Origin: Kudoa neothunni
Lineage: Eukaryota > Animalia > Cnidaria
DNA length: 64,000 nucleotides
Direction: 5' to 3'
Assembly: GCA_964304625.1 (NCBI GenBank)
Contig: OZ199838.1
Coordinates: 12,281,843-12,345,842, forward strand
This document shows positions 1 through 64,000 of this stretch, piece after piece. Position numbers and translations under genes: made by a program. How positions within the stretch are numbered: position 1 is the first letter of the stretch; every line of letters starts with the position of its first letter. The notes under the pieces are model-generated. The model was not told where the DNA came from and made no database searches. It saw nothing but the letters and a program-made list of their open reading frames with translations.

Positions 1-257
1 ATTTCTAAGTGAAAAAATTATTTGTTTCTTAAATGTATGCAATTCAATTATATTAAATAGCTATGTATATTATTATATGCGCGCGCTAATAATTACGTAA
101 AACTAGACGTTACCAATTTAACACACATTTTTTCCACAATTCCGAAGGGATTACTCAAAGCCATGTGACGATTGTGCTTTTATTCGAAGAATGTTAAACG
201 GTTTACTAAAATTTGCTTATTTTAATTATGTTATTTTAAAAATAATTGAATAATTTT

Positions 258-300
258 CTGCACACACGCGCAGAATGTGCGTAAACCGGAAGTGACCAAT
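258..300. promoter_or_regulatory. GC-rich promoter-like patch with GCGCA elements, an ETS-type CCGGAAGTG site and a CCAAT box
   Basis: CACACGCGCAG at ~264-273, CCGGAAGTG at 286-294 and CCAAT at 296-300, in very AT-rich DNA. No gene could be assigned inside the window. Confidence 0.35.
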
Positions 301-1611
301 GGTTCATAAAATAGTTTATAATTGAGAACAATTTTTAGAAGTGAAATTTATTTTAACGGATTATTATCGATGAAAAATCACCTAATTTATATTAATAAGT
401 TAACGTTAACTTCTGTTGTTTGTTCAATTTTTCCATTTTTTAATACTTATATAAAATCAAACCATCAAATATAGGTTTCTAACTTCATATGTTATTATTA
501 TTTTGTCATGATCAAGGTAGAATTGCCAAAAGATGCATTAAAATATAAAGCAGTGGCTTTTTCAAGGGGGGAAAATTACTCCTAAACCAACATGTTTATA
601 AAAATTTTAACTTCATTTCCCTAATAAGTAATTTCGCTAAATAATTTCTAATTTTCGGAGAAAGATAATATGGTGGAATTTTCAAGGCGGTTAACATCTC
701 TCTGATTTTATACGTTCTATTGTTGAAAATTATAACCTTATTTATTAAATATTTCTTCTCAAGGTTTATAAGAGGAATAATTTGTTCTAATGTATAACTC
801 TTTCTATTCAAAGCAATGATTAACTTAATTTCTAAAATCGATAATAATTTTTTATTTTGATTTAGACTGTTTATCGGCTAAACGTATTGTACTTATTAAG
901 AAACAATAAAAATTATTGTGTGCTAATTAATTACGATTTGATGTTATGTTGTCCATCTAAAGTAAAGAGCGCTGAGCGTCCACATAAATAGTTGTTGGTA
1001 TTTCTATAAAGTGAAAAAAAATTAATTATATGCATGAAATAACGATTCTCAATGGAAATAAAAAATTCCTTTGTGTTAATAATAGCCAAATAACTTGAAG
1101 TATGATAAAAATTATATATATATATATGTATAGCGAAAAGATAGATTCTTTAATATGTAGAATATTAGATTCGCGAAAGTAAAAATATAACATTTTAGGG
1201 GTTATGTAAACAGTGCATTATTTATCATCTTAGGAGTTATGGCGCTGCTTGAATCATGCATACTCCAGTAAATTTACATAAGTAATTTTTGATATTTCAC
1301 ATTGCATTGTCCATATTACGCAGAATTAGGACAAATATAGTTAAATTTATTAGAGAATAAATCATTTATTGGGAAAGTGAAGTTGAAATTTGTATAAACA
1401 TGTTACTTTAGGAGTAATTTCCTCCCGTTGCAATAGCCATTGCCAAAATATAACGAATTACGCAGTATCGAGAGTTCATTGTATTTTGATATTTAAACCA
1501 TTGGCAAATATCACGCAGATATTAAAAAAAACTTAAAAGCCAATAACAACGACAACACAGAATTATATAGATGCGAGTTCTATGCTAATGGTCAAAAAGC
1601 AATCCACACGT

Positions 1612-3772
1612 TCAGCTGTTATTTTTTTCCTCTAACTTTTTTATTCTTTTCTCTGTATCTAGAGATATTTTGGAGGGCAGTCCTGATTGCCCCGAGCGTG
1701 TGTTTTTGGCATCATGAATCGAAATTTCTTTGTTAATGTTATCATTAAGTGATTTTAGGTCGATCACAAGTTGCTTGAAATTTTTAGCCCAATCGTTTAA
1801 TACAGCAGAATCACTTTTATCCTCTACAAAACTGACATATCCTTCAGGAGAATTAATTTTCGCATAGAGACTGTCTCTTACAACCAATGAACAAACGTAC
1901 TCTTCGACTTTCTAAACAATACCATTCAGCATACACATAATCAAACACATGACACAGATCTTTAGAAGGCGCGAAAAAAGGAAAACTACCTCAACTGGAA
2001 GTAGTAAGTGTTTACTCATGGTAACCAACTTGACAGTGCTGTAATGTTGAGAGATAACATATATATTCTACAACAATTGAAAAAATTATAAAATAAATTT
2101 TCGGACAAATTAAGCCGATTCTATTAGCAGTAGCCCGCGAAAATTTAAGATAGTTAATTATTTATGAATCATAGTATATTTTCAGCGACAACAAACAAAT
2201 TATAGCCAGAACTACATACAGTGGATTAAATTTTTGCGGGCCAGTTAACACGGTTAAAAAATTAGATAAATCTACATATTCGGTGATTCGATCGAGAAAC
2301 GTTTGCCAATTACGACATCCTTCCTCTGTGGTTGGATCAAAATTGCACACAAGACCGCTTAGATCGTTGGTGAAGCGATTACGATATTTTTTCACAAACC
2401 AATCGATATCAATTAATTCATTGTGTAAAAACAACGACAGGAGCTCACTAAGTTCAATATAATATTCGCTTAACTTAAACCAAGTTAATACCAGTAAGGA
2501 GCCACAACATCAATATTTTTAAGTTTGCGTAACTTTTTAATTTCCTCAACTTGGGTCTCACATCTCTCAGCCATTAACAATATAACAATAACACCCCGAG
2601 CAGCCTAAAAATCAGCTATACATTAGTTCATCCACATTACAGTTGATTACCTCAGCCCATATGGGGGTGCCAGGTTCGACAAATTTACTGTTTAGAAGCG
2701 ATTTGTAATGACTGGGCGACTTTGATATAGTTTTTGAATTGGCATTGAAGTTTGGCCATCAAAATATGATATTTGTTTGTCATTTCCTAGTTGAATAATG
2801 ATTAGATAGATTAACAAATAAAGTGCATTCAACGAGATATTAATGTTTAAATTCCATACAAAGTTATCGGCAAATTTGGCGGGAATAATTTTATTGCTGA
2901 TAGTCTGAGCTAGTGGATAGTTTTCTTGTAGATAAACCAGCCTCAGTTGTTCAAGCATAAAGTCCACTTTCTCTTCGTTAGACATTAACAAATAGTTTTC
3001 AACTTGCAACTCTTGCATATATTGGGTAGCGACTAAAAGAAATAACACTTTGCAAAAAATTGAATGAAGAATACATTTTAAATTTCCTTGTTGCTCATAG
3101 ATATTAGCCAATTTACGTACAAGTCGTGCTCTTTCATTTTCGACGTAAACCTAACATCAAATATATTTCTCAAAAAGCGTGAAAAATAGCAAAAATCTAC
3201 TCTTCCTTTAGTTTCGTCAGAAACAGTTACGATAAATCGAATTTGTTCAGTTACATCAGTTATTTGGTCGGCAATCGAACAGCATTCTTTGATGAACGAG
3301 GCGAATGCCTAAATCCAAAGTAGAACTTTCTCACAATGATTATTAAAAACATCTTTCAGTTGTGCTCTTCGTTTAACCAATAAACGCACACTGTTATTCA
3401 TCTCGTCGTAGTTTCTCACACTAAAACATGCTTGAATAATGTAGATCATAACTCGAGAAGTTGTCTCCAAATCTACAGCCTAAAATTCACAAATAAATTT
3501 AGTAGCGATTCAACAGACTTCAGATCAGTACCATTCTTGATTGTTTCTCAGCTGTCAACAATACTTTCAATGCTTCTTCTAGGTTGTTTTCCTACAAGTT
3601 ACCCAACAATAATCACAAATGCAAAATTCAACGTAGTTTCTACTCGAAGAAGCTCTCTCGCTGTGTCAAGCGCTTTATCAGCTATTTTTGAGCAGTCCTT
3701 TTCTCTTTTGAGCACATTTCCTTTGATGTCAGTCACATACAAATCGATGGAGGCTTCAACCGATGACGTCAT
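1612..3772 (-). CDS. PSMD12: 26S proteasome non-ATPase regulatory subunit 12 (RPN5), multi-exon
   Basis: Spliced translation matches RPN5 motifs: LLTAEKQSRM, LLVKRRAQLK, VYVENERARL, MQELQVENY, EEKVDFMLEQLRL, TEEGCRNWQTF, LYAKIN, VLNDWA. About 11 exons with short introns. One +1 frameshift at 2714-2716. The start could instead be 3793 or 3817. Confidence 0.93.
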
Positions 3773-3777
3773 TGTTA

Positions 3778-3789
3778 TGCGCTTGCGCA
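3778..3789. promoter_or_regulatory. NRF1-like element TGCGCTTGCGCA immediately upstream of the PSMD12 start codon
   Basis: Resembles the NRF1 consensus YGCGCANGCGCR. Related motifs precede the other housekeeping genes in the window. Confidence 0.5.
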
Positions 3790-4311
3790 TCATGCAATTC
3801 TTATTGTATAATTCCATTTCCGAAAATAAAATTAAAACTTTTTTTGAGTAGAAAAATTCTCATAATTATAAAGAAATAATTTCTGTAAATTTTAAAATCA
3901 AGATATCCTTAATTATGGCATCATATTAATCCATTAGATTTTTATAATTGATCCATATTGTGTTTAAATATATTTTGATTTAATATTGGAATTTATAAAA
4001 TGGGGAATATATTTTATAATGTTAGATATAGAAAGAATAATTTATATTAGGGTTCTCCAAACTTTTTGATATGAATGTCATATTCTAACGTTATTGTTAC
4101 TCCGCAGTTGATATGAAAACTAACTCTTATCACTGTTTCATTTTCTTGTAAAAAAATTTTTTAAATTAAATACTTTGACAGGTTTTTCTAATTTTATATA
4201 TTTCTCCATATGAATTATTAATGAGTATATTGAATACTCAAATTAATATTTTGTTTCATGTCTATCGCTGTTGAATTTATTTAGCGCTGCGATAGCACTG
4301 TTATATACAAA

Positions 4312-5016
4312 TAGGGTATGCAATTTTCGATTTAAATCGATTTTATCAGGATGGTTCGACGTTTATTTTTTTGGTGTTTCGGAAAGGGCACCTTAATAAG
4401 AATAGGCTGAAAAAGTTGTAATTTGGAGCATTTTATTGAGGATTGGATTAATTTAGAAATTATTTAAAATGCTACAAGTTAAAGTTACCTACAAAACAAA
4501 ACCATGTGCAGAAACATTTTACATTATTGAATGATAGAATCGTTAAAGCATATATCTTCTAGTCCCCTTCGTTATTTAGAGATCACAAAAATCAAAAAAT
4601 CAAGATTTATTTTGTTTCAGCTGATGTGTATGATGGATTGCCATTCAAAATAATAGATAATCTCATAAGAGCTAGAAATTTTTCCCAAAAATATTGTCCT
4701 TCAGCACGTTCACTTTCTAGTGTTAAAACTTCCGTTGATAAGCATTTACCTACATTGTTTGAAAAAAAAATATTTTTTAAACAAATCGTTTTCTTTATTC
4801 GCAATTAAAATTTGTTGGAGATTAGACATGTTTTTTCCGATGAGAGAACATCTCTTTCGAAAGGGAAAATCTCTATGGTACTATAATTATATTAAAATAT
4901 AGTATAATTATGTGTAATGTAACGTTAATTTGTGTTTTTTGCGCCATAGAGATGTTTGCGCATATCAGTGTATAATCTCCTTTATGCATAAAAAGCGTCG
5001 AAAATTGCATGCCCTG
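4312..5016 (+). mobile_element. Non-autonomous hAT-type element
   Basis: 19-bp TIRs TAGGGTATGCAATTTTCGA / TCGAAAATTGCATGCCCTG. Flanks TATACAAA and TATATAAC match at 6/8 positions (degenerate TSD). Internal PSARSLSSVK resembles the hAT dimerisation ERxFS motif. Confidence 0.65.
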
Positions 5017-5503
5017 TATATAACACATATTGTTGTGTTGTCTAATTTAATACTAAAATAATTTAATTTCTGCTGTTCATTAAAATTTCTGCATTCATAA
5101 TTGACTTTTCATTTTTAAAAGTCATCCGACATTCCTTTTTTCATGCCTCAAAATGCATGGCATATAAAAACCGATTCAGCATCTAGAGTACAAGTGACAA
5201 CGAACTTTATTAGAGAACGTGTTATGTATTGACAGAGGATATTGGCACGGTAAAATTAAATCTATCGCAGCATGCATGTACGCTTGGGCATTGAAAATTT
5301 TGAATCTCTGCAGCTCTTACTTGCATACAGTTTACAGATTTAATTATTTCTTTGCCACCTGAATATTATTTATGGTGCCAATAGCCACTTCCTTACGCGC
5401 TTATTTAGTCATGCAATGATTAATTGACTTAATTTAATTATGATATAAAATTTTCAGAAAAAAAATAAAATACTTAAAAACTTAATCGTTAAATACAGTG
5501 ATA

Positions 5504-6896
5504 CAGTAGGTAATCGATTTTACGTACTTTTACTTTTTCTTCTCTTATACATAATTATCAGAACCAAAACTATTTTTGAAATTTCGAACACTTTATTTTA
5601 TGTAATTGAACTTGTGAATTACAAACAAAATAATTTATATAGAAATTTTGTTATAAAAAATAAGAATTATCGATTTTACGTAGTTTTTTGGATCCGACTC
5701 TAATTTTCAAAATTCCCTGCTTTATTTAATTATATCCATAATATCATTGTAAATCATTTAGACATAAAGAACAGTTAAATATTTTTCCATTATTTAAAAA
5801 TTTACGACTGAAAGATGATAAATCTTTTAAATTTCGAGATTTTGATCTCGTACATATTTCTGGTTTGAAAACTCTGAAGACAAGAATGTCGAGTTAATTT
5901 CCTCATATAAAATAAGTTGGAATTCATTCAAAAGAAACATTCTGGATGAGGAATCAAATAATAATTTTTATACTATAGTTTGTAATTGATTAAAGGCATT
6001 AGAGTCAGGAAATCTGATTTATTATAGACATTTAAATGTGTAAAAAAATTGGTGGAGGAGTTCAATTAAAAATCATTACATTTTGGAGATTTTATGGTTC
6101 TAGGCTGCGCCTTAATTTAAAAATGGTCAATTTTTTGTTAGTCATTTATACACCTAAAACTTTTACCATAACTGACATAACAAATTTAGTGATATTGCTG
6201 CAAGATATTCTACAGGCCTTTTTTTAAATTTTTATAAAACTATAGTATATTCAATCAAAAAAACAATGTTTATTTATTGTAATATATAAAAATTTTCTAA
6301 AGTAAGCTTTGATTCATGTTAGGAATACAATTCACATCTAAAAAAAGATCGAAAATTATCTATGAGCTAATTTTATACGTCCAATTCTAGGAGTTGCTCA
6401 AATCGTCCTTTGATTTGTCATCACAAGAATTAACGATTTTCTAACGATGACAAAAATTTACTCATTCAATTCGAGAAAAACAAGAAATCGAGGATGATGA
6501 TGAAATATTTAAAATATTCCTAATTTTTTAAAATAGTAATTTCAAAAGTATTGTTAACAGTTTATACGTATATTTCTGTAGCCCAACTTTTTATCATGAA
6601 AATAAATGATATAGCATCATTCTCGTATCATTAAAAAAAATTCAGAAAATTAACTACTATCTCTCAAAAAAACGAATAATTTATTTTTCAAAGTCCAACC
6701 ACAAAAGTAGTTAATTAAAAACCCTCATTATTGCATATGATAATGAGCTAGATACATAGCCACCAGATTTTTTTCAAATTATGTTAAAACATTGCTAAAA
6801 ATTAATAATTGTGAATTTTATTATATCATTTCAATACAAAATATTTTTAATTGGTCGCGTGCGCATAAAAAAGTACGTAAAATCGATTACCTACTG
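5504..6896. mobile_element. pogo/Tigger-like non-autonomous DNA transposon
   Basis: Perfect 28-bp TIR CAGTAGGTAATCGATTTTACGTACTTTT with TA on both sides. Same TIR family as the transposase-bearing element at 37746-39520. Confidence 0.85.
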
Positions 6897-7883
6897 TATT
6901 AGGATATAGTTGTCACATGCAAAAAATAGTATTAAAAATTATGAAAATGCGAGTTGTTCGCAGTTTCTGGTTGATTGTAAACATTATTGCTGCTAGAAAC
7001 AAATTCAAGTTTTCCATATAATACGCCATTTTTGATAAAATATGTACAATAAAGTCCTAAAAGAGTCAATCAATCAATCAAGAATATTTTATATTTTTCT
7101 AACAGAAACGTCAACAGGCCTGATCCGGCTTCGGAGGCGGTAGTTTGGAAACCCTTACCATTGAGAAGTAGTAATGGATTTAACGACTTAAATAACCGTA
7201 ATGCTATATAGCTACGTAGGTATATGTGCTTAAATAGCTTTTCGATATAATAAATCCAGAGTAGTCATGAGATGGGTTACTAAGTAATAAGTTATCAGAT
7301 AAATCTCTCGCTGTTACAAAAACAGTATGTTTAGCACACAACAATAATGACTATGTTAGTGGGGTAAGTATGCAAATTGAATGTTTTACATTTAGAGATT
7401 AAAAATATTTACAATTCTCTAGAGTGGCAAGCCTTGTTTACAAAATAGTAAATTATTATTGATGACGAATCCTCCAGTTAGTTGGAGAAGGTTTATCCGT
7501 CGTAATTTTATAAGGTAGGAGAACTATTTACAAGATGTAACTTTTAGAGCTCATTGGAAGTTGTCTATCAGTAAAATATAAAAATACAGAAGCACCATCA
7601 AATAGAAGCAATATAGCATTACTATCGACATTTAGAGACTCAGTAACTCAAGAAATCAGCCTGCATGAAAATGACACCACGCACCTCATTCAGAATCACC
7701 ACCCACTTAACCCTATTCCATTTTTCTACTATTCCAAGGTCAAATGCCCCATTATTATATTGTACAATGGTAATTATGACTGGCTTAAACTATTCGCATT
7801 GTAAAAATTCAAATTAGATGGATCAGGAAACACAAAAAAATTTATATACAATAATATGACTACATAAAAAGTTGCACCTACTA

Positions 7884-8346
7884 TTATTCATCGATATCAT
7901 CAAATGAAAGTAGTTTCGAATTGTTAACAGCCTTCGTTTGTGGTTTTCGGAGGCCACTTTTACCCACACTTTTAACATGTTTATCATTTCTCTTGATTTT
8001 CTCCCCCGATTTAGATTCAACGTTGGGCGTTTTGAATAGGATTTTTTCTGAAAAAATTTTTATATCACGAGCGTTAACATAAGATATATAAAAAACCGGG
8101 TTTATTTATATCTAATTTCCGGTCTTCAAGTAGTGCCTTAGTAGTTACGACATCCAATTCGGTGTTATCTTCCATCACAACCACCGGTAGTTCGTCATCA
8201 TTGATATATTCATCGTTGGTCCGACTACAAGGTTCAATTGGTTTATTCTTCTCCTCAATATTAGTTGGTTCAACATAGTTGACTCTTTTTTTAAACTTTC
8301 GTATGAAGTTCGGTTCTTGAACGTCAGTAAATTGAACTTTCACCAT
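7884..8346 (-). CDS. KIAA1143: DUF4604 family protein (KIAA1143 homolog), 2 exons
   Basis: VQFTDVQEPNFIRKFKKRVNYVEP, DDELPVVV, KILFK and C-terminal NNSKLLSFDDIDE* parallel the KIAA1143 motifs (EPAFLARFKERVGY, EQPQVVV, NSSLLSFD). One intron at ~8048-8097. Confidence 0.85.
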
Positions 8347-8669
8347 TAATAAAGTTGCGTAAAAGATCGTTAATTTTCGCGCAAGCAATTACGTATATTT
8401 CTTCCATCAAAATTCAACTATTTCCCCAATTTTCAGCTTTAAATTATTCATAGTACCTTATAGAATAAATCTCATGAATAAAGTAAAAAAACTGAATCGA
8501 ATTATATAGCATAGAAAACCACAAAAAATATATTAAATTTGTCCAATTATAAAAATTTGTTGATAAAAAATAATTATTTTGAAAGAGTTATAAGATGGAG
8601 TTTTGATTTCGATGTTTGGATTAGATTTTTAATATTCTAGAAATAGATATTATCAAAAGATTCACATAA

Positions 8670-11600
8670 TTAATCTACTTGATAGTTAGCCAAAAATTTC
8701 TCTACTTCATTTCTCACGAAAGGGTATTTCCTTGTAAGCTTGTGAGTCTGAGCTTTCTTCAAGTCGGTCACAACCATACTGGATGTCTCAATATAGTAGA
8801 CTGTAGGTAAAGGGAAGATAATGTTGTTTTTGTTGTAAATATTTTCTGCAATGACAAGCTTACCACTGCTTAGCATCGTTTCAAATAGCTATATTTCAAA
8901 AAATGTGTACTAACTGATTTTTAAAGAACAAACTACCTTGGAATTTTTGATTGTATTTCGCAATTGAACTATACAACCATTGGCATTGGCAATAATCGCC
9001 TTATCACAACTCACGTCAATGACAAGTCCAAAAATGGATAATTCTTTTTCCAATGAATCAATCAAGTTGTGGTCATAGAAATCTTCAAAATGGTGGAACT
9101 AAAAACAGATATACCAACACAATCAGTCTCACAGAATAATCACGTCAACTTTATATTGCAGGTGGTTGTTCGAACAATTTTTTACCGGAACTATCTTTGT
9201 ATTGTTTGTGGTAACCAGCTATACAATATATATCCAATTCCAACTAATTATTGAGACAATTTAAATAGCTAATACTTGAAATGGAAGGTTTGAAGGAGTG
9301 CACCCCCTGAATGAAAAAAAATTGATTCTACATTCAAATAATGAATGAATGAGTTACCAGTTTTTTAAGCTTTCAAATTGTAAATAAAATAACATTTCCC
9401 TTCCTTTAAATAGGAGATTGTATCATCATCGATAACCATAAGCTGAAGAGTAGTGGTATACGTAGGTGGAACTTCCGCTCCCTCTCTACTGCTGCAATCA
9501 GTGATTCTAATTTTTACAAACTTTACAAGCTTTCGGGGAGGAAACTAAATACAATAAAGTTAAAAAGAAACAAAACACATGTAACTACCATGTTCTCCAC
9601 AATTTTTGTGGTTTGTTCTTGGATACTACTTATTTCACATTCGACTGTGGTTAGGTTTGTGCGATCGTATAAATCTTGAGTAGATCTATCGAAATTAAGA
9701 CAAATAAAAAGATAGCGAATGGAACGATTTACAAGCTGGAAATATATTGACTTTCACTCTTTAATTTTTCAAATGTCTTTTCAAACATAATATTAGCGAC
9801 ATTGATGTAATTGTGCGAGATGCGGTCTTCCTCTTCCATTGAGAGATGTGATCGGGTGCCATCAACTTTTTTCTCTAAAAACTAGACTCAACAAATAATT
9901 ATGAAAATAAGTAAATTATCACTAGAAATCCATTACATTTGGAGGATATATTTTCAGCATGACCACTTTAACACACGCTACCTCCTGATCCTCTATCAAA
10001 GAATCTAGTTTTGTGTAAAATGCTCCCTCATAGAATCCCAATTTAACATGAGTAAATGATTTCCTCGTAGAATTGATGTTCAATTGAAGGAGAAACTTAT
10101 TATACACCTAACATAATGATGTAAAGTGTATAGGATGTTTTTCGCATTAATTTACATCCAATGGATGACCACATAACTCATCACCAACTTTGGAGATAGT
10201 GGGTATGGTTATTAAGTTGTCACCAATTGACAGATTACATTTAGATATCTGCGTCTGAAGTGTGTCATCAACGCAGGCTACAACCGTATACCATCCATCA
10301 GATAACTCGATTTTCTTATAAGATCACTTATTCCAAAATCGAAAACAACAATCATTTACCGATTGATCTCCATCAATAGAAACATTGGAAACGCGCAAAA
10401 CAATTGGTAAAAAATTAGCTTGCACTTCCATCGTTGTTATTCGATGAATCGGAGAACTAAATTCAAAGTGTAAATAACAAGAATAATTCTTGCTGTTAAC
10501 CATTTACAAAAGGTGACTAATCACTGAGGACTGATCAAAAATGTAAAAATTCTTACATTGTCTTAAAAGTTTTAAGTCAAATTAGTCCTCAAATTAGCCA
10601 GAACACGCTTAAAATAACATTTCAAAAATACTATGTATTAAGTTGTAATAATCATTAAACTAAATGTATGGGGAGGAAAATGGAATGGCACGTCAAAATG
10701 ATAATATCTTTAAAAATGATGTTGAGCAACTTGTAAGTTTCTACATGACCATAAAAAAAACTTCCAACGTTTAAATTTTTCACCTATCTTGAAATAACAA
10801 GCGATTATAATTATTTCATTAAATCCGTTTCAAATACAGCCTCTCTGACAACGTTTATAGTTCGAGATGTCATACACATAAAAAAGTTTAAAAGAAAACT
10901 AAAGCAGAATTAAAAATTCCAATTTGATCAGCGCATTTTTCCACCTTTTAAATGTTACAAGGTTCTGATAAAAATCCCAATGATTCCTAGACAAACATTC
11001 GCTATAAAATCGTCTCAAATATCGTTACAAAGGAAATATTTTCCCAAATAAGCATTCCATATTTTTTATATCGCTATACAAGTTACTGTTCTAAACCTGA
11101 ATTTACGTATTCACACGCAAAAATAATTCTATAATAAAAGTCATTGCTATAAATATTTGTTATAAGTAATTCTACGTTCATTATTGTTTTTTAAATACAT
11201 ATTATTAAAATTGTTGTTTAACAAAATATTTAGATGAGAAACCAATCCTGAGTAAGGATCTGGTAGTTACAAAAGTAATAAGCGCGAGAGTTCATTCATG
11301 AATATACGACGTACTCCAAAAATCCAACTATTCTAATTATACTTATTTTTTATTTTTATCGAGGGAATGCCAATAATATCGAATAAATGGATCCCTTTTG
11401 TGTAGTTTTACCTCCAATTATTCATTCAAGAAAAGTGATGAGCAGAAATAACTGTTTTTTCAAAGATAATACCGGGTCTTATGTTAATTTTAAGTTGTAA
11501 AATCAAATTTTCTGTCTAATTTAACTTTTTTACAATTTTATCGGGAAATCATCGATTTAATTATAGACTGGAACTTTCTTAATGAATGTGCGAAAATCTC

Positions 11601-14600
11601 CAAAGCTTACTTAATAGACGAGGAATTTCTAAATTATTTTGACGCTTTTACTTATTTAAATCTGATGTAAACTTTAATTTGAAATTATTTGTTTCATTTT
11701 ATTCATGAAGCATTATCAAATATTAATTATCACTTAAACAAATCGCCCAAAAAATAGTTTACGACATTTACATTGTCATTTATAGGGAGCGAAAGCCTAC
11801 TTTTGAAAGATGAAGAGCTGTCTTAGATTTTTGGATGATCAAGTATAAAAACTTTCATACTTTATTGTTTTTAATATTCTCATGCATTAATTTTATGAAG
11901 AATAAACGGATTATACCAAATTTATGGCATTACTGAGTATAAAAAATTAAGATAGGCTCTGGAATCGATTAAACCCTTAATGCACTATATAGTTCAAGTA
12001 GAAGTGGACCAACTTCCACCATAGTGATCTTAATGAACCATGAAAAATATTCACAAGCATAACAGCAAAAAACTGGTTATCCAATAGAATTAACCAAGTT
12101 TATTGATTTTACTATTTTATGCCAGCTCACTGCGATCCATTAAAAATTGTAACAGATATGCATGAAGAATTTACACAATTCTTTAAATCATAAAATATTA
12201 CTGAATAAATTAAAACCTTTCTGTCTAAGTTTACAACGACTATTGCAATAATTTTTGCAGTAGATAGAGTATTTATCCCAAGCCGGAAAAGGGCCGATAC
12301 TAGTTAATAATTTCTTGGTCTAAGTAAAATTGATTTTAAATTTCGAAAATAAGGAAAACTTACCCAAAAAATTAGAACATTTGAAGGCATTTAAAACGAA
12401 ATTTTATAAAATGAAAAAAATCGGTTACTTACTGGTTATTAACTTCTCAATTGTATAATCCGTTCGAAAATAAAATATGAGTCAAACAAAAGTTTCAAAT
12501 TAATGTAATGTTTTGTGGAAATTCGTGCATAATATATTCTCAATTATATTAATTAAAAATACATGGTCTAAACGACGAGACCCTTCAAATTTTGACTGTA
12601 TAAAATTTATTCCCTGGGCCAAAAAAATGACCAATGTATTTAAATTAAGTGTTCTTTGCGTTCGACTTAATTTCAAATTATTCCTCGAAAATACTCGATG
12701 TCACCTTTTGTAGATTTTACTTGATTATCAATGGTGATTACTAAGATTTAAGCTCGATTTCTTTCACATATCTGTAGGCTAGATGATGAAGTATCCAATA
12801 TGGAGATAAAAGACTAATTTGAGATTAATCAGATACAATTAAAATAACACAAATACTTTGGCTGGTTGGAGAAATATTTAAGATCAACAAAAGCCAATGA
12901 TCGAATAATATGTTTCAATGAATTATCAATAAAACCATCAGGCAACGTTTTAACGGTGTGTTGAATCTTTGTTCCGAATGTACTATAAGAAAGTGGAGAT
13001 GTTATAGCAACTGAAAACACACAATGCAAGTTATTACTTGGAAATAGATTCGAAATTAATGACAGGGTTCTCGTTATGGCAGAAGATTATCGAATTATCC
13101 TCCAATAAAGTGAAACGTGTGTTTGTGGAATCATGCCGACAAATTGACTGGGGATCACAAGGGAACATAATTGATTTGTAGGCGTCGGGCTTAGATATCA
13201 AATCTACTAGCGAATTGAAATATTGGTTGGATCTGGTAGGTGGAATAGCGTTCATGTTGGAAAGGAGCGTTGAGCGATCAACTTTAATTGTCTTCAAAGC
13301 CACAAAAAAACAACGCTTTTTGAATGGAACAGGTGAGCTTATTTCGCATTTGTTTCCTTTCAATAAAAGCTTTAATTGGATTTATATAGAATTTAAGTAG
13401 ATTTTAATAGTTACATCAGACAACTCGAATCCAGCCTTGTATTTGTTGGTGACAAGAGTGGGTAATTTTTTGGTTGGATCCATTGTGTAAGGATGAACAA
13501 ATTTTACCCCTCCAAAAGAGTTATCGTTAATCTCTGCCAACGAATGTTGATTCAGAAGATAGTATTCATTTGGTTGACTTCAAATAGATAATTTAGTCAA
13601 CATAAACTACAAACAAACTTACTTTGATCCACTACTGGTTAATGGTTGTTGTGAAGCGACTAATATGAGTGATTTTTCAGATTCTGTCGTCAGATTATTG
13701 CTGCTATTGCTACGGTTAACTTTGGAAATCGGTTGCGAGTCCATGTTAACAATGCTGATTGGCTTGAAAGTAGGGTCAGATTGTTGGTTCTGGTTGTCCT
13801 GTTGAGACAGACGTAGAACAAATTGTTTTGCATTCTCAACACTCTTTTTCGACAGATGAAGCTGTTGACCCAACCCCGTGGTAAAAAGTGTAGTGTTGGA
13901 GTCCATTGGGTTGATGTTTTCAATGGCTCTCTCCAAACGTTCGTTGGTAGCAGAATTATTACGACTAAGGTCTTGAGAAAGGTTTTCGAACAAATTGTGA
14001 GCTATATCCAAACCCTTGGCGGATATTTCAACGGGTTTACCCAAACCTGTGGTGAAAATTGAAAAATTAGTACTCTTGGTAGTCACAGGTGGGGAATTTT
14101 GAGGAATTTTGCGTTGGGAATCCTCCAATTCTTGGGATATTCCTGCAAAAATGTTTTTCGCTTTCCGTAAACCTTCTGCCGAAAAATTCACCGGCTTTCC
14201 CAAACCAGTTTGGAAGACAATAGCCTCCTTTTTGCCAACCGAACTAGCACTTCGAGGACTACCAACAAAACTCTCAGCATCAACTTTAGGATGCTGAGAA
14301 TGAGCAGACGATCTCGAACTGACTGGAATAGTTGGTGAGAGATTGTAATCACTTATAGAATCGTTAAAGGTGTCATTCATCGTAATAAGGTTGGGGTTTG
14401 GGGAACAGATATCTTCGTTGACTCCTTGGTGATTATCGAAACAGTTTTCAGCAAAATCCAAACGCACTGGTACAAAATTAGTGGAGTCATTTTTGGTAGT
14501 AAAAAGCTGTTGAGATGAAGTATCAAACCTTCTTTTCCTACCACTGATAGACAATGGTGTTGAACATTTCCTGAAACCTGAACTTGGATTAATCGTACAG

Positions 14601-15103
14601 CTACTAATCATAGGTTGTGTGGTTGTATCAACAATCTATAACGAGATATCATTCAACTATTGCACAATTTTATTTTAAAACAACTACAGAGTTTTGAGGA
14701 ACTATTGCCAACGGTTCTACAACACTACTGCAAACTTTATGTTGCCTTTCAACAACTAGCATCAATTTATTATTGAGTGACAAAAAATCCGAATTACCAG
14801 GAGTTTCCATACTATTTCTCCAGAGTACACTTGACTTGTCGAGTGTTATATCGGGAATTCTTGACTTGCCGATTGAATGATTCTCTACAGAGAGATATAT
14901 TTGTATTTCGTTTATTCAGTTAATACCGATAAAAAGATTGAAATCATTGGAATTATTTATTGCTTCCAAAATGGAATCACTAAATAATTTTATATTTGAG
15001 ACAAGTATCAAACTCTGAATACTCGGAATCATCGAAAAATACATCCTCTAAACGAAAAACTGTTAAAATTTTGTAATACGATATATGTACCATCGCTTCC
15101 CAT
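8670..15103 (-). CDS. BRCA2: BRCA2 homolog, compact: 3 BRC repeats, helical domain and OB folds
   Basis: Three FxTGLG(K/Q) BRC repeats in 13619-14611. Helical domain DNSLKHIIRSLA and LSPYWILHHLAYRYVKEIE. OB1 motif IELSDGWYTV, then LNINSTR...KLGF and VVMLKIYP. Alternative start at 15163. Confidence 0.9.
10507..12710 (+). mobile_element. Degenerate Tc1/mariner-like element inside a BRCA2 intron
   Basis: TA|CAAAAGGTGAC ... GTCACCTTTTG|TA (11-bp TIR plus TA TSD). Faint FQ-DN and SP-L transposase traces at ~11450-11620. Removing it leaves an ~78-nt intron. Confidence 0.7.
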
Positions 15104-15599
15104 GCTTCCGCTCGTTGGGGTTACAGAAAGCGTGCGCTTTTGAGCCGTGCGCAAAATAATCATTTTTTATTTAATTCGTGAGTTATTATCCAATAAAAAT
15201 ACCTCAGAATTTTCATGATATAATTGTTTCAGAAATTTTCATTTTGTATGAGAAGAGAAGACGAAAATTGAGTATATTTCTACCTTTTAACATTATCTTA
15301 AAATATCTAAAATTAATTTTTAAAGATATTTATATCGTACCAACTTTTCATCGATATATTTTTTGGCTTTATTTAACTTGAAAGCCAACCATTGTTTATC
15401 AAATATGGTTAAAGGTAGTTGTTCTTAAACCCAGAAATTTAATGTCAGATGTCGTGTGCATGTTACCTCCTAATTTTTATTTTTGTAAGTTTTAATTGTA
15501 GTTATCGTATATAGTATAGACAGACTCAGTGTTCGCGAGAAATACCTTTCACGACAACAATTTATTCATAAAAATGAATAAGTAAAGCGAAATTAAAAT

Positions 15600-16800
15600 T
15601 CAAACACCTAGCATTCGGGACTATTTTTCAATACTTTATTCATGAATAATATATTTTTATTATACAATCCAAAAATGGTTTAGACCAAGATAATTTAATA
15701 AACAGGATGTAATAGAAGGGAGGACCAAAAGAGATTAACGACATCAAAAATCAGGTTGCGCTTAATCCGAATTTTGAAACCAACAAACCATTGTTGAAAG
15801 TAATCATTTCTTCTCATAAACAGTTATGAGGTATCTTTTATTTGAGAATTATAAAGTAAGGAATTAACCAAATAAATATCCATTGTTATAAGATACATGG
15901 GAGTAATACATTTTGGGAAAAATTGATTTCTAATTTCTTTGAACGTCTATAATTGTTACAATAATATAAAAAATTTTATAAATTTTTCGTTGTGCTTTTT
16001 TCTCCTTTGGCATATTGTCTGAAATTGTTCGAGGAAGTCTTCAGTTTTTATATTCCACACATTAAATCGCTTTAAAGTTTAATGTTTAATAAGAAAGTTT
16101 AATATTTTCAACGAAATGGCCTTTATACTTAATTAACTTTTTAAATAATATAATTGTAGTAATTTCAACAAACATCCAAATTATAAAAAAATTGCAAATG
16201 TGTTTTTTTAAATTAATTTATTTGAAATTGGCTAAATATTTTCCAAAACAAAAATTATCAAGTAATGAAAGTATAACTAATTATCTAATATATATTTTAT
16301 TGGAATAATAATTTGTTTGTTTTATTAATATTAAATTATTATAAATCAATTACTGGTTGATACCATGAAAAACAGTTCTTCATTACAAACCACGTGAAAT
16401 TGATTAAAGAGGGTAAGACGAATCATTATAACGGATCTACCGTTAGACTACTTATTGTAATAATCTAATTTGATGTAACAATATGAAAAAATATATTTTT
16501 TAAATGTAACAATCCAATAATGATTGTGTCGAATTTTGTTAATCAGTAATCGATTCTATGTAGTCCTGTATGTCTGGAATTTAATACGTTTTTTGAATTG
16601 TGACGATCACAAAATTGTATTGCCGATAGCTGAGAGTTTACTGTTAACATTATTTGTTAGATCTCTGCAGTAAATTATTCAAAATCTTAGGAGCGCAAGA
16701 ATAATTCAGCAATGTATCTACGATATATAAATTTAAGAGGATTATTCGTGTGTGCCAGAATGTACGTTTATGTGAGGATATTTTATCCTTATAGAAGAAG
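15600..16800 (+). mobile_element. Highly decayed mariner/Tc1-like transposase relic
   Basis: Fragments reminiscent of the GRP/HTH region (~15720) and the C-terminal RI...IIRVCQNV (~16695-16765). No clear TIRs. Confidence 0.3.
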
Positions 16801-19800
16801 TTGAGAAAACCATAGATCAATGTTTCCAAACATGTTTTAACTGTGACTCATATTTTTCAGCAAAATTTTAAAAATATTTAATAGAATTTAACGTTAAAAA
16901 TTGAAATTGTACTACTTTCATCATAATTATTTTTAATTTAAACATATTATATAGCTTTAATTTTACTCAGAATTTTCAAGTTTTAATGTCACTTTTTAGA
17001 CTACTTTTATAGGGGGTTTCTATCAAGCACGACAATTTTATTTTTCGAACCATTTAAAAACATTTATTTGACTATTATGAATTTAAATAAAATATTTTTA
17101 AAATAAATAATTAGGTTTTTTCTGGATTATTTTGTTGTGACGTGTGGTTCGTAACTTTTTCAGGTGCGTTGAGATTTTTGTTTTCGATTGGTGGTGAAAT
17201 TGGGGACAGAAATAAAAATTGAGGTAGGGCTTAAATGAGAATTATAAAATAATAAAATTTTTCCAAAACCAGCGAAGGCGTGGAGCGGAAGCAATATTGA
17301 AAATAAGCCAATATTACTGATTTTATAAGTGATGGTAACTGTAACAGAGACGACAAATTTCATAGATTTAATGGCTTAGGACGAAGAATTATTCCATTCA
17401 AAATTTCGCTCTCTCTCATTTATCTGATTTAAGACATTACTTGAAATATCTTAGTTTAAATAGTTATAAACATCAAACGGATATTTAACGAGAAGTACAC
17501 AATGTAATTGTCAGAAAACTTAAAAATATTACTAACTAAGAAATTTACCCCAAAATAAATTATTTTTATAGTTGATTTATAGCATTGTATCCTCTTTAGT
17601 ACCAAGACGCAATCTTAGAAATTACGAACCACGCGTATATTAAGCATGGTTCATAATTTTTTCTTGATCGCAATGGGATTACGAACGAGTGGTCTCCCAT
17701 TGTATAACTAATTCAAACCTTAAACTTTAAGAAATACCCATTGATGATCCATCCTTTTGTATGTTCATGTTATGTTTTTTCATTTAATTAATGCACTTTA
17801 TCAAAATTCCAAATATTATACTTTACATAATAAGTAACATTCTGAATTTTACTAATTGTTTGCTTCATCGATGTTTCTGAGGAGTATCAAATATTTTATT
17901 TAATATTATTTCAAAGGTCAAATTTCTTATCCATAACATATTTTTTATATAGTTAATAATAAAAAATAAAACGTTAATTCAATTATATCCATGTAATGTT
18001 TTAAAATACACAAGGTTATAATAAACCAAATAATAAAATTCGTTAAATTTATCCTAAGGCGTTGATATAAAAAATTACCATTTTGTGTAGAATAAAAACT
18101 TTGTTAAGTTAAAATATTTACTATGGGATTTATGTATTTTATCCTATCATGAAAAAATGTAATGATGTCGTATTGGCGGGTTCATCACAAAAAATTTAAT
18201 AAATATCTTGTTCATAACATTTTTATTAATTTTTTTATTTTAAGAACTTATTTTGTGTTAATTTAAAAATTGCATACTTATTCAAGATATAGTTGTAATT
18301 TGAAAAAAACAGGCATTATTCTTTGTTACGCACGTATTTTCGTCGATCATAGGTCTATGAATGAAAAATTTGATGAAATTTCTTAATTTAAAAAATTATG
18401 CGCTGCAAAATAATTAGGATTGATTTTTTAACCTTAAAATTATCGAGTTTGATTGCAAAAGTATCGGGTCAGATCAAGAAACCCTATAATAAACCGCCAA
18501 TTTTGTTCCGTATCGATTCATCACTCTGGCTTTTTAATCATTTTCGCCAATTTCTCATACTCTAATCAATTTTGTAAATATATTTTTCTTATTTTTTGGA
18601 ATTTGGTTTATGGAGCCAAATGGAATCACCAATAATAAGCCACAAGTTACTAGTTTTTGCATCCATATTCAAGGAAACGAACACAATATATTTTGTCTCT
18701 ATTATTTCTCTCAATTCATAAGACAATATGAACAAAAATTGTAGTATTTTTTATGTAAGTTAAATAAATATAAATGTAACATGCATACAAATTTTGTTTA
18801 GCATAACGCCATTTCCTAATATAAATGGTTTTCGTTAATTCTCGTTTTTAAAAATAATTTGTTCAGATGCTGACTTACTTCATTTTTCACTAGAAAAAAT
18901 AGTATTTAAGTTTTCAATGTTTCGTTATATATATATAAAATATAAAATCCAATGTTGGAAATATTTTAATTTGTAATATTTAACTCACTATTTTAGAAAT
19001 ATTTAATATAAACAAGTATAAAATATTATTGTAAGAATAATTTCTAGTAAGGAAAGAATGAATGATCACATCAACAAATAACACGCTACCATGACATAAC
19101 ATCGTTTGAAGGAGATTTAATTTAGTATAATTTTTTCTACATAAAAGATTTTTCCTTTGTGCCCTTATCCTACCAATAAAATTTATCTAACCTATCAATT
19201 ATTTTAATTATTTTTTACATAACTATAATAAATAAATTAATCCTTTTAAAATTTCAACTTAAAAATAAGAAAACTAATCATTTTATCCAAGTAAATATCA
19301 ATTATAATATACTGTCAAAGGTTTTGTTATCAACGTTTAGAAAATTGACGTGTTATAGTAAATTTATTAAATAATAAGATAACCATTTTTATCAAATGCT
19401 TTAATTATTTTAGTTTACGTATTTAATAACTGATATAATATTTTTAAAATAACTGTACATAGTTATTGGTCATACTCTTAGAGATAAACATTTTCATTAG
19501 AACCGTAAATTATTCTTTTCTGCTTTATTAAAAAATTCACGAAACTTTAGAAAAACTTAATATTTAGTTCAAAAAATTTTTTTAATATTCAAAAATTTCA
19601 AATGTGATCATACGAGGAGAGCTAATCCTCGTATTGCGAATTTGAGTTCAGAAACAAATTAGAAAAATATTCACATAAAATTCTAAAAATTGATTTTTTA
19701 TCTAATAGAATAGTGAATTATTTCCATTTAATTCGTAGCTTTTCCAAAAAACATATTCCCTATTTTCCAATGCGATTGAGATCGATGATGATATAACAAC

Positions 19801-19915
19801 GTAAACCGATCTGTTTCCAAAATCCTATTCAAATGGGACTATTACTGCCAAAACTGGTATTTAAATCTTAATGAATTAACTCACTTCGTTATAATCTCAT
19901 AAAAGAGACCAGAGC

Positions 19916-22900
19916 ATGAGAACTCTAGTGCTTTTGGTTCAAATATTATTTTGTATAAAAACCACTGACCAAATCGATCCAGTTACCACTAACGGTGTCA
20001 TACTTGGGGGTTATCTAAAAAACTACCGTATCACTTACTTTAAAGATGGTGAAAATTATCTTATTGTTCATTACACCTCTAATAATTTCGAATATCGCAA
20101 CTATCAAGACATAACATGTCACATCTCTAATGACAATGGAAAAACATTTAAACTTATTGACGGCATCAAGAGTGATATGGTTATAGACGATATTTATTTT
20201 ATCAAGTCGATCCTTTATTTTGTTCAACGAGCTAAGCGTGCAATAATATGGTCGAACAATTTTGGTAGAAGTCTAAACATCACAGTTCACTCTGGTGACA
20301 TTATCAACATGGTTATTAATCCCGACGATCCCACAACTTATGTGATTATGACTTTTAAATTTGTAATCACAGTTTGATACATAATCAGTTTGAACTTTTT
20401 TCATAGATTTATGAATGCAAAATATGTTATTTTTCCGGAGAAAAATGCATTATACTTAAACTCTGTTTCAAGCATGCCACTTGGTTTTTTATTTTTAATT
20501 GGGATTTAATTAATTTAAATCTCTAGGAAGACAACCAAATCCAATGAGAGCTATCTGTTTTTTATATCTGGTAATTTTTCTTTGTTAGATCATAATTTTA
20601 TATATTTACAGGCTATTGGGGAGTAAGCGTATGGAAATCACCTAAAACAACTCCCACAGACTACCACATATTAACAAGCAAATTTGAATCCATTGTCGAA
20701 AATAATGGCTATATTTTCGCTTCATATGTAAATGTATGTAACTTATATCTCAACACAACTCGTGTAGACAACTAAATGTGATCATGTTCAGATTCTCACA
20801 GGCAACAAACACCTCGGGTTGGTCAACGATGACTTGACATTGAATAAGTTTGAATTTATTACTCGTATTAATGTCACTGTAGGTGTAGATCTATTAAATG
20901 TAAGGTATTAGTTGTTTTATTCAAGGATTTCAGTTTGGTCGAGTTTGCTTGCAATAGAATCTATGTGATAGCTTGGAATCAGCTTCATCCTCTTACCAAG
21001 GTGCTACTTATTGGAGATCTAAAAACCTTCAAATTAAGGCAAGTTGCCGAATTGAATGCATTTTCCAGAAAACAACACGAAATGTGACTCAAATATTATT
21101 ACAATAGTTTAAATTAATTCTTCATAGATTTCTCCAGCAAGACTCTAATATGTCAGAAATTATGTTCAAATATTCAATAGTTACCCGAAAAACTAACAAT
21201 GGCGAATTTATCAGCTATAAACAAACACAAATATCTACTAATTATGGATTCAGCTGGAAAAATGTTAACTTTTATGTGCAAAATCTGCTAGAATGCCAGT
21301 CCTTAAATGTAAATATTTTTTTAATATTTACTGTACACATTAAATTATTTTATAGAATTTGTGTGGTTTGTATCTACTTAGATATGGTGATAATTCCAAA
21401 AAGCATAAGGAAAGTTACGACAACACTATTCCTTGGTTTAAATATTCTAATGGTTCTCAATATCATTCTAAATGATGCTCTCTCAAAAACTTTACTTAGG
21501 TATTGTATTCATCCCTGGTCGATATTATTCCCTGAAATACTTGATGTTATCGTACGATTTTGGACAAAGTTGGTTTGCTGTATATGTTTCTTAAATACGA
21601 TAAATAAAAGATTTACTAATTGATCTAGACATTGAAAGGAGAATATCACACCAACATTATACTGAAAGGTGCCATTATTGTAGCTATATTGACGAAAAAT
21701 CCATCCAAAATATTGTATGTCCTCTTTTGAAGTGTATATTTTTACATTTCAAGGGCAATTTAATGGGTCCTTGGATGCTTTTAGTTTACTATTTATATTA
21801 AAATCTAGATATGCGCTCAATAACTTAAAAATAAATAAATTTCAAAATTTTATTTTTAAAATAACGCGAAAATATTATACTAATTTCATATTTTAGTTAT
21901 AGCACAAACTTTGGCCTTACATGGATAAATTATACTCCTCATCTTAAAGATGGCACCGCCAAAATTATTTTTACACTTGGAAATATAAATGATAGTTTTG
22001 TAAGTGTAGTCTATATGGATAAAAAGTACAAATACAGATCTGCGTTAATCGATTTTTCAACAATGATAGGTGACTTTACTGTAACCTATATATTGTAGAC
22101 ATTAAAAATAATTAGATAGAGAATGCGACCAGGATGATTTTAATATGGTGGAATTATTCAAGATTCATTCGAATGGGACAAAAAGTTGTTTTCTGGGAAA
22201 GTCTCTTGGGGTGTATCGTAGGAAGGTTGATTCAGTTTGCCAAGACACAAAATCCTCTATGACAAGAATCAACTTTTTAACAAGGGAAAAAAGTGATGTT
22301 AATTGCCAATGCAGTTATTTGGATTATATCTGGTAATCGAAGCTTGTTGTACGATCTAAAATGAACTAGCGATCATAACTCAATTATGCATAATGGGCAA
22401 TGTACGGAATTAACAGAGAGTATTCAAAAACGTTGTTCAAATCAAACAGCTTATTGGGTTCCTGCAATCCAACAGTATAGAATTATTCTCACATGTTTGT
22501 GTCGATATTTTGGATTTTAGCTATGTTCTACCTGAAGAAAATACATGTTCTCAAACTGCAGGTCGTATAGGCCAATATGCAATAGAATATGTCCTCGAAG
22601 AACCTTTTATATTTTGTAACAAATCAGGTATAGTATTTAGTTTGAATTTGATGTTAAAAAATTAATAAATATAAAGACAATTATCAGTATATTGTCGTGA
22701 AATCAAAAGACTACTTCGAACTTATCTATTACAGCCATAATACCTATAACATTACCGGAAACTTAATAAATATTAAACTAAATTCTAACCCTAATTTGAA
22801 TTGGGGAATATATGCTGTCAATATTGAAGAGAAGAGTATTTTTGTTGTAGACAATTCATCAGAAAAAGTTTTTAAAGCTCATTGGAACGAAACCGGTATT

Positions 22901-24985
22901 TAGAGCCTTATCACTTACAACACTAATTATATTTAATGTATTTTTCACTCATATGTACAGGAATAACTGAACCTCCAACAGTAATTTTCAAAAATCCATT
23001 ACCAGAAAAAATTGTTAAGCTAGATATGGACCATTTTTCATCAAATCTGGTGATGTTTTACGAGCAAGCTCTGGTTATTCATTCAACTAAAAATTTCTAT
23101 TACAAAATATTTAATTATCAACACACCAACATATTGAAAAATTCATTAAAGTTTAACAAAAAAGAGTAAAAAAATAAACTCTTTCAGCTTTAAATTTAGC
23201 ATAGCTTAAACAACGCAACAATCTCGTATATAATTCAGGAAGCCAATCAAACCTACAGCTACCGTTTCCTTAACGTTTTTGGAGTCGAAAAATTTTCACA
23301 TACGTCCCCCAAGAACTATCCCTATGATACATTTTCATCTGTGGAAAGCCTTTATATACTTAAACCTTCCGAATTTGTTGTTGAATACAATTGTTCTACA
23401 TGCGCCCCTAATGGTAGAATCAACACAATGCCCCTCTATGTATAACTAAGTATTTTATTGGTGAAACATTATTTTTATCAATAAAGATAACACATCCCCA
23501 CTACAATAACATATATGTGAACAAACTTGGTGCCAGCAATGTGATTTTTTTAAATAACGGACAAAGTTTATCCACGGTGGACCATCATTATTTATTCCCA
23601 ATAACAGAACAGCATGAGATTCAATTTATTCACCTAAACAAAGATAAACAAAGTATTGATTAAAAAAGATAATGAGTTAAAGATATATAATAAAAGATTG
23701 TGATTGCAAGATGTTATGCTTGGATACCAACTTCGATGGCAACGTTTGTGAGAACCACACTGGACTTTCATTCAACGTAGAAAAAAATAATATCCATAGC
23801 GCAGATGAAATTCCAAAAATTATAGGTAACAAAATCACTATATTACATACAAACTGAATGTTCTTAAGATTTATTTTGTGACAAGAATAACTCATTTATA
23901 TGTCTCAACGGCCAATGTATTGATGCAAACCAAGTATGTGATGGTTCTTATGACTGCATCGACAGTACAGATGAACTGAATTGTCCAAGTGAACAAATAC
24001 TTTTCAACTATATGATTACAATTAATCTAGATTGTCCTGATGGATATCTCTGCCCAGGAAGCTTAATATGTCTATCTTCAGCTCAATATTGCGATGGTTA
24101 CCCTGGTTGTTTCGATAAATCCGATGAAATCAACTGCTTCAAAAATAGTTAATAGCAGAATGTTTTTTTTTTGAAATAGTGTATATCTAAGATGGTACAT
24201 TTCCGCAGAAATACGATGATTATGAAGAACAATATACGATAATGCATGGTGTGCATAAAGAAGCAGATTGTTCCGGTCATCTCGAAAATCCTATGTGTAA
24301 ATGTAATTGACTTGTTATTCTAATTATTGGATTGATGTTGATATTTATAGATAAAGCTTGCAGTTACGCTGAATTTGAATGCAAAAAAACTAAGCAGTGT
24401 TTGCCGCTAGAACTTAGATGTGATGGAAACCTCGATTGTCAGGATGAGTCGGATGAAAATGAATGTATTTACTGATAGATAATGTAAATTATTAATTTGC
24501 CTTAGGTGCAACCACTCAATGTTCATTGAAATGTCTTGTTGGGGGCTGTCTAGTGAAGAGTCAGAGGTGCAATGGCTTTGAAGATTGTGTTCACGGCGAG
24601 GATGAATTTTCTTGTAGTAATTACTAATTGTTTGTATGAAATACTACATTTTCGGAATAGACTTTCAAGTAATGTCTTCAAACACTTCTTCCATTTTGTA
24701 TACTATTGTTTCCTGTTTTATTTTGTTTATACTCTTTTGTTGTGTTGCCTTCATGATCACCGACATCTATAATTATATCAGAAATTACACTGGAAGATTA
24801 AATGAGGAATACAATCAAGGTGCATTTAAATAGATTTATATTCTTTTAATAAACTCAATTTAGATATCGAAAATACTTATATACGACGTAGGCCAAGTTT
24901 TACCCGAAGGATGGTGCGACTAAACCAAAGATTAGACCATAGGTACATTGAAGACACTTACAGAGTTATTTTGCCAACATTCTGA
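19916..24985 (+). CDS. Vps10p-domain / LDL-receptor class A type I membrane receptor (SorLA/SORL1-like), many short exons
   Basis: Signal peptide. Asp-box repeats [32 protein letters not shown]. 10CC-like region [18 protein letters not shown]...[12 protein letters not shown]-like segment, then four LDLa repeats (e.g. [28 protein letters not shown]). [24 protein letters not shown]. Cytoplasmic tail ends YRVILPTF*. Confidence 0.88.
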
Positions 24986-25241
24986 ATCCAATCACCAACC
25001 TGAGGTAAAAATTTTAAATTTAGAAAAATATAATTAGTCATTTATTATCTTCTAGGTGATTCTTATTTTTTGGGGATATGTTTACTAATTTATTGCATAG
25101 TAAATACGTATCACCGATAGTCTTTAATTTGATAATTTTCTTTTCAACTCTGTATCTTATTCTAATCGTTTATGAAAGATTTTAATAATTACTCAAATAA
25201 TTGTTAAAATCTATATGCAGCCAAACAAATTAACTATAATT

Positions 25242-25264
25242 TATATATATATATATATATATAT
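25242..25264. repeat. (TA)n microsatellite
   Basis: About 11 perfect TA units. Confidence 0.9.
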
Positions 25265-25699
25265 TTGGGATCTCAATATTAATAATGTTTGTGATTATCT
25301 GCGTTGAAAAATATTTTAGTGGGTTTTGATGCTCTAAAATCCGCTGTCCAATATGATACTTCTATTACTTTAACTAGATAAGCTAAAAAAAGTTGATTTG
25401 AACACCTTTTTAATTTTTAATCAATAAATAATTGATTAACGTCCCACAGGTCGCAATAGTGTTTTATTTATTTCTAGGAAAAATTTTGCACTTGTAGGTT
25501 CTGGGGTGGGATTATAAAATAAATTAAAGCAGATGATAAGTCTCATTGAGATTTTGAGTCGAACAGTGTTTTTATGTTTCTCTATGCATAAAAAATGCAT
25601 GTGTGATATATCTAACATGTTAAAAAATTATAATGAGCTAACATATGAATTTTTATTTGACTTAAAGAATTCATTAAGGGACAAAAATACCCTTTTTAT

Positions 25700-26210
25700 T
25701 GTCTAGAATATTAATTTTTGACTTCGAATTTTCTTCACCGATTACATTATTGCTCAGTAAACATAATGACATAACAACTGATTTATTTAATGACCTTGTA
25801 AGAATTTAGCGTCGTTTTGGTTCATACAGGAAGATATTGCTATAAAGTTTTGTTAACAAATAATACAGAAGAAAATTCTTTTGTCTTAAAACCCATTACC
25901 AAATATAATTTCGTTTCAACTCATTTATTAGAAAGACTAACTAAGAGCAAATAATTATCAATATACTAATTTTACCATGAATAGAAAAGTAAAGTTTCAA
26001 ATATTATAACCTATATTTCGATCTATAATTTCGTGAGAATTTGGCTAGATAAAATTCTTCACCAACTATGTTTTTGGGTTATATATAACTGAAGAATATA
26101 TCGATTTCAACGGAATGTGTAATTCTATATTTCGGCGGCATATATTGCAGAAATAGACACCTGCCTTCAAAAAACCAATTATTGGGAAGCCATTCCAACT
26201 TTATATTTTA
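25700..26210 (+). mobile_element. Decayed mariner-like transposase relic
   Basis: Traces RIFFTD (~25725), FWGY-like (~26072) and GSH (~26185), in the order expected for a mariner-type DDD transposase. Confidence 0.3.
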
Positions 26211-27229
26211 AAACCCGTTTTATAAATAATTAAAATATTATTTTTTAGATGAATATAACTTTGCCTTTATTTTTATTTCGTAGATATATTGTCGAAACGT
26301 AAAACCCACGTAATGTTTATGTGTTGGAGAAAATAAACAATATAAACGCTGTTGTATTCACTTATTAAAAAATATGTTATATAAGTGGTTTATTTTGGTC
26401 AATTTTATGTCCTATTAGAAATAAAACTATGTTATTTCATTAAGTTTAATTATATGATATGATTCACTATATATTAAATACGATCAGATTAAAAAGAACC
26501 GGTATATCACAATATCATTTTAGAAGTTTTTGCTATGTGAATAAATGAATCTTAGGTTGATGTAATAATTAATTTTATTTATATTGCAGCATTAGGTGAC
26601 GAATAACAACGTTTCCTGCACATGTTTCTGATTTAAACAATTTTGTGGAAACTCGGGTTGCTCAATGAAATGTTCCTGTATTTCTCGCAAAACACCTTCA
26701 AATTCACCCACTGAGGATTCGGTGGCATGCATAGACGATTTAATATAGAATTTATCGAAAGATTTGTAATTAGAGTTTTATTATAATAAATTAAAAATAG
26801 ATTCTAGAAATAAAATAACTACATCATACTATATGCATACTTTTGAGGAATATTTTGATGAGTCAAAAAGTTGGTTAAAATATGTGAATAGTCTATAAGA
26901 TAATCTTCAGTTTTCTATAATTCGATTGTAAAAATTTTTGAATGATATCAAATCAATCAAAAATATTTTATTTATACGATAAAATAGTAGCATGTTTCAA
27001 TGGGACTTCAAATAATACAACAATCAAGAGAGGATGTTCTTTAAATTTTTGATTTTTAATAACCTACGTCTATTAAGTTATAAGTTATAACCTTTCAGAA
27101 TCATGTTCGTTACATTTTACCCCAATAGATAGATAACGCCAATAGAACTTATATTTAAATATTAGTGACCGATTAATGTGAGAACTGTATAAATAGATTT
27201 CTCAAAAAGGTGTTTTCTAGAAAATATTA

Positions 27230-28420
27230 CAATGAGAATGAATTTGTTCATTTATTACCGAAATAAGCATCTTTAAAGTACACAATAACTGTAGGAAATG
27301 TCAAGGAACAGTCATTTAATATATCGGAATAGTTGGCGATATTACTACAAACAGATATAGAAAAGAAACTTCCATTTTAAAACCCTATTTCTCATAAATA
27401 TAAAATTTAGAGTCTAAGATTTGTTGGAGTTAGCATATTCCTGGATGGTGGATAAAAATATCGTTAACTAAAATAAAACTAACAGTCACTCTTCCCAATC
27501 AATGACTATTGTCACTATCCAAGTTAATTAGTAGCGGATAGTTTAGACTTTAAGTAAATTGATAATAGAACGGAAAGCTAATCTTAAAGAGTAAGATGTC
27601 CAAATATTGCAAGATAACGTATAGCAGAGTACATGACGTTGAGAGCACAAATATTGGGGGAGCCTGGACAATGTGGCATAGTGGTGTTAGGGCGAGATCG
27701 CATAATTTGAGGTTGCAAGTTCGAAGCCTAGTCCGGGCGTTCCTGTACTCCTAATCCAAAATTAAGTAGGAAGGTTGTAATAATCTCAAAGATATATGAT
27801 TTATCGTGGCCTTGCTTGCAGTTGGGAGGAGAGCCTGGCGGTGGGATAGATCTTGGGCGCTCATAAACGCCTGGGTACAGGAACGAAATACCACCCAGTA
27901 GGGGGTTTCCATAGAGCTGACGCCCGCATTCAGACTAGTTCTGGGTTAGTCCATGGTAAGGTTGTGGTGGTGGTGCTCCGAAACGAGGATGTTTAGTGGA
28001 TTAAAATCCCACACTGCCGCATAAACATAAGTCGCCTTAATATGACGTTGCGGTGCCTAAAGCGTAAATGGGAAAGGTCTAACCAGCCCAAATTTCACAA
28101 CCTAATAAGTTTCGCCAGGAGTTTCACCTTGTAAACAAAAAAACAACGAATTTTGAGGGATGTGGAAAGGAAACCAGAAAAAAATGTTTTAAGTAGAAAT
28201 TTTCGACGATATCGCCGAGGCATCCACTAAAAAATTATAGCATACCTTCAACCTGGCTCTACTGTCATAACCGCTTGATTCAAAAGTCAGGGAACAACCC
28301 ATCATTTCTTTACTCGCCTCGCTTTAAACCGCAATGTAGATTAAGTGAATACTATCACATGAGCCCATACTAAAAGCATTGAGGAAGTTCGAAGTTCTTA
28401 CAAATACAAAATATCACCAA
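27230..28420 (+). mobile_element. Merlin (IS1016/ISXO2-like) transposase relic, copy A, interrupted by a SINE
   Basis: CRKC zinc-knuckle trace (~27290), QPGSTVIT (~28250) and AHTKSIE (~28365). Homologous to 32380-33050. Confidence 0.6.
27662..28145 (+). mobile_element. tRNA-Met-derived SINE, copy 1
   Basis: Head 27662-27738 has acceptor stem GCCTGGA/TCCGGGC, A box TGGCATAGTGG, a CATAA anticodon loop and B box GTTCGAAGC. GC-rich body, then tail CACCTTGTAAACAAAAAAAC. Homologous copy at 33067-33507. Confidence 0.8.
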
Positions 28421-28717
28421 GGAATAGAACATCTTCGGTTAATAAACGTGGTTCTGTCAACATGTAGGGCATCAATTAATATCTCGATGAATTTCAATGG
28501 AGAGGAAAAGTCTGATTTATGGTGATAAAAATATTTTCATTAAAATTTTGTGGTTGAAAGTAAGTGAGACTAATATTATATTCATAAAGTGTATTCTATA
28601 TGCGCTTACCCTTTCATATGTAAGAATTAGGGGATTTATATCAATGTGAAACCTCGAAAAATATTCCAATCTTAATTATAAAACGTAACAGTTCGTATCT
28701 AACTGTATTATAAATAT

Positions 28718-31700
28718 CTAATTTTTGTTTCTCATGTATCCAAAATAGAATCCTATTCCAATTACCACTATCATAACTGGGACCACGACAGCAATAATTC
28801 TAAGTGGAAAAATTATTACAGCAGATTAGATTTTTACTACATTGTATTCTTTGACCTAAAAAATCATAAATAAGTCTAATACACACTTCATATTACGTTG
28901 ATTTATTTGACGTTTCTCCTAAACATTAATTATAGAAATTAACCCAATATATTTATTTTAGGAATACCTCTTTTTATCACAGCAGTTCCAAAAATTTTCT
29001 CATCGTTGCTATGAATTACCCTCACTCGATAATCATTGGTATCTTCAATATCAGAAATTGAGATCTGCTTACAGGATGGGAATGCAGTACAATCTTGACC
29101 AATGACCATGCATTTTTTCACAATCGGTTTAGCGACGTCTTCCCAATTTATTAATTCCCATTTACACAGGGAATTTTCATTCACACCTTGAGGTAGAATA
29201 GTTTCAATTTTTAATGTTTTATCTTCACGTACAATCACTACAGTTATTTGTTTGCTCACGTCCTCATTATGTACAAGTGATGGATCTAAATTAAATTATT
29301 TATAACGTGAATGAATGAACATGTTAATTTGATTTTCTACCGAAATAAATAATTAAAAGAATGAACATATTTATTAATTAAAAAAGAATAAATTTAGTGT
29401 AATAATATTGACTTTTCGGTATAGATATGGATACTTCCGCCGATCTTCCAATAGCAGTTATTAACAATTTATACTCTTTATCCGCTTCGTATCCATTGGT
29501 CACAACGATACTATTGCATAAAGGCACCTGAGTGCATGACGAAAATTGTACAGCAGTATTTGTTGATGGAGTTGTGGGTGTAGTTGGTTTAGGGACAGCG
29601 TTCGCTGCTCTCGCGACTTTCGTTTCATGAGATGCAGATGGTAATGGTAATTTTTGTATTGAACTAAGTGTGTCCTTAACGCTGGGATTTATTTCATCTT
29701 TAAATATTCTCGAAGCGGCGCTTGGTGTTGGATTTAAAGTGGGTGGAGGACAAACAAAAACCTCCTTGAATGTTTTATCTTTTCTTTGAAGTTTAAATTC
29801 GCATTCTGCATCTGGATCGGGAGTAGATAGGGTGCCTACCACTTTAAATCCCTTATCCAAGAAACTTGATGTGAGTGTAAGTGTCGCCATACCTTATCAA
29901 AATCAATAATATTATTTGGAAGTTACAAAATACTAGTTTTAATTCCAGAGTATATTTTCGGTTCGTACTCTTTGTGTGCAATAACTTTGATGTCATATGT
30001 TGATCCTGGAATGAGATTTGTGATAGTTTTTGACTCCTTGCAATGTCCTCTGCAGGGGTAGCTGTCAATGCAATGTGCATTGATGAATGCATTTTTGTCT
30101 GTTATACTAATGTAATATGAACATGTGGCTTGAGTTTTATCTGTCGTTTCATCACCGTCTAGTGCTTTAATCGTAGCTGTCGACTCCGTTACGGTGGGAT
30201 TAGTGGGGCTAAGTACAGATCCCACTTTAGGGTCTACATAATACTATTTAGTAATCTTTTCAAAATATTTAATTTACTTGTGCTAACAAACAGATATTCA
30301 TTAAACTCCGTTGGACTGCTTATACCACTTGATGCAATCTCAATCATCATAGGTCTTCCTTCAGTGAACCCTTGGATGGTCAGGCTACTCTCGCATCCAT
30401 TTCCACAAGGAGAACTACCGTCGCAGTTCGTTGATGTTCCTTGCTTGGTTTCCGGTCTTGGTTTATCAGCTGGAAAATGTTTTAGGGTGCATGAGGTGAA
30501 CTTTGGCTCATTTGTTGGGTTAAAAGGAGACGCATTTAGCGTAGCGCCAGTAGTTGTAATAGTCTTAAACAAACCATCTTGCGGCTCAACAATGACTAAA
30601 TAGCGTTTAAAACCATAACACCTATATTAACATACCAAATTTCGTAGTTTTATATCCATCATAATGATCTCCCGTTAGTTTAATGTTATGGTGTCTGGTT
30701 TGAATCGAAATTTCAACGAGTACTTTATTGTCTGCTAATGTAAGCTCAAAGTTGTCACATGGCGCATAGCATTCCTTTCCTTCAGCTCCGCAAATATAAG
30801 AAAATGGAGTTTTATTTGTAATCGTGGCATCTCTTATACCAAATCGGCATATTTCAGTTGGGAAATTATTTGTAAATTTAAGATTGTATTTATTTTTCTC
30901 ATTGGCCGATTTAAAGGCCACATAATGTTGTGGTTTGAAAACATCGATATTCTTTTTCATATATGAATTTGGCATATTATAAAAGAAGCTTGGATAGTTT
31001 TCACATTGCATTTCATAATACGGAATCATTAAGTTAAATTCTACGTCGATATCACTAGCAGTAGCACAGTCGGCGCCAATTGCTCCTTCGTTATATTGAA
31101 CCCCCTTGTACTTAACGGGGCATTTCACATTAGAACATGTTGTTGTAGAAAATTTTAATTTCTGATCGGCTGAGGTTGATATTGCAACTTGAGGATTCAC
31201 GAGTAATGCTAAATGATTATGAATATTTGTATTGTTAAAATAATTGGTACGTATTTCGAATCCAAAAACATTTCCTCCTGTAATTCCAGCTGCTGCTGCC
31301 GTAGCATCATTTCCGACAAAAACATAGATATATTTGTTTCTTGGGGAGAGTATGTTATATGTCAATTTATTTCCATCATTGTTGCATGGAATCACGCATT
31401 TATTCGGATGTCCGTTAGCATTTCCAGGGCATGTATCTATGTCCTCATAAGCTGTTAAACCACTGTTAGGTTTCTTCATTAGACAATGCTTTTCAGCTCC
31501 ATAATCTGTACCACTCAACTTAAGTTTTAATTTTTTTTCCCTAGCATCATCAATAATTTGGTAAGAAAGAACTTTCGCATCGTTTGCTGTTGTTGCTGCT
31601 GGTAGGCTATCATCGGCAGGATAATAATAATGGATATCTATTAATAATATTAATTTATGAATATAATGCCTTATATACTCAACAAAATAGTCACTACTAT

Positions 31701-31724
31701 TAAAATATTTATCGCTGGTCTCAT
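28718..31724 (-). CDS. Novel Cys-patterned, FN3-like multidomain type I membrane protein, paralog A
   Basis: Signal peptide MRPAINILIVVTILLNIHYYYPA. About 7 modules of 4 Cys on phase-1 exons, one with FN3-like TITNLIPGSTYDIKVIA. Two micro-exons (22 and 15 nt). TM IIIAVVVPVMIVVIGIGFYFG and tail YMRNKN*. All introns GT-AG; reading frame intact. Confidence 0.85.
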
Positions 31725-32379
31725 AAGTTTATAAAAAATTCAAATAAGATTAATTTTATAACTTTTCGGCAATAAAAGGACGACAATATAACGAAAATAT
31801 TTGTTTACATAAATTGCATTCATCATAGTATAACATTCTTGTTATGTATATCAATAAATATTATACTAATAGTATTAGCTAAGTTCTTCCAAATATATGA
31901 TTACCTACTCCTTATCCTATATTTTTATTAAATTTATCATATTTTATCTTTTTAAAGTAAACAATCTAAAAATTTCTGTTTTTGCCTCTTGAGTATATTG
32001 GCTTAACGACTAATGATCATTATTACTATAGAATTATAAATGTGTCCAAGATTGTTACAGAAAATATTAAATGACAAATTTTTGTCGTAATTGGTTAAAC
32101 AATCTGACGAAATAATCTAAGATACTATTCCATTGATAAATTTTATACATTAGTAATACTCGTTTTATTAAAATTGATAACAACTCATTATTTTAAGTAA
32201 TTTAGTCTGAAGAAAATTTAATAATTAATTCTCTGTAATTTTTTAGTAAATAACATAGCTAATTAGCATACTATGAGGAATACTTCATTTTTTTAATGTA
32301 AATAAAAAAAATGTTTAAAATCATCGAATAACGTAATCAAACCTCAGGATGAGAAAATATGCACAAAACCAAAACCATG

Positions 32380-33050
32380 CAATAGCAGGGTCAAATTGTA
32401 TTAGCATCTTCATCCTTCCGAGTAATTATATGAAGTGTCATGAACCAGCCATTTAATACATTGAAAAATTAGCAATACTACTAGAATAGGTGAATAAAAG
32501 AAACGTATATTTTTGAGGCGCTAATTCTGATTAATATGAAAATTTAACTTCATAATTATTCATGTTAACATATTATTGGTCGGCGGGCCAAAAAAGAGTT
32601 AATTGGGCACAATTAGCAACTATTGCCATTATCTTCGCCAGCTAGTATCGGGTTTTTTAGACTTTAAATGAATAATATTAGAGGAAAGAAAATAGTTGTT
32701 GAGATTGATGAATCTAGATTTGTCATAGTAAAACATAACAGAGGGCTTGTCATTAATGGAACATGAGTTCTTGGAGATGTAAAAAAGTACACCAGAAAAA
32801 AAGATGCATTTAAAAGAATTTTGTTACGGAACGGCTGAAGCATTCATCAAAAAATTATAGCGTATTTTCTATCTAGCTCTGTTATCATATCTGAGTGATT
32901 CAAGAGTAACGGAGCAATCCACAATTTCTGTACTTACTTCGCAGTAAACCATAACATAGAATATGTAAATATTGCCATAAGAGCATATACAAGAACAATT
33001 AAATGAACTCGGGGTGTTATCAAATACAAAATATCACAAAGAAAAAACCA
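32380..33050 (+). mobile_element. Merlin (IS1016/ISXO2-like) transposase relic, copy B
   Basis: IVVEIDESRFVIVKHNRG...GT*VLG (~32692-32778) and VNHNIEYVN...AYTRTI (~32944-33000) match the Merlin motifs VEIDES, KYNRG, WVFG, VNH and HTxxIE. Confidence 0.8.
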
Positions 33051-33066
33051 TCTATGATTTATGTAA

Positions 33067-33507
33067 TTTTTTTGTTTTCAAGGTAAAACCCCTGGCGCAA
33101 CTTATTGAAGCGTGGAGTTATGGCTGGTTAGACATTTCCATTAATTCTGTAAGCATCGCAGGATTAATAACATCTACCTCCTCGCCTCTTAGCTTTCTGC
33201 GGTACTGTGGGAGTTTAAACTATTAGTACCCCCGTCGGTGGGGCCACCACCATCCTAAACCCTACCCATATAACGACTTGGACTCAATAGAGATTTCAAG
33301 AGTGTTAATATACCCCCCTCTGCTAGATCGACCTATAACTGCAGGTGAAATTATGCTTATAATGCGATCATATTCTATCAAAAGTTCCCATTATGGAATG
33401 AAAAAACGCTCTAATGAAAGCAGTAGACTGATCAGCGATGAAAATCGGACTCAGTACCTCCGGTTATTGCGTCCAGTCACCACACCATATGGCTATATGT
33501 CATCGGC
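33067..33507 (-). mobile_element. tRNA-derived SINE, copy 2 (same family as 27662-28145)
   Basis: Minus strand carries A box TAGCCATATGG and B box GAGTCCGATTT. Body GGATGGTGGTGG...TAAACTCCCACAGTACCGC and tail GGGGTTTTACCTTGAAAACAAAAAAA align with copy 1. Confidence 0.72.
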
Positions 33508-33791
33508 TCCGGTTAATAAACGTAGTTCTGTCAACATGAATGGCATCAATTAATATCTCAGTGAATTTCAATGGAGAAGAAAAATCTGATTTGTGGTGAT
33601 AAAAATATTTTCATTAAAATTTTGTGGTTGAAAGTAAGTGAGACTAATATTATATTCATAAAGTGTATTCTATATGCGCTTACCCTTTCATATGTAAGAA
33701 TTAGGGGATTTATATCAATGTGAAACCTCGAAAAATATTCCAATCTTAATTATAAAACGTAACAGTTCGTATCTAACTGTATTATAAATAT

Positions 33792-36700
33792 CTAATTTTT
33801 GTTTCTCATGTATCCAAAATAGAATCCTATTCCAATTACCGCTATCACAACTGGAACCACGACAGCAATAATTCTAAGTGGAAAAATTATTACAGCAGAT
33901 TAGATTTTTACTACATTGTATTCTTTGACCTAAAAAATCTTAAATAAGTCTAATACATACTTCATATTACGTTGATTTATTTGACGTTTCTCCTAAACAT
34001 TAATTATAGAAATTAACCCAATATATTTATTTTAGGAATACCTCTTTTTATCACAGCAGTTCCAAAAATTTTCTCATCGTTGCTATGAATTACCCTCACT
34101 CGATAATCATTGGTATCTTCAATATCAGAAATTGAGATCTGCTTACAGGATGGGAATGCAGTACAATCTTGACCAATGGCCATGCATTTTTTCACAATCG
34201 GTTTAGCGACGTCTTCCCAATTTATTAATTCCCATTTACACAGGGAATTTTCATTCACACCTTGAGGTAGAATAGTTTCAATTTTTAATGTTTTATCTTC
34301 ACGTACAATCACTACAGTTATTTGTTTGCTCACGTCCTCATTATGTACAAGTGATGGATCTAAATTAAATTATTTATAACGTGAATGAATGAACATGTTA
34401 ATTTGATTTTCTACCGAAATAAATAATTAAAAGAATGAACATATTTATTAATTAAAAAAGAATAAATTTAGTGTAATAATATTGACTTTTCGGTATAGAT
34501 ATGGATACTTCCGCCGATCTTCCAATAGCAGTTATTAACAATTTATACTCTTTATCCGCTTCGTATCCATTGGTCACAACGATACTATTGCATAAAGGCA
34601 CCTGAGTGCATGACGAAAATTGTACAGCAGTATTTGTTGATGGAGTTGTGGGTGTAGTTGGTTTAGGGACAGCGTTCGCTGCTCTCGCGACTTTCGTTTC
34701 ATGAGATGCAGATGGTAATGGTAATTTTTGTATTGAACTAAGTGTGTCCTTAACGCTGGTATCTATTTCATCTTCAAGTATTCTCGAAGTAGCGCTTGGT
34801 GTTGGATTTAAAGTGGGTGGAGGACAAACAAAAACCTCCTTGAATGTTTTATCTTTTCTTTGAAGTTTAAATTCACATTCTGCATCTGGATCGGGAGTAG
34901 ATAGGGTGCCTACCACTTTGAAACCCTTATCCAAGAAACTTGATGTGAGTGTAAGTGTCGCCGTACCTTATCAAAATCAATAATATTATTCGGAAGTCAG
35001 AAAATACTAGTTTTAATTCCAGAGTATATTTTCGGTTCGTACTCTTTGTGTGCAATAACTTTGATGTCATATGTTGATCCTGGAATGAGATTTGTGATAG
35101 TTTTTGACTCCTTGCAATGTCCTCTGCAGGGGTAGCTGTCAATGCAATGTGCATCGATGAACGCATTTTTGCCTGTTATACTAATGTAATATGAACATGT
35201 GGCTTGACTTGTTTCTGTATCTTCAGCGCCTGCTAATGCTTTAACTACAGCTGTCGACTCGGTTACGACTGGAATGTTGGAGCCAAATACTGACCCTTCT
35301 TTAGATTCTACATGATATAATTTAGCAATATTTTTCGGAATATGTCAATTACTTGTCCCAACAAACAAATATTCGTAACGGTTTCCTGTAGTTAGCGTAG
35401 CACTTGACGCAATCTCAATCATCATAGGTCTTCCTTCGGTAAACCCGTGGATCGTCAGATTATCCACGCATGTTGTTGCACAAGAAGTGCCGCTGTCACA
35501 ATTCGCTCCTGTCCCCGCTCCGGCAGCTGGTCTTGGTTTATCTGCAGGGAAGTGTTTTATGACGCACTCATTAAATGTAGAATCACCATTTGGTTTAAAA
35601 AGAGACGCATTTAACGTAACAACAGTAGTTGTAATAGTCTTAAACAAACCACCTTGTGGCTCAATAATGACTAAATGGCGATTTAAATAACTAACTTTGC
35701 TATAATATACCAAATTTTGTAATTTTATATCCATCGTAATCGGTCCCCGCTAGTTGTATATTATGGTGTCTGGTTTGGATCGAAATATCGACGAGTACTT
35801 TATTGTCTGCTAATGTAAGCTCAATGTTGTCACATGGCGCATAGCATTCCTTTCCTGCAGTTCCGCAAACATGTGAAAATGAAGATCTAGATGGAACTGT
35901 GGCATCTCTTATACCAAATCGACATATTTCAGTTGGGAAATTATTTGTAAATCTAAGATTGTATTTGTTTTTAACCTCAGCCGATTTAAAAGCCACATAA
36001 TATTGTGGTTTGAAAACATCGATATTCTTTTTCATATATTGATTTGGCATATTATAAAAGAAGCTTGGATACTTTTCACACTGCATTTCATAATACGGAA
36101 TCATCAAGTCAAATTCCACTTGAATATCGCTAGCAGTAGCACAGCCGGCGCCAGCTGCTCCTTCGTTATATTGAACCCCCTTGTACTTAACGGGGCAATT
36201 CACATTAGAACATGTTGTTGTAGAAAATTTTAATTTCTGATCGGCTGAGGTTGATATTGCAACTTGAGGGTTCACGAGTAATGCTAAATAATTATGAAAA
36301 TTTTGATCAATCAAATAATTGTTACGTATTTCGAATCCGAAAACATTTCCTCCTGTAGTTCCAGCTGAAACGGCTTGAGCATCATTTCCGACAAAAACAT
36401 AGATATATTTGTTTCTTGGGGAGAGTATGTTATACGCCAATTTATTTTCATTATTGTTGCATGGAATCACGCATTTAGTCGAATACCCGCTAGCACTTCT
36501 AGGGCATGTATTTATGTCCTCATAAGCTGTTAAACCACTGTTAGGTTTCTTCATTAGACAATGCTTTTCAGCTCCATAATCTGTACCACCCAACTTAAGA
36601 TGTACTTTATTGCCGGTATCGTCAATAATTTTATAGGAGAGAACTTTTGCATCGTTTGCTGTTACTGCTGGTGGGCTATCATCGGCAGAATAATAATAGT

Positions 36701-36793
36701 GGATATCTGTTAATAATATAAATTTATGAATATAATGTCTTATATACTCAACAAAATAGCCACTACTATTAAAATATTTATCGCTGGTCTCAT
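33792..36793 (-). CDS. Novel Cys-patterned, FN3-like multidomain type I membrane protein, paralog B
   Basis: Same exon structure, Cys pattern and YMRNKN tail as paralog A, with a near-identical TM segment. Reading frame intact, including exon ~35008-35307, which the ORF track misses because it has no start codon. Confidence 0.85.
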
Positions 36794-37745
36794 AAGTTTC
36801 TAAAAAATTCAAATAAGATTAATTTTATAATTTTTCGGAAATAAAAGGACGACAATATACCGAAAACTTTTATTTACTTAAATGGTACTCAACGATGTGT
36901 AGTAATCATTTTTATGTATACCAATAAATATTATACTAATAGTATTAGTTTTCTTATTATAATTATCCGACTATATATTCCTTAGACTTGATTTATACTG
37001 CATTTACCATATTTAACTCTCATAGTAGGGAATTGAACAATTTCTGTTTTAAACTATTCATATGTATTGTTTTGATACGTAATGTTATGATCATTACAGA
37101 ATTTTAAATAGGACATGTTTTGTTACAGAAAATACTAAATGACTAATGTCGCCATTATTCGTATAAGAATCAGGCAAAATGATCTTAAATACTATTCTAT
37201 TAATAAATTTTATGAGACAGAAATGCTCATTTTCTTAAAATAGATAACAACTCATTGTGTAAAATAATCTACTCTGAAGGAAAGGCAAGAATAATTCCTT
37301 ACAATTTTTTAATAAATCTTTTAGCATATACAAATAAATTTATAATTTTCAAAATATTATATCAACTTTTTTTTAACCATTTAGAATAGATACATCCAGA
37401 CCTTAGCATTAAGTAATTTTCCGTTAACTCTTTAAATTATTTTAGATTTGCACATTTGAGAATTTAGTAAATATAATAAATGTTTCATAATAATATATAT
37501 TTTATAAATTGATATATATTACTAAATGTTTTGTATTTATTTCAAGGTTCGAAATTGCTGTATTGAATTTATTTTGTGCGGTATATTTGACCATGTTCAG
37601 AGCAAAAAAATTTTCGGGAAAAGTTTATGGAAACTGATAATTATAATATATCTTAAACACTTAAAGTTTTTAAGAGTTGACACGCCAAAATATGTGATCA
37701 TAATTGAGCATATATTTTACAATGACAATTATTGAAAAACAATTA

Positions 37746-39520
37746 CAGTAGGTAACCGATTTTCTGTAACTTTTTCGCGTGAAAAAATAAATAAATAAAC
37801 CCATTTTAAAGAAATTAATTTCATTTATACAATTATCTACTTTTATTGAAACAATACGTGATTTTATGTTATTTTTAATTATATTTTTAAATGTGTATGC
37901 CGTAATTTTATGATGTTAACTCATTATTTCGTCCAAAAAATCAATTCCTCTCTGACATATATTTCTTCTTGTTTAAACATTTAAATGAATCTTTTGATGA
38001 TATAAATTCTACCGCTAGTTCATCTTTAGCTTCAAAATTAGCAGATTCAACAATCAGAGGAGTAAGCTCGTCCAAGTGTTTTGATGCAGGCATAATGACT
38101 TTCTCTTGAATAATCTCGGAATTTCCAGCTGAGAATTCATTATTGCTAAAATTAATATTTGACAAATGTTTGAATTAATTGGCTGCAGAAAATCCATATT
38201 TTCTGAAACAATTAAATGCAATATCTTTCGAAACATCGTCCTATTATTTTTTAATTAGGAACAATGTTTTATGCGAATCTTGGTAGGATGTATTTGTCCC
38301 ACTGCTAACTGCAGCAATATGGCTTTCTATTAACTTATTTTTGTAATTTTATTTGAATGAGAAAACGATTCCAGGATCTGATAGTTGTAAAACGCTAGTT
38401 GAATTTTTTATAAGGAATATAAGAAAGGTATTGGACAAATGAATTTCGACGTGGCAAGTGCCATTATTAAGAAGTATTAAACTTTCTTGTATTTCGGTTT
38501 GAATACATTGTCAAAACTAGAAAGATATTTGTTAAATGTTTCCCTAGTCATCCATCCACTCTTTTTTGGTTGAATTGTATTTTACTATAAATGTTTTAGC
38601 ATTTGTAAAACAACGTAGTTTTTATGATTTCCAGTCACAAGAGATTCAATGCAACTTCCAGGCCTAAAAGCACGTCGCAAAACAGTAACTATTTTTTACA
38701 TTTTTTTCTTTTAGAATTTTGTTGTCTCGACAAAACATAGCATTAAAAATAATGGACATCTTTGTTTCTAGTATAATAATACAGTTTCGTCAAGATTATA
38801 GATACAGTCGTCGTTGTTACCTTTGACTTAGTCATTCAATTTAGATTACCAATTTTCCGCAAAACTTTACTCAACGTAAGCAGCGTTACAATAGTCAGTG
38901 ATATTTTTAAATTCCATCGTGATTTAAAACCAAAAACTCAATCATGGGTCATTACTACGCTTAGGTTCAATTCTTTTGTCAATTGTTTTCTTCCATGTAT
39001 GATATCATGAGCAGATAGTTAAATTTTTTTCTCTCGAGTAATTCACTCAGTCATATACTAAAAGTATCGATGTCGTGATTTGAACAATGATTCAAATTTT
39101 TTCTACCTGAAGAAACCAAGCCAGTTTATAAGATAAAACTATATCATTCTTCCTAATCAAGATGATATCTAGAGTAGAAATAGAAGGGAGCTTAAATTTA
39201 CGGAAAGTAGTATTTTTGCACTCCTGTTTAATATACTTTTGAAAAAATCAATAAATTTATATTTTAGTTTTATTATTTGTCATTTTTAAATTTTCTAGAC
39301 ATTATAAATGTACAAAAGGCACACCACTAAATCCGCCTACAGCTGAAAAGTTACGGGAATTTGGTTAAGCGCTATTAATAGAGAAAACAACTGTCCAATG
39401 TTCAATTTTCAAAATTTGCGTAAATTATTGTTAAAATCGACAAATAAAATCAAATAAATAGTTTAAAATAATATTTTAAGAGAGGAAAGTCTGAAGTTAC
39501 TGAAAATCGGTTACCTAATG
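37746..39520 (-). mobile_element. pogo/Tigger-like transposon with a pseudogenised DDE_1 transposase
   Basis: 27-bp TIR CAGTAGGTAACCGATTTTCTGTAACTT (2 mismatches) with TA TSD. Minus-strand motifs IYNLDETVL, KKSGWMTRETF, LLNNGTCH, NSTSVLQLSDPGIVFSFK. Confidence 0.9.
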
Positions 39521-39987
39521 TATAATGTTTTGAACAATATGATCCCAGTAAAATTCTATTTTTGGAACAGATATCTAATGTTTTTAAAATATTTAATTGA
39601 AATAATGATTCTTAAACAGTAAATATAAGGATTTAAATATAATAATAGTATAATTGGATCCTAAATAACAGAAATAAAAATAATTATATTTGTGGAAGTC
39701 GTTATGATAAATAAGAAATTTATTATCGGCCAAACGAAAGAATATAACGATACTTCTACAATTTAAGGGTGATTATGTGTTTACAATAGTTTGGGTCTAT
39801 ATTCTATACAATTCCAATGGAAAATATCTACAGAAATATATCATATTAGCGATATATAATAACGCTAGGATAAGGATATAATGTGTAATATCTTAATACA
39901 TTAATATAACTGATGAAATATTACTATTTAATTAAATTTTTAATTGACGTAGCCACGCATTGGAACCACAGCGTGATGTTTAATGAT

Positions 39988-41201
39988 TAGGCCTTTAAAA
40001 AATCCAGGGTCGAGGAAAATTTAAAAAAAACGAGGGTGATTATTTGTTGAAGTGATTATTATTAAGGATTTGGATATTGATTTCATGATTCAAACGTTTT
40101 GTAGTTGTTACTAGTTTTTTCGAACATTTGGATGGATAATACATCTCAGTAGATTAATTATATTAGTTTAAAACGCTTGGAACATTCAACCATGCAAAAA
40201 TATTAAAGTGGCTTATAAAATATGACGCAATATTTCACTATATATTTTATACCACTTTTATATTGTTGAAATAAAAAATAACATATGCTTTTAACATGTT
40301 GACATATATAATTGGTTTAACTTAAAATGTTCAAAAATAATATATTTTGATTTATGGCGATTACTCTATTTTAAAGTTAATTTTAATTAAAAAATAATCA
40401 TTTATTTAAAATTATTTATAGTTACTTAACGTATATAAATAAAAATATAACTTAATAAAATAAATTCAAAATTTCCATGTTTGAATTTTAGAACAAACAT
40501 TGTTATAACAATTTTTTAATCATGAATAAACTATCCAAAAAAAATTATAAACCAAAAACCGCATTAAGAAGTGCTATCGTTAAATAGAAACATTTTTGTT
40601 CTAATTCAGAATAGAATAAATCAGAAAGTTTTGTTTTTAAAATACGAAGTCAAGATTGAACATTTACAAACTTATTACTAACAGATACAAATAAACAAGA
40701 ATTTGGTGAATAATTAAAGACTTCGAATTTGTTAAAATTATCGAGAAATAATAATCTTTTGACGTATTTTCAACAACAGAGATTCCATGTGAATCCGAAT
40801 GTGCTCGACTTAAGATTTATTTCCAGTTTGTAGGTTATTCTTTTTGATCTGAATTTAATTACATAATGTAATTTTTGTGATAAGATCAAAAATGAATAAA
40901 CCTTTAAAACGAAGTGAATTAACTGGCCGAATTGTAGGAAACGACTTTATTTCCGATTTTGTAAGCGACGTCGCCCGAATTTCTACACAGATATTGTTGT
41001 ACTGTAGTTTAGCTGATATTTTAAAAGAAATAAAATAGTTTATTCCAAAAAATAATGCACTGCTGAATTTTGATACGAAAATTTCTCCTAATATTGATTA
41101 TAAAAATCCACTGTGAACAAATCACACAATCTTGTTAATACATTGACTTAATCTCTTCGAAATAGGTAATAATCCTTCTACCCTCGATTTTTGAAGGCTT
41201 A
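39988..41201. mobile_element. hAT-type non-autonomous element with a perfect 8-bp TSD
   Basis: TTAATGAT on both sides (39980-39987 and 41202-41209). Imperfect TIRs TAGGCCTTTAAAAAATCCAGGGT / ACCCTCGATTTTTGAAGGCTTA. Confidence 0.8.
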
Positions 41202-43596
41202 TTAATGATCCAAAGTTTCTAAAATCTTGTGACCATTTTTTAGTGGTATCAGACCAAAAAACACGGTTTTCATTATCGGCAAAGAAAACAGTCCGTTATT
41301 TTAGGAGTTCTTATTAACTTTCTAATATATTTCACAAAGGAAAACATGAATAAAGACTTTTAAATTTGTCCAATTCTAATATAATTCAAAAGATTATTTG
41401 TATTAAAGGAAATCATAAAATTTTTTGGATCGATACGATATTCCTCTCCTCTTAAAGATGTTGTTTGTTTAAATAATATGAAAATTTCATTTTTAACCAC
41501 CGATAACCTAATCGTTGCAGTTCCATGAAATGGGTAAAATGAACACAGTAAAAATCATGCATCTTCAATCTCCGTGATTTTAAAATATATTTAATTACTA
41601 AACAACTGTGTAGTGTTTAAAAAATCAAAATATACGTTGATAAACACCTGAGAAGACAAGTACAAATAAATTTTAAAAAATTATATTTATTAATGATAAA
41701 TAAGTTTAAAACATTCTCCAAATTTTTAAGTCTCGATATCAAATGAGGATATCAAGAGTATAATATTAATAAAAAGGAAAACTTTAATATGTTGTAAACA
41801 TAAAATTCTTTAATTCAATTAGATTATTTAGGAGCTTAGAAAGTAAACCAAATTTGCCTCCGAAGTAAAAATTTAGCATCAGTCCCTAAAGATGACTTTG
41901 ATAATTCAAGATAACGCGAATGATACAACCACAGAAATAACTATTGTCCTACTATTTCCTTTTCAAGAAACGCTAATAATTTTAATAAATATTTATTTAG
42001 CCGAGGATTTAGGTCTGTAGCTTGCACTCTATGTTACAATGGGTCGGTTATTTTTGCTTCTGCGTAAAAGAGTAACTCAACCAATGGAGTCCAATTATTA
42101 CAAGAAACAAACGTTATAACAATATAAAAAATAAATAATTAATTATGAAATTTTTAGTGGTAAAGTGGGTGTTAAAAACTAACCTAAATTAATTGTTTAG
42201 GTGAGAGGCTAAATGTTGCGTAGCATATTCAGATCATGAACTTACGTCTCTCGAGTTATTACTTTCTATTAAAAATAAAAAAACTGATAATTGGAAAATA
42301 CAACGAGAAAATATAGTTCATAGAACCAATAAATTTTAACCTCATCTGATTATAGCATTAAACTTACTGCTGGCTTTTTTCATGACTAAAATAACAAATA
42401 TGACCATCAACGAAACAGATTGGATTAATAAAATTCTTCTATACGTAAAATAATGATCACAACAAAGTCTGTAACGCGACATAATCGCTTCATAGAAACC
42501 ATCCTGGATATATACTCCAGATGCAACTGGATTGTTAAATTTAATAAAAATAATTTATTAAATATTTCCTTAATTTTTTATATTTCATTAGACCGTTTAT
42601 TCAATATTAAAGGATAAAAATGTGAAAATTAGACATGATAAATTTGAAATATTCTTCACATGCTCCATGAGTGGTCAGAAACCCTCGTCCTATACAATGG
42701 TAATCATAATAAGCATTGGCCTTGAGATATTAATGATCTAAAATTTTTGCCATAAAAATAATACAAAAAATCATAGGTGACTCATATTATCTTATCTTTT
42801 TATCTTAGAATGATGTACCTAACTTGTTTATTCCAAAATAGATATTTTCCTATTCATAGTGAAATTTTCCTGTCCATCCTACTAACTTTCTGTCAAATAC
42901 ATCTATTTATTTTTCTCCTAACAGGAATAGCGTTTTCCAATCATTGAAACACGAAATAATCAAAATTTTGAAACTCTATACAAAAGATATTATTTATTCG
43001 AAAGATCTAAAAAATTTTAGTATTGGGCGAAAAAACAAAATAAACATTTATTTTAATAAATATAAACGTATGCAAGAAAATTAATTGGTCCTATGTGCCA
43101 AATTAGATTGAGCGCGATGATCGATTTCTTCCCACAAATTTGCGCTGCTGCACGCACACATCATTGTTTGGGGAGCACCCATTATTTCCATTTTAAATAC
43201 CCTAGTGCTAATGCCTATTGTAAGTCAGTATATGACAGGAATAATTAACTAGCACAATATTGCGTTCTAATATTGAAATCATTCATACTAATAGTTCATC
43301 ATATTTCAAATATTGGCAAAAATATATAAAAAATCATCAACTAACAATTTAGTTATGATAAATGAAATCACACCAGAAAAACTGAATGCCATTCACACCA
43401 TAAATAAAATAGAATTGAAATTATCCAACAAAATTTTAAAATATCCTTTAAAACGAATTTTAACTGCTTCATTCCAGTAATGTTACAATAAACTAACTAA
43501 ACTAAAGACCTAATATCAATTAAATGGATTATTATTTATGTATCAACCGAAAAAATATGACGTGACATATACTACAATAAATGAAACGAGGGGTGA

Positions 43597-46500
43597 CTAT
43601 TGCTCTTTCTTTCGAAAAAGAAAGTGTTGTTTGTGATGTGACGATGCTTTGGAGGGATGTGACCTTTTCTTTTTATCAAATTCCAGATACATTAGGCCAT
43701 CACTTCCCGAGAATTTGGAAAGTGCACTTTTTCCAAATCTTTGAGACGATGAGCTATTGAGAGACAAATCTCTATCGGTGGTGCCATCGTCACTCTCCAA
43801 TACTTCCTTATCAGTAGCAGCATAGATCTAGAATAATTACCAATTTCGAGCATATAAAAAGTCGCTCTAATAATTCACTTTAGCTATAAGTTCTTGTTGG
43901 TCTTGTTTTGACGAGTAATACAAATTAGGCTAAATAATGTTGATTTAACGTTCTTTATTCAAAAAACCAACAACAGAAAGTACCGTTTTGTCCACTTCAT
44001 CAATGATATTGTTAACAACTTTATAACTGTAGCCTTGGTTGATAAGGAAACGTTGTCTCTTGGCAGCAAAAACACTTTCTTCAGTGTCACTCGAAATAAG
44101 ACTGTAAAAGAAAGCGTTATATTCTTCAGCAATAGATTCTAATAAAAAACTAGTACGATCACAGTTATTTCAAATTAGTCACCTTTTTTTGCTCTTAAGA
44201 TTCTTCCCAAACGTTGAGCTTCTTGTCTTCTAGAGCCACCATGAGAAGAAATCTAATAAGAAATGTAGCTATAATAACCGCCAAATAATTACTTGTATCA
44301 GCACATTAGCTTCAGGCATATCAAATGATGTGTCTCCAACCTTAAAAATTAATTGAAAAAATCCGAGCAATTATTCCATCACTATACTTTGGAAATAAAT
44401 ATAGTGTTGACTAGTGGATTATTGACAAAGTTTTGGATAATTTTTAGGCGCTCGTTTTGCGAAGTAGGTCCATAAATGTATGGTCTGAGTGAGGAATTAT
44501 AAAAAATGTTACTTAAATAAGAAACAACTTGTTGAGACGTATAGCGTAGAATTTCAATGCGAAAACATTATCAGAAAACACTATAATTTTGTCATTTCGT
44601 TGTTCATGGTATTTGATTAGAAACTAACATCAACAGAATTCAGCCACGTAGTTCATAGCACAGTGTAGATTGATTACTTGGCAAATTCGGAATTTATTTG
44701 GATTCATCAAATAAAATAACTAAATTTCGAACCATTAAAATAGAAAAACATAATAAATATAATTTAAATTTTATATTATCCTTATATAAAACAATTCTTT
44801 TAACAACAAAATAACAATTTCGTTATTTTAATCAGCGATGGAAAATACCATTCTTCTTTTAGGGGAGTGTTTCAAGTATTCTGAAAAGAATTCCGGAGTC
44901 ATTGGACACCAAACTTCGGCGCATTGTACTCTTGCAATGTAACGATTCTTTTGCAATTCCATCCAATTGGCTTCGTATAATTTTGGGCCGATAAGAAAAT
45001 TCAAATCCTGAATTTTGTCGTCCTCTCTCACAAGTGTAGCAGTCAATCCAATTTTACAATGAGCATTGATAACTTTAATCAATTGGATTAAGTTAGATGG
45101 ATATTAGAAGTAGAAAGTTACTTGTTAACACACGCCTAAAATGCCTAGCAGGTATAGTATGTACCTCTAATTTTAAAATCTTAGAAAACATGTAACCACG
45201 GTGAGGTAGATACCATCGAGAATCATTAGACCCCATTCTTTTGATTTGAGAAATTCGAGAATCTGCTCGGATTCAAACGACCTTTTGGTGCTATGGGAAA
45301 GCATAGTGTACGTTGTGATGGCGACCTGACAAACTAAATAAGTTTTACATAAGTGATTAGTCACCTGTGTAAAACCTTTGTATTTGTCTTTGGAGTCGGA
45401 GGTGAAACGGCAAATTGTGGAATCATCAATAGTGGACCATAGGCGAAATTGCGATCTCCATTGTTCGACAGAAACACCTAAGATCAAGGGTGATAAACTC
45501 ATAATTGTTTTTGTGTGAGGTAAATGGTTACCAGAGTTGCAAATAACTAAACACTTTTTCTTAACTGTACAGGCAGCGGTTACGCCGACAAGCGATTTCC
45601 CAGCACCACACGGAAGCACAATAATACCAGATCTAGCTCGACCATTACCAAACACCTTGCTAAGACATTTCTCCTACAAACAACGTATAAATCGACGAGC
45701 TTTGAATCCATAAAATACTTGATATGGACGTAGGATTGTCATTGGTTTTAAGTCAATTCTTGAGATTACACACAAATTAACTCACCAAGTTACAATTGTG
45801 CTATAACATAAATACATAATATCGGGGTTGACAGTGTCATTTTTAAAATCATATTCAGCCAAAAGTGGATAATCCAACTCAATACACCTAATAACATATT
45901 AAATCTCAAATTTTTCATATAAAAATGAATTAAAAATATTTAAATGTTATACATTTAATACTTTTAATACTTTTAACTTATAATAAAAGTCTAATAAAAT
46001 AAGTTTCCTTTAATAGAATTTATGGAATTTTTGTAAAAATGAATAATAAATATTTCAAATAATTTCCTAACATGACCTAAGAATATTAAACACTCAATAA
46101 ACTATCGATTTAATTTGTTTATAAATTAATTTTTTTATGTAAATATAAATAATGATTTACCTTTTAAACGACAAACTTTTTTTTTGCTAGCGTTAGGCGG
46201 TAAAGTTAAATCCTATGCCAAGTACGCTGCAGGGTCAATATTTAAATTTAAAAATTATAATCTATAATCTTAGGAATTCCTATTTATGGGTTACGAATAT
46301 AGTTCAATTTATAAAACAAATTAGATTTAATTAATCTCTACATACAATTATATTTATAGAGAACAGAAATTGGAAAAATAGTCAAATTGTACTTATACAC
46401 AAGATTAAATTTTATCGGGTAAATAAACAGTCTCATAATCAAAATCCTTATCTAAAAATAATATTTCAAACTTGAATTAACAATTATTCATGTTAATTTT

Positions 46501-48132
46501 AACTGTGGGATTTTTAATCTTTAGATCCGGTTCAAAAAATTCCGCGGCCGTTAGGCATACGTATAAACAATTAAGAAAGAGTAGTTTAGGATTCGAATTG
46601 CACAGAAATTAGGATTAGGACAATTAAAACTGGGAAAGATAGAACAAGTGAACTTAAAACTTGGGAAATTAAAACTATGCAAATGAGAAGTACAGAGATG
46701 AAAGCTAGGGGAATTAGAATTAGCAAAACTAAAATGAGATAACATTAAAAGCTAAGTAACCTTCGTTGTAGATCTTCAAGTTTGTGTTGCATAACTTCGA
46801 ATGAAAATAATTCCCCGCCGTTTGTGTTCTAAAGCAAGAAAAATTAAATATATTTCATGAATTTACAATATAATAAAGCTTCTTAAAGCAAAAATAAAAT
46901 ACAATCGAAGATAAAATTGATAGCTCTTGGTTGTTGGATTTAGAGTCGAGTTGTTTAGCCTGGGGAGTATCGCCGTTGTCATCAATCAAAAGTGAAATAT
47001 ATTTTTGATATTCTACATCTTCGGCTGAGACACTTTTCGATTCCTTCGATAATGTAAAAAGCGCATTTAATATACTTCTTACATTTGAAGGTTGTTGTGT
47101 GTTGCTTACGGAAATATTCTATGAAATTATTAATAAAAAATCCAAGCAACTAATCAATACTCTAATTGACATTAGCTTTTGTCGTTGTGGTTTAGCACGA
47201 TTGGCGGCTTCTTTATTGTATCTTAACCATGCAGTTGTAAACGTTTAGAAAAAATAGCGCAAGTTACTTGCATTCACAAATGACTGAATCTGTTAACAAG
47301 AAACTAATATACTCCTAATTAAAAGAAACGTTGTTCTAATTCGCCCATTGGAACAAAAAATGAAATACCGCTTTATGACTCTCAACATAATATTTGTTGT
47401 GTTTCAACACAAGTTTCACTTTTCCATAACTTACGGTGCACAGCTGAAAACAGTATTCAATAGTTGTTAATTAAATTAAATAGATAACTTTAATAAACTC
47501 AATTATCCCACTAGGAATGTTGGTTTTGCACATAAGATTTAAATATTTGATAATATTCTCAGTCTAAGCAAAAAAAGTTAGACCGACTATGACATTAGAC
47601 GCATTCGGAATAACGAATTTTCAATTACATCAAGTCCAACTGAAACGGCAGCATAAAGCGAGTATGCTGTCATTCTTACAAAATAATTAATTGCTATTAT
47701 TCTATCGTAGCATACTTATATTCGTGAATGTATTCAGGTCTACAAACAGGCTAAAATTTAAAAATAATAAATACAGTATTGCGGCGATTTAAATCACCTC
47801 CGCGATAGTTAGAAGAAAATCGTGCGCTTGTGTAAAATGGGGAGAAAACGACTCCAAATATATACGTCCATTTGGTGCAATCCATATAGGACGAGAATCG
47901 TGATCCATTTTCAATTCTAACATTGATCGATAATCTTTAAAACCAAGCGAATTCTTAAAACACTCATTTAGACCATGTCAGTATTAACCAATCAATAAAT
48001 AATGACTTTTTCAACGTTATCAAAAATTGTGCGACCCGCTGCAGTAGGTATTAGTGCTTTTTCGCTATCTTTTTTAAGACCAATGACGTCGGGGCTTTCA
48101 GAGTCGTCATCTTTTTTATATTTGCTGGACAT
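43597..48132 (-). CDS. ERCC3: TFIIH DNA helicase/translocase XPB, multi-exon
   Basis: [110 protein letters not shown]. No frameshift seen in the exons checked. Confidence 0.98.
46566..46753. repeat. Degenerate 15-bp tandem array inside the long XPB intron
   Basis: Units GACAATTAAAACTGG, TGAACTTAAAACTTG, GGAAATTAAAACTAT, AGAGATGAAAGCTAG, GGGAATTAGAATTAG recur in 15-bp register (about 12 units). Confidence 0.7.
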
Positions 48133-51082
48133 TCCACCCTAAACGCATCCATAAAACATAATTAATATCCTTTCATTCTTATTAAAAATGAATTAACTTC
48201 AACTTTTTAAAGTTAGTCCTTATTTCGAATCCCCTACGCAATCAAACAAGGGGGCGCAGTCGCACTTATCGATTAATTCATGTTGTTGTGTAAATCTGTT
48301 TGAACCACCGGAAAATTACTCTTATAGTGAATTTAGTCTTAAAAAAATTTATTCATTTTATTTTTAAACTCCAATAATTTTTTCTGCAATTGTAATGTAT
48401 GTTGCTAACGCTGGCGCGCGCGCGCACACCAACGAAAACCTAATTTCAGTTAAAAATTGAATAACTTACGCAATATTTTAGGTCAGTTTTTGGATAAATA
48501 TTTTCCACTTTTACAAAATAATTTATTTGAAAAATGCTTCTTTTACACTTTTTTAAATTATCATTTAAATTCAGCAGATGAACCTTCGTATAATTTACTA
48601 TTTATTATTTTCTATTTTTGAGATCATTTTATGAAGAAAATGGAGGAATGAATTAAATTCAACGAAGAATTATATGTATAGTCATATTAAAATCACGTGA
48701 TATAATTCCATTGATTGAATTATCTAACATTTGAGTCAATAAAATAACTGACGTAGAAATTAATTTTAAATTGAAAATTATACAAACTTCTGAATTAGAT
48801 TTTTTTCAACTAATAACTAAGAGGTATAAATGTTCATTTATATTGATTAATTGTTAACGTCGGATATGTCTAAAAGATACTTAATTATGAAATTAAATGT
48901 CTTTTAAACAGAAATAAAATAGTTTGAAAATTTTTAAAACTTTCGATGAGCTTGATCAATAAATACATGGAATTCCTGCAATGAGAAAATTCGTAGGGAA
49001 TTGATTTTATTTACACAGAGGCCCAAATATTATTAATACGTTGATGATCATTATTTAAAATTTTGTGATAAAAATGTAAAACTGATAAAAATAATAAAAA
49101 TATATAATTTGGGATGTTTTTTTATGATAATACCTTAGTCATTAAAATAATAGTGTTTTATTCCTCGATTTTGTTTGAATTTTAATATAATTTAAATTCT
49201 GTTCTATTTATTGTCAATTAAATACGCTGAAATAAAATGTAATATACAATAATAATTTATCTAGATAAACCTGCGATTAATAAGATAAAATTTACTTATT
49301 TGTAACATCGAAATTTTGATTGAACGCAAGTTGAGTTGCAATTATTAAAAATTTTGACTAGTTAATTTTTTTCTAATCTAATATCGCTAAGTATTTTTTA
49401 AGTAGGAAAGTAACTAAAAATGGCACACTCACGATGTACATGTGATGATGATAATTAAAAAATTATTTGTTAATAAATTAACACATAATAAAAACTAAAT
49501 TTGATCTAAAATTCAGCGGGTCGCAGAATAAATGTTCGCAACCTCATTTAACCCATCGCTGACTTAGTTGATTTTATTTAAAATTATTTATCTAGCCAAG
49601 AGTCTCGTTTTGAATGTATTATTGCTCAAAAAAAGGAAAGGTCTGAAAATTTTCTCTATTATAACTTCTATTTATATGTTGTCTCTCGTTGAAGCAAAAT
49701 CTTTTTTTCCTGCTGATGTATTATTTGTAAAGAAAGTACAGATTTTTTTAGCATTGTTTACCATTATATTTTTAAAATCTGTTTTAAATTCCTTATTAGA
49801 AGGAGATGCAGAGTTGAGCATGTAAAAGATAGATGATGAAGGAGTTGAAATAAATCGGGAGTTACTGGTTTAGAGAATAACCAATTATTTATAGTGTATT
49901 TTCTTAAAATTAGTTAATAATTATATCAAGATATTTAGCGCCCGATTCTCAATTTCTAATCGATTAAAAATCCAATAAATGTTCTTTTATTAGTGATTTG
50001 TGTGACTAATAGTGTTAAAACTACAAAAATCCGATTAGGGGCTACAAGAAATGTTTAAATACTAATAAAACTTTTGATAGAAGGTTTTACACTAAAATTT
50101 TGTCTCCATTAATTATTTATTTCTTACATTTTCTAAATTTGAGAATATAGAACTTTCTGAGCTTTATGCTTGATAGAATATTCATATTAGTTATACACAG
50201 TCCAAAAGGGGTGAAAGAAAGAATAATGTAAAACAATTGAAGTTGAAAGGCTTCATTGTAATGATAAGTTTGTTGGATGGGGATTTAACGCTCCAATTTT
50301 ACCAAATAATATTAAAAAAAGGGTTGCTCTCCATCAATATGGGAGAGACAGCGATAACTGTTTCTTGTAAACACATAGGAAAGCTATTTATTTCAACATC
50401 TATATTAAATAATTTAATTGATTTCCCCAATGTTTAAGCTAATTTTCTTCGTTAGTAGGAAAGATTTTTGAGAAATTCGTGTGACGAGTCGATTATAATT
50501 ATTGTCTATATCACATTAGACTTTGAATTTTTTACAACGTTATTTAGGAATCTTTTTGTGGTATTGGATGAAAGAATCTTGAAACTAATGCGTACATAAA
50601 CCCTACAGAGATAAAAGCTCCAAAATAGGTTCATTCATGCCTCAGACAATGTGCTCATGTCTCCATACATTATCTATTATATCCCAACAGATAAAGATAG
50701 GTATAAATTGACAATTTTAGATGATAACTGATATAGCTGAAAATTAACCGATTAGAAGTCCATTACAAACGTAGTGACCAACCGTTAGCTACCCATGTAA
50801 GAAAAACTACTAATGTATAAGTTAGAAGACGAGACGTAAAATAATGTTAATATTGTTGGTTATATAAATAGATAATTGGCTTAATCAAGAACTTTGTACA
50901 TTTATTAGTATTTTTAGAGTAAACCCACACGTCTTGAAACCGACAATAATATTTCAGTTATAAGTTAGAATAAAGTGCTGCAGAATAATTTATGGATTCT
51001 ACACTAGAAAAATTTTAATTTTGAAGATCAGAGGAACACTAAAATTTGTCAATGTTAACAATTCTACGATTTATTTAATAGG

Positions 51083-52114
51083 ATGCACAGAAGTTACACT
51101 TCAGAGAAAAATCTCCACTCATGCGAAGAAAGCAGGAATGAAAAGTTCAACAACAAGAAAACTACCCCAAGAGCACAGAGCGATGATTCGACTAATGACT
51201 GTTACAATGGAAACTACTTAGCTATCATTCAAAACCTTAATGGGGAAATATCACATTCTAAACCCACTCTGCGAATTGATTCCAACTCATTACCCACCTT
51301 GAATGGTGTACAATCGAGTGTCGATGAGAATAGTTTCCTCTCAATAACAACTGAATACTCACCCAATTCCTCCTCAAATGGTATCAACTATTATTATTTC
51401 TATTATTCTCAACTAATTAATGATGTTTTACTGGAATATAATCTTTGATTAGAATTTAACGAGCAGAAACCCGACCAGGTTGAAACCTCCTTACCCACTC
51501 CTTATCTCTATTCAGAGTTGTCTGGTTTCCAAAAACATCCATACAAGTAATTTAAGATTGCACATTAGAACTTTCTATTTAATAAACCACCATTTTCATT
51601 AACCATATTCCCAGTTGTTATGATCGGAATCCTCCAGTTATATTGTTACAAAATGAGCATTTATACGGTATCTATTATGCGTGATATCAGAAAATTTTAT
51701 TTCGTTATAGATTATAGCCATTATCATCCGAATTTTTATAAAGTCGTACCAAACAGGTACAACGAGAAAACAGACGCACATACATCAACATTGTTGCATT
51801 TACGCTACAACAGCAACAACAACATAAGCCATCCTCTCAATAATCGACTTAACCCATATCTTCCATTTATGCTGAATGATCCAAATTATCTTAGATACCA
51901 AAAGAGGTGCAAAAAAGCTCGTCAACCGAGAACCATATTTACCAAACAACAACTATATAAACTTAACAAAGTTTACGACAAATCATCATATTTGACCTCT
52001 AAGGAAAGAATGGAGATAGCCAAGGAGTTAAACCTCGCTCAAACTCAAGTTAAAACTTGGTTCCAGAATAAGAGGTCAAAAATAAAAAAAATCATTATGA
52101 CTCAAAATTCATAA
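51083..52114 (+). CDS. Dlx: ANTP/NKL-class homeobox transcription factor, Distal-less-like
   Basis: Homeodomain RQPRTIFTKQQLYKLNKVYDKSSYLTSKERMEIAKELNLAQTQVKTWFQNKRSKIKK. PRTI, QTQVK and NKRSKxKK are Dlx-like. Four exons join in frame; the true start may lie further upstream. Confidence 0.8.
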
Positions 52115-52560
52115 TCACATTAAACTTTCTGCGATGCGTTATCGTATCAGATTTGATTTATCTTCTAATTGTTCTATCGATCTAGCGATGTCGTTCGTCA
52201 GAGTGTTCTCTTTCTTGCTTTATTCCTTCAAAATTTAATTACAGTTCAGTTTATTCGCAAACAAAACAAAATTGACTTACATTTTAAATGTAGAGTAGGT
52301 AATAACAAAATTTTTAAATTTGTTAAATAATTTTTTTTATTATTTTTTATAAAAAGAATAAAATATTTTATTCATTTTGGTAATTTGTTGGATATGTTAA
52401 AAGTCCCAGTAAATTTACTAATAACTTTGATAAAAACCACCCAACAACATTTTAATGGCACAAAATCAACTTCCTTAAGTGTAGATAGAAATAATATTCA
52501 CATTTAAAGTAAATTGCAGAAAATTTGATTTGGAATATTATAATGTTCCTTTATACTATA

Positions 52561-52592
52561 CTAGTGGGAACTGCCCAGCGTTGCTTGGGGAA
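52561..52592 (-). mobile_element. Helitron-type 3' terminus (hairpin + CTAG)
   Basis: Minus strand reads CCCAAGC-AAC-GCTGGG hairpin, CAGTTCCCA, CTAG, then T. Confidence 0.6.
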
Positions 52593-53578
52593 AATTTTGC
52601 GTAGACACGATTCTTAATAATATTCAAAAAATATATTGAAATTTCAAATTAACCCATAGATGCAAAATTACTAAAAAATTTTAATTGACATACTTACAAC
52701 GATTGAGATTAGCGAAATTTAAATTATGATCATTTCTGTGAAAGAATCAATCCTGGCGTTCATTTAAAAATTTCGTAGTCCGGCACCAACGCTAAATAAT
52801 TTATTGTCAGCGTCGTATTTTTCTCCATTCCCGAATTATTAAAGCCTGTTAAAATTTTACCCTAAACGTTATTTTTGGCCCGGCCCAGAAAGTGCGTGCA
52901 CCACTGTTTACGGGAGTCAAATAAATAAAAAAAGGTATAGACATAGAAGAAAATTAATTTTTATTGCTCAAATTAATATCCCTCGGCCCGGTAAGAGCTT
53001 AATGCCCTTTTTCCCACAAACAGCCATAAATCGCATCAACTTCAACATATAAAATTTAAATAATTGGGTGAAAGAAAAGTAAAACCATCTGCATTGAATT
53101 TAATCATGGAAAGTTAAATTTAGCAGACGATTTCATGAACTCTACGGACCCAGCGCTTGGGTTATAATGCTTTAATCTATCCTATTATAGCATGATCTAT
53201 AAATTCGCTATTAATGATGCAAACATAGACTTTTTCCATATATAAAACAATGAACAGAACCTTCAAAATGTGTTTATCAAGTCAAATACATTAAAACTCC
53301 CGAAATAGAGGGTGTATTTGCATGAATACCTAAATTTACACAAAAAATTTATATACAACGTCAGATAGAAGCAGTTAATTAACATTTGGTAGAGCATATA
53401 AAGGGGAAAATTAACTTGAACCAACCATCAGCAGGTCATAGGCAGCTGTTAATCCTGTGGTTGAACTCAAGTAATCCGATACGCAAATTTTGAATAGACA
53501 AAATCACCATTTTCTAAACATTTTGGAACAAATGATAGTGTGAAAACGATTAAAAGATTTTTTGAAATATTGTGATTT

Positions 53579-54541
53579 TTAAAAAATTTCGACGCACATG
53601 CATTCTGTAAATGATAACAAGTCTTTCATTTCCGTTTTGGGCATCTTTCTTGCGAAGGAGTTTCTGAAATATAGCAGCCATACATTAATAATGGCAGTAT
53701 TTAGACCCCACATGAAAATTTTCATGTACAACTTTAAAGATTTACGTTCTAATCTATACAGTGCCACCGGCATATCTGATACATCGACACCTCCCATATT
53801 TTTGTTGTATTCAGAAACAACATTAGGACACTCAACATTAACCATGCGTTTGAGGCATTTATCAAATTTCCTTACATTGGGACTGGGTTCCAAAGAAGAA
53901 TGTGTTGAGGGCAATGTAACTATTGAGCCATCGCACCATTGAGATAACGCAATATCTTGATGAAGATCTTAAGTTCATTCATAAGCTCCGCGACCATTTT
54001 TCTCGAATATCTTTGCGGGAGTTAGGAGGAAATTTTTTTTTCTATTTCTTCGAATTGTACCAACTGAGTGAATATTTCGGGTTTTAAAAATACTTGTAGT
54101 GGGATGGAAATAAAGAAAATATGTCTTTGACGTTGGAAGAGTTTCGGATAGTTTAACAACAAAGTCTCCTGAGATTAGACCACAGTTTTGCGCAACCGTA
54201 GGTCTTTTTCCATCGTATATGTGAGAGTCATACACAATGCCACTAACACCGCATCTAGCGAAAGCTTTGAAGCCCCACTTTGAAGGTTTCTTCGGGAGAT
54301 ATTGTCTTGCTTTACATTTTTCTTTAAAAGGAATCATTTGTTCTTCAATTGAATTGCATACTTCTGGAGTTATTTTTAAACATGACATTCTGAGATGGTC
54401 AAGAAAAAGTCTAATGTTTGCGAAACGAACAAAAGTGTGTGAGTTTTGGTCTGTTATATAACAATGATTAACAGGGAGCAGAAGATTAATAGAGATTAGT
54501 GGAATTATTATCTTGTGTCTGAAATGTCTCATTCTTCTCAA
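53579..54541 (-). mobile_element. piggyBac transposase pseudogene fragment (PGBD2/3-like)
   Basis: SIEEQMIPFK, QYLPKKPSKWGFK, SVGTIRRNR, YNKNMGGVD. Frameshifted and truncated. Confidence 0.92.
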
Positions 54542-54587
54542 AGTGCTGCAACTGTAAAAATGCTTTTAAAGATTTTTCGTTAATTAA

Positions 54588-56623
54588 GCCTTTGAGGACA
54601 ACCTTCTAGACCTCCAGTTAAATATAACCACGGGCCCCTGGAGCCGTGGGATTAAAATTGATCATATGGCGAATTAATAGTAAATCCGACATTAAGTATT
54701 GAAAAGCTCAAGTATGCAATAAAAACAAAAAAGCTTCGAATAAGAGTAATTTTTTATTTTGGTATACAATCATACTTAGTGCAAGTGACATATTTTACAG
54801 AATGTTCAGTACAAACATTGCTTGTACACAAATGGCAATATTATTTATTTCTAATGATTCCGGTTGGGCAGATGAAGGAATTTTAGCATTGTCAAAATTG
54901 TAGCCAGTTATTTCTAATGATCTTTTCACGCACGGCTGCAAAGATATTTTAGGATTAGCCACGCGTATATCTTGTAATGGCTTAATCAATTGCATTGACA
55001 AATCTACAGGGAAATTTTGTCTTTTATTTATTTTACACTTCTAAAAATAATCAGGATTTCTCTGTTCAAACACCGCAACAACATTGAAAGAGACCACATC
55101 CAGAATTTGTGAAAATACGGCGTAAAGCCAGCGCTTATATTTTCCCTTACATGTATATGTAGAAACGCGCTGATCCACCACATCAACTCCACATTTATTC
55201 ATATTATAATCCTAAATAGTTATTGGTTTAGCACGAACATCAGAGTCTACTTTAGGTGTAGGATGTTGCGAAGACAGTAAGATGACAACTTTGTTTTTTT
55301 TGGGTATATAGGATACAAGGGTAAATTGAACATAGAACCCAAACAAGGAAGAGTAAACTCTTCTAAATTTGTTTTGCACAAACTTCGAGGGTATGAAAAC
55401 TCTGCATTTTCGAACGGTTCCAAACATTGAGGTTTGACGTCTTTGCAGATACAACGCAAGTTGCAAAGTTGTGAAATAGTTATCAAAGGTAATGTTCCTA
55501 CCGACGTCCAACAAATGCCCTATAAGGTTAACCATCACGTTAAAAGTTAAATTATTCTCGCGTTGGCCATTAATTTCCCCCAAATAAGGTATTATAGTAG
55601 AAACGTAGCGAGATTGACTATCGCATACCATCCAAAATTTCAAGCCGTATTTCGATGTCTTTTTGGGCATGTACATCAAGAATGATACACGACCATGGAA
55701 TGGATATAATTGCTCATCCACTGTTAAATTTGGGCCGGGTTTATCACTTGCATTGTCCCTATTCCAATATTCGCCAAAATTTTTTTGAATCTTAATCCAC
55801 TCATGGTTGCACGAAACAGTGCTCTATCGTGAACCTCATCCCATAGAATGGAAGTGCTCTCCAAGTTTGATTTATATGCTCGACCAAAAGTAGCAATCCT
55901 ATGAATGCTCTAAGTTCAACGAGGTCTATGGGTTCCATTTATCAAATAATTGCTCATACCCTTTACGGTTTGTATATAGAATCATGTCTTCCGTCATTTT
56001 ATGATTTAAACAATGAAGGAAGGCAGTGAATGGTGTTTCCGTATTCAAGGAATCACTCGGTTTACCCACTTGAATATTATTATTTATCATATTGCGATGA
56101 GGATTTGTCTTTTGAAATGTAGCTTTTTTGGGAATCGCGTCATTATTATAATTTTTTTCTACTTTTAATTCCATTCCTACATCAGTAGATCAAGATTATT
56201 AATCAAAAAAACTGAACGTAACTCAATGCTTTCACACGAGATAACAAATTACCGTTTTTATCATCGTCAAATTCATCACTATATTCAGATATTTCCCCAA
56301 AATATTTTTCCAGTTCACACGATTCTATGCTTTCATTCTCTGAAGACAAAAACTCGCTCAAATTAACTGAATTGGCCATCAATCTGTATGTCGCATGTCG
56401 AGAATTAACTTAAATGACGCGAAATTGTATAATGATTACAATACAATCGGATTATCTTTAAAAATTATGAAAAACTTTTTAATAGTAAATTCCGCTAGAT
56501 AATTAATTTTTAAGAACTTACGTGAAATTTCGGCTCGAAAAAACAAATATTAAAGTCTACCTACAAACCCAACTTAATCTGTAGGTGGCCCCGTGGAGCG
56601 AGCCCATGGTTGTCCTCAAAGGG
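54588..56623 (-). mobile_element. Full-span piggyBac element (PGBD4-like) with a decayed transposase
   Basis: TTAA TSDs at 54584-54587 and 56624-56627. 16-bp TIR (G/C)CCTTTGAGGACAACC. Motifs VDEQLYPFHGR, YMPKKTSKYGLKFW, NITFDNYFT, NKCGVD. Confidence 0.95.
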
Positions 56624-56627
56624 TTAA

Positions 56628-56950
56628 CGATTTTTGATAAATACAATTATGTTTCGGCATAGAAGATCTAAGGAGAATCTGTTTTTACAACAAGAATTCC
56701 TCTTATTCCATCAGACAGCGCTATACAGTTAGAAGATTACAATTTCCAGTCAAATTGGGATATTGCAATGTCTATTAATAAAGCACAAGGGCAAACATTG
56801 AAAGTAGCTGGATTGTGATTAGCAGAACCATGTTTCTCCCATGGTCAGCTATATGTAGCGATTTCACGTGTTGGTTCCAGACGTAATCTATATATTAAGG
56901 CTCCTGGTGGAGTAACCAGGAACATTGTTTATTATGAGGTCTTGAATTAG
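56628..56950 (+). mobile_element. Helitron Rep/Hel PIF1-helicase C-terminal relic
   Basis: RIPLIPSD...LQFPVKL...[37 protein letters not shown]...TRNIVYYEVLN*, with a stop and frameshifts. Confidence 0.92.
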
Positions 56951-59861
56951 TTACTCATTGGAAATAAGAAACGGTATTTTCGTTTCTTGATGATTTATTA
57001 CTTAATTCATTACAGCTGGTGACCATCAAACCGCAATCCCCTCGGGACCGGAGAAAATTATGAATTACACCATACGTCAGTGACGTTTTTTTCGTAATAG
57101 AATTGCGCGCGCGGCGTATAATACAATAAAAAACTGACTTTTACTGATTCATCGATTTGAGAATATTCATAATTTAGATCTAAACTAATAAATAATAAAG
57201 CACTCTTTTAACGTGACAAAAATAATTGTTATAATGGAAGCAATATTAAAAAATTTTGTATTCCATTTAATGTATGGAAAAACAATTTATTGGAAACAAA
57301 AGTAACCATGTTTAGGAGTTATTTAAGAGGTGTTAATTGATAGAATAGCGCGACCCCATCGACATATTATATTTGATCCTACATATAATTTTCAAGAATT
57401 TTAATAAGTTGAGCATTCTAATCTGTAGTGATTCCTACGGGTACCGTGCTAGCTTCGCCATGGAAACTGAATTTTCTGAAATTTAACCCGTTTATAAAGC
57501 CACGAAATTATCCATAGCTAACATTTTTTAAATCTTTTTCAGAAGAATTGATTTCATTTCTTTTGATAATTAGTTCGATGGACGATAATTCGAGATTTTT
57601 CGACATCATCCAAACGAACCACTCATACACACACGTTGATCAGTGTCTCTATCTTTACCTTTCCACATTGATCTTCGTTTAGCTAGAAACAATTGACTTT
57701 CAAATTCCTGTTTAATTTGAGCCTTTTTTCTAAAATTCCATTTGAAGTTGAAGTGTAAAATTTATTTTGAAGTGTTTAATAATTTCCGTCCTTCTATTTA
57801 AGGGCGGTAAACTATCATAATATTTAATTATATTGTAACAAAGGATTAACATTGTTAATCCATGTTACAATAATAACAGGTATACGCTGCCGTTACGTTC
57901 GTTACGGTAGCGTTGTTATTGTCACTGTTTGATCACTTGCCTTTTTGGCGTTACATATATCATATTTCCCTTTAAGCATTATGAATTTCTAAGTTCTTTT
58001 CTCGGACATTTAGAAATAATTACGGATTATCGGTTAGTACGCAGTTATAAAACATTTTACTTCACAAAACAAAAAAATTACTCTTATATTTAATTAAGAA
58101 CTCATAATAAATGTTATTTGATAAGTTCAACCGGATGGATAAAGTTTTAAGGAAAGTTACGAAATAACGGCCACCTACTGTATATGGGTATGGTTGATAA
58201 AAAATATGTATCTTTAAATTCCAATGGAAGGGTCATTAATGAAACTAGTTTTCTCCAATAGTCGTACAAACATATTTATTAACTTTTATTTTTTCAGATA
58301 ATTTTGTCGGTTTGAATGTCTATTGACTACTACTTTTCAGCATAATTTATTCAGTAGGCATGCTTACTAACTGAAACATTCTTAAGGTAAGATTTTTTTA
58401 AATATATAACTTAATAATTATATTTTAGAGTCTCAATAACCATTATGCAGCTTTTTTAAGAATTTTTTTTTTAATTAACAACTCTATTTAACTATAATTT
58501 AGTGTCACACAATATCCAGAAGGAACTTTTTTTAAGATAAATTTTGTTTACATATTCAACTTAATAATCGTATTTTAGAGTCACTTAACAAGATCTACAA
58601 TTTGTACATTTCTACAATCGATGCTGGATCCAACATCAAACAGTCATGAAATATTTCAGTGGAATAAGTACAACATGCTGTACTGAACTATGTATTATCT
58701 TTTTGCAACATCGTTCAAAGTATTTCTTATTGTGATTATAATTTTTCAAATAGTCTAAATATTTTAGCACTGTAGTTTTAAGAACTAACGTTTTCTATCG
58801 CATGTAATTGTCCTTAGAATAATGTTGTATGTGTTTTAATGTATGTTGTATGTGTTTTAATGTTCGTTTTTGGAATCCACACGTATCCACCAAGTGCTAG
58901 CACATGATATAAAACACGAATCTTATCTACTAAGAGAATAAGTGATACTTAAAGATTAAAAACAAATTATGCATGTTCAAAATACTGATATCTTTTCTCC
59001 TTACATGTTTCTCTAATTAGGATTCATATAGCTGAAAAATTTTACACAAAAGCCCAAGCAATCTTAAACTCTTCCCATGCTTATAAACATTCGACGTTAT
59101 GAGTATTTTTACTATTAACGTTGCTTTTATAACATTCTTTTCAGGGAAATTCTAGACATAGCACATTTTACTCTACAAGAAGTTTCATTTGCTTTTCTTT
59201 TTGATGGAACTGAGATTTTCAATGACGTAATATGTTTATTGCAACTTTGCGGTGTCTTTTCGACCCTGTTTTTGTGGATGCTCAATTCAGTTGGCATAGT
59301 ATATTTTATTTTTCTCTACTTTCCCCTTTTTAGGGTACGTCTGATCTAATGATTTACTATGGTTACTTTTACGTGGAGTCGTTCTTCTTACGTGTTTCTT
59401 TGAATGTCGTTTTTAATTTTTTAATCTGTTTGTTTAACGCTAGTTATACGGAACTCTCCAAAATTTGCAAACATCTTCATCCTCCTCTCTCCTCCACATT
59501 CGATTAAACCTATTATGCAAAAATCCAATTTATTCTTCGTTCATATATTACTATTTACATATTCTTCATATCCCACAATAATTATATTTTTCATACTCTA
59601 CAATCAACTTATTCTCCATCATATTTCATAATCAAATGATTTTTCGTATCCTACCCTCAAATTACTTAAAAGGAAGCTTAAACTAATTTTTTTCGAAACA
59701 ACTTTATTAAACAAAAACCCTTATACTTTTATGTTATTATTGCAATTTTTTTGCGTTTTGCCTATCTTTATTCTAATGAAATTTTGTCGCCTAAAAACTA
59801 AAATATTGAAACCTCTGGGAACTGTTATTATAACCCTGAGTAAAGCTCGGTATTAATGCTA

Positions 59862-60231
59862 TCTCCTATATATGTAAATTTTTGTGTCCTTAGGTGTGTG
59901 TACATTTAGTACTTTTATCAATAAGACTGAATCATATTGTTAGAATCAAACTAATGTTTTTTAAACTCTGGATTAGCCATTGTGCTATTTAAATAGTGGT
60001 TATTTCGTGATATACCATATGTAAAATTACTAAAAGTTTATTAAAACGTTACAAAATAAGATCATGTTTAGTTGTCAATCTATTACATCTAATTTTTTTG
60101 GTGTAATCTTTGTGCTATTTATTTAAGCACATTTAATTCACTTTGAACTCTAAAAGACAATAGCCTTCTCCGGCCTTTAGTCTAACTGGGCTGGGCAAGG
60201 ATGCCTCCGCGGAATGGGACTTTTGCGCTAG
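59862..60231 (+). mobile_element. Short non-autonomous Helitron
   Basis: Starts A|TCTCCTATATATGTAAAT...GTGTGTG. Ends with a GC-rich imperfect hairpin and CTAG|T. Confidence 0.6.
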
Positions 60232-61374
60232 TTAAAAGTATAAATATTAATGTCGCTCATAACAAAAAAATTTGTATTATTCAATTTTTACAGGTTTTTC
60301 AATAAAATCCCAAGATTTTGTAAAAAATAAAAAAAACCCCCCAAGAACCCAAGGTGATCATAAAAATCACAAGACCATGGGAAAACCCCAAACTTTGGCA
60401 CTGTTGCCTTTAATTCTAATAACGCAGGTCCGAATCCCCAATCGGAGCATGTGTTACATCTTATATCTCACTTTTATTATTATATATAATGTTTATTTGT
60501 TATTTATTTATAAACACAAGGCATTCTTTTTTTAATAAGAATAAAAATAGTCATTTATTATTTTACATGGGAAAAATTGATTAGGAGTTCAAAAACACTT
60601 CTAGAATGGATTATGATTGAAGTTTGAGGTTATATTGTATACATATAAATCTTCCAATCAATGATCACTCATAAACTCTAATTTAGGAAACAATCTATGA
60701 AATAACGCGCAATAATTGTATCGAATAAACTAGCGTTTCATTTTAAAAAAATCATAATACTAAAAATAGTTGTATTTTTTTAATTAAGAAGACTTTTAGA
60801 TTAAAGTATATTGTGAGTATAAAGTAATACTAAGTATTCTACATGCTTGAACAACAATAATAAATAATGACCTATTGTGTTATCTTTTTTCAGTAAAATA
60901 TAATACAGAAAACATAATAAATATTTTAACGCGCTACTTATATTCAAATTTATATTATTAAATGGTGAAATATAGAAATGAGTGTTTAAAATGGAGATGA
61001 TGATATTTATTCCATTGTCATATACGCGATAAAGAGGAAAAGTTTATTTGTTAGATTTCTACAAATTATGACTCGCTCTAGATCAGTTTAGCACATAAAA
61101 TTTGATATATTGCTCTCGACGAAAAAAACAATAAATAATCGTAAAAACCGCAAAAACCGCAAAAAAATTTACGTAGAACACACTCCACAATAATCAATTT
61201 TCTAGATTCATCTATCTTTTTTAATTCTTTGATCTATCAATTTATTTATTTGTTGATAAGAATATTTAAACTACATAGTTATATGAATAAAAAATGAAAT
61301 TCAAGCAAATACAAGATTTTTCCTATGTCGCGCACGTATTTGCAGGTTGGACAACAAAAATAGTCCACACAATA

Positions 61375-61385
61375 GAGCATGCGCA
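61375..61385. promoter_or_regulatory. NRF1-like element GAGCATGCGCA immediately upstream of the YKT6 start codon
   Basis: One mismatch to GCGCATGCGCA; ends 4 nt before the ATG at 61390. Confidence 0.5.
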
Positions 61386-61389
61386 TAAA

Positions 61390-62288
61390 ATGAAGATATT
61401 CGGCTTAATTGTTTTGAGAAAAACGGACGATGGAACAATTTTTGCTGTGTTCAGAGTATGATTTAAGTAGTTTTGGTTTCTTCCAACGACGGAGGTACTT
61501 TATGATTCACTTTGAAACGAGATAAACAAATATAAATACAACAGTGTTCAAGAATTTATGGACTTTACTGCTGGGATTGTAATAAAAGGAACAGAACGTG
61601 GTACGAGAACTTCGGTTCGTGAACAAGGTATATTGATTTCTTTTAACTACAAAAAATACACTGATCTTATGTGTTCACCTTACTATTTTATTCGATATTG
61701 TCTTGACAGCCCCTTTTCGTAGATGATATATTTAAAAAATTTAGAATATGTTTTGTCATGGTTATGCCCGTGCTGACAGACTATCAGCAGTAGCGATTTG
61801 TGACCAAGAATACCCACAGAGAGAAGCATTTACTATGTTAATGAAAATTCTTATTGATTTCTGTGAAAAAATCTCTCAAGATACGTGGACAAATTGTACA
61901 ACAGCCAAAACAATCTCCTACGTTAGTTTGGGTGAATTTTTGAAATTATATCAGGTATTTTTTGTAATTTATTTATTATATTTTTTTCTAAATTGTTAGA
62001 ACCCACGAGAGGTGGATTTGATTTCAAAAGTTCAAGCCGAATTGGATGACACCAAGTTGATTGTTGTATGTTATGGTTGTTAGCCTAGAATTTTTTGATT
62101 TTTTTTACAGTGTGATACCATTGAAAAGGTTTTAAACAGAGGTGAGAAATTGGACGATCTTGTGGCTAAATCTGAGGGACTAAGTCAGCAGTCTAAACTC
62201 TTCTACAAAACAGTATGTCAATAGCGTGATATTCTTTTTTTACATTTTATAGGCAAAAAAAACGAATTCATGTTGTGGAGGATTATAA
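61390..62288 (+). CDS. YKT6: Synaptobrevin homolog YKT6 (prenylated longin R-SNARE), 6 exons
   Basis: [73 protein letters not shown]. Two +1 frameshifts are needed (~61417-61443 and 61751-61754). Confidence 0.95.
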
Positions 62289-62999
62289 TTTTATATGTTT
62301 TTTATTGTTATAATTCTTGTTGTTTTAAAGAATTTTATTTTTTGAGAAAATAATATTTTTACCACTTATTCCTAAAATATAACTATGTAAAAGATATTTT
62401 CTGAAAGAGCGCAAATTTTATGACATGGTCACAACTCGCTGAAAACTGTACTGTACACACGCATCAATCTCATGTAAAAACTGTTTCAGGGCATTAGGCT
62501 TGTTATATTTCATATTAAGTCTTTGATTATTTTTTATTTCAAAATAATAATTAGTTCTTTTAAATGGAAGAAAAAAGACACAAGACCGTTATATCATTAT
62601 AAACGCAGAAAGGGAGGATAAAATTATAGTATGATGATTATTTTTATGTAAATGACCACAAATCTAGTTCAAACCAATATTGGAGACGTGGGAAACATGC
62701 TTGTAAAGGACGTCTTATCATTCCTCTTTTGCCAAATATCTTCTTTTTTCAAGAAAAGTGCGACCATAATCACGTTTTTACGGATTATAATATTAAATAT
62801 GGCAAATTATTAACGATATAATTAAAAAAAAATGTTGTAACTACAAAATATTCAGAGAGCAGGGTCTACTCACATGTAACTTAAAATATTGTTATCAATG
62901 AAACGCATACAATTCCAGTAAATATCATTTTAAAAAGGAAATATATTAATACCACAAAGCTATGATAAATATTATTCTAAATACAGTGACTTATGGGTT

Positions 63000-63900
63000 G
63001 TTCGTAATGATTTTGATTACCCACGACCCAACTTGGCGCTTGTAAAACAAAAATTTACAAAATTAGGACATATTTTGACCAATTAGCATATTCTTTAGTT
63101 GAATATTGCGATAATTTTTAATATAAATGATTTTAATTCGAAGATATACCAAAAATGCATTATGCGAAAAGTTAAATCTTTTTGTAAACCCATAAACCAG
63201 TTAGTAGATACAGGTATTGACTGCGAGGCAAGATAAGGAATTCAACAACTTTACTGATAAATGATTATTGAGCATCCTCTATTCTTTCCCTGATCAATTA
63301 AATCCACCATTTCATTTGTAGATCAATACTGGTTTTTGCGTCCAAAACCGAAATACTTTAGCTTGCGGTTAATGACATTTTTTTCTCTTTATTTAGTAAC
63401 GTTAGATAAAAAGTGAGGTTAATATATTTAAGTATCAAATATACGTATTATTTTATTCTAATTACTGTTAAGATTCATAAAAGAAAAACATTAACCAAAG
63501 AATGTCTTCGAATGCTAAAAATAACCTTTTAGATAACGTTCAGTCAACTTGTTTCAAGCGTTTCTCCTATCTCATCTAATAATCTTTTTGGGTGAATTAG
63601 TAGCCCTATATTTTTTAGCCAAATCACTTAGCGCTAACCTCTGAATTGTTAAATTCTCGAAAACTCCTTTTCGGTCTTATCTTTTGTTAATGACAAGATG
63701 GCAATAAAGAGCTCTCTTATCTCCAGGATGATGCATTTTTCTTGACATATTGAATACCGCATGATTCAGATCTAGTATCCACATTTTCTCCATCCGAGTG
63801 ATTTTCTTAATTTGGAACAGAACAATCGTTATAATGTTAAAACAACTAATCTGTATGTTTATAATAATATTCAGCAGATCTTGCTTTTACATCAAAGATC
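63000..63900 (-). mobile_element. Decayed hAT-like transposase relic
   Basis: Minus-strand traces MKWW (~63305-63316) and LASQSIPVST (~63205-63232) resemble the hAT dimerisation domain. Confidence 0.35.
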
Positions 63901-64000
63901 ATTATTTCAGATTTAGCGGTTGATTTACTGGCTACTTTTTGATAATATTTCATTAATTCTACTTTTGGGATGGAGTTAAATTATTTTTACACCTGTTGAC

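What the first reader, a model, noticed from the sequence alone, without database searches (positions are those of the whole stretch)
27230..37330. Old duplication with a recently homogenised 3' half and mosaic 5' half: segmental gene-conversion signature
Presumably neutral parts of the duplicated unit (Merlin relic, upstream region, 5' introns) are clearly diverged, roughly a quarter to a third of positions by eye. In contrast, ~28435-30135 vs ~33509-35207, covering exons, introns and 3' flank, are nearly identical. The switch is abrupt, within an exon at QATCSYY. Identical islands also occur in the 5' half (GTDYGAEKHCLMKKPNSGLTAYEDI; LLVNPQVAISTSADQKLKFSTTTCSNV), and a small divergent island lies in the 3' half (AASRIFKDEINP/ATSRILEDEIDT). 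Purifying selection cannot explain identical introns. Patchwise conversion or unequal crossover can, and would generate mosaic variants.
Basis: partly seen in the sequence, partly recalled or inferred. Interest (0 to 1): 0.8.

Follow-up and report, generated by a model that had tools for sequence, protein, structure and literature searches.

The report
Gene conversion between tandem surface-protein genes

Summary
Observation confirmed. Copies A (28433-32251) and B (33507-37317) form a tandem duplication of about 5.07 kb holding a minus-strand gene. A-B mismatch splits into four segments: 9.6% (31701-30686), 28.4% (30685-30136), 3.8% (30135-29686) and 0.5% (29685-28581). Non-coding sites alone repeat this: upstream flank 27.5%, zone 3 10.4%, zone 2 31%, zone 1 2.3%. 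dS runs from 0.00 to 0.63 between A and B but is even (0.33-0.64) in dispersed paralog pairs. So selection and local mutation rate are excluded. The near-identical tract is bounded on both sides inside the unit, which excludes one unequal crossover. Its left end falls exactly at a 444-bp repeat found only in B. Best reading: an old duplication followed by several rounds of interlocus gene conversion. The organism is Kudoa neothunni: the 18,219-bp mitochondrial contig, 40.2 Mb and three chromosomes match PMC12239612. The gene encodes a signal peptide, FN3-like modules and a membrane anchor, from a lineage-restricted family. Corrections: the "big exon" is two exons, and the spacer carries two independent repeat insertions. 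This scan had already reported the same process on other DNA of this genome; I confirmed it in two further tandem clusters. The mechanism is ordinary, in an undescribed family.

The parts
27110..27650 (.). Old dispersed-repeat relic in copy A's downstream spacer. Its homologue in B is 32400-32763 (62% identity). Probably Merlin-derived.
   Evidence: 12 other genomic copies at 66-70%. Three of those copies lie beside or overlap DDE_Tnp_IS1595 matches.
27660..28143 (+). Dispersed non-autonomous repeat (about 485 bp, SINE-like head) found in copy A only. Inserted after the duplication.
   Evidence: at least 412 candidates, 79-85% identity. The empty site in B is at about 32763-32784.
28144..28434 (.). 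Unique downstream spacer of copy A with old divergence (about 71% identity to B 32784-33053).
28435..30133 (-). Zone 1 in copy A: the most recent conversion tract(s). It runs from the 3' two-thirds of exon 4 through exons 5 and 6, the micro-exons and the TM exon to 284 nt of 3' flank. The core 28885-29685 has 1 difference in about 800 nt; the shoulders have about 3%.
   Evidence: non-coding 2.3%; dS 0.00-0.04
29686..29717 (-). Small divergent island inside zone 1 (6 differences, 5 amino-acid changes). Probably an unconverted remnant.
   Evidence: No third-party donor in the genome. Derived states are split between A and B.
30134..30685 (-). Zone 2 in copy A: unconverted segment (intron 3, exon 3, intron 4 and the first third of exon 4). 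It keeps the old divergence: 28% mismatch, dS 0.55-0.63.
30686..31795 (-). Zone 3 in copy A: older, patchy conversion tract(s). It covers 71 nt upstream of the ATG, exon 1 (signal peptide, 31724-31679), intron 1, exon 2a (31637-31251), the 42-nt intron 2 and exon 2b (31208-30636). Mismatch is about 10%, dS 0.19-0.20.
31796..32251 (-). Upstream region of copy A with old divergence (27.5% mismatch to B 36865-37317). It marks the right-hand end of the duplicated unit.
32400..33062 (.). Downstream spacer of copy B: relic homologue (32400-32763) and unique spacer (32784-33062).
33063..33506 (-). Dispersed repeat (444 bp) found in copy B only. It is related to the A-only repeat but in the opposite orientation. 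Its edge coincides with the left end of the near-identical tract. An 11-nt stretch on both sides of it is a candidate target-site duplication.
   Evidence: 208 candidates, 66-80% identity; the empty site in A is continuous at 28433-28443.
33507..35207 (-). Zone 1 in copy B (partner of A 28433-30133).
35208..35759 (-). Zone 2 in copy B (includes exon 3 at 35670-35353).
35760..36864 (-). Zone 3 in copy B (exon 2b 36283-35711, intron 2, exon 2a 36706-36326, intron 1, exon 1 36793-36748, and the proximal 5' region).
36865..37317 (-). Upstream region of copy B with old divergence.

Best explanation
A unit of about 4.5-5 kb was duplicated in tandem long ago. The unit holds a Merlin-type relic and a gene for a single-pass surface protein. 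The two copies then diverged to about 30% at neutral sites, and each gained its own insertion of a dispersed repeat in the downstream spacer. Since then, non-reciprocal copying between the two paralogs (interlocus gene conversion during repair of DNA breaks) has overwritten parts of the gene several times. Older, patchy events cover the promoter-proximal 70 nt through exon 2b (zone 3, about 10% apart). A later event covers exon 4 to the 3' flank (zone 1, about 3-4% apart). The latest event covers its core (0.1-0.5% apart). Zone 2 (exon 3 and its flanking introns) and the outer flanks were never overwritten, or not for a very long time. The recent tract ends where usable homology ends: on the left exactly at the 444-bp repeat found only in B, and on the right at the already diverged zone 2. 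What is shown: the age layers, their edges, their presence at neutral sites, intact reading frames in both copies, and the same pattern in other tandem pairs but not in dispersed pairs. What is inferred: the repair mechanism, the number and order of events, the idea that heterology stopped the tract, and that both genes are expressed.
For: Identity profile and BIC segmentation: 9.6% / 28.4% / 3.8% / 0.5%. Non-coding sites only: upstream flank 27.5% (n=451), zone 3 10.4% (n=154), zone 2 31.0% (n=84), zone 1 2.3% (n=619). dS per exon, A against B: 0.19, 0.20, 0.63, 0.55, 0.02, 0.04, 0.00. The dispersed sister pairs L035/L037 and L036/L038 give 0.33-0.64 throughout. ML trees: A+B are sisters at 100% in all three zones with the same topology, but the A-B distance is 0.113, 0.400 and 0.017; the dispersed pairs give a zone rate ratio of only about 1.3: 1.55: 1. 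Sawyer-type permutation: A-B p<=2e-4, the tandem pair L033/L034 p<=2e-4, dispersed pairs not significant. Clustering within zone 3: p=0.0003. The tract is bounded on both sides within the unit: spacer 71% and 62% identical on the left, zone 2 on the right. The B-only repeat ends at 33506 and the tract starts at 33507, while A has the uninterrupted site. Derived states at the remaining differences are split 11 to 12 between A and B. All exons are open in both copies, with dN/dS about 0.4-0.6. A third cluster (C2:6.817-6.836 Mb) shows partner switching in long runs.
Against: The assembly therefore rests on published facts only: a HiFi hifiasm-meta assembly of QV 48.5 but only about 7x k-mer coverage, purged and manually curated (PMC12239612). 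There is no ortholog from another Kudoa species to date the duplication or to show which copy was the donor. The split of zone 1 into core and shoulders has only modest support (BIC 1574.4 to 1570.5). No GC-biased conversion signal appears in the converted zones. There is no expression evidence for either copy.
Confidence: 0.85

Rival explanations
1. Assembly artefact. The near-identical tract is a collapsed, chimeric or over-corrected stretch of a low-coverage meta-assembly, not real biology.
For: Published k-mer coverage of the parasite reads was only about 7x, and the assembly was purged of haplotigs and manually curated. I could not check reads.
Against: The tract is not identical. It carries 31 differences in a structured pattern, and their derived states are split between the copies. 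HiFi reads are longer than the whole 10-kb pair. The two units differ by about 11% overall and by independent repeat insertions, so overlaps offset by one unit should not be merged. Assembly QV is 48.5. The same kind of pattern appears in two other tandem clusters. The older layers (zone 3, about 10%) cannot come from a collapse.
Confidence: 0.05
2. A recent whole-unit duplication, followed by fast divergence of zone 2, zone 3 and the flanks. The cause would be diversifying selection, local hypermutation, or ectopic conversion from third-party paralogs. On this view the diverged parts are the derived ones.
For: Exon 3 and the 5' part of exon 4 have the highest dN in every pair of the subfamily. 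In some windows zone 2 of A and B is as far from each other as from the other paralogs.
Against: Non-coding flanks and introns are as diverged as zone 2 (27.5-31%). dS in zone 2 is 0.55-0.63 with dN/dS about 0.45-0.6, so there is no excess of replacements. Dispersed pairs show no raised dS in that exon. A and B stay sisters at 100% in zone 2, and no other paralog is closer. Each copy has its own old repeat insertion. Root-to-tip path lengths are similar across zones once the zone rates are allowed for.
Confidence: 0.04
3. Unequal crossover between misaligned units produced a hybrid copy. After a copy was lost, a pair remained that is identical in only one part.
For: The units are tandem, direct and about 5 kb apart, which is the substrate for unequal exchange.
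Against: A single exchange gives identity from the breakpoint to the end of the unit. Here the tract is bounded on both sides: the spacers to its left are 62-71% identical and carry different insertions. At least four divergence levels would need several exchanges plus compensating losses.
Confidence: 0.04
4. Purifying selection on coding sequence and on regulatory elements in introns and the 3' UTR keeps the tract identical.
For: The tract encodes the membrane-proximal modules and the TM anchor, which have the lowest dN in the family.
Against: Synonymous sites (dS 0.00-0.04), a 127-nt intron with 0 differences and 284 nt of 3' flank are near-identical between A and B. The same introns and flank are 16-42% different among the other paralogs.
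Confidence: 0.01

Closest known systems
Human fetal G-gamma / A-gamma globin genes
   Same: A tandem duplication unit of about 5 kb. Part of the gene, introns included, is almost identical between the paralogs while the rest keeps older divergence. The edge is abrupt and lies at a sequence discontinuity. The accepted explanation is interlocus gene conversion.
   Different: The globin edge lies at a simple-sequence stretch in an intron. Here one edge lies at a repeat insertion found in only one copy and the other lies inside an exon, next to an old diverged segment. Here at least four age layers are visible. The organism is a myxozoan and the gene belongs to an undescribed family.
Concerted evolution with escape from conversion (sequence-dependent conversion models, from my own knowledge: Walsh 1987; Teshima and Innan 2004)
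   Same: Segments that keep converting stay similar. A segment that diverges past the homology threshold stops converting and becomes a barrier. This predicts sharp islands of old divergence such as zone 2 and the flanks. It also predicts conversion in nearby pairs but not in dispersed pairs, as seen.
   Different: These are models, not a gene system. The homology threshold in Kudoa is unknown and was not measured here.
Mosaic gene formation in variant surface antigen families (Trypanosoma VSG, Borrelia vlsE, Plasmodium var; from my own knowledge)
   Same: A large family of surface-protein genes in a parasite, arranged in clusters, with segments copied between members to give mosaic proteins. 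The membrane-proximal part is more uniform than the distal part.
   Different: There is no sign of an expression site fed by silent cassettes. Both copies are complete genes with their own 5' regions and signal peptides. The events seen are old on an evolutionary scale (0.5-10% divergence since conversion), not somatic switching. No expression or antigenicity data exist.
Other conversion mosaics in this same genome (earlier notes s1-687407, s1-692986, s1-687419, s1-682521, s1-695933)
   Same: The same gene superfamily, the same process, and the same organism assignment. One note describes a tandem pair that is identical except in one exon.
   Different: This is a different locus and subfamily, with a three-exon N-terminal part. 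New here are the layered ages, a tract edge at a one-copy repeat insertion, and the contrast between tandem and dispersed pairs.

Membership tests
Interlocus (non-allelic) gene conversion between tandem paralogs | A paralogous tract much more similar than the surrounding paralogous sequence, at neutral sites too | tested here: met
   Non-coding mismatch is 2.3% in zone 1 against 27.5-31% in the flank and zone 2. dS is 0.00-0.04 against 0.55-0.63.
Interlocus (non-allelic) gene conversion between tandem paralogs | The tract is bounded on both sides by older divergence, with no change in copy number | tested here: met
   Left edge at 28434/28435 and right edge at 30099-30133. The spacer beyond the left edge is 62-71% identical.
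Interlocus (non-allelic) gene conversion between tandem paralogs | The fragment is longer than chance allows, given the polymorphic sites of the family (Sawyer/GENECONV logic) | tested here: met
   A run of 270 concordant polymorphic sites, p<=2e-4. Within zone 3, p=0.007 (longest run) and p=0.0003 (clustering).
Interlocus (non-allelic) gene conversion between tandem paralogs | Coalescence depth of the pair differs between segments beyond what segment-specific rates explain | tested here: met
   A-B ML distance is 0.113, 0.400 and 0.017, against a rate ratio of about 1.3: 1.55: 1 in dispersed pairs.
Interlocus (non-allelic) gene conversion between tandem paralogs | The two tracts exist as separate molecules' worth of sequence in the reads (not an assembly artefact) | not testable with these tools
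Only published assembly facts are available.
Programmed antigenic-variation cassette system | Silent partial donor cassettes feeding one expressed locus | tested here: not met
   A and B are both complete genes with a signal-peptide exon, open exons, a TM exon and their own diverged 5' regions.
Programmed antigenic-variation cassette system | Switching within an infection; mutually exclusive expression | not testable with these tools
   No RNA or population data. The source paper reports that very few transcriptome reads map to the parasite.
Fibronectin type III domain (Pfam PF00041) | Sequence match at or above Pfam's gathering score | tested here: not met
   Exon 4 scores 21.2 bits against a cut-off of 25 (E=3.5e-4). 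The other exons have no match.
Fibronectin type III domain (Pfam PF00041) | FN3/Ig-like beta-sandwich fold | tested here: inconclusive
   The exon-2b model (pLDDT 79.9) matches two-domain cytokine-receptor ectodomains with Foldseek probability 1.0 and E about 1e-4, but TM is only 0.26-0.32. The other modules were not folded.
Merlin DNA transposon (relic in the spacer) | Homology to elements that encode a DDE_Tnp_IS1595-type transposase | tested here: inconclusive
   The relic itself has no Pfam match. Three of its 12 genomic homologues lie beside or overlap PF12762 matches. TIRs and TSDs were not examined.

The most novel reading that the evidence does not exclude
The unconverted island (exon 3 plus the start of exon 4) is not a passive leftover. 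On this reading it is kept different by selection, in a family whose members otherwise homogenise their membrane-proximal stalk. The family would then work as a diversity-preserving mosaic system for a host-exposed module, and could be a substrate for the antigenic variation reported in myxozoans, whose mechanism is still unknown.
Probability: 0.12. Interest if true: 0.6.

Novelty: new member of a known kind. Interest (0 to 1): 0.3.

Why it matters
On its own this is a clean, well-layered example of concerted evolution between tandem duplicates. It shows a conversion tract stopping exactly at an insertion found in only one copy. Its wider value is as context. It lies in a large, lineage-restricted family of FN3-like surface proteins of a myxozoan fish parasite. 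That family is not mentioned in the genome paper (PMC12239612), and it has only 17 database relatives among 1.84 billion representatives. Antigenic variation is reported in myxozoans without a known mechanism (bioRxiv 10.64898/2026.02.11.705288). Conversion in tandem pairs but not in dispersed pairs of this family shows how its repertoire is reshuffled over evolutionary time. It also warns that gene trees and duplication dates in this family will be wrong unless they are computed segment by segment.

Tried and rejected

2. Pfam on all exons gave only a sub-threshold fn3 match. Pfam on the spacer ORFs gave nothing.

3. The word-based protein search with the largest open frame found nothing in its length range. 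That says nothing about longer or shorter relatives. The exhaustive HMMER search then found 17 unnamed relatives.

4. Third-party donors. None of six paralogs is closer than the partner copy in any zone. No genomic donor exists for the 29686-29717 island.

5. GC-biased conversion. Neither GC nor GC3 is raised in the converted zones.

6. For a while I read the six nearest paralogs as pseudogenes, because of stops in the 'big exon'. I rejected this: the stops fall at two shared positions that are introns, and with the corrected model all exons are open in seven of the eight genes.

7. My first guess for exon 1 (ATGATGAAT at 31826), which is broken in B, was rejected. The conserved 46-nt signal-peptide exon at 31724-31679 is present in all eight genes.

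8. ARAGORN and Rfam found nothing for the SINE-like repeats.

9. A full-length spliced protein was never assembled.


Full report
**What is there**

The window is G000:C1:12,281,843-12,345,842 of a 40.26-Mb genome in four contigs. Contig sizes are 17.15, 12.04 and 11.05 Mb, which leaves 18,219 bp for the fourth. The published assembly of the myxozoan Kudoa neothunni has 40.2 Mb, N50 12.0 Mb, three chromosomes, 30.41% GC and an 18,219-bp mitochondrial contig (PMC12239612). It was recovered from PacBio HiFi data of a yellowfin tuna. The match settles the organism.

**Observation**

Repeat finding, BLAST and a global alignment show a direct tandem duplication: copy A at 28433-32251 and copy B at 33507-37317, offset 5067-5075 nt.

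- In 28435-30133 the copies differ at 31 of about 1,699 positions.
- In 30134-30685 they differ at 28%.
- In 30686-31795 they differ at about 10%.
- Upstream of 31796 they differ at 26-28%.

BIC segmentation prefers four segments: 9.6%, 28.4%, 3.8% and 0.5%.

**Gene model**

The gene lies on the minus strand.

The six nearest paralogs (L033-L038) have stop codons or frame changes at the same two places within what looked like one big exon. All eight genes share a 46-nt first exon: M-R-x-x, then a hydrophobic run, then a phase-1 GT donor after codon 15.

| Feature (copy A) | Coordinates |
|---|---|
| Exon 1 (signal peptide) | 31724-31679 |
| Intron 1 | 41 nt |
| Exon 2a | 31637-31251 |
| Intron 2 | 31250-31209 (42 nt; open in frame in A and B only) |
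| Exon 2b | 31208-30636 |
| Exon 3 | 30595-30278 |
| Exon 4 | 30233-29934 |
| Exon 5 | 29892-29413 |
| Exon 6 | 29285-28968 |
| Two short conserved blocks (probable micro-exons) | about 28918-28897 and 28853-28836 |
| TM-and-tail exon | 28800-28719 |

Exons 2a to 6 are all phase 1-1. Every exon is open in A and in B, and in seven of the eight subfamily genes.

Pfam gives only a sub-threshold fn3 match, on exon 4. A model of the exon-2b domain (pLDDT 79.9) resembles two tandem FN3/Ig-like sandwiches of cytokine-receptor ectodomains. An exhaustive HMMER search found 17 unnamed relatives among 1.84 billion representatives, from anonymous ENA and Logan contigs. The product is therefore a type I surface protein made of FN3-like modules, from a lineage-restricted family with at least about 80 loci in this genome.

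**Why selection or mutation rate cannot explain the pattern**

Non-coding sites alone show the same layers:

| Region | Mismatch | Sites (n) |
|---|---|---|
| Upstream flank | 27.5% | 451 |
| Zone 3 non-coding | 10.4% | 154 |
| Zone 2 introns | 31.0% | 84 |
| Zone 1 introns and 3' flank | 2.3% | 619 (includes a 127-nt intron with no difference) |

Synonymous divergence between A and B is 0.19 and 0.20 (exons 2a, 2b), 0.63 (exon 3), 0.55 (5' part of exon 4), 0.02 (3' part of exon 4), 0.04 (exon 5) and 0.00 (exon 6). In the dispersed sister pairs L035/L037 and L036/L038 it is 0.33-0.64 in every exon.

ML trees per zone give the same topology, with A+B sisters at 100%. The A-B distance is 0.113, 0.400 and 0.017, while the dispersed pairs give a zone rate ratio of only about 1.3: 1.55: 1. 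The same introns and 3' flank are 16-42% different among the other paralogs.

**Formal tests**

I ran a Sawyer-type permutation over the 1,613 polymorphic sites of the eight-gene alignment. For A-B the longest concordant run is 270 sites (p <= 2e-4). The other tandem pair L033/L034, 7 kb apart, gives p <= 2e-4. Both dispersed pairs are not significant.

Inside zone 3, the clustering of differences is significant (p = 0.0003). The identical islands are not conserved across the family. The 'mosaic 5' half' therefore holds.

**The spacer and the left edge**

The downstream spacers do not align in register, for the following reasons.

- Copy A carries a 485-bp dispersed repeat (27660-28143; at least 412 genomic candidates at 79-85%).
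- Copy B carries a related 444-bp repeat in the opposite orientation (33063-33506; 208 candidates at 66-80%).
- Around these insertions the true homologues are A 27263-27649 with B 32400-32763 (62%), and A 28166-28434 with B 32784-33053 (71%).
- The first of these is part of an old dispersed repeat.

The B-only repeat ends at 33506 and the near-identical tract starts at 33507. Copy A is continuous there, and an 11-nt stretch occurs on both sides of the insert.

The repeat copies are 15-33% from their relatives, while the tract is at most 3.8% diverged. The insertion therefore most likely predates the conversion and marks where usable homology ended. That is an inference. The right edge abuts zone 2, which was already old.

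**Mechanism**

A tract bounded on both sides inside the unit needs non-reciprocal copying, or a double exchange. One unequal crossover would not produce it. At least four divergence levels imply repeated events.

The 23 tract differences that can be polarised split 11 to 12 between A-ancestral and B-ancestral states. The six-difference island has no donor elsewhere in the genome. Both facts fit old remnants left by patchy repair, plus later mutation in both copies.

No GC bias is seen. The direction of copying cannot be told without orthologs.

**Generality**

L033/L034 is also a patchwork: 200 nt are identical next to stretches at 20-26% mismatch. Three tandem family members at C2:6.817-6.836 Mb share about 1 kb of complete identity, and elsewhere the odd-one-out copy switches in long runs.

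Earlier notes of this scan report the same process in other clusters of this genome. This finding is therefore another instance of something the scan has already seen, not a first sighting.

**What could not be done**

Arguments against an artefact:

- The tract has a structured set of 31 differences.
- The two units are distinct (about 11% apart overall, with different insertions).
- HiFi reads are longer than the pair.
- Assembly QV is 48.5.
- The pattern recurs at other loci.

Against this, the published k-mer coverage was only about 7x. I leave 5% for an artefact.

**Literature**

The genome paper mentions gene conversion only as GC-biased conversion, and it does not describe this family. 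A full-text search for myxozoa, gene conversion and paralog returned nothing relevant. A 2026 preprint on Sphaerospora molnari states that antigenic variation occurs in myxozoans but that its mechanism is unknown.

**Verdict**

The mechanism is ordinary: concerted evolution of tandem duplicates, with one segment that escaped. It occurs in an undescribed family of surface proteins in a parasite. Interest is modest.

Noticed in passing
window 27660-28143 (+) and 33063-33506 (-): A family of dispersed, non-autonomous repeats of about 0.45-0.49 kb, with hundreds of genomic copies. The head carries an A-box-like TGGCATAGTGG and the tail is A-rich. ARAGORN and Rfam do not recognise it. It is probably a tRNA-derived SINE and remains unclassified.
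   Followed up: partly
window 31250-31209 (copy A) and 36325-36284 (copy B): A 42-nt GT..AG intron that is a multiple of three and free of stops in A and B, but has stops or a frame change in all six nearest paralogs. If retained, it would add 14 residues. A and B differ at 9 of its 42 positions, as expected for neutral sequence.
   Followed up: partly
window 28967-28801 (copy A) and the same region in L033-L038: Two short blocks are conserved in all eight paralogs between exon 6 and the TM exon (about 28918-28897 and 28853-28836). They look like micro-exons of 22 and 15 nt. This is the region where earlier notes propose nested twin introns. I did not test that proposal.
   Followed up: no
whole genome: Merlin-type DDE_Tnp_IS1595 transposase matches are very abundant. 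Of 503 candidates in 40 Mb, 150 were scored and all passed the Pfam cut-off. Many have open frames of 150-400 aa without stops.
   Followed up: no
G000:C2:6816802-6835750 (L044, L046, L045): Three tandem members of the wider family share about 1 kb of complete identity. Elsewhere the odd-one-out copy switches in long runs, which indicates recent and repeated conversion among three copies.
   Followed up: partly
L036:1244-1633 (G000:C2, about 1.109 Mb): Exon 2a of this paralog has a length that is not a multiple of three, and the best reading frame over that stretch contains stops. This could be a frameshifted pseudogene or a shifted splice site.
   Followed up: no
window 30637-31206 (-), model m7d1eff29a6ac: The exon-2b region (190 aa, six near-invariant cysteines) folds as two FN3/Ig-like sandwiches. 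The N-terminal 'cysteine-rich' part of the protein therefore consists of further FN3-like modules, not a different fold.
   Followed up: partly

What the first reader, a model, noticed from the sequence alone, without database searches (positions are those of the whole stretch)
28718..36793. Candidate variant surface antigen or allorecognition system: two novel type I membrane proteins with hypervariable loops on a fixed Cys/FN3-like scaffold
Seen in the sequence: two intact paralogs with a signal peptide, ~7 modules of ~100 aa each carrying C...C-x(5-10)-C-x(3-5)-C, a C-terminal TM and only a 6-aa tail (YMRNKN). In the exon at ~30277-30597 vs ~35352-35672, about 42 of ~107 residues differ, with no indels. 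The differences cluster in patches (PFNPTNEPK/LFKPNGDST, ETKQGTST/AAGAGTGA, GSSPCGNGCESS/SGTSCATTCVDN, GISSPTEFN/ATLTTGNRY) between invariant blocks (KHFPADKPRP, GFTEGRPMMIEIASS, all Cys). The membrane-proximal module differs by a single residue. Established knowledge: variable distal domains with a conserved TM and very short tail are the design of parasite coat proteins such as Giardia VSPs. Tandem polymorphic Ig/FN3-like receptors underlie Hydractinia allorecognition (Alr). Inference: this is a host-facing or self/non-self recognition family under diversifying selection. I do not recognise the family.
Basis: partly seen in the sequence, partly recalled or inferred. Interest (0 to 1): 0.9.

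Follow-up and report, generated by a model that had tools for sequence, protein, structure and literature searches.

The report
Huge FN3 surface-protein family in Kudoa
The two genes are real members of an apparently undescribed family of more than 200 membrane-anchored surface proteins in a fish-muscle parasite (almost certainly the myxozoan Kudoa neothunni); their outer loops differ while neighbouring copies keep overwriting the inner stalk, which makes them good but untested candidates for variable surface antigens.

Summary
Observation confirmed. There are two intact 10-exon genes (846 and 844 aa) with a signal-like start, seven 4-Cys modules, one TM helix and a 5-6 aa tail. Exon 4 differs at 42/106 residues, exon 7 at 1. 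The genome (3 chromosomes plus 18 kb, 40.26 Mb) fits Kudoa neothunni. The pair belongs to a family of at least 215 loci; 97-99% of matched exons are stop-free, and relatives occur in five other samples. Exon 4 folds as FN3, and 32 of the 42 differences lie in the BC, distal CC', C'E and FG loops. dS follows dN (exon 4 dS 0.62, dN 0.28; exon 7 about 0), and the 3' introns are nearly identical, so gene conversion homogenises the stalk. However, the same columns vary in independent clusters, and the stalk is the homogenised part in every cluster, which suggests the distal difference is being kept. A dN/dS>1 class survives a recombination control only in exon 2, and narrowly. It is neither a VSP nor an Alr by their defining features. 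No RNA was found, so switching is untested. The scan noted this family before on other DNA of this genome.

The parts
28718..31724 (-). Gene A, 846 aa, 10 exons: 31724-31679, 31637-31251, 31208-30636, 30595-30278, 30233-29934, 29892-29413, 29285-28968, 28918-28897, 28855-28841, 28799-28718
   Evidence: same exon layout in 25 paralogs
33792..36793 (-). Gene B, 844 aa, 10 exons: 36793-36748, 36706-36326, 36283-35711, 35670-35353, 35307-35008, 34966-34487, 34359-34042, 33992-33971, 33929-33915, 33873-33792
31679..31724 (-). Exon 1 of A: hydrophobic signal-peptide-like leader (B: 36748-36793)
   Evidence: Kyte-Doolittle 1.46; a hydrophobic 15-aa exon 1 found in 21 of 25 modelled genes; no SignalP available
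31251..31637 (-). Exon 2 of A = module 1 (outermost); variable, and the best evidence for dN/dS>1 sites
30636..31208 (-). Exon 3 of A = modules 2+3; predicted as two beta-sandwiches (low confidence)
   Evidence: AF2 pLDDT 63; best Foldseek hits are tandem-FN3 cytokine-receptor ectodomains, TM about 0.3
30278..30595 (-). Exon 4 of A = module 4, the divergence peak; FN3 fold with variable BC, distal CC', C'E and FG loops (B: 35353-35670)
   Evidence: A/B nt identity 0.72
29934..30233 (-). Exon 5 of A = module 5, recognisable fn3; A and B become near-identical from about 30100 downwards
   Evidence: Pfam fn3 E=3.5e-4, below cut-off
29413..29892 (-). Exon 6 of A = module 6 with a Pro/Thr/Ser-rich insert
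28968..29285 (-). Exon 7 of A = membrane-proximal module 7, 1 aa different from B
28718..28799 (-). Exon 10 of A: TM helix with GxG motif, then FYFGY and a 5-6 aa basic tail; near-invariant across the family
28433..30100 (.). Homogenised 3' tract, 93-100% identical per 100 nt to about 33507-35170, including introns and the 3' flank (gene-conversion tract)
31745..31800 (-). Conserved upstream elements about 65 and 30 nt before the ATG (GTTATATTGTC-like; TAATCT), shared within the subfamily; a related 16-mer precedes 15 genes of the C2 arrays
   Evidence: promoter function is inferred
32252..33506 (.). Spacer between B and A, with a decayed transposase-like remnant and a short high-copy repeat (about 33026-33193)

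Best explanation
A and B are two members of a lineage-specific, host-facing repertoire of surface proteins in a myxozoan fish parasite. Each gene has its own upstream elements and encodes a rod of seven disulfide-stapled FN3 modules, anchored by one TM helix with no signalling tail. SHOWN: architecture, FN3 fold of module 4, family size, intact exons, mosaic exchange between neighbouring copies, a homogenised stalk (modules 6-7, TM, 3' introns), and variable loops at the same positions in independent clusters. INFERRED: tandem duplication creates copies. Segmental gene conversion then homogenises them, and conversions are tolerated in the stalk but selected against, or reshuffled, in modules 1-4, so each copy shows a different outer face on a common stalk. 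INFERRED, UNTESTED: the proteins coat parasite cells in the fish, and the diversity is favoured by host antibodies or receptors, with different subsets expressed per cell, stage or infection.
For: Family of at least 215 loci on all three chromosomes; only 1-4 of 150 matched exons per search contain a stop. That is about 4% relative to the 5,316 genes predicted for K. neothunni (PMC12239612). Invariant TM/tail with no signalling motif. Identity within the C2 9.8-Mb array: exon 4 0.65, exon 2 0.72, exon 7 0.96; the stalk is also the conserved part in the two other groups. PHI-type recombination test p=0.003 in exons 2-6 of that array; nearest neighbours change from exon to exon; identical tracts up to 372 nt. 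A/B exon 4 identity (0.72) equals that to dispersed paralogs (0.67-0.70), while flanking exons are 0.89-0.90; such a divergence peak under conversion is a described footprint of selection to keep copies different (PMC3924837). Column variability correlates between independent clusters in exons 2-5 (rho 0.38-0.53) but not exon 7 (0.05). Variable columns defined in one cluster have dN/dS 0.58-0.76 in the other for exons 2 and 4, against 0.20-0.25 for the rest. M8 vs M8a in exon 2: 2dlnL 13.5 and 9.0, omega about 3 on 8-10% of sites; 0 of 41 mosaic null simulations reached 13.5. Antigenic variation is reported in myxozoans with the mechanism unknown (bioRxiv 10.64898/2026.02.11.705288).
Against: No RNA or protein data: no RNA run held the sequence, and two raw runs had no reads. 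Whole-exon dN/dS is below 0.5 in exons 2-4 in all three groups. The null reached 12.5, so all other site-model signals in exons 2-4 are within reach of recombination artefact. The exon-5 signal (19.2) sits on two exon-edge codons. Exon 4 in A's own subfamily is not significant (p=0.14). FN3 loops vary under relaxed constraint anyway. No expression site, silent-cassette archive or exclusively subtelomeric layout was seen. The host stage that expresses the genes (fish or annelid) is unknown.
Confidence: 0.55

Rival explanations
1. A co-expressed repertoire of adhesins or ligand-binding decoys. Each paralog binds a different host molecule (matrix, cell receptors, cytokines) through its FN3 loops, and diversity reflects ligand range, not immune switching.
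For: The variable loops (BC, C'E/DE, FG) are those used as binding loops in engineered FN3 binders (established knowledge). Exon 3's best fold hits are tandem-FN3 cytokine receptors, E 3e-4. The tail cannot signal. Deep subfamilies at about 40-50% identity persist.
Against: TM-scores to cytokine receptors are only about 0.3 on a pLDDT-63 model, and there is no WSxWS or RGD. Rapid mosaic reshuffling among more than 200 copies suits escape better than fixed ligand specificities.
Confidence: 0.2
2. A parasite self-recognition code like clustered protocadherins, Dscam or Alr. Paralog-specific homophilic binding through modules 1-4 lets cells of the cell-in-cell plasmodium or mating partners tell self from non-self.
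For: Myxozoans are cnidarians, and Alr proteins contain an FN3-like domain with extra cysteines (PMC9546547). A variable distal part on a homogenised proximal part, shaped by conversion, is described for protocadherin clusters (reference list of PMC3924837; details from memory).
Against: No Ig V- or I-set domain was found in the modules folded, and there is no ITAM/ITIM or cytoplasmic domain. The family is dispersed over three chromosomes instead of one complex. No allelic variation was seen in exon 4 of A in the source sample.
Confidence: 0.13
3. Neutral birth-and-death expansion of a structural coat or adhesion gene needed in high dosage. Loops drift under relaxed constraint, and the 3' bias reflects where conversion tracts start, with diverged parts escaping conversion mechanically.
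For: dS tracks dN along the gene. Variable-column dN/dS stays below 1 on average. The null simulations come close to the observed test values.
Against: More than 200 copies are kept intact in a reduced genome. The exon-2 signal exceeds all 41 nulls. The loops of modules 6-7 show no elevated class.
Confidence: 0.1
4. Assembly artefact: A and B are two haplotypes placed in tandem.
For: The assembly was built from low-coverage reads with haplotypic duplication purged (PMC12239612). No listed contig spans the whole stretch.
Against: In run X1, contigs tile A's 5' end, the spacer and B's 3' end. Depth is 5.4-6.7 for the spacer and A-specific pieces and 9.7 for the shared 3' tract, as expected for two copies. 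The flanks differ, and tandem arrays of up to 11 copies exist elsewhere. The chain passes one short high-copy repeat, so it is not proof.
Confidence: 0.02

Closest known systems
Diplomonad VSPs and the 18 VSP-like genes of Sphaerospora molnari
   Same: Signal peptide, Cys-containing variable ectodomain, conserved single TM, very short basic tail, multigene family in a parasite
   Different: 3.3% Cys, no CXXC or CXC, FN3 beta-sandwich modules on phase-1 exons, at least 215 copies; switching not shown
Hydractinia Alr family
   Same: Cnidarian type I membrane proteins, one domain per exon, FN3-like fold with extra disulfides, clustered paralogs
   Different: No V- or I-set Ig domain found, seven FN3-like modules, no ITAM/ITIM tail, dispersed genome-wide, allelic polymorphism not shown
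Clustered protocadherins and Dscam
   Same: Tandem beta-sandwich rods with distal variable and proximal homogenised parts; conversion among neighbours
   Different: FN3 not cadherin or Ig; self-contained genes with no shared constant exons; no cytoplasmic domain
Plasmodium var/rif/stevor and trypanosome VSG repertoires
   Same: Hundreds of surface-protein genes diversified by segmental exchange, partly near chromosome ends (from established knowledge)
   Different: Unrelated fold; an animal parasite; mostly intact genes, not a pseudogene archive; expression control unknown
FN3 domains of fibronectin, tenascin, receptor PTPs and class I cytokine receptors
   Same: Seven-strand FN3 topology (VIA Z 7.9, rmsd 2.8 A over 83 residues to 1fnh); EF-loop L-x-x-G-x-x-Y-like motif
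   Different: Four conserved Cys per module, almost no Trp (2 in 846 aa), no WSxWS or RGD, no enzyme or signalling tail

Membership tests
VSP (diplomonad-type) | Cys-rich (>5-10%) with at least 5-6 CXXC/CXC motifs | tested here: not met
   3.3% Cys, 0 CXXC, 0 CXC; definition
VSP (diplomonad-type) | Signal peptide, single C-terminal TM, short conserved tail | tested here: met
   the tail is xKNKN/S-like and does not match the S. molnari motif [KR]X[KR]XK[KR]
Variant surface antigen system (functional class) | Large family of intact paralogs with variable outer and conserved inner parts | tested here: met
Variant surface antigen system (functional class) | Diversification by recombination or conversion | tested here: met
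Variant surface antigen system (functional class) | Positive selection on exposed sites | tested here: inconclusive
   exon 2 passes a mosaic null narrowly, others do not
Variant surface antigen system (functional class) | Surface expression, mutually exclusive expression and switching | not testable with these tools
   no RNA run holds the sequence
Hydractinia Alr | 1-3 V/I-set Ig domains plus one FN3-like spacer | tested here: not met
   module 4 is FN3, modules 2-3 are FN3-like, module 5 has a weak fn3 hit; modules 1, 6 and 7 were not folded; definition
Hydractinia Alr | Cytoplasmic tail, often with ITAM/ITIM | tested here: not met
   5-6 aa tail in all 24 modelled genes with a TM; a few Alr tails are also under 14 aa
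Hydractinia Alr | High allelic polymorphism and homophilic binding | not testable with these tools
   only one infected sample holds the DNA
FN3 superfamily | Seven-strand FN3 topology | tested here: met
   AF2 pLDDT 77; the top Foldseek and VIA rows are FN3 (Z at most 7.9, E at least 0.015); Atlas feature hits FN3 0.93; each is modest alone
Class I cytokine receptors | WSxWS motif and Box1 cytoplasmic domain | tested here: not met
   no WSxWS, no cytoplasmic domain

The most novel reading that the evidence does not exclude
A metazoan parasite runs true antigenic variation from more than 200 self-contained genes for a natural monobody-like FN3 rod. One or a few are expressed per cell and switched, and new variants are made by segmental conversion of loop-encoding tracts. 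This would be a VSG/var-scale system built independently on an animal fold inside Cnidaria.
Probability: 0.3. Interest if true: 0.93.

Novelty: new variant of a known kind. Interest (0 to 1): 0.72.

Why it matters
Antigenic variation has been reported in myxozoans without a known mechanism. The K. neothunni genome paper does not mention this family: it has no occurrence of fibronectin, transmembrane, surface or paralog. My literature searches found no description of it. A repertoire of more than 200 intact genes in a genome with about 5,300 predicted genes gives named candidates, which makes the question directly testable by RNA-seq and serology. The near-invariant stalk is a natural target for diagnostics or antibodies against a fish parasite. 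The family also shows how an FN3 scaffold is diversified in nature.

Tried and rejected
Sequence searches: the 5.8-billion-protein word search with exons 2-3 of A found nothing. Pfam on the exon-4 alignment and a PDB sequence search gave nothing significant. Profile-profile comparison between modules gave no signal; HMM cross-searches link exons 4 and 5 (E 4e-7) and weakly others. P0014 (4,048 aa, bacterial DUF11 repeats) is a false positive. Sphaerospora molnari was rejected as the source (40 contigs, 7 chromosomes). I could not name the organisms of the outside relatives: the accessions are not in the paper library, and the SNF5 neighbour had only unnamed hits. One upstream pattern was mistyped and is uninformative.
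Full report
1. Observation. The window holds a tandem duplication: 28433-32251 matches 33507-37317 at 89%. Both copies give a clean 10-exon model on the minus strand, 846 aa (A) and 844 aa (B). All introns are GT-AG and 40-49 nt except one of 127 nt, and the module exons are bounded by phase-1 introns. Each protein has a hydrophobic leader, 28 cysteines in seven groups of four, a TM helix near residues 819-840 and the tail YMRNKN. The differences are clustered (33 runs, p=1e-4). The quoted Cys spacing fits five modules; modules 2 and 6 differ. The model is inferred from sequence and from the same layout in 25 paralogs; no RNA confirms it.

2. Organism. The assembly has 40,260,978 bases: contigs of 17.15, 12.04 and 11.05 Mb plus 18 kb. 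The window is about 30% GC. This fits Kudoa neothunni, assembled from tuna reads: 40.2 Mb, N50 12.0 Mb, three chromosomes, a circular mitochondrion, GC 30.4%, median intron 49 nt (PMC12239612). The runs holding the DNA come from one 2021 sample whose species label is shared with very large WGS runs, as expected for a host label. The identification is by inference from these numbers, not by a named record.

3. Family. Merging by hand the two exon-7 searches gives about 216 distinct places, and the union of all tables gives about 240 loci. They lie in arrays on all three chromosomes, some near the ends (C3 0.04-0.46 Mb, C3 10.8-11.0 Mb, C1 16.3-16.9 Mb) and many internal. Only 1-4 of 150 matches per single-exon search contain a stop. 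Of 25 genes modelled from fetched DNA, 21 are complete for exons 2-7, one is cut by my tile end, and three lack a model for one exon. The TM and tail are near-invariant. Each gene has conserved elements upstream of its own ATG. One 16-mer occurs 16 times in the genome, 15 of them in front of genes of the C2 arrays. So these are self-contained genes, not cassettes. A profile of exon 3 found 17 plausible relatives among 1.84 billion representatives, plus one bacterial false positive. The nine I looked up are unnamed ENA or Logan proteins. The ten I traced to contigs come from five other samples. Contigs L023 and L027 keep the exon order; L027 ends in a TM with a basic tail and is 17% GC, so it is another species. 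None of those looked up is an NCBI-annotated protein, which suggests a lineage-restricted family; I could not name those organisms.

4. Fold. AlphaFold2 on the exon-4 alignment gives a seven-strand sandwich (pLDDT 77). Foldseek and VIA-align rank FN3 domains first throughout (best Z 7.9, rmsd 2.8 A, 83 residues, fibronectin). The ESM Atlas agrees, and exon 5 has a weak Pfam fn3 hit. Exon 3 gives two sandwiches at low confidence, closest to tandem-FN3 cytokine-receptor ectodomains with TM about 0.3. There is no WSxWS motif. Of the 42 A/B differences, 32 fall in 42 residues of the BC, distal CC', C'E and FG loops, against 10 in the other 63 residues (the CC' split was made after seeing the data). 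BC, DE and FG are the loops at one pole of FN3 that engineered binders use (established knowledge).

5. What makes the gradient. Between A and B, dS/dN is 0.19/0.10, 0.20/0.08, 0.62/0.28, 0.18/0.11, 0.04/0.02 and 0/0.004 for exons 2 to 7. The last four introns differ at 2 of 258 sites, against 30 of 125 for the three introns around exons 3 and 4. So the conserved stalk is a recent gene-conversion tract, and 42 versus 1 is not in itself evidence of selection. In the 11-gene array at C2 9.8 Mb, recombination is significant in every exon, nearest neighbours change from exon to exon, and identical tracts reach 372 nt in exon 3.

6. Is difference being kept? Three results say probably. First, the stalk is the homogenised part in all three groups, and exon 4 is the dS peak in the A/B pair and the 9.8-Mb array. 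A and B are as far apart in exon 4 as from dispersed paralogs (0.72 vs 0.67-0.70), with 0.89-0.90 on either side. A peak of divergence under conversion is a described footprint of selection to keep duplicates different (PMC3924837), though escape from conversion can also be mechanical. Second, the same columns vary in independent clusters: rho is 0.53 in exon 4, 0.38-0.41 in exons 2, 3 and 5, and 0.05 in exon 7. Variable columns defined in one cluster have dN/dS 0.58-0.76 in the other for exons 2 and 4, against 0.20-0.25 elsewhere, with no split in exons 6-7 (power there is low). Third, my M8 vs M8a tests give 2dlnL 13.5 and 9.0 for exon 2, 12.5 and 5.1 for exon 3, and 7.1 and 1.2 for exon 4. 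Simulations without positive selection but with mosaic trees reached up to 12.5 in 41 runs, so only exon 2 of the array passes, narrowly. The 19.2 in exon 5 rests on two codons at the exon edge. Positive selection is suggested, not shown.

7. Artefact check. In the source run, contigs tile A's 5' end, the spacer and B's 3' end at depth 5.4-6.7. The tract shared by A and B collapses at 9.7, as two copies would. The chain crosses one short high-copy repeat, so a long read is still wanted. An RNA run and a DNA run of the host label gave no reads (no test).

8. Mechanism and comparison. The most likely reading is a host-facing variant repertoire (0.55). The rivals are a co-expressed adhesin or decoy set (0.2), a homophilic self-recognition code (0.13), neutral expansion (0.1) and artefact (0.02). 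It is built like a VSP or var-type system but is not a VSP (3.3% Cys, no CXXC). It is not an Alr either: no Ig domain was found, it has no tail, and it is dispersed. Myxozoan antigenic variation is reported with unknown mechanism, and the candidates named so far in S. molnari are different proteins in 18-27 copies. I found no paper describing this family.

9. Earlier scan notes. After forming this reading I found that the scan had noted the same family on other DNA of this genome, and this stretch from overlapping windows. Those notes agree on Kudoa, about 200 copies and conversion; they are not independent support. Added here: the loop mapping, the cross-cluster test, the recombination-controlled site test, outside relatives and the read-depth check.

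10. Limits. Genome DNA was limited to about 190 kb. There are no expression or population data.

Verdict: real, a new variant of a known kind; interest 0.72.

Noticed in passing
L001:1330-3082 (G000:C2 about 5.426 Mb): The only 18S rRNA match found in the assembly is a 3' fragment (model positions 1158-1823) followed by ITS1/5.8S-like sequence. It breaks off abruptly against non-rDNA carrying an ORF with two C2H2-like zinc fingers, in the opposite orientation to the rRNA. From memory the junction resembles the 18S target site of R7/R8 retroelements; possibly a site-specific insertion.
   Followed up: partly
window 32630-33053 and 28166-28434: Decayed transposase-like remnants lie just 3' of both B and A (69% identical to each other). 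One reads VEIDES..GR..VLG, Merlin/IS1595-like from memory; Pfam gave no hit on the 31-aa piece. They may mark the duplication unit.
   Followed up: partly
window 33026-33193 and 28049-28143: Short high-copy repeat (contig depth 270-340) with an inverted, 78%-identical copy 5 kb away; MITE-like.
   Followed up: no
window 53579-54565 and 55212-55823 (-): piggyBac-like transposase fragments (DDE_Tnp_1_7, E 3e-14 and 5e-27).
   Followed up: partly
window 13619-14635 (-): A BRCA2-repeat-containing exon (E 4e-14), likely a compact BRCA2 gene.
   Followed up: partly
window 19895-24149 (+): Vps10/BNR-like and LDL-receptor class A exons: SorLA-like receptor.
   Followed up: partly
window 44831-45673 (-), 51569-52111 (+), 1615-3150 (-): XPB-like helicase (identity from memory; weak ResIII/SNF2 hits), a homeodomain gene (E 3e-20), and a proteasome Rpn5-like gene (from memory).
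   Followed up: no
G000:C1:13258309-13259023: Two adjacent module-7 matches: a family member with a duplicated membrane-proximal module.
   Followed up: no
L016:2809-5415 vs L016:7190-9796 (C2 9.84-9.85 Mb): Two array members are identical over exons 2-6 but differ in exon 7 and the TM: a very recent duplication or conversion, or a collapsed haplotype.
   Followed up: partly
L026:63-1502: A distant relative from another sample encodes several modules in one 479-aa open frame, with an exon-2-like module after them: other architectures exist in the wider family.
   Followed up: no
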